DNA from: Heptranchias perlo
Lineage: Eukaryota
DNA length: 64,000 nt
Reading direction: 5' to 3'
NCBI RefSeq assembly: GCF_035084215.1
Contig: NC_090347.1
Span: 23,250,001-23,314,000, forward strand
Part shown: positions 1-64,000 of the stretch, piece after piece
Numbering within the stretch: the first letter of the stretch is position 1
Layout of the letters: each line of letters starts with the position of its first letter
Position numbers and translations under genes: made by a program
The notes under the pieces: model-generated
The model's database searches: none
Seen by the model: only the letters and a program-made list of their open reading frames with translations
What the model was told of the DNA's origin: nothing

Positions 1-1260
1 TTAACAGTTGGGAAAACAGGCAGGAGTGTTAAAAACCTTATTTAAAAGGCTAAGGCGGTCCAAGGGGTCCTCGAGCACCGTTTAAACCACGCAAAACATC
101 ACAGCAGAGTGCCACTCCATGTGATGAACAGATGTCAGATCAGACGACTCAAGAATTATATTTAGTTTAAACTAGGAGGAGTTGCGGTATAAACAAATGT
201 GTACAAATTGCCAGTTCCTGCTCTGCAGCAGGATAAGTAAACTTGTGGGCTTCGTTTAGGTCGCTACAATAAGTGACCAGAAGGCAACTAAAACAGCACA
301 TGCGCGATTTGAACCAACGTTCATGATGTACAGACCTCAGCTCCCAAAGACTGGGCCCATTGTCAGATACGATGTGAGAGGGGTGGAGACTTGGTACAGT
401 CCCACCTGCTGCATGCCCATGACAGGACTGTGATTCGGAGCAGCCGTGTGCTACGGGGTGTGGCGGACTCCCAGCTCACACCCACTCAATCACTCGGACC
501 ATTGTTGCCTCGTCGCAATTTAGACAACTTGGATTTGCATCCAGATTCTTGGCTTAAATGTGTGGTTAACACCTTCCAAAAAAAAAAGGTCATTGCGTAC
601 AGTTAAAATGTGCCGAACAAGTTTTGAATATAAAAAAGTACTACCGTTTTAAAAAGAAATGTAAATTGTGATAAATGAACAGGACAATGCTTTCAGACTG
701 AGTAATGCCCATCTCCAAAAAACAATTCTTCGGAGCTTAAAACGCCGCTGAACGTGTGCAATAAAGGAATGACGAACCAAATTCCTCCCCGTTTGTTAGT
801 GCGGCAGTAAAGGGAAGCTGCCAAGGTTTGCTGGAGTGGAGAGAGGGAGGGGGGGGGGGGAAGAAGGGGGTTATTGATCGAGTATTGGATGTGGTGCCAT
901 CTCTCCAATGCAGCACTAGCGCAACCCAACTCCCTGCCTCAGACCGACCGACCAGTCCAGCCCCCCCTTTAGGGACACACTCCCAGACTCGCCTTCCAAA
1001 TAACAGCAGTTGTTGGACAGACTCCCCTAAAACAGCACAGTTATATATATTTTTTAAAAATCAAAAGCAAATCTTGACGGGTATTTGACATACCTTGGCC
1101 ACATCTATATCTTTGCTCCACGTCACCTTGGCTACTAACTGCAGAATGGCACACATGAAAAGTAAAATTTCAGTTTCAGAATATTCCGTGTGTAAAACCG
1201 CAGCTGAAAGACCATTTGCAAAAAAAAAATCTGCAATTCTCCCCAGATTTTATTTTTTAC

Positions 1261-1671
1261 CTTTTTAAGCTTGTCCTCGGGGTGACTGGGCTCTTGCTTT
1301 GCTTCGCTAGCTTTGGGGCTCTTCTCCTCTTGCGGTGCGGGTTCTTTCTCGGACTTTTTATTCGTTTCTTCGCTCTGGAGTTTGCCCTCGTCAGCGCCGA
1401 TCTCCTCCACCGTTATTTTCCCTTTGGGTTTCTCCGACTCTTCGGCGCTCTTCTCCGCCTTCTCTTCGCTCACATCCTCGGGCTTCTTCGCTTCCTCTGC
1501 ATTGCCTTTTGGCTCCTCTTCGGCTTTGCTTTCGTCAACTTTAGAACTCGTCGTTTCTTCTTTAGCGCTTGCATCGGAAGGTCTGAATTTCAAATATAAA
1601 GAAGCAATAATAACAGCCAGCACGGTAAAGAGGAGAGGGACAGCCAAATACACATCCATTGCCACGTCCAT
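1261..1671 (-). CDS. MXRA7: MXRA7 (matrix remodeling-associated protein 7) coding exon 1; rest of gene lies left of the window
   Basis: ATG at 1671 gives MDVAMDVYLAVPLLFTVLAVIIASLYLKFR (N-terminal hydrophobic segment) followed by a long E/K/P/S-rich tract. Donor AAG|GTAAAA at 1261/1260 (411 nt, phase 0). Position and orientation next to JMJD6 match vertebrate MXRA7-JMJD6-METTL23 synteny. Confidence 0.75.
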
Positions 1672-1679
1672 CTTTCTTC

Positions 1680-1900
1680 TTTGCTCTTTTTTTTAAAGAT
1701 ATGAGAGCACTAAAGTGAGCGAATTTCGTTTGCAACTGCGTTTGAGCCGCTCTGCCGACGGATAACGCGACTGATCTAAATCACAGATGACATGTAAAGA
1801 TGAATCGGATTTCAAAATAGATCGTCATTTCCTTTAGCCCGCCTCCAGAATTTAAAGGCACAGCTACCTCAAAAAAAACATAATTGGCCACCCACCACTT
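1680..1900 (-). promoter_or_regulatory. Probable MXRA7 proximal promoter/5'UTR
   Basis: CpG-enriched DNA just upstream of the ATG, GC-box-like GCCCGCC near 1837 and ATTGG (CCAAT on minus) near 1883. Confidence 0.35.
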
Positions 1901-3016
1901 TCATTGAATCGATTATTTTAACGCAAAAAGCTTGTACCTATCTGACTAAAATGAAGGTCTTTATTTCCTATTTTTAAACATTTCCATATTTTATATCTAA
2001 AACATGATTTCCCATTTTCTTTTATGGAGAGTGACCTGCTTGGACTAAAACTCATTAACGGTTTCGAGTATCTACCCTCCTTCATGGAATAGGAAGGGAT
2101 GGAAACAAATTAAGAACAATTGATAGGGTTGTTTGTCACTTTGCTTTGGGAGACACTGTTGGTGCGATTGAATGCAGTTCCTGGCAGTTTAGTCAAACTG
2201 GACATCACATCAAGTAGGCGAGACAGTACACTTTTATTTCTTTAATGTTTTTAATTTATTTCATGCTTCTTTCCATTACTTGATGGAAATGATGTTACAT
2301 CACCCAACGATGATTCCACTAATATTTGTTCTTCCCCCAGGAGGAATATTCGTGTTCATTTATTACTGTTCGGTTATGAAGAAAGGTACAGACCCAAAAT
2401 GTTGACTGGTTTCTCCATAAATATTGATGACCTGCAGTATGTTTCCAACTTTTTCTGTTTTTGTTTCAGATTTTCAGTAAAAGACAGTAAAATTATCAGG
2501 AAGGTATCCTCAAAGGTAGACTGTTATTTTGTACCTACCATTCATTTGAAAGCTCCGGGGAATATCACAAGATTTGAAACAAGAGGATGAAGAACGAAGA
2601 CATGCCAGGCACATCAGATGGCACGAGAGCCAGACGACTGCACCTGCCTTTGCCCTAGCGATTGTATCGACAGACCCAGGTGCAGCGACCAGGCAATGTT
2701 GGAGAACTTCCTTTTCAGGAAGCCAATTACAGAGCCGTGCCATCTGCTGCAAAGAGACCTGCAGACAAGTTCCACCAAAGGAATGGCAATGCCATTGGCA
2801 ATCAAGGTCCCCAACATTGTCATCAGTGATAGGGCAGACCACAGACTCCATGATAATGAACAGGCACATGGGACCAGATTAAAACAGTCAGTTTTATGTT
2901 GACTGTCGTTTTCGATATTCCAAGGGAAATAGTACAGTCTGCAATAATTGTAAACCGACCGTTTATATTTAATACTCTTTATAAATGGAACGAGGAAGTT
3001 TGAGCCAAATTGCTCG

Positions 3017-4556
3017 TTTTTTTTATTCGTTCGTGGGATGTGGGCGTCGCTGGCGAGGCCAGCATTTATTGCCCATCCCTAATTGCCCTTGAGAAGGTGA
3101 CGGTGAGCTGCCTTCTTGAACCGCTGCAGTCCGTGTGGTGAAGGTTCTCCCACAGTGCTGTCAGGAAGGGAGTTCCAGGATTTTGACCCAACGACGATGA
3201 AGGAACAGCGATATATTTCCAAGTCAGGATGGTGTGTGACTGGGAGGGGAATGTGCAGGTGGTGTTGTTCCCATGTACCTGCTGCTCTTGTCCTTTTAGG
3301 TGGTAGAGGTCGCGAGTTTGGAAGGTGCTGTCGAAGAAGCCTTGGCGAGTTGCTGCAGTGTATCCTGTGGATGGGACAAACTGCAGCCACTGTGCGCCGG
3401 TGGTGAAGGGAGTGAATGTTTAGGGTGGTGGATGGGGTGCCAATCAAGCGGGCTGCTTTGTCCTGGATAGTGTCGAGCTTCTTGAGTGTTGTTAGAGCTA
3501 CACTCATGCAGGCAAGTGGAGAGTATTCCATCACACTCCTGACTTGTGCCTTGAAGATGGTGGAAAGGCTTTGGGGAGTCAGGAGGTGAGTCACTCGCTG
3601 AATACCCAGCCTCTGACCTGCTCTTGTAGTCACAGTATTTATATGGCTGGTCCAGTTAAGTTTCTGGTCAATGGTGACCCCCAGGATGTTGATGGTGGGG
3701 GATTCGGCGATGGTAATGCCATTGAATGTCAAGGGGAGGTGGTTAGACTCTCTCTTGTTGGAGATGGTCATTGCCTGGCACTTGCCTGGCGCGAATGTTA
3801 CTTGCCACTTATCACCCCAAGCCTGGATGTTGTCCAGGTCTTGCTGCATGCAGGCTTGGATTGCTTCATTATTTGAGGGGTTGCGAATGGAACTGAACAC
3901 TGTGCAATCATCAGCGAACATCCCCATTTCTGACCTTATTTTGGAGGGAAGGTCATTGATGAAGCAGCTGAACATGGTTGGGCCTAGGACACTGCCCTGA
4001 GGAACTCCTGCAGCAATGCCCTGGGGCTGAGATGATTGGCCTCCAACAACCACTACCATCTTCCTTTGTGCTAGGAATGACTCCAGCCACTGGAGACTTT
4101 TCCCCCTGATTCCCATTGACTTCAATTTTACTAGGGCTCCTTGGTGCCACGCTCGGTCAAATGCTGCCTTGATGTCAAGGGCAGTCACTCTCACCTCACC
4201 TCTGGAATTCAGCTCTTTTGTCCATGTTTGGACCAAGGCTGTAATGAGGTCTGGAGCCGAGTGGTCCTGATGGAACCCAAACTGAGCATCGGTGAGCAGG
4301 TTATTGGTGAGTAAGTGCCGCTTGATAGCACTGTTGACGACACCTTCCATCACTTTGCTGATGATTGAGAGTAGACTGATGGGGCGGTAATTGGCCGGAT
4401 TGGATTTGTCCTGCTTTTTGTGGACAGGATGTACCTGGGCAATTTTCCACATTGTCGGGTAGATGCCAGTGTTGCAGCTGTACTGGAACAGCATGGCTAG
4501 AGGCGCAGCTAGTTCTGGAGCACAAGTCTTCAGCACTACAGCCGGGATGTTGTCAT
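3017..4556 (-). mobile_element. 5'-truncated CR1/L2-group non-LTR retrotransposon ('family A', poly(A)-tailed)
   Basis: RT ORF followed by a short 3'UTR (GGGATGGGCAATAAATGCTGGCC...CCCACATCCC) and an A-tail, seen as a T-run near 3017-3024. The same 3' end recurs at about 11466, 35190, 37570 and 45755. Confidence 0.9.
3079..4556 (-). CDS. LINE ORF2 fragment, reverse transcriptase domain, uninterrupted for about 490 codons
   Basis: Motifs YRPISLLS, QFGF, LDIKAAFD, GVPQGSVLGP, FADD. The ORF-track start at 4578 lies in flanking DNA, so this is a truncated ORF2. Confidence 0.8.
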
Positions 4557-6494
4557 CAGTTAGTGGTAAAACGCTCACAATATTTTCACGTGAGTCGAAT
4601 TGACAGTGTAAACTAATAAATTGTAAAGCATCCTATTCTTAATGATTTTGATTTAACACCTGAAGTGTACAGGCAAAGATATACTCAAAATTACAAAAAA
4701 CCTCATACGGGATTTACATAGAACTAATCAGAAAGCTTATGGTTATTCGGAAATTCTAGTTCGATGGGAAGAGTGTGACAGATGATAAGGGATTGGTTTC
4801 TGAAAGTGGTTCCAGAAATTGGGCAATGTGCTGATCACTTTTGGCCTCGCAAGTGCAGGAAATGGTCACGCAGGTGGGAAGTCAGATGGCCCACACTGTC
4901 CATCTGGTGATGGGTCTCCTGGTCAGTCCACTGAGCAGTTTGTGCAGTGCAAGCCAGTCAACACAGCTAAACAGAATTGAAGGGCAATTCCAGGGAAATT
5001 AGATGTTTTAATTGTGAGAAAATGAATCATAACGCCAACAACTGCTTGTCTTTTAGAGGGTCTGCAGCACAACTAGGAAGACCGAGTACAGTCGTAAGAT
5101 ACTAGGCATTGAAAAATGTACCAATTCCTACACTAGGCCACAGTGAATGTGATGCACTAGATTTACAGTAGCTGTAGGTTTAACTATCCCCCCTAAGAAA
5201 ATAGAACAAGAGTCACATATGCTGTGCTAAACTACAATGTAAACTGTACTGGACGGAAGGTCCCTAAATATTAACCTTTTACGGGCGGGTCGTTGAGTCT
5301 CTCTGACTTAACTATCTCTCTTTCCCTGATTGCTCATACAGATTACCCCATTTTGACAAGACAGGCCAAGAAAAAAATTTCAATTGATGATTAGGACAAA
5401 AATAATTTAAGTATGCCTCAATTCAAAATCCAACAAAACCAAGAAGCTTGTATTTGATTGAATGGCTTGGCCTCTCTTTCAGGTACCTGCTCACACAAAA
5501 ACATCTGTATTTATTAATTTTTGTATGAAAGCAAGCTGGGTCATTTTCTGTGAATGAACCTGGCTTTTAACCTCATGTGTACTGTGTAAGAAAGGAAGAA
5601 GCCAATAACACCAAAAATGCTTCATATTTGTTACAACTAGCACTGATGACTTGTGGCTTCTGTGTCAACTTCAATGGCCTAGAACTTCCTTTGTTATCAA
5701 CTTGATTTTACTTGGAAAGCTAACTTTGAATTATTTTACTTTTTCTTCACTGAAAACATGTTTGAGTAAGAATAGGAGTGCAAAAAGTATCTTTTAAAAA
5801 AAAAATACAGCAACGGGGTGAATTTACTTACAGGCTGTTTAAGGACGTCAGCATTGACTCAGGACTGTACAAACAAAATTTTACAAGAACCCTTGGCTCC
5901 TTTTAGAAAAGGCAGAATGCTAGCTGTGGACAGTGACATTGCCATCTTTTTATAGTACTTGTCTCCAAGCTTCTGGTTCTTTTTTGTAATATTACATAAT
6001 GTATGCATTTTCCTTCACTGTTCCAAATGTAGATAGTTGGCCACTGATTGTTGCTGCCCACTTCTGAAATAGAACCATTACAGCTTACAGAGTTAAAAAC
6101 TTATCTAATATTTATTTAATTAATTTTTGAAATGTTTTCTCCATTCATTGTTGGTTTGTGCTATGTTTGACATGCACTTTCTACCAAAATAACTTGAAAA
6201 ACCACAAGTTTTTCACATAATTGGTGCCACTGCTGATGATGGCAAAATAATTAAGATATTGCACATAACCGCAACATTAGGAATAGTCATATATATCGTA
6301 AAAAGTTTAAGCAGCTTTCTAAACATAGGTGTAGATCTTTTTTGTTGAATCGACAGTTATATTTATCTAACTATGAAGACGACCATCAGGGCTAGATTTT
6401 CCACTCATTCATTGTCAATAGATGGAAAATCTAGAAATGAAGGATAACTATTAGCTGCCTTTAAAGTGAAAATGTTCCCATGTTAGAGAATAAA

Positions 6495-6605
6495 AAGCTT
6501 ACATTTACACAGTACCTGATCACATCTCTCAAATATTTCAAAGCACACCACATGCAATGAACTACTTTAAAGTGCAATTACTGTTGTTACATAGGCAATG
6601 TGTAA
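6495..6605 (-). mobile_element. 3' fragment of Deu-domain SINE / L2-like tail
   Basis: Reverse-complement similarity to the 3' part of the SINE at 45150-45572 (cttacatttacacagtacct...caaagcac...tactttaaagtg). Confidence 0.5.
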
Positions 6606-8320
6606 ATCAACATTCAAAATGTTGTCATTTTGTAAGTTTACTAATATAGTGTAAGTAAAAAGTAGTCCTTCAGTACTCATCAGGTTCTCTAAGGAATTTA
6701 ATAGCCTGTCAGATACATACAAATCTTTCATAACTTTGATTTTCCACTATCTGTTTCCTTGTAAATTTTGTTTACTTTATATATATTGAAAGATCAGAAA
6801 ACATCATAAAGTATTTTTTAAATGTTTTCATTGATAGTCTAATACTGTATTGTGTTTAGGAAACTTATTAGATGCCAATGCAAAATGGTTGTAGGCTTCA
6901 GACAAATTATATCATAAAACCAATATGTGCAATCTTTTATTGCATTATTGGTGCAATTTTTATGTCAGCCATCTATACATTGGGTTTTTATGCCAATAAA
7001 TAATTCATACATGGAAGTGCCACAGACCCAAGTCACTAGTGAAATAGGCGTCTATGTTTTACAGATAGCTTGAATTGCAACTGTTCAGCTGGATCTTGAA
7101 AATCTGGGATGAGGATGGAACATACTAAATACTATTTAATGGTGACAACACTGCCTTTGACTGGCTGTCTTTTGACATGACGACTAGATGGCAATGCTGA
7201 ATTATTGCACTGTATTCAAAACCATTGTACAATGGTACATTTTCAGTTTAACCTGATACGGATAATTAGGGTATAGACATTTTGCAGCAACACTTCACAG
7301 TGATAAATATGGGATATCCAGGATATTCCAAAAGTGATGAAAATACTTTGTTGTAACAGATGGAATTATATAGTATGTATTGCCTAAATATTATCATCAG
7401 GATAGTATATTATTACACTGCTTGAATAAGGCAAGATGCCAAGACAAAATACAACTATCTTTTACAGTAAAAGATAGGCAGAATAATTTTGTGTCACATT
7501 CAACTGATATAAAATAGTGGAAAGAAACACGTTGTGACATTTTTATGCCTTTTTTTTTGTTTGATATTTAGGCTCTGTGTTAGAACAGCATGTCCCTGTA
7601 AAAATCCCTAAAGTACAAAAACCATTTTAAGTTTAACAGATACATTCTGTGGAGCAGTGGCTCAAGGTCTAGGAATTCTAATACAAGTAGAAATATTCTG
7701 CAGTAGCATGAATCTTGTGTCGCCAGAAACCAAAATGTAGGCGGCTTAATGCAGTCAATCAACCAGGGAAATACAATAATCAACGTTTAAATAAATCACA
7801 GTGTGAGACAACCAGTATACCAGGTTGTACAACATTCCTCTCCAACCAAAAGAGTAGAGTGTGTATCCTAAAACAGACTTTGCTACTGTCACTAAATGAC
7901 ATTTACTGGCTTTCAGGCAGCCGACTAGATATGAATCTTCAGGTAGTTGCGTACTCAATTTCTTCAGCGAAATGGGAGAGACAACTCCTATTGGACAATC
8001 ATAGAACAATATAGAGAAGACATTGGGTCAGACCATTCATCGATGAAAGAATCAGCGGCGACCTTTAGGTAGAATGGTACGATAAATATAGAAATTTTGC
8101 ATCATGTTTTGAAAAGCATTAGCGCTAAAGAAACAAAGAAGTACAGATAGAGATGTATTTAATTTAATGCATATTCTGTATCACTTCTGTTTAGTATCCC
8201 TCAATATTTATGGTAATGTGAGAATATTTTTAGCAATTTACAGAGTTTTACAAACAGCAATCAAGTTAGTTGTCTCTGAATGATAGAGAGATCATGTGTC
8301 CATGGCTGCTTTAAAAAAGT

Positions 8321-8525
8321 TGGTCCTGAAGCTGCACCATAAGATCCTAATGTATGAAGATTTAATGTGTTCATCTGAAATTTCTCCCTTCACTACATCA
8401 GTGGGAATGTTAACCCATTTATTTGAAATGGTTTCATGCATTCACTAAAATGGTGGAGAGAGGAATTTCAGATGAAAACATAAACAATTTGTACACTATT
8501 GTTGTGTGGTGCAATTTCAGGATCA
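8321..8525. repeat. Imperfect ~205-bp palindrome (MITE-like)
   Basis: TGGTCCTGAAGCTGCACCA / TGGTGCAATTTCAGGATCA outer arms; ATGTGTTCATCTGAAATTTCTC / GAGGAATTTCAGATGAAAACAT inner arms. Confidence 0.7.
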
Positions 8526-9744
8526 TTAATTTTGGTATTCTTCAAGGTGAAAGATGTCAGTGCTAGCGAATGGGTAACATTTTAACAAGCTTCAGGAATT
8601 AAATTTACCGTTTCCAGGAGAGCCCCACCTAGTGTACCAGTGTGATATTTTTCATTTCCCACAAAAGCCCATCTTTGTGGCAATGCTGACTGAAATTACT
8701 ATTATGGACAATTTTGTGTTGCAGACCTAACAGTTAGAATCAGAACTGAGACTACCCAACTTTTTCACTTGAAGCCCCAACCAATCATTTAGTTGTTTTT
8801 TTTAAATTGATATTATTAATTTGTCAATTCTTACTAAACAAAGATATCTGCAATTTTATTTCAGGAATATAGAGCTCCCTTAAGGGAAACAAAGCTGGCT
8901 GATATGATCACAAATTTGGCTAGTGTCTTGAATTATGGAGCTGACAGATTATGTTCAGCATTCACAGCTATTTCACCTGATACATGTTAATAGCTATACA
9001 CATTTCATTTGGTATTCTCACACATATAAAATAAAAAAATCTTAAAACTAATGTCCATGACTGCAAATTTAAATCCGATGTATCTGTCAGCAACAATAAG
9101 CCATGATTATGGGATGAAGGAAGGACTTCCTGGCCTGGAACAACAAAATGTACATCTTGCACTTCAAAAGTTCTTTTAAAAAATTCTCAAAATCAAAACA
9201 GAAGAAAAGGGTAACTTTTTTTAAAATTTAAGTACATTATTGTAAGTAGTACTAAATTACATTCTTTTAAAGATGTTAATTGGGAGACTTACAGTTTGAA
9301 AACATACACATAAGGTAAAGATAATCCTTCTTGAAACATGATGTTCTCAATGGCTCATAAATAATTATAAGCAATCACTACCTCAGACAAATTAAATTCA
9401 AGTTTTTAAGTAATTATTGCTTCAGCTTTATCATCACGTATTCTAACATTCTGTTCACCACCAGACAGTATTGTAGCCGATTGCTCGTCTAATTTTTTCT
9501 TGTGCACTTTATATGTCGGATCTATGAGTGATTTACCATACTTTGAAGATGGAATGTGACAGAGGACTACCTCCATTGCTAGAAAGATTCAACAGAATTC
9601 AAACCACATTTGTAAATGTCCATTTTAATACTCTTCAAGGGGTATTTTGATGCTGGGGAATGGGGAACATTTTCATATGCCCCAAAAGTCAAACTTCACT
9701 CCAGTCTCAGAAGAAAAGCCCTTAATACACCAATGTGACAAGAC

Positions 9745-9890
9745 CATAAGAACATAAGAAATAGGAGCAGGAGTAGGCCAATCGGCCCCTCGAGCCTGCT
9801 CCGCCATTCAATAAGATCATGGCTGATCTGATCCTAACCTCAAATCTAAATTCATGTCCAATTTCCTGCCCGCTCCCCGTAACCCCACTT
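9745..9890 (-). mobile_element. CR1 LINE 3'-end fragment
   Basis: (CATAAGAA)2 tail repeat followed by GGAGCAGGAGTAGGCC...CTCGAGCCTGCTCC stem; a similar end occurs at about 50910. Confidence 0.75.
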
Positions 9891-10559
9891 GATAGTTCTT
9901 TGAAAGATAAAGGCCTAATTTACAAGCAATGCAGGTGTTATTAATCAATTGAACTGTGACCTTCACCTTCCTCATATTTACCTCCTTAAAATTCTTAGTA
10001 TTCCTCAATTTCTCCAGATTCTCAACAGCCATCTGCATGGACTCGCACTCTATAAAGCTGCTCTATTGCCTACGTTGAGGGGACACTTACGATGGAATGG
10101 ATGTGCCCCCCCAGCTCCTACTGAGATCTGCAACACATGAGGTGAGCTCTTGCACGGCTGTGAAGATTCAATCACAGCTTGGTCTCAGTAGGCTGGCTCT
10201 CCATTGTCAACTGGTCCTAACGTTTACAGGAATGAGAGTTGTATCAATGTGAACAGCTCTAGCCTCAAGGGGTGAGACATGACAATCAAATATTCTGCAT
10301 TGTGTGTAGCACGCGTTGTCTGGTGCTACAATGACTGCTGTAGCATCAGCCGAAACCAGCACAATGATCAAGGTTGATCTCAGTGGAGCATCATTTGACA
10401 TTCCTGAGGTAGGACGCTTTGGCAAAGTCAAGTTTTGCATACTTTGGTGACTTAAGTTCTGATACCAGAGCAATTGTTCAAGAAAGTCTTGCAGCTGGAG
10501 TAGGAGGTTATGTGTGTTACAAAATACTCCAATGCATCCTTCTGCTCTTCTTATTAGGA

Positions 10560-10985
10560 TGTCAAGACCATGGATAAGAAGCCGAGGAGCTTCACTAAGA
10601 TAAGACCAGTGATTTCAGGCTTTAGCAATGAGGAGAAACAGAAGAAACTGGGGCTCTTTTCGTTAGGACAATGGTTAAGAGGAAAACTAATAGAGGAGTT
10701 CAAAATGATGATGAGTTTTGCTAAGTAATTAGGTAAAAATTATTTCCACTGGTCAGTCAGTTAGGAACTAGAGGGCATAAATTTAAAATGACCATAAAAA
10801 GAATGAAGAGGTTAGAAGAATTATTTTCATGCAAAAGATTGTTAGGACAATGGAATATACCAGAATCAGTGGTGGAAGCATAATCCATAATAACTTTTGA
10901 AAGGGAGGTGGATAAATATTTGAAAAAGAGAAATTTAAAACGTTTTAGGGAAAGGGTATTAGAAATAGGTCCAGCATAGACCAGT
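10560..10985 (+). mobile_element. Degraded CR1 ORF2 3' fragment
   Basis: Similar to the 3' region of the CR1 at 53705-55740 (aaactggggctcttttc, aactagagggcataaatttaa, ttttgaaagggaggtggataaata). Confidence 0.65.
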
Positions 10986-11465
10986 CTTCTCATTGAGACT
11001 ACATGTAATAAAGTTGTGGAAAAGGAACCAATCTATTCTTAATTCAAAGTTGTTTAATTCAAATTATCTGATAATTCAAATATTTTTGCACTAAATTCCT
11101 ACTTTTCTGCTTAATTGAATTGGTTGGATAATTCAAATTGTTTTAGCTCAAAAATCACTTTAAATATTAGTAGATTGTATTCTGGATGTTTCAAATGTAC
11201 AACAAGAAAATTGTAGTAGTACTTTTCCACAGGTTTTGGTTTGCCTGTATATGAAGTGGAATTCTGCTTAAGTACAAAAACCAATAGACAGGGAAAGAAG
11301 GCTACAATACAATATTATTCTCCAGAGGAAAAGCACTACTCTGGTGTAAGCAGAGATCAGGAATTTGGAAAATACTCAGTGGAGAAATTTGCGCCAAAGG
11401 CCACAAGTTGCAGTCACCTTCACCAGTGAAACCATAGTAGTTGATACACATCATGACAATAGGTT

Positions 11466-12218
11466 CAATTTTTTCTTCGTTCATGGGATGTGGGCGTCGC
11501 TGGCAAGGCCAGCATTTATTGCCCATCCCTAATTGCCCTTGAGAAGGTGGTGGTGAGCCACCCTCTTGAACCGCTGCAGTCCGTGTGGTGAAGGTTCTCC
11601 CACAGTGCTGTTAGGTAAGGAGTTCCAGGATTTTGACCCAGCGACCATGAAGGAACGGCAATATATTTCCAAGTCGGGATGGTGTGTGACTTGGAGGGCA
11701 ACAATGCAGGTGGTGTTGTTCCCATGTGCCTGCTGCCCTTGTCCTTCTGGGTGGTAGAGGTCGCAGGTTTGGGAGGTGCTGTTGAAGAAGTCTTGGCAAG
11801 TTGCTGCAGTACATCCTGTGGATGGTATACACTGCAGCCACTGTGCGCCAGTGGTGAAGGGAGTGAATGTTTAGGGAGGTGGATGGGGTGCCAATCAAGC
11901 GGGCTGCTTTGTCCGGGATGGTGTCGAGCTTCTTGAGTGCTGTTGGAGCTGCACTCATCCAGGCAAGTGGAGAGTATTCCATCACACTCCTGACTTGTGC
12001 CTTGTAGATGGTGGAAAGGCTTTGGGGAGTCAGGTGTGAGTCACTCGCCGCAGAATATCAGCCTCTGACCTGCTCTTGTAGCCACAGTATTTATGTGGCT
12101 GCTCCAGTTAAGTTTCTGGTGAATGGTGACCCCCAGGATGTTGATGGTGGGGGATCTGGCGATGGTAATGCCGTTGAATGTCAGGGGGTTAGACTCTCTC
12201 TTGTTGGAGATGGTCATT
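11466..12218 (-). mobile_element. Family A LINE, 5'-truncated 3' fragment
   Basis: High identity to 3017-3770, including 3'UTR and T-run. Confidence 0.9.
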
Positions 12219-12639
12219 ACCAAAGTGCATCCTAATTAAAGCTTTATAGTACCACATGGGTAGTCCAAAGAATTGTGGAAGTATTTTTCATATTGCCACA
12301 ATAATTATTGAATATATATTGGAATTACTTCCCTACTAGTGCCCACAATTAAAGTCCAAACTTTTCACCTTCTTTCCTAGAGCTGTCTTAAAGCTAGACA
12401 AAAATTATTAAATACATGTTCAAATTTAGTAGTGCTACTGCACAGAAACAAAACCTGCACTTTCAATTTGAATTTCATACAGCTGGTTATCAAATACAGT
12501 TCACCATTGAATATGCATTTTCATTTTCGGTGCGTGGGGTTCAGAGTTAAAACAATTAATACTAGTTTTGTGATTCACTGCAAAATGTAGTTGTTAGTTG
12601 GGAATAATAGTCAGGTAAATTCCCCTTCATTTCTCATGA

Positions 12640-12900
12640 AGATGCTGACTCATGCTGGTATCACCCAGATAACCACTGTTTATCTGCTCATCTAGATGGC
12701 AAGTATTGGCAATCTGTTAGAATATGGAGGGCATCATGGCCAAACCTGATAACACATGCTTTCTTTTCAGCTGAGGTCAAAGAATAGCCCTGATTGCTGC
12801 CCCAGCTGAGCAGGTAATAGCACAGACTGAGATTGAACCTTCTGGTCTGTATGCCTTAATACTATACTGGGCAGTAATGTTCCCCATGGCCATAGGGAAA
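12640..12900 (-). mobile_element. Old tRNA-derived SINE ('family B')
   Basis: Reverse complement of the GGTTCAAT(C)CC..GTCTGTGCT..TTAGC..ATCTCAGCT motif shared by several copies in the window. Confidence 0.5.
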
Positions 12901-13453
12901 TCTAGAGTCCTGTAAATTTAACATTTAATGTCTGCTTGGGAACTTTCAAATACCAGCTAGTCACCTCTAAAGAGAAAGGAGAGCAACTCATTTAGGCTGT
13001 TCTGTACCATCATAATAAAAGCTATTAAAATTGTAGTATTTAAATATAATTACTAACTGAACTTGATATGACACATTTCCATTCATATGGGTTGTTCTCT
13101 GTGTTTAAGGAGCACTAAAAGACAATGTAATCTTTTTAAAAGAAAACTAATTTTTCTATGGCAACTAATCACTCCCTCTGTATAAAACCTTCTAGTTATA
13201 AAATGTAATCTGGGAATAAAAAATAAATGTGAATACATATGAGTGGAATAATATTAGTTAACAGAATAATAAACATGGACCAAGAACAAATTTAGTTTCT
13301 AATCTGGAATTTGGAGCAGTTGCAATGAAGATAGGAATTGTGTGTAAATCTGGCTTCTGAAAGGCCTTTGAATCAAGTTATGTGAAAAATGTAGCAATGG
13401 TGTTTTCTAAATTGACAGCTTCAGGATAAAAACAGATTTATTCAGTGTTCAAC

Positions 13454-13826
13454 TTTATTTAGTTCAAGCAGAACTTGAACTGAAATATTAATCAACAGTA
13501 ATAAAGAGTATCTAATAAACCTGGGCCATCAACTGACTAATAACTGTGTTTAGCTCAGTATTACTGTTAATAATGGGAAGAGTTTACAAAAATATTTTTA
13601 CAACACCAAATAATTTTAACTAAAAAAAAATCAATTATTTAACATTGTACATTCTTAAATGGCTATCACCATGACGAAGTTCTGTCTGGGTTTATAATCA
13701 CCACCAAGGAGGTAAATAAAAGATTTCTACTAGCAACAGAAAAATGAAATATTTCAGAATTTAAAATCAATTCTTAAACTGGCAATTATTTTTCATCTTT
13801 CACTGGAATTTCATTCTTAATTTATT
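13454..13826 (-). promoter_or_regulatory. JMJD6: JMJD6 3'UTR region with candidate polyadenylation signals
   Basis: TTTATT (AATAAA on minus) at 13821-13826 and 13454-13459, downstream of the stop at 13863. Confidence 0.35.
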
Positions 13827-13862
13827 TTAGGATGCAAAGTCGGTATTTTCCAGTGCTTCTTG

Positions 13863-13994
13863 TCACCTGGAAGAGCTGCGTTCTTTGCTCACACAGTCAT
13901 CACGAGATTGAGAACTGCCATCTTCCATCATGCTGCAGGTTCTTCTTTTCTTCCTTCGGTGTGTCATTCCATCTCCTTCAGCACCAGAGTCACA
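13863..13994 (-). CDS. JMJD6: JMJD6 coding exon 6 (last)
   Basis: ctAG|TGT GAC TCT GGT... gives [46 protein letters not shown], the JMJD6 C-terminus with basic NLS; 132 nt. Absent from the ORF track. Confidence 0.95.
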
Positions 13995-14129
13995 CTAGTT
14001 TTCAAACAAGCAAAATGAATTTACGTAAATGAAATAAATGCATCATAAAACGGAAATGAACAGGTATTTCCTTTGAAATAACATTTGCTGGAGACATTAA
14101 ATATATTGGAAAATGCTCAAGGATGTTTT

Positions 14130-14430
14130 AAAAGTAAGATTAGAGAAATAATCCGAAGAATCATGAGCCTATTGGCTTGATAATTATGAAGAAAGCATTT
14201 ACCAATAAAGGCAGTAATTTGAATTTAATATGGGATTATGTAAGTTTATAAAACAAATGTAGCGGAACCCCCTAAATATGCAAAACAACTGTTAAATGAG
14301 AGTAATGTGGTAGATATATATCTTGACTTTCAGAAGTCACTTGTTAAGATGCCTAATAAGACCTGCGACTAAATTGAATGTTCATGGGATAGAGCAGAAT
14401 GTGGTCATTTGAATTCCAAATTGTCTACAT
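14130..14430 (+). mobile_element. Highly degraded CR1 RT fragment
   Basis: gtggtagatatatatcttgactttcagaag resembles the VDVVYMDFSK region of CR1 RT. Confidence 0.5.
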
Positions 14431-15139
14431 AAGAGGGGGAAAATGGATAATACAGTGGGCTGCACTGCACTTGTGGCAAATCTGATTTAACCACATAAAT
14501 CTGGTTACCACAAAAAGTTTTGTGGTAAATAGGCAATGTAAACTAGATAAACCATGTCTGTCTGAATCCAATGCACTGAAAACATAATGTTGTTCGTTTG
14601 TGCAAACATACCAACAATATGCATGAATATTTTCTATATATGACAATAACTCTCCTTGGCTTTTGCTTCCCCGACTCCACAGTTGATTGTCCCAATTCTT
14701 GGTTCCTCATCTTTCCATTTGAATACAACGGTCAATTGATAAATAGACAAAACAGTGCTGCACTGATTATTCTGTAATAGGTTGTAGTTCCAGCTACACA
14801 GCTGATACACAAAGGTCAGCCCTAAGATTTAAGCTGTTTACAATATTTGGATTGGCTCCCTCATTGTCCTTGCATAGAGGCAGCACTCACAGCACCAAAC
14901 CAGTGATTTTTGTGTGTGTAATTACCTTACACACTTCCAGGGACTTCCTGTCCTAATTTCCAAAAGACAGTGTAAGCAACCCAAAGACAGCGCCAACACA
15001 GGAGGAAACTTTTTTTTGTATACAGCAATAATTAACATGCTAGAAAGTCAACAAATAAAGAAAAATGCAGAAATCTCCTGACAGACAGACAAAGATCTGA
15101 TGATCTGAGCCCCCAGGTTATCTCATGGACCTCAGTTTG

Positions 15140-15500
15140 GAAACCTACGTACCAGGCCATACAGCCCGTAAGGTTCCAGGTTCAATTCCTAGTCTCTGCT
15201 GAAATGGCTAATCTCAGCTAGAGCTGCAGCAGTACATTAGAATTGGCTTCAGGATCCCTGGGTTAGAAAGGGGGGAAAAAAACAGCCAATTCTATTGGAT
15301 GACTAATTTCCAGCAGAGTGCGCATGTGGATGTTGGATGAGGACAGGATGTGATCTTTCTCTCCACCTGGTGAACACCCATAGTCTAAGTCAACATGAAG
15401 AATGGCCATTTAGCAAGGTACTGAAGGGTATTCACACCTTTGGAACCATACAAGAATGACAATCAAAACCTTCAGCAAAGGAGGGGTGAACAATAGAGAA
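15140..15500 (+). mobile_element. Family B SINE
   Basis: aaggttccaggttcaattcctagtctctgctgaaatggctaatctcagctag...gggttagaaagggggaaaa; shared with copies at 25455, 28825 and 38060. Confidence 0.55.
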
Positions 15501-16809
15501 TTTTAAAAAAAAAGTCAGGATGGTAGTATCAACGTTATAATGTTGAAGCATGCAAATGATATCAAGTCGCATGGGTAAACAGGATGCTTACAGCAAAACA
15601 TAGAATTCAGAGAAATCTGCAGAGATCTAACAAATGGGCAGATGAAATGCAAATGTTATTTAATGTTCAGAAATGCAAAGCAATATATCTCAGTGCTAAA
15701 AGTATGATGGGTGTATTAAAATATGTGCCCTCAAACTAACTAAAGTTGGGGTATAATGATTCTTTTAATTCCAATACATTTTGATTGAATAATTTAATCT
15801 CTAGGAACAGTCTGATCGTGTGTGGTTTTATACTGCTGCTAAAGCTTGACATTTTTCACTTCGGTAGTTTGAATGACCTTTGCTTCCAATTTCTTTGCAA
15901 AGGATATCATCCCTAACAAACTGCCTTGGTGCTTTACCACAGAGAATTAATAAACCTGGTGTCTCAGAATGGGGTCAGATACATCCAGAAAAATGGAGGG
16001 AATTTAGGCTTCATAGGAGCAAGATAGTTAGAGTTAGTCCCCAGTTTTTAAATTTCTGTGGAAGGTGGTGTATGCACTCAGAGTTACTGTGGCAGTTTGA
16101 TAGTAATATCGATCCTTTTTTATAGTGCAGCATATTTAGCAGCTGCAATTTAGGTATGAAGAATAAATGTTGGATTTGTGGATGTTTTGAATGGAAAGTG
16201 GTGTAGCTTTTGCCATAAATCTACCAGGTCTAAAACTGTCATCTTTAATTGTGGAGTTGTGGTATTGACTAGTTTATCAATTTTTGGATTGAGGCAATAA
16301 AGTATCTATACATTAAGACTAAAGTGCTGGGGTGAATGTTCTATGTACATGAACCCTTCCCTCACTAGTTTAAGAGCAAGTCTCTTTTCTACCATAGCCA
16401 TGATAATTTTTACTATCAGGGCTCAGGTTTTGTGCATTAGAACCACCCCTCATTTCTCTGAAGAGGACTGGGAGCAATACACAATTTGTGCATTTTCATC
16501 TCTTTTTCATTATCCACATCATTTAGGTGGGTTTTTGCAGATATGCAGTTTGCCCTTTCTTTATAAATTCTGAATTGTAGCAACATTAAAAACTTGGCAT
16601 TTATTTAATTTGAAAGCACTTAGATAAGAGGAATATTTCATGAAAGCCCAAAGCGCAGGTAACAACAGTTTCATAAGGGTCTCGTGTCCCATGGATTAGT
16701 ACCTTGAACGTAGTTGTTTATTATTCACAATAATTTTTTTTTTAATTGCTGAAGGGCCAAGGAACATCACCAAGATTGAAAAAGATAGGAGGGAAGGTGA
16801 GGTAATTCA

Positions 16810-17700
16810 GTTATCCAGCTCTACATCTCCAGCACCTCTCTCGACCCCTCCAATGCCTCTTTGCTGTAAGATTGCTTGTCCGATTTACAGACTGGTGGAG
16901 CTACAGCTCCTGCAGTTAAGCAATGGGAAGGCTGGAGCCATTGTCTTCTGCCTCAGCCACAAACTCCATACACTTGCCACTGATTCTACCCCCCCAAGCC
17001 GTTGTCTCAGACTGAACCAGACTGTTCACAATCTCTGCATCATATTCGACCCCAAGCTCAACTTCTGACCCCACATAGTCTCCATTACAAGACCTCCTAC
17101 CTCGGTAAAATCGCTCGCCTCCGCCTCAGCCCATCTGCCACTGAAACTCTCATCCATGCCTTTCTCACCTCCGGACTCAACTATTCCAAGGCTCCCGTAG
17201 ATAGCCTCCCATCCCCTACTCTCCAAAACTCTGCTGCCTGTATCCTATCCCGCACCAAGTCACTATTACCCATCACCCCTCCAGTTGCTGACCTCCACAT
17301 TGCTCCCAATCCGATGCTTCCAATTTAAAATTCTCATCCTTATGTTTAAATCCATTCATGGCCTTATCCCTCCCTATCTCTGTAACTTCCTCCAGCCCTA
17401 CAATCCCTCCCAAACTCTCCATTCTTCTTCCTCTGGTCTTTTGTGCATTTCCACCTTCACCCCATCATTGGAGGCCCCACGCTCTGGAATTCCTTTCATA
17501 AAATCCTTGATCTCTTCACCTCCCTCTCCTTTAATACCCTCCTTAAAACCCACTTCTTTGACTAAGCTTTTGGTTACCCCTCCTAATATCTCCTTCTTTG
17601 TCTCGACCTCCGTTTTTGTCTGATTATGCCTCTGTGAAGTTTGGGACTTTTTTCTATATTAAAAGTGCTGTATAAATGCAAGTTATTGTTGTGGTTGTTG
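16810..17700 (+). mobile_element. L2-clade LINE 3' fragment
   Basis: Degraded ORF2 C-terminus (ETLIHAF..S.L.Y, LQNSAA.IL, FKILIL.FKSIHG..P.YL) and tail GCTGTATAAATGCAAGTT(RTT)n. Confidence 0.85.
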
Positions 17701-19799
17701 TAGTAATCATTAGAAAACACCGAGCTAAGGATCCAAAAATCTGAATTTTACAAGAAGGAAAGAGTAGAAGAGGTAAAGAGCTCCATGGTTATGAGAATCT
17801 GGGAAAGAATGAATTGAAGTAGAAGGCACATTCATGGCACTTGCTCATGCATTAAGCTAGCAGTCAGCATTCCAACCCATGAAGGCAGCCTATTAGCATT
17901 TCAGAAATCAAGTCATTTTTTTCACTGGGATGAGAGTTTGATAGTACGACCCAATAAAATCAACAATTTGTTTTCTAAATCACAAGTTAGTAGGTGGGAC
18001 TGGTGGCTGTTTCTCTCTCTCTCTCTCTCTCTGATAGTTGCACACAAACTTGAGGCAGAGAACAATTAAGATGGTTCCTGAGACGTACAGTTACAGTCTG
18101 TTTAAAAAGTGTTTATTTCCAAAGAAATTATATATAATCACTAAGTTGCTAAACTGCAGCTTTTCAAAAAAACTTGTTTACCTCAAAATAACTTTTTGTG
18201 GTATCCCAGCTGTTATTTTATATGAAGCTTTATTTTCTTCAAAACTGTCTGTGGTTGCTTTTTTGAGATACGAGATAAACAAGATAACAAGCAACTCTTT
18301 ATCAGTCTTAAAGTGTGTCTAATAATCTTAGCTGTTGGTCTTGCTGTAGCTATTTTCTTTATCTTCCCTGCCCCCCTCCAGAATATACTTTTGCTTAATT
18401 TACATTTTCCTCTGTGCTTAGTCCTGTTCTTTCCAGAAATCTCTCCACGTCTGTGTCCATTTTTTCTGTTCTTTTCTCCCCCTTTCTCTGTTGAATTTGA
18501 AGAAAAGGGAGCAAAAGAAAAAAGAAATGGAAAAGCCTAAATCAGAATAAAACACAAGTGAAATATCCTTCTGATTGCAATGACCATAACTCCAATTTGA
18601 ATTAATTAAAATCACTTGCTCACCCTATGCAATACTATCATTTGCCTTCCTGGGTCCTGTTCTAGATGGATGTCCTTGCTTTTATTCCTGTTCTCTTATT
18701 ATTTTGCTTTCATCTCTTTATGGAAAATAAAATGGATTTCCCACATCCATTCACCACCTTCCTTTATATAAATATAATGGCAAATGAGGTTATCTATTTC
18801 CCATCTCTCACTACACAATGCAAGAACTGCGTAACCATTTCTCGTACCCCAAATAGTAACTGTTGATATCTTTTGGGGTGATGATCAAGGTGAAGGATGT
18901 CAGTACTGGAGAATGTAAACTTTTTGTGCTCAGTGTCAAGCACTTCAAGACCAGGTTTAATGTCTATCAGATGCAAAGTAAAAACTGTCAACAATCTGCC
19001 ATGACGGAGTCATTAAAAAAGCATCACTGTTGCTCTGCTGTGACACTGCTATTTTCTCACACCAGCCACCCTAAAGCCTGAGTGAGAAGTACCAAATTCT
19101 GGCCATTTTTTGTGCTATGGCCTCTTGCCAACAGGGAGGAGGTGGTTGAGACATGACTCACACCATCCCATTAATCAGGGCTGAATTAACACCTAGGCCA
19201 GAGGCAAGCAATGAAAGAAAGAAAATGTTTTTCCTAATCTATTGTGTGACACACTCCCACTAGATTCAATATGTTAAAATCCACAAACACTGAAATATTA
19301 GTGAAGTTTCTTTTGCATTATTGTTAATTTTCCAAATCTGTCTGCAATCATTCTCCACCTTCTTCATTTCAAGCTGTTGGTTTCTCTATTCTATTCATAA
19401 TATCTTTTATTTTCTAGTTTTCCATTCCTTTCTTCCCCCTTCATTACTGCCATTTTGGGAAAGTTCCTTAAACTATTTCCCACAACTTTGCCTGTACATG
19501 GCAGATTTATTGTAAGAATCTCTGGACATCTTTCAGTGCCAGTAGCATGTGTTCCAAATATTTGTGCAGGGGTCTGAGATTGCTGGTAAAGCATAACGTA
19601 TAAACTCCTAGATTTTGTTTCATTCAAATCCTCCCATTTGTTTAGCCTGTAATAGACGTTTAATGTATGATGCTACAGTAATTGTGTCGGCCAAAATGAC
19701 CTCACTCTTTAGTGGCTGCAAGCAGTTTTTTTACTTTTGTCTTGATTTATAAAAAAAATTACTATAAACATTATCAATCAATCTGAAGACTGTTTGTTG

Positions 19800-22190
19800 T
19801 GTTCTCTGCAAAATATGTCCTAGAACCAACAAAGGGGCAGTCCATATTAGATTTAATAATGAGTAATGAGCCAGATTTAGTTAACAGCCTAACGGTGCGT
19901 GAACATTTACCTAATAGCGATCATAATACGATCGAGTTCAACGTTAGTTTGAAAGGGAGACAACTGTATCAGCTTCTAAGATTCTAAATTTAGGTAAGGC
20001 CAACTTCAACGGGATGAGACAGAGACTGTCCACGGTAAACTGGGGAAATCTGTTAATGGGTAAAATGACAGACGATCAGTGGGAGGTGTTCAAAAAAGAA
20101 TTTAATGTGATACAGAATTAGTTTATACCCCTAAGGGGCAAGAGCTTTACTTGCCAAGAAAAACAGCTATGGATGACAAAAGACGTAAGGGACAACATAA
20201 AACTAAAAGAAAAAGCATACAAAAATGCAAAAAATAGCACAGATCCTGGCGACTGGAAGAGATACAAAGAACAGCAAAGGGAGACAAAACAGATAATAAG
20301 AGCTACAAAAAGGGAGTATGAAAAGAAACTTGCAAGGGATATCAAAATCAACACAAAAATTTTTTACAATTATATTAGGAAAAAGAGGGTGGTCAAGAGC
20401 AATGTGGGCCCTTTAAAAACTAATAATGGTGATATTGTAAATGAAAATAAGGAAATGGCAGACATGTTAAATAATTACTTTGTGTCAATATTTATAGTAG
20501 AAGAGGACAGTATGCTGGACAACCTAAGGAAACTAATTTTGAATCAGGGACAGGGACTTACCATAATTAACGTAAGCAAATTTACAGTAATGAAGAAAAT
20601 AATGGCACTAAAGAGCAACAAGTCCCCAGGACCAGATGGTTTCCATCCCAGGGTTTTAAAGAAAGTAGGTAAGAACATTGCAGAAGCCCTAACTATAATC
20701 TTCCAAAGTTCTCTCGATTCAGGAACCGTTCCTTTAGATTGGAAAATTGCACATCACTACGCTATTTAAGAAAGGTGAGAGAGGGAAACCAGGGTATTAT
20801 AGACCAGTTAGCCTAACTTCTGTTGTCGGGAAATTACTAGAGTCTATAATTAAGGATCGAGTGACTGAACACCTTGAAAATTTTCAGCTGATCAGAGAGA
20901 GCATGGATTTGTGAAGGGTAGGGCATGCCTGACGAATCTGATTGAATTTTTTGAAAGTAGTGGGCAGGGGAATGTCTATGGATGTTGTTTATATGGACTT
21001 CCAGAAGGCATTGGATAAAGTCCCTCATAAGAGTCTGTGAGCTAAAGTTGAAGCTCATGGAATTGAGGGCAAATTATTGACCTGGTTAGGAAATTGGCTG
21101 AGCAGCAGGAGACAAAAACTAGGGATAAATGGCAGGTACTCAAATTAGCAGGATGTGACTAGTGGTGTCCCACAGGGATCTATATTGGGGCCTCAACTAT
21201 TCACCGTATTTATCAATGACATAGATGACGGGATAGAAAACCACATATACAAGTTTGCCGATGACGCAAAGATAGGCAGCACTGTAAGTAGTGTAGATGA
21301 AAGCATAAAATTACAGAGAGGTATTAATAGATTAAGTGAATGGGCAAAACTGTGGCAAATGGATTTCTGTGTAGGCAAGTGTGAAGTCATTCACTTTGGA
21401 CCTATAAAGGATAGATCAGAGTACTTTCTAAATGGTTAAAAGCTCGAAACAGCAGAGGTCCAATGAGACTTAGGGGTCCATGTATATAGGTCATTAAAAT
21501 GTCATGGACAGGTTCGGAAAATAATCAAATAGGCTAATGGAATGCTGGTCTTTATATCTAGAGGACTAGAATACAAGGAGGTAGACGTTATGCTGCAGCT
21601 ATACAAAGCCCTGGTTAGACCACACCTGGAGTACTGTGTTCAGTTCTGGGCACTGCTCCTTAGGAAGGATGTATTGGCCTTGGAGGGAGTGCAGCTTAGA
21701 TTTACTGGAATGATACCTGGACTCCAAGGGTTAAATTACGAGGAGAGATTACACAAACTAGGGTTGTATTCCCTGGAATTTAGAAGATTATGGGATGATC
21801 TGATCGAAGTTTTCAAGATATTAAGGGGAACTGATAGAGTAGATAGAGAGAAACTATTTCTGCTGGTTGGGGAGTCCAGGACTAGGGGACATAGCCTAAA
21901 AATTAGAGCCAGGACTTTCAGGAGTGAAGTTAGGAAACACTTCTACACGCAAAGGGTGGTAGACGTTTGGAACTCTCTTCCACAAACGGCAGTTGATGAA
22001 AGCTCAATTGTTCATTTTAAATCTGAGATTGATAGATTTTTGTTAACCAAAAGTCTTAAGGGATATGGGGCTAAAGTGGGTATATGGGGATAAAGTGGGT
22101 ATATGGAATTAGGTCACACATCAGCCACGATCTCATTGAATGGCAGCACAGGCCCGAGGGATGAAATGGCCTACTCTTGTTCCTATGTTC
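19800..22190 (+). mobile_element. CR1 LINE ORF2 (end of endonuclease through RT and 3'UTR), disrupted; in JMJD6 intron 5
   Basis: ORF fragments with LDLIMSN..SDHN (APE end), [45 protein letters not shown]; frameshifts and stops. Confidence 0.92.
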
Positions 22191-23127
22191 AATGTGAAGG
22201 TAGATTTCTGCCCTACTCCAACTTTTTTTAAAACAAAAAAAAACACAAGTCCAATTTCTTAGCTGCCCTGATAAAGCACAGACCAAAATACCGTTGATAA
22301 AACTCAAATTGGGGCCATCTAGCTTTCTACTTCATCGTTGCTCCATCAGGTAGGCTTCACTTACTGTAGCTTTAATGATAGATTGCCTCCAAGCTCCCTT
22401 GTATGATTGTTACCAATATTCAAAAGGCTTTACTCTCTTACTACCCCTGTAAATCTAGGTTAATCTGTCTTGCCCTTCTTAACCACTTAAGTTTGCTTTG
22501 TCAGCATTTCCTTCCCTTTCTCCACTCATGGGTGCATATTTTTTTTCCAGAATTCCCCACTCCTCTGGATAGAGGCAATTTATTTATATCTTCAGGGATC
22601 ATTTACCAGGCAACTTTTTTTGTTTAAAACTTTTTACCAAGACCAAGCACAGATCATGGCAATACTACCATTTAGTTCAGATGGTAGCAGAAAAATGCAC
22701 TTTGCATTTGAAAAATAAAAATTTAAACAGTATGCAACTGTTTGAAAAAATCAGCTTCCCTCAACGGTGGGGTGGTTATTTTGATGAGCAGGTGCACAAT
22801 ACTACTTATTATAGTAGGCAAGTACTCAATCAAAGGGAAGGATATATGATTGAATTTTCAAGTGAGATATACAGGATCATACATTGTATTGCATTCTTAC
22901 ATAATGTTATAATTCTTAAAGTTATTAAAACGAAACATTTCTTTACCTCGTAAGTTTTGCTTTTGACTTTTTCATTTCCAACTATAGGAGTAGGAATTCA
23001 TGATTCCAATTAGATTTACTGGAAATGTATTATAGCTTTTACCAAATTCTACTGACCACACCATAAATGAAAATAGACAAATGACATGCAACCCAATTAT
23101 TTGCAGGAAAGGAAAATAAGTTCTCAC

Positions 23128-23266
23128 CTCTGAGTCAGAATCTGAGGAACTAGAACTAGACGAACTGGAGGAATCGCTTGAGCTGTCTGATGCAATACCC
23201 GTGGACTCCTGCAGGTCAACTAAATCTGCTGCTACAGCAAGTTCTGGCCGTTCCTGCTTTAAAATC
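23128..23266 (-). CDS. JMJD6: JMJD6 coding exon 5 (poly-serine region)
   Basis: gcAG|G ATT TTA AAG CAG...[46 protein letters not shown]|GTGAGA; 139 nt. Confidence 0.96.
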
Positions 23267-24639
23267 CTGCCAGAACACAAAAGCAGAAAAAGTTTGATTC
23301 TTCTCGATGAAGCATAGGTAAACTTGCCAAAACCCAGCACAAAATAAAAATTGTACAAAAATAACCTACACCTTAATTTACCCAATTCATTTGTTTTTCT
23401 TAAGAGCTACATAAGTTCAAACTAATTTAGTGTTACTGCAGTGCACTTGTTTACAGTTTACGGTCTCATTTATCACCGTTAAATCCCATTTAAACTGAAG
23501 AATTCATTCTGATGTGAATTCAATCTACACTCCAATTCATACTAAAAGAGGAGATATATAAGGTGCAATACATTAAGGTATTCCACGTTTTCCTCATTTG
23601 CAGAATTTATTCAGATCTGAAGACAGGGACTACCTCCCTATGTCGGTCACTGATACCATCCACAGCATATTTATTCCATATGGCTCCCTGAGACTGACAT
23701 TTCCAGGGATCAATGGAAAAACACTAAGTGATTAAAAACCAAAAACTTTTTTTAAAAAGTTACAGCTCAGGGACAAACTCTGTGGTAAGTACTTATCAGA
23801 GTTGGCATTTACCTGTCGAATTACATTCCTCCTTCATACTTGGTGTTTAAGGTTCACTGAAATGGTTTTCACCACAATATCCCAAATGCTCAGCTCTTGG
23901 TGTCAGTTGTACTATCAGGAAAAGATTGTACTAAACGAAGGGACGAAAAAAATTGGAGGTACGAGTCTCCCTAGGACCATTCTTGTATTTTATAGCAGGA
24001 GGTTCAACAACAGCACTGGTAAAGATCTTTAAGTGGAACAATGTGGAAGTTTTTATTTTAAATGTAGCAGATTCAGAACCACATTTGTTAATTTCTAGAT
24101 GATCTGAACCAGACAAAGCTCCATGTGCATAGATAAAACCGCATGAAGCAAAGTACCTTTCAATTTTCATTTCAGTACTCATTAGAACTTCATATATAAA
24201 AACAATATTTAAAAAAAAACACATTTTTGGTCTGTAAGCAGATTATTCAGATGTTCAATATAGAAATGATCCCATGTGCAATTACACTACGCTTGTACAA
24301 GCTGATGAAGTATTAAGAAATGAAGCAGTTTGAGCCTTGTATACTATGAACAAAGCCACAATGCATGCCATGACTTAGAGCCAATGATTCTTGGTTCTCT
24401 TCAATTTCAAGGATCTAGCCACAAAATTCAGCAAAGAGATTACACAATGTACTAGAGCCAAGTCACGAATACAAGTCACACAAAGAGTAACAATAGAATG
24501 AACTATGTGGTTCCCAACTGAGATGACAGGTAAACAGTTTGTTCCCAGACCTCCTCATTACTGCTGTATAACTATCTTATTTCTGTTTCTTTGGGTCCAA
24601 GAGGGAGAAAATAAACTATAATTTCAGGAAACTTTTGAT

Positions 24640-25450
24640 AAAAGTTCAACATTTGTGATCATGGAACAGAAGGTAAAGTGTAGTGCTGGTTCTAAAATTG
24701 TCTTGAAAGCAGGCAAAAGAGCGCAGCCATAAATGGGAACTTTTGAGGCTGAAAATATTACAAGTAGGTTACATCAGAGGTCTGCTTACAGCTTTTACTT
24801 TTTAAAAATATATATTAATGATTTATTAAGTAAAATCTCCAAGATTGCAGATGATATAAAAATAGGAGGCAGCACAAATAATGAGGAAAAATTTCAGATT
24901 CAGAAAAATAACTAGATTCAGAAGGATCTAAGATCTTTTGGATTACAGGGCCAAAAAGTGGTAGATTCAAATCAATGTGGACCAATAAAATAATTAGTAT
25001 TAGTGCAAAGAAATAGAAGATGTTGTTTCCACTAAATGGTACAATGATTTAACAGTGCTGATCAAGACAGATATCCAAGGTTGAGCTGCAATAAAAAAAG
25101 GCAATTCAGGTACTTGGTTGCATTATCAGAGGTATGGAGATGTTGCATTATTATTGTGTAAGGAGTTTGCCAGACCCATCTGGAGTACTGTGTATAGTCT
25201 GGTCACCCTATTGCAGGAAGGATAGTGTTGCCCTTGAGCAGGTAGGGATGTGCAAACAATACTAATTCTACATATCTCGAATTAAATTTAAAAGGAAAGA
25301 TTAATGAAGTTGGGCTTGTTTTCTTATTGAAAAAACTTCAAGATATTCAATTGAAGTTTCCAGTTTATTAGAAGAATTGACAAATTGATCTGTGCAAATT
25401 GTTTACCACGATGAAAGGGTTCAAATATCAGGGGACACATTAAATATTAG
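24640..25450 (+). mobile_element. Degraded CR1 RT/3' fragment
   Basis: IYINDL..KISKIADDIKIGG and ccagacccatctggagtactgtgtatagtctggtcaccc (RPHLEYCVQFWSP-like). Confidence 0.75.
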
Positions 25451-25454
25451 GACA

Positions 25455-25750
25455 TTAGGCTCTTCTAATAGCTCAGGTGACTAAGGCAGTGAGTAAATGA
25501 GCCACATAGATCAGAAACATTGCAGGTTCAATCCCAGTCTGTATTGAATTAGCCAATCTCAGCTCGGCAACAGCAAGGGCACTAATTAATCTCGGCGTCC
25601 CAAGGTTAGGAAAGTTAAAATTGGCCAGGACCCCATATAATTTTCCAGCAACGTCTGCTGATACTGCGTGTGTGTGAAAATCACTTCACTTCAGCAAAGT
25701 ACGGTAGAGCACAAGACACCAGCAAAACCATATCCAGCAAGGAGAGGTAA
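25455..25750 (+). mobile_element. Family B SINE
   Basis: A-box-like TAGCTCAGGTG and B-box-like GGTTCAATCCC, followed by the family B body. Confidence 0.55.
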
Positions 25751-25949
25751 AACTCAGCAGGAACACTGACCATGTAAAGTTCCCATAAACTGACTGAAGA
25801 ATCATGTTTTCACTTTGCACTCAGTAACAGAATCAAATGCTCTTCCATGAGGTATGACATGTGCCAAAAGGATTGCAAAGCTTCCTTAAATTGCCCTTAC
25901 AATGTACCTTAAAGGTGCACAGTTAGCGTAGCACTTCAGGAGGGAGGAG

Positions 25950-26520
25950 AGGTTAGGAATAAGAAGGTAAGTCAGGTAGAACTTTGTCACCAAAAGGGTA
26001 ACAGAATTGTGGAATAAGTTACCATGAAAAGCCATTGAAGTAGATAGAATAAATGGGTAGAAGAGATAATTAGATAAGTTTCTGGATAGAGAAGGGATAT
26101 GGTAAGAAAGTGGGCAGATGGTATTGGTCTGAATAAGGAATGGGCCTATTGGGCTTAATGGTGATTTCCTGTCCCTAAAAATTCTCATTCCCTCCTCTTT
26201 CTTTTGCTAATTCTTTCTGCTCCCTCTCTCTCCAGCTTCTTTACTGGGGTACAGTTCCTCTGGTACCTCGTCCAAGTAGCTATTCATCATATGTGAACAC
26301 TGACAGAGAATATCCGCCATGGGAGATCAGAGCCACACCTAATCCTGTCCTCACCCAACACCCGCGCATATGTGCTTCCTACATAGGGCAATGGATAGAA
26401 CCCCTGATTCAAGGACACCGAGACAAGCTATATGTCCCTGGCTGAGATCAAGTAACTCAGCACTGAATCAAAACTGGAACTTTCCTGGTCTGTATGGCTC
26501 AACTACTTACTGCCTTAATA
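25950..26520. mobile_element. CR1 3' fragment (+, ~25950-26190) followed by family B SINE (-, ~26250-26520)
   Basis: aactttgtcaccaaaagggtaacagaattgtggaataag is CR1 3'-like; tggctgagatcaagtaactcagcactgaatc...ttcctggtctgtatggctca is the reverse complement of the family B head. Confidence 0.5.
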
Positions 26521-26702
26521 GGCTTCAGGCAATGTGCTTCACATAGAAGCAGAAGTACAAACTAAGAAAAGGCTATTTTCCGATCAATACCATTTCTTAA
26601 CTCATTTACATTATGCACCATCACTGACCCAGCATAAACAATATCTCCTGAAAATCAATAGCCTACTTCTCTTTGGATAATAATTATTTCCAGCTGAGAT
26701 TA

Positions 26703-26915
<213 letters not shown>

Positions 26916-27212
26916 CTAATTACTGACAGACCGAGAATTGCATTGGAGAGGTCCAGACCCCGTTTCTGACCCATACTTCTCAGTGTAAATGAAACTAGGC
27001 TAAAATAGTTTCACCTTTTCTAAGATTCATAGAATGTTACAGTAGACACAGGCCATTCAGCCCATCAAATCTGTGTGGTGTTTTCCACCACATGAACCAC
27101 CTAACCTAATCTCACTTTCCTTGTCCCCGTGCCTTTACATATTCCTATTTTTTCAAGCAAGTAATTAATTACCTCTTAAAATAATCAATTCATGAACATT
27201 AATAATTACAAT

Positions 27213-27405
27213 TCCTTGTCAACTTTTCCATTATGTCCATACTTACAATGGAAACTGCCTATCTAAACTTGTCACACTGTAATTATGACCTCATCCCAGT
27301 GGAGGTGGTGCAGCACCATCAGAAGTAGGAGGGTTTAATTACAGTGTGCTAAGTTTACATAGGCATTTTCATTATAACTGTGGATATCGGAATTTGTAAC
27401 AGAAA
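27213..27405. mobile_element. Palindromic MITE-like element; second copy at ~40457-40610
   Basis: Arms AATGGAAACTGCCTATCTAAACTTGTCACACTGTAATTA (27247-27285) and TAATTACAGTGTGCTAAGTTTACATAGGCATTTTCATT (27336-27373). Confidence 0.7.
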
Positions 27406-28824
27406 TATAAAAATAAGAGAAGAATGTATCACTTTAAAATGGCAACTGAATTATGTCTGTGCACCCTGGTTCAATTATCTCCTGCCTTTAATCTTGTTTG
27501 ATCCAAGGACTACTCTTGGTCTTGACTTCTCTTGTGCAACACCATAGCAGATCAACTAGTTTTTAAAAAAATCTAAGGAACCATAGGAGCTTAGGTCAGG
27601 AAATTCCTAGCACACTTCAACCTGTGAAATGTTCAGATTGTTTCAGGGCTCTACTTGATATTGCAAAAAATTATGAAAGTGCAAATCTACAAAACCTTTT
27701 CCTAATCAGAGCGCTAGCATCAAGAAAGCAGACTAAAGAAAAAAAAATCTTGTGCAAGTCAGATGCTGACATTTAGTTACTTGTATGGGCTTTTGTTTTT
27801 AAAAAAAGAGATGCTGAAAAGGGCACATCCTTCATCAGCAAATGCTAATCAAAGTGTAAAAATACAATAGATTTCAAAAGTGTCAACAGAATTCTCCAGC
27901 ATGACATCACCCATCCTAATGAGCTCAGAAAAGTTGGCCAATCATTTCACCATCCAATTTACTGACTGGCTATTGGGCAGCATTTAAGAGTAGTGAATAA
28001 TCAGTGTTAAACTATTTTAAAGTATTCACTAACTTTTTATTGTTTTATACATAATATTTTATAATAAAGTGTATTCACTGATATGCAGGACATCACCAAC
28101 CTGAAATGGTTAATTGTCATTTAAAGAGCCATCACCTTTCCTTGTGGTACCTTTCTTTTGCCTGGTGCAGAATCCACATGTTAAACCCCCATGGTTACAC
28201 CTCCATGTAGTCAAATCATGGCCTTCCCATAACTTGTTGAAAAATGCAAGCTTTCTCAGCTCAACCTATTTCCAAATCAAGAATCCAAATCTTCCAACCT
28301 CAAGAACCAGTAAAGCCTAAAACTCAGTGCAAGCCAACATCCTTAAAGTTATATCTCCACAGTATGAAAACAAATACTTATTAATATATCTCTGCCCTGT
28401 GCAACTTGTTCACATCCACACTAAAAGCCTAAACATAAAAAGGAAGGAATGAGAAGCATCCAGGTAGACCCTGATAACCTGATCGCACATTCACTGCAGT
28501 GGAGCAAGAAGATCAACTTAAAACTATTTTTCAAATATTGAAAAATATTTGAAAAATAGTTTCAAATATTTTTCAATATTTCACCCTCCCAGAAGGATGA
28601 AGCTGGAGGTGCTGTGGCCAGAACAGTACATTGCTATGAACATTCTGACGCTGCCTCCACTTCCAGCCATTTTGCACAGAAGTCCAGGGGGTAACAAAGG
28701 CTGTTAATAACCTCAGTTTCAGTAGCACGTCCCGTGCCCATCAGTTCTTCCCACAGAAGAGGAGCCTCCATGGCGGGACAGTATAATTCTCATGACTGAC
28801 AGCAACAAACGTGGGATATATGCC

Positions 28825-29110
28825 ACTAGTATGATGGCTCAATGGTAAAGTCACCATGTATGAGCTACACAGAATAGGAAAATTATAGGTTCAATCAGTG
28901 GTCTGTGCTGAGTCAGCAGCTCTCAACCAGGATAGTGATAGACACTATCGCCCGGCCTACGGAGAGAAAAATTGGCTGCATTTGGACATAGGGCAGATTT
29001 AATGAGACTTATCTGTTCTAGAACTCTTGTCGAAGCTCAGACTTTAGCAATGATCATTTGAGTGGGGTACTAGAAGGCAACTGGCCCATGTAGAATGGAG
29101 AGAAAACTTG
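28825..29110 (+). mobile_element. Family B SINE
   Basis: atggctcaatggtaaag...tgagctacacagaataggaa...ggttcaatcagtggtctgtgctgagtcagc. Confidence 0.55.
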
Positions 29111-29617
29111 CAAGCAAAAAAAAAGTGTGTGATGAATGAGTGGCACGGCCCTTTTCTGGGAAATCTAAAGGTTCCCCTGACACCTATTAAAGGGCAGCAG
29201 ACGACCCATTACAAGACAATATTAGAGGCTCCTGACTGTCCTCCCCAGACCCACTTTGAACAAATTGTCCTAAATCCTTCAATAGGTAATGCCATCAAAG
29301 TGTGTAGAACCCTGCAGATTCTGAGTGCCAATATATACTACTAGAAACACATGACCAGAACAATTTAATCAATATACAACTCTGAAAAATATTTTTTAAA
29401 AGGAAATTGTCACTGTTGCATGGATTGGAGAAGTGCAGAGGTTTGTCATTTTATATCACCCACAAGCAACAAAATCAGTTTTCAAACAGAAACAATATCT
29501 TTGTGTTGTCATATGTTGAACACCACTTGAAAAAATGTCAATGACTTTCCAACAGCAATGACCCCCTTCAACAAAGCCCTGTGTAAGTAAACTTTTTCTG
29601 TTTTAAAAAAAAGTCAC

Positions 29618-29904
29618 CTGGTACAAAAACTGTCTCCCCGGGTTTCTGAAGGATTTCCAAGGGTTTAAACTCTTGAGGCCAGGTCGGATGCTGTGTCCGA
29701 GGGTAGACAATGACGAACCATGTGATGGCCTCATCTTGTTGATTTCCACCTTCTTCCCTGGTCATCTTGATAAGTTCACGAGGTGTATTTGTAGGGAACA
29801 AACACCAACGCTTGTGACCCTGAACTAGAGCATTCCATGCACTTGTTCCTAAAGGATCAATATGGACACCAGTTCCAGACCTAGGAGGGCCCATGACAAA
29901 CCAT
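29618..29904 (-). CDS. JMJD6: JMJD6 coding exon 3 (JmjC core)
   Basis: tttAG|A TGG TTT...[37 protein letters not shown]...[15 protein letters not shown](G)|GTGACT; 287 nt; HxD iron-binding motif. Confidence 0.98.
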
Positions 29905-30189
29905 CTAAAAAGATAAAACATAGGGATTATTTTTCACATTTATCCTTCTGCACTGTAATACTAAGCATTCAAATGTGCTGATTCTGATGTTATCACTGAT
30001 GTATTGTATACAGAAGACGTGCTAGAAATATTCTTCCTGTACAGGTACCATGTCCTTGTTTTTCTCTTCAAAATAAAACTCATGAGGTGATTTAGAAAGT
30101 AACTTTTCAATCCTCTTATTCTCTGCACCCAGTCATATATGCATGTGTAATGTAAAAATTGCTGAAAATTAGAAGTGTACATGGAACAT

Positions 30190-30692
30190 TAACTCATCTC
30201 ACCCAGGATATCTAACTTATCCAAACCTTCATTGCTCACACCCCGTCCTGCACTAAGTCCCACTTGCCCATCACTCCAGTCGACCTCCACTTGCTTCTTG
30301 TCCCCCAATACATTAAGCTCAAATTCCTTGTCCTGTTAACAAATCCCTCAGTAGCCTTGCCCTTCCCTACCGCTGCACCCTCCTCCACTCCCCGTCCTAC
30401 AGTGTTCTGACTCCGACCTCCTGTGCATTCCCTCCATCTCCTCCTGCCATTCAGCTTTTGGTGCCAGAGCCTTCAACGTTCACTATCGTCCACTCTGGAA
30501 CTCCCTCCTTAAATCTATTTGCCTTCTACTTTTCTCTCTGTCTTTAAAAGCTTCCTCAAAACTTATCTTTTTGACCATTCATTCAGATCTCTCTTAACTC
30601 ATCGACTCATGCTCGTTGCTAGTGCTCTCTTGAGTGAAACATCTTGGGATTCTTCATTACATTAAAGACACTATATAAATCCAAGTTGTTTT
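30190..30692 (+). mobile_element. L2-clade LINE 3' fragment
   Basis: Similar to 17200-17700; ends in cactatataaatccaagttgtt. Confidence 0.75.
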
Positions 30693-30764
30693 TCTTATGA
30701 AAATAATTCTGAACTATCCCATAAAGTATTTACAGTGCAATCGTGCACACTTATAATGAGTTAT

Positions 30765-31092
30765 TCCGGACTGATTGGCACAGTGGGTTAGACACTAACC
30801 TTTCACTGATGCAACCTGGGCACAGTAGAGGCTAGGCTTATTAATTACCATCAGGGTCCGACGTGAAATGGGTTCGGCCATTCTCTTGATCTAATTCCAA
30901 GACATGAGGCCACAGTACAACAGAATAGCTGGTGTGGAAAATGATGTTGTCACACAGGTACGTGACCTTCTGAGGCTGTGGTTTCAGGTGTATTGTTGGG
31001 ACCATAGAATTCTTGATGCTCGAAATTGAAGTATTCCTTGCTCCAGCATCTCTCAGCTCGATGAGCACAAAATTCACAAAACAAAGTTTTTT
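30765..31092 (+). mobile_element. Ancient SINE resembling LF-SINE
   Basis: ggactgattggcacagtgg..cctttcac..ttaccatc..gtgaaatgggtt..gagcacaaaattcacaaaacaaa, collinear with recalled LF-SINE consensus blocks. Confidence 0.5.
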
Positions 31093-32010
31093 TTAAAATC
31101 AATTTTGTTTAAAATCATTGTGATGGCCACATTATACAAAGACCATTCCAGAGTAAAGATATCTTATTTATTAGTACCTTTAACTCCAGCAAGAATAAAT
31201 TTCTTAAGACTGATTGTAGTTTATATGATCACAATGAATGATCCAATATATTTTATACTGTAATTTCAAGACAGCTGAGCTGATTAGAGTGGGATATTTT
31301 AATCGGCTTGAGGTTCTTAATTCAATTCCAGCATGTAGAAAAGCTTTCCCTGAATAAAGTTTTCTAATGTTTGTGAATGGTTTCAATCAGGGTCAACAGA
31401 AATATAATGAGACACTTGAAAAAATAAATTTGCAGGATAGTGCACTCATATCCCATTTGTGCTTTTCTCCCATACACATAAACACTACCTGCCTACAATA
31501 TTATGGAAGGCAATTTACAGATACTTGGCCCTTTTATTAAAATAAACTGGATTCTTTGTATATTTTCTAAATGTCATTTTTATTGATCACTTTGATCAAC
31601 AAGACACTGGAAGGGCATCATTTTGAATCGTTCTGTCACAATCCACAAGTCTTCCTGTGCATGTTGCATTACTCACTAAGGATCGTGTTAAAAAGGCAAA
31701 GACAGTTTGCTGATTGGTCTGATAATAATTGACTAACATTTGCTAACTACTCAGCTGGGCGGCTGACATGCTTCACCAGCATCCACTGCCCTACATTAAC
31801 AGAGCTCATCACTTCATTTTTGCTTGAATGGAATGACGGTCACTAGGGCTCCAAAAGAGCTCTCCTACTAAGGTCTACCCTGTCACACTAGAAATCCAAC
31901 ATGAAAGCTGTGGGATATAGGAGGTACTCTCAACACACTGACAGTACACTGACCTACATTACTGCTTTTCAACAATTAATCACGAAGGTTGGTTGCTTAA
32001 GTGCTGTTAC

Positions 32011-32399
32011 CTGTACGGAGGTCTCCGCTTTTCCCCTGCAAACTGGAATAAATCATCCCTAAAATATTTTGGCACTTCATAATCTTCTAACAGTTTACCC
32101 CTTTTAGGGTGCTCCCCATAGCTACTGTCAAAAATGTAAAGAGGACTATCATCTTTTGTAGTTTCCATGTAGTCGGCATAATACTTCATCTTCATTTTAA
32201 CAGAGTAGCCATCGTTGTCTTCCCCGCATTTAAATTTTTGATTTCTGTACTTGCGCTTTAATCGCTCCAGCGTCCACTTTTCACCTGCTGCCCATCCACG
32301 CTCAGCATTTATCAGCACCACAGGCTTATATGGTTTCTCATACTTCTCAATGAATTCTTCAATAGAAATCTGAAGAGCGTCTATCCTTTCTACGTTGTC
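32011..32399 (-). CDS. JMJD6: JMJD6 coding exon 2
   Basis: ttgcAG|GAC AAC...[10 protein letters not shown]...[25 protein letters not shown]...[17 protein letters not shown]...[17 protein letters not shown](R)|GTAAC; 389 nt. Confidence 0.98.
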
Positions 32400-34177
32400 C
32401 TGCAACAAAAGGAAAATGTATTCAACATAAAATGGGTTGATTTTGCAACGTCAGCAATTAGGAAATGCACTGAGCCACTGCAGTGAGGTAACAAAAATAT
32501 ATCTCCTATTTGGTTAACAATGCAACACTGATCAGTTAACTGCTAGTTAGAAATAATGGATTTCTTGCGTTTGTGATAGCTCCTCACAATGAAAACAACA
32601 GGGACCTTGAAGCTATCATTCATCCTCCAAGGATTAAAAGTAACATTTTTATGTTATATTGTTTCTAGCAATGCTGTGCAATTTTATTTGCATATTTTAA
32701 TACATATATTGTGCCTCCTGAAATTTATTACTTCATTAAGCTAGTAACTTTGGATTGTAGTGTTTGTGATCAATTCATTGCAGCTCACAGGTCTAATATG
32801 CACTTTGGCTATTGAGCTTAATTTTTTGAGATATATAATTTCTCCACGATATCTTCTGGGACCAGGAACCACAGACTCCTGGTAAGAGCACAGGTGAATG
32901 ACTGAGCATGTCTCCACAGACTCTGTCAACTTTGTTCTGCATAAAATGAATGCGTAATTACACAGAAACACACCATTGCAGTATCCTCTTACAAACTAAC
33001 TGTTAGATAGATTTTAAATTTGCACAAAAACACTTCTGCATGATGGCTGGTCTTTAATGGCCACATTATAAATCACTAGTTTGTTAATTTAATTTTCAAA
33101 TTGAGTGAAAGCTATAGCGTCTAATTAAAAGTATAGAGACTGCACAGCATCTTGTTTTCAATAATCACCAGTATAGATTGTTGCCAATTTATTAAAATTA
33201 CTGATTTCTAGGAATTCCCTTTATTAGTGTGCAAATCTGGCCTCCCAATAGATTAAAACATTCCTTTTCAATCCGCCCAGTCATTAAGTTGAATGCTTTG
33301 GTTTGTACTAATTGCTCTAATACTTTGTGACACTGCTCACAGTAGGTAATGCAAAAATAATAAAATAAAAATCTATGGCTTCCCCAATGACCTGGCAGGT
33401 AAGTACACCACCAGTTGTGGTGAGTTACACAGAATAGGAAGATCCCAAGTTTGTTCCCTGGTCTGCTGAGTTACTAGGAAATGAAGACAGCTCATAAAAA
33501 TGACAATATTTTGGTTTTATTGCACTTAATCTTTCACACATAAAAAATATGGTCTTTTTGAAAAGTTGCCAGTTAATTTTTGAAAAATGTTTTATCAGTT
33601 GGGTGCAGTAGTATAGAAGTTATGTTACTGGACTAGTAATCCAGACGCCTGGATGAATAATCCAGAGAATTTGAGTTCAAATCCCATCATAGAAGTTTGA
33701 GAATTTGAATTCAGTTTTAAAAATCTGGAAATACGTCCTGTCCCACTGGCAGGACAGACTCACAAGAGATGGGGGCACAGTGGTATACAGTCAGGGGGAG
33801 TGACCCTGGGAGTCCTCAACATTGACTCCAGATCCCATGAAGTCTCATGGCTTCAGGTCAGACACGGGTAATGAAACTTCCTGCTAAGTACAACCTACCG
33901 CTCTCCCTCAGCTGATGAATCAGTACTCCTCCATGTTGAACACCGCTTGGAGGAAGCGCTGAGGATAGCAAAGACGCAGACTGTATATCAATAAGAGTGG
34001 CTCCATAATATCACCACTGACCGAGCTGACTAAGTCCTGAAGGACATAGCTGCCAGACTGGGCTTGTGGCAGGTGGTGAGAAAACCAACATGTGGGAATA
34101 ACCTTTTTGAACTCATCTGCACCAATCTATCTGTCGCAAATGTGCTGGTCCATGTCAGCTTTGGAGAAATGACCACA

Positions 34178-35192
34178 CAAAGGAAGATGGTAGTGGTTGT
34201 TGGAGGCCAATCATCTCAGCCCCAGGAGTTCCTCAGGGCGGTGTCCTAGGCCCAACCATTTTCAGCTACTTCATCAATGACCTTCCTCTATCATAAGGTC
34301 ATAAATGGGGATGTTCGCTGATGATTACACAGTGTTCAGTTCCATTTGCAACCCCTCAGATAATGAAGCAGTCCATGCCCACATGCAGCAAGACCTGGAC
34401 AACATCCAGGCCTGGGCTCATAAGTGGCAAGTAACATTCGTGCCAGGCAAAGACCATCTCCAACAAGAGAGAGTCTAACCACCTCCACTTGACATTCAAC
34501 GGCATAACCATCGCCAAATCCCCCACCATCCTGGGGGTCACCATTCACCAGAAACTTAACTGGACCAGCCACATAAATACTGTGGCTACAATTGCAAGTC
34601 AGAGGCTGGGTATTCTGTGGCGAGTGACTCACCTTCTGACTCCCAAAAGCCTTTTCACCATCTACAAGGCACAAGTCAGGAGTGTGATGGAATACTCTCC
34701 ACTTGCCTGAATAAGTGCAGCTCCAACAACACTCAAGAAGCTCGACACAATCCAGGACAAAGCAGCCTGCTTGATTGGCACACCATCCACCACCCTAAAC
34801 GTTCACTCCCTTCACCACCGGCGCACAAGTGGCTGCAGTGTGTACCATCTACAGGATGCACTGCAGCAACTCGCCAAGGCTTCTTCGACAGCACCTCCCA
34901 AACCCACGACCTCTACCACCTAGAAGGGCAGCAGGCACATGGGAACACCACCTGCATGTTCCCCTCCAAGTCACACACCATCCCAACTTGGAAATATATT
35001 GCCTTCCTTCATCGTCGCTCTGTCAAAATCTTGGAACTCCCTACCTAACAGCATTGTGGGAGAACCTTCACCACACCGACTGCAGCGGTTCAAGAAGGCG
35101 GCTCACCACCACCTTCTCAATGACAATTAGGGATGGGCAATAAATGCTGGCCTTGCCAGTGACACCCACATCCCATGAACGAATAAAAAAAA
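34178..35192 (+). mobile_element. Younger family A LINE 3' fragment nested in the older copy
   Basis: Starts abruptly at RKMVVVVGGQSS and ends with 3'UTR + A-run at ~35185-35192; the host LINE resumes at gtctttgtggagaccaagtccc. Confidence 0.85.
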
Positions 35193-36546
35193 AGAGTCTT
35201 TGTGGAGACCAAGTCCCGACTTTACACTGAGGACATACTCCATTGTGTTGTGTGGCGCTACAACCATAATATGTGGAATAGATTTAAGAATAGATTAAGA
35301 ACAGAACTAGCAGCTCAAAACTGGGCATCCATGCAGCACTGTGGGACATCAACAGCAGCAGAATTGTATACCATCACAATCTGTAACCTCATGGCCCGGC
35401 ATATCCCTCACTCCTCCATCAAGCCAGATGACCAACCCTAGTTCAGTGAGGAGTGTAGACATGCACGTCAGGAGCTGCACCAGGTGTGCCTGAAAATTAG
35501 GAGCCAACCTGGTGAAGCCATAAAACAAGACTACATGCATGCTAAACAGCAAAAGCAGCATCCTATAGGCAGAGCTAAGCTATCAGGTCAAAACTGCAAT
35601 GCTGCCACATCTAGTTATGACTGATAGTGGACAAATAAGCAACTAACAATAGGAGGAGGCTCCATGAACATCCCCATCCTCAACAATGATGGAGCCCAGC
35701 ATGTGAGTGCAAAAGACAAGGTTGAAGCGTTTGCAACCACCTTCAGCTAGAAGTGCCGAGTGGACGATCCTTCTTGGCCTTCTCCTGAGGTCCCCACCAT
35801 CAGAGATGCTAACCTTCAGCTAATTCAATTCACTCCACATGACATCAAGAAATGGCTGAGTACACTGGACACAGCAATTGCTACGGGCCCTGACAACATC
35901 CCGGCTGTAGTGTTAAAGGCATGTACTCCAAAACTAACCTCACCCCGAGCTAAGCAGTTCCAGTACAGCTACGTCAGTGGCATCTACCTGACAATGTAGA
36001 AGATTGCCCAGCTATGAACTGACCACAAAAAGCAGGACAAATCCAGCCCAGCCAATTACTGCCCTATCAGCCTACTTGTAATCATCAGCAAAGTGATAGG
36101 AGTCGTTAACAGCATTATCAAGTGACACTTGCTCACCAATAACCTGCTCACCTATGCTCAGTTTGGGTTCCACGAAGACTACTCAGCTTCAGACCTTCAG
36201 CTACAGCCTTGGACACAAGACATGAATTCCAGAGGTGAAGTGAGAATGATTGCCCTTCACATCCAGGCAGCATTCGTCCAAGTGTGGCACCAAGGAATCC
36301 TAGTAAAACTGAAGTCAATGGGGATCTGAGCTAGAGTCATACCTGGCACAAAGGAAAATGGTTGTGGTTGTTGGTGGCCAATCCCCTCACGCCCAGGACA
36401 TCATTGCATGAGTTTCTCAAGGCAGTGTCCTACACTATTTTCAGCTGCTTCATCAATGACCTCTCCACGATCATAAGGTTGGAAGTGGGCCTGTTGGCTG
36501 ATGATTGCAAGGTATTCAGCTCCATTCGTCATTCCTCAGATAATGA

Positions 36547-36758
36547 TGTTAATTATATCCATATAATTTATATAAATTAGTGTTAATTGTATTCAGGTGG
36601 TACGTATCAATTAGGGACTCTCTTGTATCCATTTATATGAGAGCTTATCTAGGGTGTGGGGTGAGTAGTGTGGATCTCTGTGAATAAAGGCTTGGAAGCA
36701 ACTGAAGACCAGGCTTTAGTATTCTATCCTTCATCACCCGGCTATCCAATTTATTACA
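36547..36758 (+). mobile_element. Solo LTR (212 bp) with 5-bp TSD
   Basis: TGTTAAT...ATTACA (TG..CA) ends; TSD AATGA at 36542-36546 and 36759-36763; internal TATA-like and AATAAA; interrupts otherwise contiguous LINE sequence cctcagataatga|agcagtccatgccc. Confidence 0.85.
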
Positions 36759-38059
36759 AATGAAGCAGTCCATGCCCACACGCAGCAAGATCTGGACAAC
36801 ATCCAGGCTTGGGCTGATAAGTGGCAAAAAATAATTGCACCACACAAGTGTCAGGCAATGACCATCTCCACCATTCCTTGACATTCATTTACATTACCAT
36901 CGCCAAGTCCCCCACCATCAACATCCTGGAGATCAACATTGACCAGAAGCTCAACTGGACCAGCCACATAAATCCCATGGCTACTTGAGCAGGTCAGAGG
37001 CTGTGTATTCTGTTGCAAATGGCTCACCTCCTGACTGCCCACAGCCACTCCACCACCTACAAGGCATAAGTTAGGAGTGAGATGGAATGCTCTCAATTTG
37101 TCTGGAATGGTGCAGCTGCAACAACACCCAAGAAGCTTCATACCATCCAAGACAAAGCACTTCCATCCACTAGCCTAAACATCCACTCCCCTCCATCTCC
37201 GGTGCACTGTGGCTGCAGTTTCTATTACCTACAGAATGCACTGCAGCAACTTAACAAGGCTTCTTCAGCAGCACTTCCCAAACCCATGACCTCCACCACT
37301 TGGAAGCACAATGTAGGAGATGCATGAGAACACCATCACCTTCAAGTCACACACCATCTTGACGTGGACATATATCGACCGTTCCTTCACCTTCGCTGGG
37401 TCAAAATCCGGGAACTCCCAACCTAACAGCATTGTGAGAGCACCTTCATCACACGGACTGCAGCGGTTCATGAAGGTGGCCCGACACCACCTTCTCAAGG
37501 GCAACTAGGGATGGGCAATAAATACTGGCCTTGGCAGCAATGCCCACATCCCAAGAATGAACAAAAAAAATTAGGTCAGATCACATTGGCCAAATATTTC
37601 TTTTTGTCAGTACTGTAATGACACCACCCATACGGTATACTGTTTTATGTAAAATACAAATAGAACTGCCCCAGAATCTACCAAAGAAAATATAGCTGGA
37701 ATCTCTCATACTATGTTTAGTTACCACTTAGATTCATACAACACACTGATCATAATACAGATGGCAATTTAAAGCTAAAGCTATTGTGTCATGACAGTTT
37801 ATTAGAGGTATGATTAATATATTCTGAAAATGACAATACAAGTATTGACTTAATGTACACTTAATACATTGTGACATTCCAGCTAGGTTTTCTGGACTTG
37901 GTGTTATGCAGCATTAAAAAGTAAGAATTGATTCCAAGGATCTTGTGTAAGTCATATCTATTTTTAAGTATCGTTGATAAAGTCACACTGGTCTAAAATG
38001 ACATTGGCTAATCAGCCACCTCATTTATCTGGATGGATTAAAATAAGCATCAAAATAGA

Positions 38060-38705
38060 TCAGCTGGTTAAGGCAGCGAATAGATGAACTACACAGATCA
38101 CGAAAATCAATCCTCAGTCTGTGCTGGGTTAGCCATTCTTCGCTGGCGCAGTGGTAGGGGCGTGATAATAAGCCTTAGCATCCTGGGTTTAGAAGGGGAA
38201 AAGTTATTCAGGTTCCAACTCCTGATTGCTATCCAGTTACTCCTTGCTCAAAGCGAACATGTGCAGACATTAGGTGGAACAGGATCATACTTGGCAGTGG
38301 TGCTTGCCGTTGAAGAGTGTCGAGGTGGCAAGTGAACAATGGCCACTGGGTGAGTACTATAATGAAGGGGTTCGATAGGGTAGATGTAGAGAAGATATTT
38401 CCACTTATAAGGGAGTCCCAAACTCGGGGCCGTTAATATAAGATAGTCACTAAGAAACCCAATAAGGAATTCAGGAGAAACTTCCTTACTCAGAGTGGTG
38501 AGAATGTAGAACTCACTACCACATGGAGTGGTTGAGGTGAATGGCATAGATGCATTTAAGGGGGAGCTAGATAAGTACATAAGGGAGAAAGGAATAGAAG
38601 GATTTGTTGATAGGGTGAGATGAAGTCGGGTGGGAGGAGGTGCGTGTGAAGCATAAACACCGGCATAGACCTGTTGCGCCTGTTTCTGTGCTGTAAAATT
38701 CTATA
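38060..38705 (+). mobile_element. Family B SINE (~38060-38350) interrupted or followed by a CR1 3' fragment (~38355-38705)
   Basis: SINE body motifs, then gatagggtagatgtagagaagatatttccac...ttactcagagtggtgagaatgtagaactc...gctgtaaaattctat. Confidence 0.65.
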
Positions 38706-39219
38706 GGGCAACTAATGCTTATCGAGCTGTACCCGAGTAAGTAGTGAACCCCTTCAGGAATGGAAAGAATGGGAAAAACATTGGTGAGAAAATAATAACA
38801 TACAAAAATATAACTATTTATATATTTTCTAATACAAGTGACACCTAAAAATGATAGCTATAGAATGGCGACGCTGGTGGTAGAATTGTTATGCAATGAT
38901 TCTACCACGAAGAAAACAGAACATTTTAAACCTATAGACTTCTAAAATAAATAGAGGTTGAACACACTCAACTAGGCCCTATCTTTCAGAGCTCCACAAC
39001 AGAGGAAACTGAAGTTCCATCTCCCCCCACTAGCTGCAAAAATACCAGATTCCCAAAGGAATTCATTGTTCTTAAATTCTTAATTCATAATTCTCATCAA
39101 CTCATGTGCCACTGAACCAAGAAAGGAAGAGGAAGGCAGGCTGGGGCAGGACACAAAATGTTACTTGTTCAAATCAGATGACAGCTTTAAGAACTCATTT
39201 ACACCCATCACCCATACTG

Positions 39220-42090
39220 AACAACAACCACCTGCATTTATATCGTGGCTTTACTGTAGGAAAATGCACCAAGATGCTTCAAAGAAGACAAAATTGACAC
39301 CGGGCCAAAGAAGGAGATATTAGGAGCAGTGACTAAAAGCTTGGACAAAGAGAGGCCATGGAATGATTTGAGAGGTTAAGAATTTTAATTTGGAGGAGTT
39401 GGCGGACTGGTAACTAATGTAGGTCAGTGAGCACAGGGGTGATGGGTGAACGGGATTTGGTGCCGGTTAGGATATGGGCAGCAGAGTTTTGGGATAAGCT
39501 CAAGTTTATGAAGGGTGGAAGATGGAAGGCCAGTCAGGAGAGCATTAGAATAATCAAATCTGGACGTTTCAGCAGCAGATGGGCTGAAGCAGGGGCGGAG
39601 ACAGGCGGTGATATGGAGTTGGAAGTAGGCCATCTTTGTGGTGGAGAGTATACGAGTTTGGAAGCTCAGCTCAGGGTCAAATAGGATGCCAAGGTTGCGA
39701 ACAGTCTGGTTCAGCCTGAGACGGAGTTTATGGTGTGAAATTGCGGCTCATCCAGGACTGGATGTTAGACAAGCAGCATAACAAATCATAGACAGTGGAG
39801 GGGTCGAAAGTGATGGTGGTGAGGTAGAGCTGGGTGTCATCAGCGTACATGTGGAATTGGATGTCAAGTTTTCGCATGACGTCCCCGTGGAGAAATAGGA
39901 GAGGGCCAAGGATAGATCCTTGCGGGATTCCAGAGGTGATGGTATGCCGGCAGGAAGAGAAGCCATTGCAAGAGATTCTTTGGCAACAACAGGATAGGTA
40001 AGAGTAGAATCAGGCGAGGGCAGTCCCTCAGCTGGTCAATGGAGGAGAGGTGTTGGAAAATGATGGCATGGTCAAGTGTCAAAGGCTGCAGCGTGAAGGA
40101 ATAGTGCATCATGGTCACAGTCACAGGGAATCAAACATTGGAGTTGCGGGAAGGCCACAACACTCTCAAAGGTTTTGGAGAGGAAAGTGGGGGGTAGCTT
40201 GCAAGGACAGGGGGGTCAAGGGTGGTTTCTTTGATGGGACTGATGACTGCAGTTTTGAATGGGAAGGAACAGTGCCGGAGGGAATGGAACCGTTCACAAT
40301 GTTAGCAAGCACGGGGGCCAGGAAGGGAAGTTGGATGATCAGCAGTTAGTGGAAATAGGGTCAAGAGAAGAGGAGGAGGTGGTCTCACTGACTAGTTATG
40401 TTCGCAGAGCGCTTGAGGGGAGATGGGATAGAAAATGGAGAAAGATATGGGTTCAGGGCGTAATTACACCCTCCTGGTAGTTGTGGCGCTATAGTGCCTC
40501 TAATAGGATGGGTAGCGTGTAATTACGATGTGACAAGTTTACATAGGCAAGTTTCCATTATAAATGTGGACACATGATTTTATAATGGAAAAGTCAACGG
40601 GAAGTGCACGCAAATGTAAGAGGTTTATGGAGACCTGACAGTGATTGACAGCGGAGAAAACAAGCAGTGGGTTATCTTTGCATTCCAGGATAATCCGGGA
40701 GTGGTGAGCAGCTTTGGCAGAGAGCCGGGCCTAACAGTGCTTGATGTGGTCTAGCCAGATTTGGCAATAAACGGCTAAAGCAGTTGTGCGCCACATACGT
40801 TCAAGTCTGTACACCTTGGAGCAAAGATGGGGGCTGTACCCGGGGGAATGACCCGGGTGGAATAGAGTAAGGGTTTTATTGGGGAAAAAGGCATCAAAGG
40901 CGGAGGTGAGGGAGAGATTGTGCAGATCACTAACTCCAGAAGTATTGCGGTGACCAAGGAGCTGGGAGTTTGAAACTGCTGTTGCAAGTGACTTAGGGGA
41001 GAGATTTTTCCAGGGATGGATGCAGAAGTGGGGTTGGAAGGGGGATGTTAGTGGTGCAGGATACAAGAAAATACAAGGAAATGATCAGAGATGGCCATAT
41101 CTGTGATTGAAACGATGGGAATAGAGTAGCCATGTGAGAAGAGTAGTTTGATGGGTTGGCCGTGAATATGGGTAGAAGAGTTTATGTGGAGGGGGTGATT
41201 AAGGGAGGACAGGATGGCAGTGAGCTCAGAGGAGGGTGGGTACAGTGAGTTGCATTGGAGGTTGAAATCACCGAGGATGAGTCGCCGTTCAGTGCAAAGG
41301 CTCAGGGAGGAAAGGAGTGAGGGTATCTCGGAGTGAATCTCAGCATGGAGCTTGGTTGGGCGATAGAGAACGAGGATTTTAAAGGACTGGCGAGAGGGGC
41401 GAAACAAGGTGAGGTGCTCAAAGGAGGAGCAGGTACCAGAGGAGTAGCACTGCAGACCAAGGTGAGATTTGGTGACAAGAGCCACACTACCACCACAGCA
41501 GTTTGGGCAGGGAAGGTATAGGCAGGTGGGGAGGCTTTCGTAAGGGACAAGGTGTCGTCACCCGTGAGCCAAGTTTCCATCGAGGCCACGATGTCAATGC
41601 AATCATTCACAATAAGGGCATGGATGGCAAGGGCCTTGTTAACAAGTGAATGGAGAGGGGTGGTGATTAGCAGAGTTAAAGGGTCAGCAGTGGGAGGGAT
41701 AAGCACAACAGCAATGTGGCTGGCAACACTAGCCACCAGCAGGCCTGCTGGGTGAGAGACAAAGGTGGGACAGTTGGGGCTGCTGCTCATAAGGCAGAGG
41801 CCAATGCCTTGATGGGCCTTTTGGAGAATGCCTAGGGGGAAGCTATAGGCTTATCCAAGCCTAGGACAGGAGAGTCAGACGGTAAAGGAGTAGTGAAGGG
41901 TTGGGTAGGGATTTGGTGGGTGGTGGGAGGTGGGAGGTGGGAGGTGGGAAGACAGGAGAAATGGAAGGAGGTATGACTGGGTAACAGGAAGGGGATGAGA
42001 CAAGAGAGAAGGGCCCAAAAGGGGTAAAGGGAGAAAGAAAAGGCAATAGAAGTAATGGGTTCTTTTAAGAGTGGAATTTGTACTGAACAG
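39220..42090 (-). mobile_element. Long degraded L2-clade LINE including endonuclease region
   Basis: Tail seen as aacaacaaccacctgcatttatatcgtg at 39220; minus-strand fragments DIVASMETWL, LYRP, LILGDFN, AISDHFLV (APE) and SRFDYSNALL.GLP. Confidence 0.85.
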
Positions 42091-43475
42091 ATTGTAGAGC
42101 TCCATTTTACAGTAATTGCCAAATTAGTTCTCTAGCTCAAAGATTTCATGTATAAATGGACAAGCTGACAGCTCAGAGCTGAGAAAACATGGCTGTGTGG
42201 TATTGAATCAATTCCATGCATCCCAAGGATTGTGTAAATCATAACTATTTTTAAGCATGGCTGAAAAAGTCACATTGGTGTAAAATGACATTTGCCAATA
42301 AGTCAGCTCTTTTATCTGGATGGATTAATATAAGCATCAAAATAGACTCATAGACTGAATAAGCAGATGATGTTGCTTATTGCCACTGCCACATTACTCA
42401 GAGCAGATTGGTGTGTTGACTTGATTTGCAGTACAAACTCAAGTCCAAAAAGTATTCTCTGTTTAGTAAATACCCACATCTATGTAGCAAATTATAAGTG
42501 TGATAGAGAAAGCACTGATCTTGAAAAGGGAGGGTTACCCCAAGTATCCTATAGCCAATTATGAAAATGTCATAATCTCACTTGCAAAAGCAATCATGTT
42601 GTAATTGAACCCTAAAGTTTGCAACTAGATTAGAAGGAACTCTGATTCCTTTGCTTCTCGACTGAAACGTCCTTCTATATAACATTATTTCCCCAAAGAG
42701 ACGCGCTTTCTCTAAAAAAAAAAGTGCCCAACATACCCAACTCTTCATTTATGCTTCCCCAGTGCGAACCCAACGTATGGCTCTTCTCTATTAACCCTGC
42801 TTCAGACTGAATGAGTCCCACAACTCAAACTCTTCCCCAGAGCTGCCTCCAATAATAACCGCTACCACCAACCCTTCTCCGCATTGCCACCTCCCTGGTG
42901 ACCACAGCGCGGTACTTTTGCGTCAAATTGCCCCGAGTGACAACTGCCCAATTCCTCCTGCAGAACTGCCCTTCCCTCAAGTAACCTCCACCTACAATGC
43001 GTCTCCGCAAAGTGTCCCTTCTCCCGCAACCCAACCCTGGTCTCAGACCAGTTCTTTTTTTTTTTGCAATTACAACCACGCCACTCCTCGAGTCACGTTG
43101 GGCCAAGTCCTCTCTGACGGGACCTGCCTCCCCCTGGCGAGTGATCCCAGCCCAACTCTTGCTCCCTCGCAGTGAGCCGAGCCCGGCTCTTCCCTACAGC
43201 AACACCTCCCCCCGGGAGGTCAAACCCCAAACCACGCGACCTTCTGCAGGATGACCTCCCCAGAGTGACCCGCACACCGGTCCCATCTCTCTCTCTCTCT
43301 CTGGCGCCGTCGCCACCGCTGGGGGCTGAGAACAGGCGCCGGGCTTGATGGCGCTATTTAGGGGGGGGGGGGGGGGGGGGGGAAAAAAGTGTGTGTACGT
43401 GCGGGACGTGCTCCTTAGTTTCTGGGCGAGCTGCTCTCGGACCCCGGGCTGTGAGGCGGCCCCGCCGCTCCTTAC

Positions 43476-43604
43476 CTTGACAGTGCTAAAGGATAGAGAG
43501 AAAGTTTCATGGTAGTTGTGTTTTGTCCAGTCGTAAGAGTCCCTTAACTCAGGGCGAGCACTGCGCTTAGCTTCTTTTATTCGTTTTTTAGTTTTGTGAT
43601 TCAT
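43476..43604 (-). CDS. JMJD6: JMJD6 coding exon 1 (bifunctional arginine demethylase / lysyl-hydroxylase, JmjC family)
   Basis: ATG at 43604: [43 protein letters not shown]|GTAAGG; 129 nt. Six exons sum to 1212 nt = 403 aa with consistent phases. Confidence 0.98.
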
Positions 43605-43960
43605 TTCCTAATCTTAAAGCCGCGGGTCTTGCGCTTTTAAAAAAAAAAGCCCTTAAAACCGCTACCGGGTCACACCGCCAGCTTTTACTCTCGAGAGGGC
43701 AGAGACTCGAGGACGAAGATCCTTTTATGAGACTAAATTTCCAGAATTTTCACGCCGCCCGCCCATCTCGCACCTTCCTGTCAATCAAACCAGACGACGG
43801 AAGTCCGGCCCACCGGCCGGGCGCTGATTGGCTGTCGGCAACGTTAGGCGCGTCTAATTGGCGGGTTGGGGTGTCACTCTGGAGAGGTCACGAGCCCCGC
43901 CCCCTCCCCCTCCATGGTTCCCGGAGGCTGCGAGGGGTCAGAGTTGAAGCGCTTGACGTC
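43605..43960. promoter_or_regulatory. Bidirectional CpG-island promoter shared by JMJD6 and METTL23
   Basis: 356 bp between divergent ATGs. CpG-rich, with ETS-like ACGGAAGT (43797-43804), two ATTGG/CCAAT boxes (43827, 43857), GC box CCCCGCCCC (~43895) and CRE palindrome TGACGTCA (43954-43961). Confidence 0.85.
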
Positions 43961-44059
43961 ATGAGCGCCCAGCGGCCTTTAAGTGCCAAGCGGTTCGTGT
44001 TTGTGGAGGAATCGTCGAGTGATGGTGGTGCGGGGTGTTTAGAGGTTTCTATACCCGAG
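43961..44059 (+). CDS. METTL23: METTL23 coding exon 1
   Basis: MSAQRPLSAKRFVFVEESSSDGGAGCLEVSIPE|GTGTCT; 99 nt, in frame with exon 2 (…LEVSIPE-VLDPEYGMYIWP). The donor is weak and the start codon is inferred. Confidence 0.75.
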
Positions 44060-44344
44060 GTGTCTGCTATTTTTTTAAAAAAAAAACACGCTGTTGTTTG
44101 TTTAGATGGGGAACGGTGAAGACAAATCGTGTTTCTCTCAATTGATATGAGCGCTTTCTCCCGAATAGGAGGCCGCGGCCCAACCTTTGAAAAATAAACC
44201 AATGGAAACCTCACGCTTGAAGCGAACGCCATTTCAAGCAGCCTCTAAATTTTCCGCTCACTCGCTGTGTTGCCCCTTCCAGGGGAACTGGGCGTCGCAC
44301 TGCACATGCTTTAGATCTGGGAAGTATTAGACGTGACATTTGTT

Positions 44345-44830
44345 GGTAGGGAGAGTGGTGAGCAAAGATTGGAGCGGTGCAAACATGTACTTTCACATTT
44401 GGGACCTTGATTGCAAATCCAGCCCAGTTATGGGGATGAATTTCTCTCCCCTCTGCGGGCTGTGAAGACAGTTACTAGGCTGAAACTTTAGTGCAGTCCC
44501 GATGATGTGTTGCATTGTTGAAAGTCTTTTAGATTAGAGATTGTAAAATGATCTAACGGCAATCTTGAAGACGAGCAAGGAATTGTGTGGTCTCCTAGTT
44601 TATGTTCCTCCTTCAGGCAACTCTTTCTCCTCCCCCCCCCCCCCCCCCAAACGGATTAATTGGTCATTTATCTCATATGCCGTTTTGGGACTTTGCAATG
44701 TGCAAATTGGCGGCTACATTTGCCTACAAAAACAACTGTGATTCCACTTCAAAAAAAATAATTTTGTTGGTTGTGAAATGCTTTGGAATGTCCTGTGAAA
44801 AATGCTATATAAAAGTAGATTTTTTTTTCT
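44345..44830 (+). mobile_element. LF-SINE-like head (~44345-44500) fused to a Deu-domain SINE remnant (~44500-44830)
   Basis: ctttcacatttgggaccttgattgcaaatccagcccag; then tgtgcaaattggcggctacatttgcctaca...gctttggaatgtcctgtgaaaaatgctatataaaag. Confidence 0.5.
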
Positions 44831-44943
44831 CTCAACATTCACTGCCCTCCGAAAGAGATTTATTGTGTTAAATGTTCTGATATATTTAGATGTTTGTAAA
44901 CAATTTTACAACACCAAATTATAGTCCAGCAATTTTATTTTAA

Positions 44944-44984
44944 ATTCACAAGCTTTCGGAGACTTCCTCCTTCCTCAGGTAAAT
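44944..44984 (-). ncRNA. Minimal type-I hammerhead ribozyme motif (mirror copy in the palindrome)
   Basis: Exact reverse complement of 45007-45047. Confidence 0.7.
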
Positions 44985-45006
44985 GTTTCAGGAGCGCTCC
45001 TGAAAC

Positions 45007-45047
45007 ATTTACCTGAGGAAGGAGGAAGTCTCCGAAAGCTTGTGAAT
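45007..45047 (+). ncRNA. Minimal type-I hammerhead ribozyme motif
   Basis: Stem I ATTTAC/GTGAAT; core CTGAGGA (CUGANGA); stem II GGAG-GAAGT-CTCC; GAAA; palindromic AAGCTT in place of stem III, with UH = UU. Confidence 0.75.
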
Positions 45048-45149
45048 TTAAAATAAAATTGCTGGACTATAACTTGGTGTTGTAAAATTGTTTACAATTG
45101 TCAACCCCAGTCCATCACCAGCATCTCCACATCATATTTAGATGTGACA

Positions 45150-45572
45150 AGGTATCAGCTCAGTGGTAGCACTCTTGCCTCTGAGTCAGAAGGTGTGGGT
45201 TCAAGCCCCATTGAGCACGTAATCTAGGCTGCATTTTAGTATTGAGGGAGTGCTGCATTGTTGGAGGTGAGAATTTTGGTATGGAATGGTCAGTCGAGGC
45301 CCCATTTGCCCGTTCACATGAATGTAGAAGATCCCATGGCACCATTTGAAGAAGAGCTGGGGAGTTCTTCTGGTGTTCTGGCCAATATTCCTCAACTTAG
45401 TAAAACAGATTATCGCTTCATTTATCTCATTGCTGTTTATGGGACCTTACTGCATGAAAGTTGGCTACTACGTTATCCCATGTTTTCACTTCAAAAGTAC
45501 TACTTTGGCTATGGAGTGCTTTGGCATGTCCTGAGGTAGTGAAAGGTGCTGTATAAATGAAAGTTGTTTCTT
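45150..45572 (+). mobile_element. Near full-length tRNA-derived Deu-domain SINE (SacSINE1/AmnSINE1-like)
   Basis: A-box CAGCTCAGTGG and B-box GGTTCAAGCCC; Deu-like core gatcccatggcaccatttgaagaagagctggggagttc...aaaacagattatc; tail gaaaggtgctgtataaatgaaagtt. Confidence 0.8.
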
Positions 45573-45754
45573 ATAAATTAAAGCTTCTTTCATACCCTTT
45601 TAATATATATTCATATAATCAATATGCAGAGTGGCTGGAAAATTGCAATTGGTGTTCTTAATGCAGAATCTGTGAAAATTATCCTGCTCTGCTTCTGGAC
45701 TCGTTCTTCACTGCTGCTTCTGGCTCCGACCATCATTTTCTTTTTATTAATTCT

Positions 45755-45995
45755 TAGGATGTGGCAGGGCCAGCATTTATTGCCCATACCTAATTGCCCT
45801 TGAGATGATGGTGGTGAGCCACCTTCTTGAACCGCTGGAGTCTGTGTGGTGGAAGTGCTCCCACAATGCTATTAGGTTGGGAGTTCCAGGATTTTGACCC
45901 AGTGCGATGAAGGAACCACAATATATGTCCAAATCAGGATGGTGTGTGACTTGAAGGGGAACTTAAGAGGTGAATTTCTTCCCATGCACTTGCTG
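45755..45995 (-). mobile_element. Family A LINE 3' fragment
   Basis: ggccagcatttattgcccatacctaattgcccttgag... matches 3057-3290. Confidence 0.85.
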
Positions 45996-47149
45996 CCCTG
46001 AGACAGCTGTTGCTCCAGCTCTGCTGTGAGTGGGAATTCTTAATCTCAGTAGTTTTGCAGCAGATCCCCAGAACAACGTTAGCTAGTTGCTGTGATGGAC
46101 AAATTGGGGGGAAACTGGCTGTGAACTTGGGGGAAGGTGGTTGAACATTGCCATGAGCTGTAGGGGAAGGGGGAGAGAAAAGGAGTGCCAATGTTAACTG
46201 GGGAGGAGGAAGGAGAAGAATGCTAGTGTGAATTGGTAAATTGATAAACAATTTTAAACTAATTTGACAATCAAATTTAGCAATGCATTACTAGTACATA
46301 TTCCCAATAGTCGACAATTTCTCCAGTAGAAATGAGGAAAAATCCATTTTTTGCCATAATCTGCAATTTCCAATGGCCCTGACAAAAGAATAAGCCTGAT
46401 GATTTCCAGCCCTATGAAGCATTGTTCCTTTTGAAGTATCACCGAAGGCTTACACTGGGGCAGCTTCAGTACTCTGCCTGTACATAAGAATTTAGTGCAC
46501 CCGTATCTATCCATTAAATGCTGTCTTTTTCAAAAATAAGATTCATAAACAATGTTTTCTGTGGTGAAGTTTTTCATTGCTTTCTTCTCTTTAAGTAGAT
46601 TTTATTTAGTGGAATTTAAGCATCTGTGGTCCTGGTCCATTATCTTCAAAAAAAAATTAAAGCTCCCCTAATGACACTATTATGGTGATACATGTGACTT
46701 CCTCTCAGGGCAGCAAGTGCATGGGAAGATATCACAGAGGTGTAATTCATGGACTTTCTGCATTTCAACTCATCCTGATCTGCCTCATTAATGAAGTGTA
46801 TCATCAAAACTGGTGCAACTGGGGATTCTCCAGTTTTGGTGTTTGCAAAAGGTGGCAATCCTACCATTGAGAGTTGACAAGATTGTGCACAAACATGCTG
46901 TGGCATAGTAGTTGGTTGTGGGTTTGTGCCCATGATTTATTGTGCCGATTCCTTTGATCTCAGTCTTTCCAAAGTAAGGGAAGTTGTAGTTGATGGAACT
47001 GGACATGTGCACTCTCGTGCACAAACTGGTTTATGGTTTGCTAGAGGTAATGACAAAAAAGAAGCCAGTATGTGCTGGGGAGGAGAGAGGAAATTCCTGA
47101 AGGATGATTCTGTGGTGACTTTTTGATTTGAGATCCATTTCCTCAATTT

Positions 47150-47460
47150 TCTCCCCTCGTGTTACTCATCCTGACAGTATGGGTGCTGGTAGCCATCTTG
47201 ATACCTTATCCAAGGTGAGTTTAGACAGTGAGTGTCAGCAGGCTATTTGAGTGTGTCGACTATCACAGCAGAGCCCAATCCTATCTTCGCTTGACATCAG
47301 CACATGTACATTCCAGTAGTGGTTACTGGATAGCAATCAAGAACTAGATCATGGCTGATTTTTCCTGTCCTTAGCCTGGGGATATTTATGCCATTGTGCC
47401 CCACTGCTGGCTGGTTTTGTATCATACTATAGGATGCACTTACTCACGGATCCATCGGAG
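47150..47460 (-). mobile_element. Family B SINE
   Basis: Reverse complement of the family B body (cagagcccaatcctatc...cacatgtacattccagtagtggttactggatagcaatcaagaac). Confidence 0.5.
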
Positions 47461-48492
47461 GAGCCCTAGTTACATCGTCTTTCTGTTTTAGAATCATTGT
47501 ACAACACTTTTGTTCTATGAGTGACTGCTGTTTATTTTGTTTATTGATTTATGTGGAATCAACATCAGAATTGGCAATTGAGAAAGAACATTGTTGGCAA
47601 GTAGGGTAAATAAAATAATTTTCTTTTAACAGATAGTAATTTCCTGAAAGATGTAATGTTCGAACATTACATTGCTGAATAAAACATATTTCTGCGACAA
47701 ACCAAATCACAAGGCAATTCCCGCAGCATTTCCTATCAGTAAAACATATGGAAGAAACCGAATGCCTTGCAGTGTAATCTGATTTTTATTTCCATAAGTG
47801 AATTCCAGTCAGTTTCACATATAAAAATAAAAATGTACTGTATTATTTAACAAGCATTCAGCATTCACTTTATTAATACTTGAACAGTGTTTAGTTCTTA
47901 ATTTAGAAGTTGCAAGTGTATTCAAAAAGGTAATAAAATACTAACTAAAAATCATCTACACTTTGCTTATTTGTGATTTTATTTTTGATTGTAAAGCTGT
48001 GTTTGTACAATTCTATGAACATTACAAAAACGTTAAACGATCTGATTGTATAATAAGCCAGAACTGGGGAGTAAATCATTTGGAATAATTAAATGAGTTG
48101 CTGCTGCTATTCACTGATGGAGGTACTGTCAAACTTGTTGCTACTTGTGAAAGATGGCTCAGTAGAAGAAAAACAATTAAGTGAAGGATACAGCAATATG
48201 GCTTTTTGGAGCAATCTGCTTGAAAAAGTAATCTGCTTGATTGGGCCTAATATTATGTCCTTTCTCCTGCTCTAAAACAGTGGTATGGGATCTTTTACAT
48301 CCACCTGAGGGCAGATGGGGACTTGGTTTAACGTTTCATCCGAACAACAGCACCCCCTCAGTACTGTACCAAAGTGTCAATATTCTCAAGTTGCTGGAGT
48401 TAGGCTTGAATTTTTGACTTTCTGACAGAGGTGAAAGTGCTTACACAGAACTAAGGGCTGACAGAGCCAATGAATTTGTTTTTAAGTGTAAT

Positions 48493-49101
48493 CACTGATG
48501 TTTTTGTAAGCAAACGCAACAGACAATTTGCACATAAGATCCTATAAACGTCAATGAGAACAATGACCCTTCTATCCTTGCAAACTACTGCTCCATCTCC
48601 AAACTCCCTTTCCTCTCCAAAGGCCTTGAATGTGTTGTCGCCTCCCAAATCTGTGCCCATCTTTCCCGCAACTCCACGTTTGAACCTCCAATCTGGTTTC
48701 AGCCCCTGTTACACCACTAAAACTGCCCTAATCAAAAGTCACAAATGACATTTTCTGTGACTGTGACCATCATGGATTATGCCCCATCATTCTTCTACAC
48801 TGATGTTTTTGTAAGCAAACGCAACAGACAATTTGCACATAAGATCCTATAAACGTCAATGAGAACAATGACCCTTCTATCCTTGCAAACTACTGCTCCA
48901 TCTCCAAACTCCCTTTCCTCTCCAAAGGCCTTGAATGTGTTGTCGCCTCCCAAATCTGTGCCCATCTTTCCCGCAACTCCACGTTTGAACCTCCAATCTG
49001 GTTTCAGCCCCTGTTACACCACTAAAACTGCCCTAATCAAAAGTCACAAATGACATTTTCTGTGACTGTGACCATCATGGATTATGCCCCATCATTCTTC
49101 T
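48493..49101. repeat. Perfect tandem duplication, period 305 bp
   Basis: 48493-48796 equals 48798-49101 (the ORF track shows identical 64-aa ORFs at 48554 and 48859). Confidence 0.95.
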
Positions 49102-49644
49102 CGGTCTGTCTGCAGCCTTTGATGTGGTCGACCACACCATCCTCCTTCAACTCTTCTCCTCCATTGTCTAGCAGTGGGACTGCTTGCGCTTGTTCCTCTC
49201 TTACCTATCCAGTTGTAAACAGAGACTCTCCTGTGATGGCTTCTCTTCCTGCCCCACAGTTACCTCTGGAGTCCCCTGGCTCTGGCTCCATTACCTATCC
49301 ACCAATTCCATCCCTATCTCTAACCAGCTCCAGCCGTACAATCCTCTGGGAACTCTGCGTTCCTCCAAATCTGGCCTCTTGTGCATCCCCCACTTCTTTG
49401 CTCCACCATCCGCAATCGTGCCTTCAACCGTCTAGATGCTAAGCTCTGGAATTCACTCCCCAAACTTCTTTGCCTCTCCACCTTTTAAGAGGCTGTTTAA
49501 AACCTACCTCTTTGACCAAGCATTTGGTCACCTGTCCTAATGTCTTCCTCTTTGGCTTGTTAATTTTTGTCTGATTACGCTCCTGTGAAGCGTCTTTGGA
49601 TGTTTCACTGCATTAAAGATGCTATATAAATGCAAGTTGTTGTT
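48565..49644 (+). mobile_element. L2-clade LINE fragment abutting METTL23 exon 2, preceded by a minus-strand Deu-SINE remnant (~48270-48565)
   Basis: LQSGFSPCYTTKTALIK RT-like segment; tail gctatataaatgcaagttgttgtt ends at 49644. Confidence 0.8.
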
Positions 49645-49654
49645 ACTTCTTCAG

Positions 49655-49759
49655 GTTCTGGATCCCGAATATGGCATGTACATATGGCCATGTGCTGTTG
49701 TTCTGGCACAATACATGTGGTTTTACAGAAGCACAGTAAGAGGAAAGACCATTTTAGAG
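49655..49759 (+). CDS. METTL23: METTL23 coding exon 2
   Basis: ttcAG|GTT CTG GAT...VLDPEYGMYIWPCAVVLAQYMWFYRSTVRGKTILE|GTAAAC; 105 nt. Absent from the ORF track. Confidence 0.95.
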
Positions 49760-50482
49760 GTAAACTAAATTAACTTTATTTAAATACAGTAGCATTTCAT
49801 GCACAGGCATAAAATAGGAGGAAACTTCTGAGATAAATTAGGATAGGTTTGTTAAACTATTCCGTGTGTGTTTTGCTACATACTAAGATAGGTGTGAAAA
49901 GTAAGTGCCCTCTGCTGGTCAAGACTGAAGTGCCTTTTAAAGACTAACGTTACAGATAAAAATTGTTATGAATATGATAAATTCATTTGCTATGTTTCTA
50001 CAAAAATGTTATTAAAACTGGCAAATTCTGAGCCAGTCTCAAAAAAAAGGAAACAAAATAAGTATGGCTTGTTGATATTTTAAGAAAGTAAGTCAATTGC
50101 ATTAATTTTTCATGTCTTTTTCCAATGCACAAGCAAGGTTGCATTGTAATTCTTAAAATTGAATGTGCATTTTTTACCTTTCTTCTTAAAGTATTGAATT
50201 TTTATGTTAAAATAATGGGCGCAGGTTAGACCTTTTGTAATGTAGGAGGTATTTTTCCCAAAAAAGATTACTTCTCTTGCATTTGTTATTGCTACCTTTT
50301 GCTCAGCCTGCTAGGTTAATTGACATTCCTAAAAGAGGTATGATTCAATTTGCAAATAAAAAGCAGCAATACTTTTAAATCACAGTAAATTTGGATATTC
50401 TTTATTGTATTCATATTAATAGACACCATTTTTTTATATCTTTAGGAATGGTGCAGGAATTAATTGTTTTTTTTTCAATTAG

Positions 50483-50720
50483 ATTGGAGCTGGTGCAAGC
50501 TTACCTGGTATAGTGGCAGCAAAATGTGGTGCCAAAGTAATTTTATCAGATGGTGCTGAGCTTCAGAATTGCTTGGATAACTGTCGTCGAAGTTGCCAGA
50601 TTAATAACCTTGAAGATGTGCCTGTCATCGGACTAACCTGGGGGCAGATATCACCTGATCTAGTACTGTTGCCAAAGATAGACATCATTCTGGGATCTGA
50701 TGTGTTTTATGAGCCTGAAG
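50483..50720 (+). CDS. METTL23: METTL23 coding exon 3 (SAM-binding motif I to DVFY)
   Basis: ttAG|ATT GGA GCT GGT...IGAGASLPGIVAAKCGAKVILSD...GLTWG...DIILGSDVFYEPE(D)|GTAAAG; 238 nt; family-16 methyltransferase motifs. Confidence 0.97.
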
Positions 50721-50907
50721 GTAAAGATTTAAAGTTTCCAAAATCTATTCTATACTTCTGAGCCAGGATAGAAAGGAATATTATATAGTTTCTTTTCTTA
50801 TTCTCTGATGACTGAATCATGTATTTTTTTTTTACAACTGATGATATATTTGTCCTGAGAGAAAAAAAACAAAGAATTCCAGTGCCTATATCATAATTCG
50901 GGTATTT

Positions 50908-51990
50908 ATATAAGAACATAAGAAGTTGGAGCAGGAGTAGGCCATTCAGCCCCTCAATAAGATCATGGCCGGTCTTCTACCTAAACTCCACTTTCCCGCC
51001 CTAACCCTACATCCCATGATTCCCTTGGTGTCCAAAAATCTATCGATCTCAGTCTTGAATATACTCAACTTCAGTTATGTGCATAGACTGGAGAAACTGG
51101 GGTTGTTCTCCTTAGAGCAGAGAAGATTTGACAGAAGTGTTCAAAATCATTCTTTAAATGTTCACCAGTACTGGTGCCATTTCCCCGTGAATTGAAACTC
51201 CTGCTCCCCACACCACTCTTTCATTTAACCATCTAATCTGTTTATCCCTATGTCAATTTACACATAGCTCAGGTAGTAATCCAGAGATTATTACCTTTGA
51301 GGTTCTGCTTTTTAATTTGGACCCTATCTCCTCAAACTCCCTCAGCAGAACCTCATTCCTAGTTCTACCTATATTGTTGGTTCCTGCCTCTCCTGCTTCA
51401 AGTTCTTCTCCAGCCACAAGGAGATGTCCTTAACCCTGGCACCGGGCAGGCAACACAGCCTTCGGGACTCCCGGTCGGGACTACAGAGAACAGTTTCTAT
51501 CCCCCTGACTCTACTATCCCCTAACACATTCCTTTTCGATCCCCCCACTTTAATGGCCTCCTGTACCACGGTGACGTGGTCAATTTGCCCATCCTCCCTA
51601 CAGTCTTTGTTCTTATCCACACAGGTAGCAAGTACCTTGTACCAGTTGGACAAGGGAAAGGCTAGGCTCCTCCATCACTGCATCTGGGGTCCCCATACCT
51701 GCCTGACTTGCAGTCACAACCATCTGTCCCTGACCACTAACCAAATCTAAATCACTACCTAATCTAAGGGTGTGACTGCCTCCTGGGTCAAAGTGTCCAG
51801 GTAACTCTCCCCCTCCCTGATGCATCGCAATATCTGCACCTAGGACTCCAGCTAACAAATCTAAGCCGAAGTTCCTTGAGTTGCAGACACTTACTACAGC
51901 TGTGGTTGCCTGGGATCACGCTGCTCTCCACAAACTCCCACATGCTGCAGCTACGGCACACAACCTGCACTGCCTTCTCTATCTAACCTT
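50908..51990 (-). mobile_element. CR1 fragments including an ORF1 remnant (zinc finger + SGNH esterase)
   Basis: Minus ORFs MQVVCRSCSMWEF...CSKCLQL (CxxC..CxxC) and VLGDSRVRG...CCLPGARVKDI (GDS esterase block), typical of CR1 ORF1; CR1 3' tail at ~50910. Confidence 0.8.
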
Positions 51991-52649
51991 GTTTTATTTA
52001 TTTACTTAATTAAAGTTTTTATATAATTAATTCACTTGGTTTATTTTTAGTTTTTAGACAAATTATTTTATCTAGTTTAATTTATTAATTTAATAAAGTA
52101 TTAGCAAGTTATAGGTTCCTAGATCTGTGTGACCTAACTCACTTCCACCACCTCATCCTGAATGAATCTATGATATCCTGGCTATGAATGAAACCTGGCT
52201 TATGGGCGGTGACTCCTTATCCTTCACCGAAGAATACCTGCCTGGCTCTGCTTGCCACAAAATAGTGTAATACAATGAAAAGTTTTGCTGCTACAATGCT
52301 GGTAATTGTGTGACATCCTTGATGATATTGCGAGTGATAAAATCTAAAACAAAAGGGTGCAACTTTCTTCTTACAAAATATGGTATCGGATTTTAAAAAA
52401 TATTTCCCAAAGGTATGTTGTAACACCCCAAAATGTGTTACTTGGACAGACACTTGACAATACAAGGTTTGTATTATTAATGTATCAGCTATAATACACC
52501 AAATAAGCTTGTTAAGTTTCTAAGCCGCAACTAAGAGCTCTTAATCTTCTGATTTTTATTTCTTACTGCCACCCCCCCCGCCACACACACACTTTTCCTG
52601 CCCATTTTTCTTCTCTCATGTAGGCATTGACTCCTAAGGTATAGTTCCA

Positions 52650-52960
52650 TGGGCTCAAACCACTCTCATGTACCTTGTCTGAGTGGCATTCTTCATATGT
52701 AAACCAAAACACTGTAGTCTTCTGGACTGTAGAGGGCATCACAGCTGAAGTCAATTCTGCGGTCACCCAAGGTCCAGTTCCAGCAGGGTCATTGTATAGT
52801 GATCAGGATGGGATCCCTAGATGACCCTAATCTCGAACCAGGGGTGCAGAGACCTATTGTGATGGCAATACCCTTGCAGTGGCTTGGGATCAGCTAACTC
52901 AGCATAAACTGGGAATTGAACCTGGGATATTCTTGGCCTCTATAGCACAGCTACTCGTGT
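52650..52960 (-). mobile_element. Family B SINE
   Basis: gatcagctaactcagcataaactgggaattgaacctggga is the reverse complement of the family B head. Confidence 0.55.
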
Positions 52961-53278
52961 CAACAAGCTGAATAATTAGAGGAAATTTGAGTGATAAGCA
53001 TTTTATCACCTATAGTATTTTCGGTTTTGCATTTGATCCTTATTGAAATGTGCTGTTTAAACTTACCATAAAATCCAATGTGGAGTTGCAACTTGAGTGC
53101 AGTTTATGCACCCCCTGCGGTTGGTACTGTGAGGATGACTAACACACTGCTTTTTATGCTATATCTAATTTTGTTACGGCTTTCATACTTTGTTTTTAAT
53201 TATCTTATTGCTGAATATGTTAATAAATAGGAAAATGTGTGTAGTTTTAAATTTCCTCTTGAATTGATCTTTTTATAG

Positions 53279-53363
53279 ATTTTGAGGATATTGTAACAAC
53301 TATTTTCTACCTCATGCAAAAAAATCCACATGCGCTTTTCTGGACCACTTATCAGGAACGTAG
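53279..53363 (+). CDS. METTL23: METTL23 coding exon 4
   Basis: tatAG|AT TTT GAG GAT...FEDIVTTIFYLMQKNPHALFWTTYQER(S)|GTAAGT; 85 nt. Confidence 0.95.
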
Positions 53364-53699
53364 GTAAGTTTTTAATTCATTGTGATTGCACCTGAACAGC
53401 ATTTTATTTTTTATTATACTATTTGCATGTGTAATGACAATTGTACATTCAACTGATAGGACTTAGGCTGGAATAGTCACTTCGTTATAATGGTAAAGTA
53501 GCTTCAGATTTAAAAAATTCAGGTTTGCCAGTCTTGACTGGCATTTGCATTCTCATTCTTCCCTTAGAGTGCCAGTTTCATCACTCATAGTTTGGTCATC
53601 TGTTCGATGAAAAGGGAGGAATTGGCTTTCTGTCCTACTACAGCTGAAATGCAACAAGCTCCATAGCTCTCACTCATCAACTCTATGTTGGAGATCTTA

Positions 53700-55740
53700 T
53701 TGCTGGTAGAAGTGGGGAACCTTGGATGACTCGGGAGATTGAGGCCCTAGTCAAAAAGAAGAAGGAGGCATATGACATGCGTAGGCAGCTGGGATCAAGT
53801 GGATCCCTTGAAGAGTATAGAGGTTGCCGGAGTAGAGTTAAGAGAGAAATCAGGAGGGCAAAAAGGGGACATGAGATTGCTTTGGCAGATAAGGCAAAGG
53901 AGAATCCAAAGAGCTTCTACAAGTACATAAAGGGCAAAAGAGTAACTAGGGAGAGAGTAGGGCCTCTTAAGGATCAACAAGGTCATCTATGTGTGGAACC
54001 ACAAGAGATGGGTGAGATCCTGAATGAATATTTCACATCGGTATTTACGGTTGAGAAAGGCATGGATGTTAGGGAACTTGGGGAAATAAATAGCGATGTC
54101 TTGAGGAGTGTACATATTACAGAGAGGGAGGTGCTGGAAGTCTTAACGCGCATCAAGGTAGATAAATCTCCGGGACCTGATGAAATGTATCCCAGGACGT
54201 TATGGGAGGTTAGGGAGGAAATTGCGGGTCCCCTAGCAGAGATATTTGAATCATCAACAGCTACAGGTGAGGTGCCTGAAGATTGGAGGGCAGCAAATGT
54301 TGTGCCTTTGTTAAAGAAGGGCGGCAGGGAAAAGCCTGGGAACAACAGACCGGTGAGCCTGACATCTGTAGTGGGTAAGTTGTTAGAGGGTATTCTGAGG
54401 GACAGGATCTACAGGCATTTGGAGAGGCAGGGACTGATTAGGAACAGTCAGCATGGTTTTGTGAGAGGAAAATCATGTCTCACGAATTTGATTGAGTTTT
54501 TTGAAGGGGTAACCAAGAAGATAGATGAGGGCTGTGCAGTAGACGTGGTGTACATGGACTTCAGCAAAGCCTTTGACAAGGTACCGCATGGTAGGTTGTT
54601 ACATAAGGTTAAATCTCATGGGATCCAAGGTGAGGTAGCCAATTGGATACAAAATTGGCTTGACGACAGAAGACAGAGGGTGGTTGTAGAGGGTTGTTTT
54701 TCAAACTGGAGGCCTGTGTCCAGCGGTGTGCCTCAGGGATCGGTGCTGGGTCCGCTGTTATTTGTTATTTATATTAATGATTTGGATGAGAATTTAGGAG
54801 GCATGGTTAGTAAGTTTGCAGATGACACCAAGATTGGTGGCATTGTGGACAGTGAAGAAGGTTATCTAGGATTGCAGCGGGACCTTGATAAATTGGGCCA
54901 GTGGGCCGATGAATGGCAGATGGAGTTTAATTTAGATAAATGTGAGGTGATGCATTTTGGTAGATCGAATCGGGCCAGGACCTACTCCGTTAATGGTAGG
55001 GCGTTGGGGAGAGTTATAGAACAAAGAGATCTCGGAGTACAGGTTCATAGCTCCTTGAAAGTGGAGTCACAGGTGGATAGGGTGGTGAAGAAGGCATTCG
55101 GCATGCTTGGTTTCATTGGTCAGAACATTGAATACAGGAGTTGGGATGTCTTGTTGAAGTTGTACAGGACATTAGTAAGGCCACACTTGGAATACTGTGT
55201 ACAGTTCTGGTCACCCTATTATAGAAAGGATATTATTAAACTAGAACGAGTGCAGAAAAGATTTACTAGGATGCTACCAGGACTTGATGGTTTGACTTAT
55301 AGGGAGAGGTTAGATAGACTGGGATTTTTTTCCCTGGAGAGTAGGAGGTTAAGGGGTGATCTTATAGAAGTCTATAAAATAACGAGGGGCATAGATAAGG
55401 TAGATCGTCAAAATCTTTTCCCAAAGGTAGGGGAGTCTATAACGAGGGGACATAGATTTAAGGTGAGAGGAGAGAGATACAAAAGGGTCCAGAGGGGCAA
55501 TTTTTTCACTCAAAGGGTGGTGAGTGTCTGGAACGAGCTGCCTGAGGCAGTAGTAGAGGCGGGTACAATTTTGTCTTTTAAAAAGCATTTGGACAGTTAC
55601 ATGTGTAAGATGGGTATAGAAGGATATGGGCCAAGTGCAGGCAATTGGGACTAGCTTAGTGGTATAAACTGGGCGACGTGGACATGTTGGGCCGAAGTTG
55701 CCTGTTTCCATGTTGTAACTTCTATGATTCTATGATCTAT
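53700..55740 (+). mobile_element. Young 5'-truncated CR1 LINE in METTL23 intron 4
   Basis: Intact RT ORF, 3'UTR and (TTCTATGA)n tail at ~55720-55740. Confidence 0.95.
53726..55654 (+). CDS. CR1 ORF2 fragment (RT, 642 aa without stops; lacks endonuclease)
   Basis: KSPGPD, RPVSLTSVVGK, QHGF, MDFSKAFD, GVPQGSVLGP, KFADD, YRTLVRPHLEYCVQFWSP. Confidence 0.88.
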   Translation: MTREIEALVKKKKEAYDMRRQLGSSGSLEEYRGCRSRVKREIRRAKRGHEIALADKAKENPKSFYKYIKGKRVTRERVGPLKDQQGHLCVEPQEMGEILNEYFTSVFTVEKGMDVRELGEINSDVLRSVHITEREVLEVLTRIKVDKSPGPDEMYPRTLWEVREEIAGPLAEIFESSTATGEVPEDWRAANVVPLLKKGGREKPGNNRPVSLTSVVGKLLEGILRDRIYRHLERQGLIRNSQHGFVRGKSCLTNLIEFFEGVTKKIDEGCAVDVVYMDFSKAFDKVPHGRLLHKVKSHGIQGEVANWIQNWLDDRRQRVVVEGCFSNWRPVSSGVPQGSVLGPLLFVIYINDLDENLGGMVSKFADDTKIGGIVDSEEGYLGLQRDLDKLGQWADEWQMEFNLDKCEVMHFGRSNRARTYSVNGRALGRVIEQRDLGVQVHSSLKVESQVDRVVKKAFGMLGFIGQNIEYRSWDVLLKLYRTLVRPHLEYCVQFWSPYYRKDIIKLERVQKRFTRMLPGLDGLTYRERLDRLGFFSLESRRLRGDLIEVYKITRGIDKVDRQNLFPKVGESITRGHRFKVRGERYKRVQRGNFFTQRVVSVWNELPEAVVEAGTILSFKKHLDSYMCKMGIEGYGPSAGNWD

Positions 55741-56989
55741 CTCCCAAGATGTAAGAACTTGCATTTTGCAGTGCCTTCCACGATACCACAAAATGTTTCA
55801 CAACTAATTAAGCACTTTTGAACAGTCATACTTACCTCACTGTTGTAAGGTAGGCTCACATGGTAGCCAATTTGCACAAAAGAGTCTGTTTTTAGTACAG
55901 ATCTGTGACTGTAATTGTGATATAATTCCCTTTTGTCCCATTCCTTTTTAATTCTTAAAATATTTCTCCACCTGATCTTTAGTAGGCCAAATAGCTGTAG
56001 ATCTATTTTTGTGAAATGCAGATTAATCATCTTGTACTGCTGGTATGGTAGCCTAAATGTTATAAGAGACCAAGAACTTGAGCTCCATTACCACTGGCTG
56101 AAATTTTCCATTGATTACATTTACACTGCCACTTTTGTAATACCATAAAGGAGTTTTGGGTGTGCACTCACACACTGGTTTGAGTTCTCAGAAACTTAAG
56201 TGTAAATCCAGATGCATCAACTCAAGTGCAAATGAGTGCAACAGCATCTTTTCGAAGCACTTTTTAGTTGATCCTATAGTTGCAGTAAAGAAGGAGTCAG
56301 TAGCAGTAAGAAAAAAATCACAGTTGAGATCAAGGCTCATTGCGAAAGCTGTACTAAGAGTGAGTAATGTACTGAAAAAAACATTGTTTCCTTCTTCAAC
56401 TCGGTGCAATTTCTGAGAAAAATGAAATATTTGGTGATTTAATAACCTGATGCCAATGTGAAAATCACCTGAACTACTGTTTGTGATCAAGGATTAGTGA
56501 TAAATGATAGGTGGCTTGATGGTGATTATCTCTGATAAAATATAAATTGTGGTTATATAATTTTGTTTCAAATGATCATTTCAAACATGAACTTTACAAA
56601 AAAAGGAAACACTCTGAGTTTAATGGAAAATAAACATTTTACATCCAGACTTGGGATCGAATGCTCTCAGATGAGACACAGGAAGACTACATATAATTTG
56701 GCCTTGATGCAAATCCAGAGGTGAAGAACAGTATTTTAAAGCAGCTAGTTGATCTCCTATGGTGATGTACACTGGCAGTCAAGACAAAGTACAGTGTTCA
56801 GCTCAAGCTTGGGGAGGGTGGGGGAAAGTGGACCGGGGGATAGGGAGTCGGGTGAAAGGAAGAGGACGAGGCAGGTAGGGAAAAGGACACGGGTCTTATT
56901 CAAATAAATACCGCTGGGAACATCCCGAAGTTTGGAGAATTCCATCTACAAAGTAGGGTTATCACAAATATAAGGTGAGAATGGGGTTC

Positions 56990-57910
56990 ATAACATCATA
57001 GAAGGTATAGCACAGGAGGCCATTTGGCCCACCGTGCCTGGACCAGCTCTTTGAAAGAGCTATCCAATTAATTCTATTCCCATAAGTCCTGTAAATATTT
57101 TCCCTTCAAATATTTATCCAATTTATTGAATCTGCTCCCACCACACTTTCAGGCAGTGCATTCCAGATCATTACAACTCACTGTTTAAAAAAAAGTTTCC
57201 TTCTGTCACCTCTGGCTCTTTTGCCAATCATCTTAAATCTGTGTCCTCTGATTATTGACCCATCTGCCACTGGAAACAGTTTCTCCTTATTTACTCTGTC
57301 CAAAACAGTTCATGATTTTGAACACCTCTATCAAATCTCCTCTCAACCTTCTCTGCTCTAAGGAGAACAACCCCAGTCTCCCCACATAACTGAAGTCCCT
57401 CATCCCTGGCACCATTCTAGTAAATCTCTTCTGCACCCTCTCTAAGGCCTTGATGTTCTTCCTAAAGTGTGATGCCCAGAATTGAACACAATACTCTAGC
57501 TGGGACTTAACCAGTGTTTTATAAAGGTTTAGCATAACTTCTTTGTTTTTGTTCTCTATGCCTCTTTTAATAAAAGCCCAGGATCCCATATGCATTTTTA
57601 ACAGCCTACTCAACTTGTCCTGCCATCTTCAAAGATTTATGTACGTGCACCACAGGTCTCTCTGTTTCTGCACCCACTTTAAAATTGTACTATTTGGTTT
57701 ATATTGCCTCCCCTCATTCTTCCTGCCAAAATGTATCACTTCACCCTTCGGTGTTAAATTTCATCTGCCAAGTGTCTGCCCATTTCACCAGTCTGTCTAT
57801 GCCCTCCTGAAGTCTGTTACTATCCTCCACATTGTTTACTACATTTCTGAGTTTTGTGTCATCTGCAAGATTTGAAATTATACCCAAGACCAGGTCATTA
57901 ATATATATAT
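56990..57910 (-). mobile_element. CR1 LINE 3' part, degraded
   Basis: Minus ORFs YINDL..LADDTKL and LYKTLVKSQLEYCVQFW...RRLRGDLIEVFKIM. Confidence 0.9.
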
Positions 57911-58220
57911 CAAAAAGAATAGGGTTGATGTATTTTTTTGTGGGTGTGATGGACAGCAAGGCTGGAGTAGGAGACAATAAAGCTTGAAGTATTTTGTTTT
58001 AAACGTACTCTCACCGAGATGCCTGCTAGGCTCCAGCCAATGCATTGGTTCAGCCCTGCCTAATAGCAAATGCAGTGGAGATTCAAATAAACAGAGTATC
58101 AGTCATGTAACATTAGGAGTCTCCCACTTATTAACATAACATGACCCTCACATCACCACTTACAAAGGACTATGCCAATGGAATGTTGTGGCTGGTCACT
58201 TTTTAATATAATAGATGTGG

Positions 58221-58849
58221 GGGTTGAGTTTCCACTAGTTATATCAGCACAATCCAGGTGGAATCGACAACCAGCGTGAACAATTGGGGAATTTTAAACG
58301 TGAGTTATGCCTAAAACCACTTACATTCATGATTTCCGTGGTCTTTTATGCTGGTTCAAGATTCATTTCGCCCGAATCAGGTCCCATCTTCAGGTCGAAA
58401 TTGCGAGATTCCGCTAGTTTGGGTAGGCTCTTTAAATTGCGCTCATTTTTGTAGGCACGTTTTAAAAGTTTATCAAAAAATATTTAATTTACTAAGAAAC
58501 TGGCTATTAAATGGTTCAGTATAGTTTTTTTTAGTCATTTTCAGTTATTTTAAAATCGGGTTACTTACAGATGGAGGACTGGACACCTAGTAAAAATGCT
58601 TATTTTCATTGATAAAGCAATTTTCAGCTGTACTAATGAAATTGCACCATGTTTCACTCTTAAATATATCAAGGAATACTTTTTAATGGAAAGAAAAAAC
58701 AATTACGTTCTGTTACACTGCCCGATTACACTGGTTCATGGAAGATTTTACATTTGTGATTATGCAAATGAATTTTAGCACAAACTTGGAGCCGAGCCTA
58801 ACTTAACCAGTGCAATTTCCCGTTTGCGCCCAAAGTGGAAACTCTACCC
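58221..58849. mobile_element. Non-autonomous DNA transposon/MITE with ~16-bp TIRs
   Basis: GGGTTGAGTTTCCACT at 58221 and AGTGGAAACTCTACCC ending at 58849; no transposase ORF; TSD not clear. Confidence 0.65.
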
Positions 58850-58860
58850 TTTACAACTTA

Positions 58861-59084
58861 AATTGTAGAGGCAGTTGAAAAGACTATCTGTAATCACCAG
58901 GCATTGTTCTGTGATTTATAAATGCGATAGGTTCGAGGATTTCATTTCCACATTCACCTGAGGAAGGAGGAAGCCTCCGAAAGCTTGTGGATTTTAAAAT
59001 AAAATTGTTGGACTATAACTTGGTGTTGTAAAATTGTTTACAATTGTCAACCCCAGTCCATCACCGGCATCTCCACATCATCTC
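58861..59084 (+). mobile_element. Penelope-like element terminal fragment
   Basis: 58950-59081 nearly identical to 45005-45135; flanked by TACAACTTA at 58852-58860 and 59085-59093 (candidate TSD). Confidence 0.75.
58952..58992 (+). ncRNA. Minimal type-I hammerhead ribozyme motif
   Basis: Stem I ATTCAC/GTGGAT; CTGAGGA; stem II GGAGG-AAG-CCTCC; GAAA; palindromic AAGCTT. Confidence 0.75.
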
Positions 59085-59492
59085 TACAACTTAGTCATTT
59101 GAGTTTCTTGAACTGGGCTTTTATAATTTTAAACTGTCATTCACTTTTCTCTTACATTTTTTGCTCCATCTACTGCCTTTTACTTGCCAGTTTTGATCTT
59201 GGGAAGTTGTCTCAATTTTTCTCTGTCATTATTCTTCGTTAATCTTCCAAGGACTTAACAGGATCTACTTCCACTATTCCTGTCCTAACACACACCAACA
59301 GTACATTAAAGCATGATCTTTAATCTGTGGGAGAACGCTACCCAACATGAGATTACACTTACTATCCCTATTAACTTCACTATATTGATTCAGTCAAATT
59401 TGAGAAGGAACGACAAACCCAGGTTTGGATTATACATGAAATCTGTCTTGCATTATTGTAAGAATTATTTCTGAATAATTTATCTCTTCCAG

Positions 59493-59667
59493 TGCTGATT
59501 GGTCAATTGAAGCATTGCTATACAAGTGGAATTTGAAGTGTGTTCACATTCCACTAGAAACATTTAATGCAGATGAAGAACAGCTTGCTGGATCTAGTCT
59601 GCCTGGAAGTCACACTGTTCACATGATGGTTATCACCTTAAGGACTAGCATTCCCTCAGTCATCTAA
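59493..59667 (+). CDS. METTL23: METTL23 coding exon 5 (last)
   Basis: ttccAG|T GCT GAT TGG...ADWSIEALLYKWNLKCVHIPLETFNADEEQLAGSSLPGSHTVHMMVITLRTSIPSVI-TAA; 175 nt. Five exons total 702 nt = 233 aa. Confidence 0.95.
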
Positions 59668-59836
59668 AGCTGGTCCAGTGGCAAAGATAATTATGCTTTC
59701 CTTGCAGTGAATAGTATTTTAGAAAGATGCAACCTCCACTGCTGCTAACATGTTTTTGATCCAAAATCAATTACTTGCACAGGATCAATTTTAAGGAAGA
59801 TTTCTCTTTTGTATCAAATTGTTTAATATTTTCAAC

Positions 59837-59847
59837 AATAAAATAAA
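59837..59847 (+). promoter_or_regulatory. METTL23: Candidate METTL23 polyadenylation signal (overlapping AATAAA x2)
   Basis: AATAAAATAAA about 170 nt after the stop, followed by T/GT-rich sequence. Confidence 0.5.
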
Positions 59848-61375
59848 AACTTGAAAGGGTGTACTTTAAATTTCTTGATTTTATCTATCAAGCTCTTGGC
59901 TTACTTCAAATCAAAGCAGTCAAACCAAAATTTAGGTAACTTCAATTGTACATTTTTTTTAAAAAAAGGAATGAGGCTGGTTTTGTTTTATTTGCATGGT
60001 TGTGTTCTAAATATTCCAGTTTGTTACATATGCCATGAATAAGTGAAAAATGTACAAGAGAAACATTTCACCACATAGTACAGTTTTGATGTTGAAAGGA
60101 TTTGTCTAGGTCATGGGAGTTACAGGAATAAAAATGTGGAATCGTGTGGCTTAAAATCTTTTGATAAATACATTAATAAGGTTTAAAACCAATAATCCCT
60201 TTTTCTTTGTGTTTGAAATAAAGAGTATCCTAATTCTGAACAGGGCCTGCCATCAGCGCTCCTGTCAAACCGCTGACCGAGTATGTGATCCAAAATCACT
60301 GCTGCACATTTATGTATACTCTGTGTATTTGATATTATAGCCTAGTCTTAACTGTCATTGTTCAAAGATCCTAGACAAGAAACCAGTAAATAAAAAGTCT
60401 ATTTATAGCACCCAGCAGTGATTTCCAGGTCTCAGCTTCTACCTCGTCTCGGAACTCGGGTGGATTGAAGTGTTCTTTTTCCCTGAAGCAAAGGATCTCA
60501 TTCTATTGAGGTGGGCAAACTAGAAATGGTAACGTTCAGTCGAAAGAAAAGGTTTCCTATTCAAAGGGATTGTCTTAGATTGGCTTAAAAGTGTACCTAT
60601 GCAGTGCATGTTTCATTTATGAGGAACAATCAAGGTTCCTACTTGCACTATTTTGTTGTCTCCAAGTAAAGAATATTTCCAACCCATCCTGGATCTTGAA
60701 AGAAAAAAGGAGGGTACTAAATACTAAACCATCATCTAACTACAGTATTTCATATGTACTCTGATCTAAATGGACATATTCAACTTTCTTCCCCAAATCC
60801 TGAAACAAAACTGTCCAGTAGGCCCTTGTATTTTGAAGTCGTTGCTGTTTGTCATCAGTTTTGTCCCTTTCTCCATTCCAAACAATCCTGGGCATGTTAG
60901 GGCCAACTCATGCTACTTGGGAGTTCTGAGGTCAATATGGAATTCAGTTACATGCATTATTGTTCCAAATGCCACATTCTCAGCATAAATGCCCAGGAAG
61001 CAGTCGATGAGTTGATACTAAGATAAACATGCATAGTGGGTTAATGCACATGTAACCCTTTACCAAAGTCCTACAGATCTTGCATTTCTAGACAATTGTT
61101 TCTGAAGCAGTAAGATATTAGGGATCTTATTTTTAAACAATATTTTGCTTAATGGGTTTTAAAATGTATTTTGTTTCAGCACTAGTTAGCAAACAGAACA
61201 GAAAATTAAAACTCATTTCACTAAAACCAGAGGCACTGGCTTAAAGTCAAGTTACTGTAGATTACATTTGTTACGCTGGAATTTAGAATTCCACTCCTTT
61301 TATAAGCATTATATAGATTTCCAAAGAATAACACACATTTGGTGTGCAATTCCTTAATGCTAATCACACAACTAA

Positions 61376-61601
61376 TCTTTCTACTTGTATTGGATTTGTT
61401 ACTTTTACCTGGCCTTTGTTTTCTAGTGGTATCTTGCCTCAGTTCATTTTTGATTTTGCTTTCAACGCAGGAGACAGTCTTGGTGCTGGGCTAGCCCTTG
61501 TCTCCTGCACTGAAAACAAAATTAAAGATGAACTGTGAGGCAAAGTACTACTAGAAAACCAAGGCCAAGTAAAAGTAACAAATCCAATGAAAGTAGAAAG
61601 A
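61376..61601. repeat. Long imperfect inverted repeat (~100-bp arms, ~20-nt loop)
   Basis: TCTTTCTACTT..ATTGGATTTGTTACTTTTAC..GCAGGAGACA versus TGTCTCCTGC..GTAAAAGTAACAAATCCAAT..AAGTAGAAAGA. Confidence 0.85.
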
Positions 61602-63811
61602 CAGAATGGAGTGCCGAGTTCACCAGGAAAAACAATAAGGATTAACGAAGACTTAGAGAAGCAGTTTGTCCCTCATCCATTGTGACGATAGGCAGAAAAG
61701 TCGATTTTTGGATCAGTGCACTGCAATCTTTGTTAGTCTCAATTGCCAAATTCAGAATGTGTGTTGTGTTTGAACATTGGATTCATGAAACAATTCAAAA
61801 ATAGCTAGTTCTACATTACATTAAAGTTGAGAGATTTAACAAATGCACTTATTTGTTCCTAAAATTCTTAAATCTTTTATTGCAAGATTTTCTAAATGTA
61901 ATCATAATTGAATTTATCAGTCATTGCAAAACCCCAGAGAGCTTTGGGAGAAGCTCTAGTGCTCTGATCCTGAATTCAGTCATTTAATAGTAATTAGTAT
62001 AAGAATAGTGTACAAATTTGGAAAACCCAGTAAATTGTTTTTAATAATTTCTTTTGTTAAGCTTTTGGCTATCAAAACTTTCCAGTATCCAAATTTATAC
62101 AACACATTCTGAGCTGGCTTATAGAACTTTTTATAGCACTTTCAGCATTTTAATAGCACGACTTTGTAGTGCAAGTCACTTTATAAATATAGCCAGAGTG
62201 GAAAGATTAAGGCCGTACATCTGCAACGGGTGACCAGAGGCCAACTGCAAAAGTAACCAATGACTGCAGCAGACATTTTTTTATTGTATAGAATGTAATG
62301 CCTAAATAGTTTGATATTCAAACTGATGTCCAGTAAGTATTCCAAGTTGTATGATTTTCATTTGTACTGGAACTTTTACACTCAATTTCAAATAAAGCTT
62401 ACCAGTTATTCAGTCCTATTTAAATATTCTGTACTTTGGAAATATCTACATCCTCAGACTTTCATGATGCATGAAATGAAACCAGTATAAAAATGAGTAC
62501 TGCTAGACTCAACTTACTGGTTCAATTTTTGTATACTGAGCAATAATTTAAAATGTTTCTTGCCGACAAGGCGGGCTGCCTATTTCGCGAACTATGCTGA
62601 AATGAGCTCAAATGTATATTGTCTAATATTTTGTGACTATAAAAGGCAAACTCTAGTTTCATTGGTAAACTGGTGTACAATACCTAAAACCTGTGATGCA
62701 CCTATAAGTGACTTAGTAACCTAACAGCTAATAATTAACACAACTGTCATTGCCTGGAGAAAATTCAACTAACAATTAATTCCATACGCTTAAACGGTCA
62801 TTTTTAATTGTTCAAAAGCTAATATTTTTGTCCTCATGTGAACTTAAATTTCACAGTAACTCCATTTCACATTTACTTTAGAGCATTATGTCAACTGCAT
62901 TGAATTTGCACTTCCACAAAACTCAAGCCACTTAAATATAATCCCCCATACAGGAAAACCAATTACTCAATACTTTTATCCCCAGAAAAAGGCACATACT
63001 ACCTAGAGCAGCTGATTTTTTTCCCTTCTCTATCGTGCTGACTTTAACCTAGTGTTAATGTAAATTATGTATCAATACAATGTCATGGCAACTGTACAGG
63101 TTAAGAGTTTTCAATATTACACGCAGAAAGTTTATACCTCTCATTAGCACGGATACTTCGAAGGGTTCCTCTACACAGGCTGGAAGACACTCAATTCATT
63201 GAGGTTGTGATTCAGTGACATCAACTAAAAGAGAATCTATACAGAGTTAAGATATAGTTTGTCTGCTTAGCAATAATTTGGCTGGAACAGTGTTCTCCTG
63301 TCAGGCCTGTAAGTTTGCACAATTTATGGAGATATCCTCTGGCTGTAACAAAGTATGGCCCCTTCATGAATTAGAGTCTCAGCTCTGTAGAGCTCTTCAG
63401 TCATCGATTATTAAATAAAGAAACTTGGCATGAAGTTCACACCACAATGTGCAACCTCATGCAGATTTTAAGACCTGCAAATCTACAGGATGCTATTTAT
63501 GCCAATGTACTAGCAATCTTGCTTAGCAGTCACCCAACCTGTTACATGTACAACACACATTAGATTCAACAGTATCCAAGGCAGTCAAAGATAAAGAGCT
63601 ATTGTTCAAAGTACATTCCTCTTTTGATATGCATTAGTGTGAACCACTATTGAATTGCATACTGTTAGAATGATATTTGAAGTTACATTACAGTTGTGAT
63701 ATTGCAGGGATCAGTCATTAAATGAGGGGCTTTTTATTTGGAGGAGGCTAGGGCTAATTAAAACACATGCAGTGCCTTATGCTTTAATTGTTCTTCCAGC
63801 CTAGACTCTGA

Positions 63812-64000
63812 AAGGATGATTTTAACCCTGCCCACCCGACGGAAAGCAGGCCGGTGGGCAGTTAAAATCAGCCAGGTGACTTACCCGCCAACGCTCCGCA
63901 CCGATCCTGCCATCTTCTATTTTATCCTGCTCTCCTGAGCCCACCTCAAACCGTCCGGGTCCTCCTTTAAATATGCTTGATATCATCGGGCTCCAACTGC
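63812..64000. mobile_element. Start of a GC-rich repeat with a terminal hairpin (probable non-autonomous DNA element, runs off the window)
   Basis: GATTTTAACCCTGCCCACC...GGTGGGCAGTTAAAATC inverted repeat and an abrupt GC/CpG increase. Confidence 0.45.

What the first reader, a model, noticed from the sequence alone, without database searches (positions are those of the whole stretch)
44882..45145. Spacer-less 204-bp palindrome carrying a hammerhead ribozyme motif on each strand in METTL23 intron 1
Seen: 44894-45097 is self-complementary with one mismatch and no loop spacer. It is flanked by a 12-bp duplication (ATATTTAGATGT). Each arm has ATTTAC-CTGAGGA-A-GGAG(GAAGT)CTCC-GAAA-GCTT-GTGAAT. Known: Penelope-like elements carry minimal type-I hammerheads with a palindromic stem III that can act as dimers, and they often insert with an inverted terminal copy. 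Inference: this is a young Penelope-type insertion about 0.9 kb from the bidirectional promoter. In METTL23 pre-mRNA it would fold into ~100-bp dsRNA that masks the ribozyme (possible ADAR/Dicer substrate), and in DNA it could extrude a cruciform.
Basis: partly seen in the sequence, partly recalled or inferred. Interest (0 to 1): 0.75.

Follow-up and report, generated by a model that had tools for sequence, protein, structure and literature searches.

The report
Mirror-image Penelope retrotransposon stump
The palindrome is real, but it is likely the ordinary mirror-image stump that a very abundant Penelope-type jumping gene leaves when it inserts, and its self-cutting RNA motif is predicted to be locked shut by its own mirror copy.

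Summary
Confirmed: 44894-45097 is a spacer-less palindrome (102-bp arms, one mismatch) between identical 12-bp repeats, in intron 1 of a METTL23-like gene opposite JMJD6. Each arm carries a minimal type I hammerhead. Laid contigs put the sequence roughly 10^5-fold above unique DNA and show inverted joints at other truncation points. An inverted truncated copy, a one-sided 30-40-nt tail, a short duplication and a minimal hammerhead are the published insertion signature of Penelope-like elements (PLEs). Likely mechanism: both target strands are primed at the two reverse-transcription start sites that bracket the tail, and the two cDNAs join at a palindromic tip. Folding gives hammerhead stems probability 0 inside the duplex. 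No RT/GIY-YIG ORF could be linked (no genome held), so membership rests on anatomy. Rfam found no hammerhead. The scan noted similar palindromes twice before on other DNA. Ordinary; low interest.

The parts
44882..44893 (+). left copy of the target-site duplication (AT-rich)
44894..44986 (-). inverted, tail-less copy of the element's 3' end (element-derived part of the left arm)
44944..44984 (-). minimal type I hammerhead of the left arm (C3 44978, N17 44950)
44987..45004 (.). 18-bp self-complementary centre, not present upstream of the hammerhead in copy 2; origin unresolved
45005..45097 (+). sense copy of the element's 3' end (element-derived part of the right arm)
45007..45047 (+). minimal type I hammerhead: 6-bp helix I, core CUGAGGA, extra A before helix II, 4-5-bp helix II, GAAA, 4-nt palindrome in place of helix III, predicted cut after U45041
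45098..45135 (+). AC-rich 36-38-nt tail on one side only; predicted to form the 3' strand of a stem-loop (45060-45123)
45134..45145 (+). right copy of the target-site duplication (its first 2 nt may belong to the element end)
58861..59081 (+). second copy of the same family (221 bp): 89 bp more upstream sequence, hammerhead 58952-58992, same tail, possible 7-nt inverted stub at 58861-58867; in the gene's last intron
58849..58860 (+). left target duplication of copy 2; partner at 59082-59093, 11 of 12 identical, with an exact 9-mer at only these 2 places
43961..44059 (+). coding exon 1 of the host METTL23-like gene; intron 1 is 44060-49654
   Evidence: RNA? contig X5 record 18 covers 43958-44061, and only 104 of its 1261 letters lie on the stretch
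43476..43604 (-). coding exon 1 of JMJD6, head-to-head with the host gene
   Evidence: exon 2 matches PDB JMJD6

Best explanation
This is a real 204-bp palindrome plus a one-sided 36-38-bp tail between short direct repeats, built from two head-to-head copies of the hammerhead-bearing end of a very abundant repeat; it is likely a heavily truncated insertion of a Penelope-like retrotransposon, and its ribozyme is predicted to be locked shut by its own mirror copy. Most likely route (inferred; about 55% given the PLE identity): (1) the element's GIY-YIG endonuclease nicks both strands of an AT-rich target 10-12 bp apart; (2) one 3' end primes reverse transcription at the outer start site, giving the arm with the tail, and the other primes at the inner start site, giving the tail-less arm; (3) both cDNAs copy the same RNA variant and stop about 100 nt in, inside a self-complementary stretch; (4) the two identical cDNA ends anneal through that stretch and fill in, leaving a zero-spacer palindrome and a target duplication. 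The product encodes no protein and lacks the upstream pLTR part seen in copy 2. In host pre-mRNA the antisense arm is transcribed first and would zip up the hammerhead into a roughly 100-bp duplex that leaves with the intron. Shown: the anatomy, the second copy, the high abundance, other inverted joints. Predicted: the folding. Inferred: the enzyme, the priming order and the inactivity.
For: Anatomy. Published signature: an inverted 5'-truncated copy next to the 5' end with a 30-40-bp tail at one end (PMC8557442). An inverted pLTR, a 31-bp tail on one of the inverted pLTRs, 8-10-bp duplications and palindromes at the inverted junction, including an 18-bp one (PMC3846280). A PLE protein cuts and extends both strands, prefers AT-rich ATT sites, starts at two sites in an AC-rich stem-loop that bracket the tail, and is predicted to be a dimer (PMC11167929). 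The hammerhead has the PLE min-HHR traits: an extra nucleotide between 9 and 10.1, G10.1-C11.1 and a palindromic 15-16 region; dual min-HHRs 100-700 bp apart on opposite strands are reported (PMC4209133). Abundance: summed contig depth at 45029-45119 is 3.3e6 (X1) and 7.9e6 (X2) against about 10-13 and 47 on unique flanks (the tool warns this is no copy number). Two copies lie in 64 kb. Five of the 15 joints shown (896 in all) run from left arm to right arm at other truncation points, asymmetric by 2-62 nt. Copy 2 begins with a 7-nt reverse complement ending 2 nt from the same tail-less site (chance about 0.001 from window 7-mer frequencies, post hoc). The two arms share all 5 differences from copy 2. 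Hammerhead stem pair probabilities are 0.0 and 0.0 in context against 0.97 and 0.87 in the lone arm.
Against: No RT plus GIY-YIG ORF was linked to this terminus. No genome is held. Pfam found no GIY-YIG domain among 105 window frames; the 4 RVT_1 hits lie far from both copies. Four motif scans of public contig collections gave 0 hits. Rfam does not call the hammerhead. The joints have only 20-25 letters on the short side at 85% likeness, below the tool's own caution level. The perfect symmetry and the shared variants fit single-cDNA fold-back or later gene conversion equally well. The 9 nt on each side of the centre have no identified source. Depth at 44994 was 6486, 480 and 674 in X1, X2 and X5, and 5 contigs show a 2-nt gap there, so this centre may recur elsewhere.
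Confidence: 0.85

Rival explanations
1. Same element, different route: a single cDNA (or an antisense template) folds back at a small hairpin and copies itself, or the arms were made identical later by gene conversion. This is the self-priming model of Arkhipova et al. 2013. The confidence given is conditional on the PLE identity.
For: Zero spacer and exact symmetry. The arms share 5 of 5 differences from copy 2. The centre folds as a stable hairpin (-11.2 kcal/mol). PMC3846280 reads junction palindromes as self-priming.
Against: Fold-back does not by itself explain why the left arm ends at the tail boundary, as the stub of copy 2 also does within 2 nt. The other inverted joints are asymmetric. 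In vitro, both strands are extended (PMC11167929).
Confidence: 0.3
2. The palindrome is itself a replicating non-autonomous unit with a fixed centre, mobilised in trans by PLE proteins.
For: Contig depth at the centre (44994) exceeds single-copy depth in X1, X2 and X5, and 5 contigs show the centre with 2 nt left out. The centre is absent from copy 2.
Against: Inverted joints occur at many other positions (5 of the 15 shown in table 5, 3 of the 12 shown in table 5c). Alignments at 85% likeness can run through a different centre of similar length. A roughly 100-bp perfect duplex would hide both the ribozyme and the tail stem-loop.
Confidence: 0.08
3. It is a hammerhead-bearing non-autonomous repeat (retrozyme- or SINE-like) with no autonomous partner in this genome, rather than the end of a full PLE.
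For: No ORF was linked. Retrozymes occur in the one chondrichthyan sampled in bioRxiv 10.64898/2026.07.22.740005.
Against: Retrozymes are defined there as tandem head-to-tail arrays, whereas both copies here are solitary with target duplications. The same preprint derives retrozymes from PLE pLTRs anyway.
Confidence: 0.05
4. Assembly or library fold-back artefact.
For: No contig shown spans the whole palindrome or its right junction (only a few of about 159,000 pieces are listed). The runs that hold the stretch best are one sample and may be the assembly's own source.
Against: The tail is on one side only. A clean target duplication is present. The arms differ by one base. Unique flanks and host exons continue collinearly on both sides. 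X2 record 9 runs from the unique flank 20 nt into the left arm (under the tool's 31-letter bridging rule, so weak).
Confidence: 0.03
5. The insertion has been co-opted to regulate METTL23 or JMJD6 (an editing or Dicer substrate, or a cruciform near the shared promoter).
For: It lies about 0.83 kb into intron 1. The RNA duplex is about -167 kcal/mol and the DNA hairpin -115 kcal/mol.
Against: It looks recent, and the family had no cover in the one other organism laid (X9 depth 0 at 44938-45119; 72 in 100 of the run read, so absence is not proven). About 30% of PLEs in the whale shark are intronic (10.1101/443036), so the position is unremarkable. There are no editing or small-RNA data.
Confidence: 0.03

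Closest known systems
Insertion units of endonuclease-positive Penelope-like elements (Penelope/Poseidon/Neptune): pLTR end, adjacent inverted 5'-truncated copy, one-sided tail, TSD (PMC8557442 passages; PMC3846280 passages)
   Same: Head-to-head inverted copy, 36-38-nt tail on one arm only, 10-12-bp duplication, palindrome at the junction, 5' truncation, high copy number.
   Different: Truncation is extreme: no ORF remains and the two arms are exactly equal. The autonomous partner and the clade were not identified here.
PAc (Poseidon of Anolis carolinensis), the PLE characterised in vitro (PMC11167929, parts 1-2 of 4 read)
   Same: Hammerhead followed about 90-130 nt downstream by an AC-rich stem-loop whose 3' strand is the tail; AT-rich target containing ATT.
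   Different: The PAc ORF starts at helix II of the ribozyme; here there is no ATG at that place and the frames of copy 2 are closed. No sequence comparison with PAc was made.
Minimal type I hammerheads of metazoan PLEs (PMC4209133, parts 1-2 of 4 and supplement passages)
   Same: CUGANGA core with an extra unpaired nucleotide, G10.1-C11.1, no stable helix III, palindromic 15-16 region. A coelacanth PLE motif has the same CUGAGGAA core, and a lamprey one a similar UCAC/GUGA helix I.
   Different: Helix II is short (4-5 bp) and N17 is U. Activity is untested. In this copy the motif is masked by its antisense arm.
Non-LTR retrozymes (bioRxiv 10.64898/2026.07.22.740005, parts 1 and 3 of 5 plus passages)
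   Same: Short non-coding repeat with a type I hammerhead, related to PLE pLTRs.
   Different: Retrozymes are tandem head-to-tail arrays able to form dimeric ribozymes; these copies are solitary or head-to-head, with target duplications.

Membership tests
EN+ Penelope-like element | ORF with telomerase-like RT and GIY-YIG endonuclease linked to this terminus | not testable with these tools
   No genome held; no GIY-YIG among 105 window frames; 0 related loci in 4 scans
EN+ Penelope-like element | Minimal type I hammerhead near the 3' end (pLTR) | tested here: met
   Descriptor hits 3 sites against 0 in each of 20 shuffles; traits as in PMC4209133; Rfam does not call it
EN+ Penelope-like element | Inverted 5'-truncated copy adjacent to the 5' end | tested here: met
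   other inverted joints
EN+ Penelope-like element | 30-40-bp tail on one end only | tested here: met
   45098-45133/35 present on the right arm and in copy 2, absent from the left arm
EN+ Penelope-like element | Short target-site duplication at an AT-rich site | tested here: met
   12 of 12 here and 11 of 12 for copy 2; no empty site was seen
EN+ Penelope-like element | Dispersed, variably 5'-truncated family | tested here: met
   two copies of different length in the window; depth about 10^5-fold over unique flanks (rough)
EN+ Penelope-like element | Partial-tandem pLTR-ORF-pLTR arrangement in full copies | not testable with these tools
   needs the genome
Active hammerhead ribozyme | Self-cleavage at N17 | not testable with these tools
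   Stems are predicted absent in context. The modelled active dimer is -14.3 against a dimer minimum of -22.3 kcal/mol. PLE min-HHRs are inactive as monomers and weak as dimers or need protein.
Non-LTR retrozyme | Tandem head-to-tail units, each with a type I hammerhead | tested here: not met
   Both window copies are solitary; no tandem direct copy
MITE or foldback DNA transposon | Terminal inverted repeats abutting the target duplication on both sides | tested here: not met
   The tail separates the right arm from the duplication, and a one-armed copy exists
microRNA precursor | Match to an Rfam miRNA family at its gathering score | tested here: not met
   All such hits are below the gathering score and reflect the hairpin alone

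The most novel reading that the evidence does not exclude
The palindrome with this fixed 18-bp centre is itself a PLE-mobilised mini-element that rebuilds its own mirror form at each insertion, because two cDNAs meet and anneal at the self-complementary tip. Such copies sitting in introns of expressed genes would also supply perfect roughly 100-bp double-stranded RNA directed against the ribozyme-bearing end of a family of about 10^5 copies: a built-in silencing trigger made by the element's own insertion chemistry.
Probability: 0.1. Interest if true: 0.55.

Novelty: new member of a known kind. Interest (0 to 1): 0.17.

Why it matters
As a single locus it matters little: it is the expected debris of an abundant retrotransposon. 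Its use is as a clean specimen for an open question, how PLEs make their inverted ends. PMC11167929 leaves the steps after priming unvalidated, and PMC3846280 leaves the template question open. A genome with tens of thousands of recent copies would let two-strand priming and fold-back be told apart by counting alone.

Tried and rejected
Rfam at gathering score over the window: 0 matches. At E up to 10 over 44850-45200: 20 matches, none a hammerhead, mostly generic hairpin families, all below threshold; rejected as shape-only. Own-genome search: no genome held. Two degenerate motifs of the element in 4 scans (metagenome twice, viral once, prokaryote genomes once): 0 of 4 with hits, which is expected for a vertebrate repeat. 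Pfam on 104 stop-to-stop frames of 85 aa or more plus exon 2: no GIY-YIG. Sequencing-run search: no RNA holder listed; X5 is RNA only by the tool's guess. No empty-site joint among the 15 joints shown of 896, so allele status is unknown. Organism B (X9) has no cover on the element, but its flanks at the site are not uniquely covered either, so no orthologous empty site was seen. Folding z-scores of the lone hammerhead against shuffles are unremarkable (-0.6 to -1.0), so stability is not evidence; the descriptor is. The centre's 9-mers occur nowhere else in the window. Supplement searches: no shark entry in file 2 of PMC4209133 (file 1 could not be searched and may bear on this); nothing in 3 files of PMC11167929. 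bioRxiv supplements were closed. Seven literature searches found no paper on this particular family or on PLE-derived intronic hairpins as silencing triggers; the library is partial, so this does not show absence from print.

Full report
Observation. The sequence at 44882-45145 reads: 12-bp repeat, 102-bp arm, its 102-bp reverse complement with no spacer, a 36-bp extra piece, and the 12-bp repeat again. The one mismatch is 44918/45073; copy 2 agrees with the right arm there, so the left arm changed. Shuffled windows give zero-spacer arms of 7-11 nt in 20 of 20 trials against 77 perfect nt here. A descriptor for minimal type I hammerheads finds exactly three sites in 64 kb, one per arm and one at 58958, and none in 20 shuffles. 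Rfam reports no hammerhead; my reading is that its models expect a helix III, which this motif lacks (recalled, not tested).

Host context. Exon 1 (43961-44059) joins in frame to exon 2 at 49655. A later exon matches the lysine methyltransferase family PF10294, and the head-to-head gene is JMJD6. A contig of a run guessed to be RNA covers 43958-44061 with the rest of its 1261 letters off the stretch, as a spliced message would. The name METTL23 is from recalled synteny and motifs. That the host is a shark-like fish is also recall (resemblance of nearby repeats); no call names it.

First, the tail 45098-45133/35 is on the right only. Second, a second copy lies at 58861-59081, 95.5% identical over 132 bp, in the last intron of the same gene (53364-59492). 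It has its own duplication (11 of 12), 89 bp more upstream sequence and the same tail. Its first 7 nt are the reverse complement of the element ending 2 nt from where the left arm of the palindrome ends (chance about 0.001, post hoc), so it may be the same architecture with a tiny inverted arm. Third, the central 18 bp (44987-45004) are not in copy 2 and occur nowhere else in the window. Both arms share all five differences from copy 2.

Genome-wide picture from laid contigs (4 runs, three of one sample that may be the assembly's source). Summed depth on the right arm is about 3.3 million and 7.9 million against about 10-13 and 47 on unique flanks. The tool says this is no copy number, but it fits two copies in 64 kb. 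Of 15 joints shown (896 in all), five go from left arm to right arm at other positions, which is what inverted copies with other truncation points would give; they are asymmetric by 2-62 nt. Their short sides are only 20-25 letters at 85% likeness, so this is supporting evidence, not proof. One X2 contig runs from the unique flank 20 nt into the left arm; none shown spans the palindrome. The run of another organism has zero depth on the element. Against my reading, depth at the centre is above single-copy level (6486, 480, 674) and five contigs show it with 2 nt left out; this may be other copies with this centre, another allele, or loose alignment through different centres.

Comparison with print. 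Craig et al. (PMC8557442, passages) state that PLE insertions are often 5'-truncated, carry an inverted truncated copy at the 5' end and have a 30-40-bp tail at one end. Arkhipova et al. (PMC3846280, passages) show inverted pLTRs, a 31-bp one-sided tail, 8-10-bp duplications and junction palindromes, read as self-priming. Cervera and de la Pena (PMC4209133, parts 1-2 of 4 and supplement passages) define the minimal hammerhead, report pairs on opposite strands 100-700 bp apart, and find no monomer activity and low dimer activity. Frangieh et al. (PMC11167929, parts 1-2 of 4) show a lizard PLE protein cutting and extending both strands at AT-rich sites, starting at two sites in an AC-rich stem-loop that bracket the tail, with a ribozyme that cuts only with the protein and is dispensable for insertion in vitro. 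The tail here is AC-rich and is predicted to close a stem-loop. PLEs are reported as common in whale shark introns (10.1101/443036, two passages). I also saw passages of PMC6155905 and parts 1 and 3 of 5 plus passages of the retrozyme preprint.

Mechanism. I commit to two-strand priming. A staggered cut gives the duplication; one strand primes at the outer start (arm with tail) and the other at the inner start (tail-less arm); the two cDNAs, copied from the same variant, anneal at a self-complementary tip and fill in. This explains the tail asymmetry, the boundary shared with copy 2 and the zero spacer. Single-cDNA fold-back or later gene conversion explains the symmetry as well but not the boundary; I give it about 30%. 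All enzymatic steps are inferred from related elements. In RNA, whichever strand is read, the antisense arm precedes the sense hammerhead, and the hammerhead stems have probability 0.0 in context against 0.97 and 0.87 alone. Even the free motif should be weak: the modelled active dimer is about 8 kcal/mol above the dimer minimum, and U at position 17 is a poor cleavage residue (recalled). The insertion is therefore most likely an inert dead end that is spliced out with intron 1.

Membership and novelty. Five anatomical PLE features were tested and met. The defining ORF could not be tested. So it works like, and very probably is, a PLE stump; its clade is unassigned. The scan had noted similar hammerhead palindromes in two other genomes and read them the same way; these are unchecked AI notes, which I use as a lead to PMC3846280 and not as support. 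Verdict: real, a new member of a known kind, interest 0.17.

Noticed in passing
window 58861-59081: Second copy of the family in the last intron of the same gene, in sense orientation and unmasked. The same pre-mRNA thus carries two sense hammerheads 14 kb apart and one antisense arm that could also pair with copy 2 (-137 kcal/mol).
   Followed up: yes
window 58914-58923: 10-bp perfect palindrome in the upstream part of copy 2; a predicted alternative centre for symmetric insertions, and possibly a TATA-like motif.
   Followed up: partly
window 44994: Five contigs (4 in X1, 1 in X2) show the centre with 2 nt left out, which would still be a perfect palindrome: an allele, another copy or an alignment effect.
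   Followed up: partly
window ~28520-28580: AT-rich imperfect palindrome and short tandem, with arms up to 22 bp around a 5-nt spacer.
   Followed up: no
window ~44665-44846 and ~45150-45570, 45757-46000: The palindrome sits between other high-copy repeats that are shared with organism B; they look like tRNA-derived SINEs and a LINE fragment (recalled).
   Followed up: no
window 53648-55654 (+), 3079-4632 (-), 20122-22093 (+), ~39731-40009 (-): LINE-type reverse transcriptase fragments, one with a 668-aa open frame inside the METTL23-like gene's last intron.
   Followed up: no
window 1135-1692 (-): Open frame resembling exon 1 of MXRA7 (recalled), which fits the recalled MXRA7-JMJD6-METTL23 order.
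   Followed up: no
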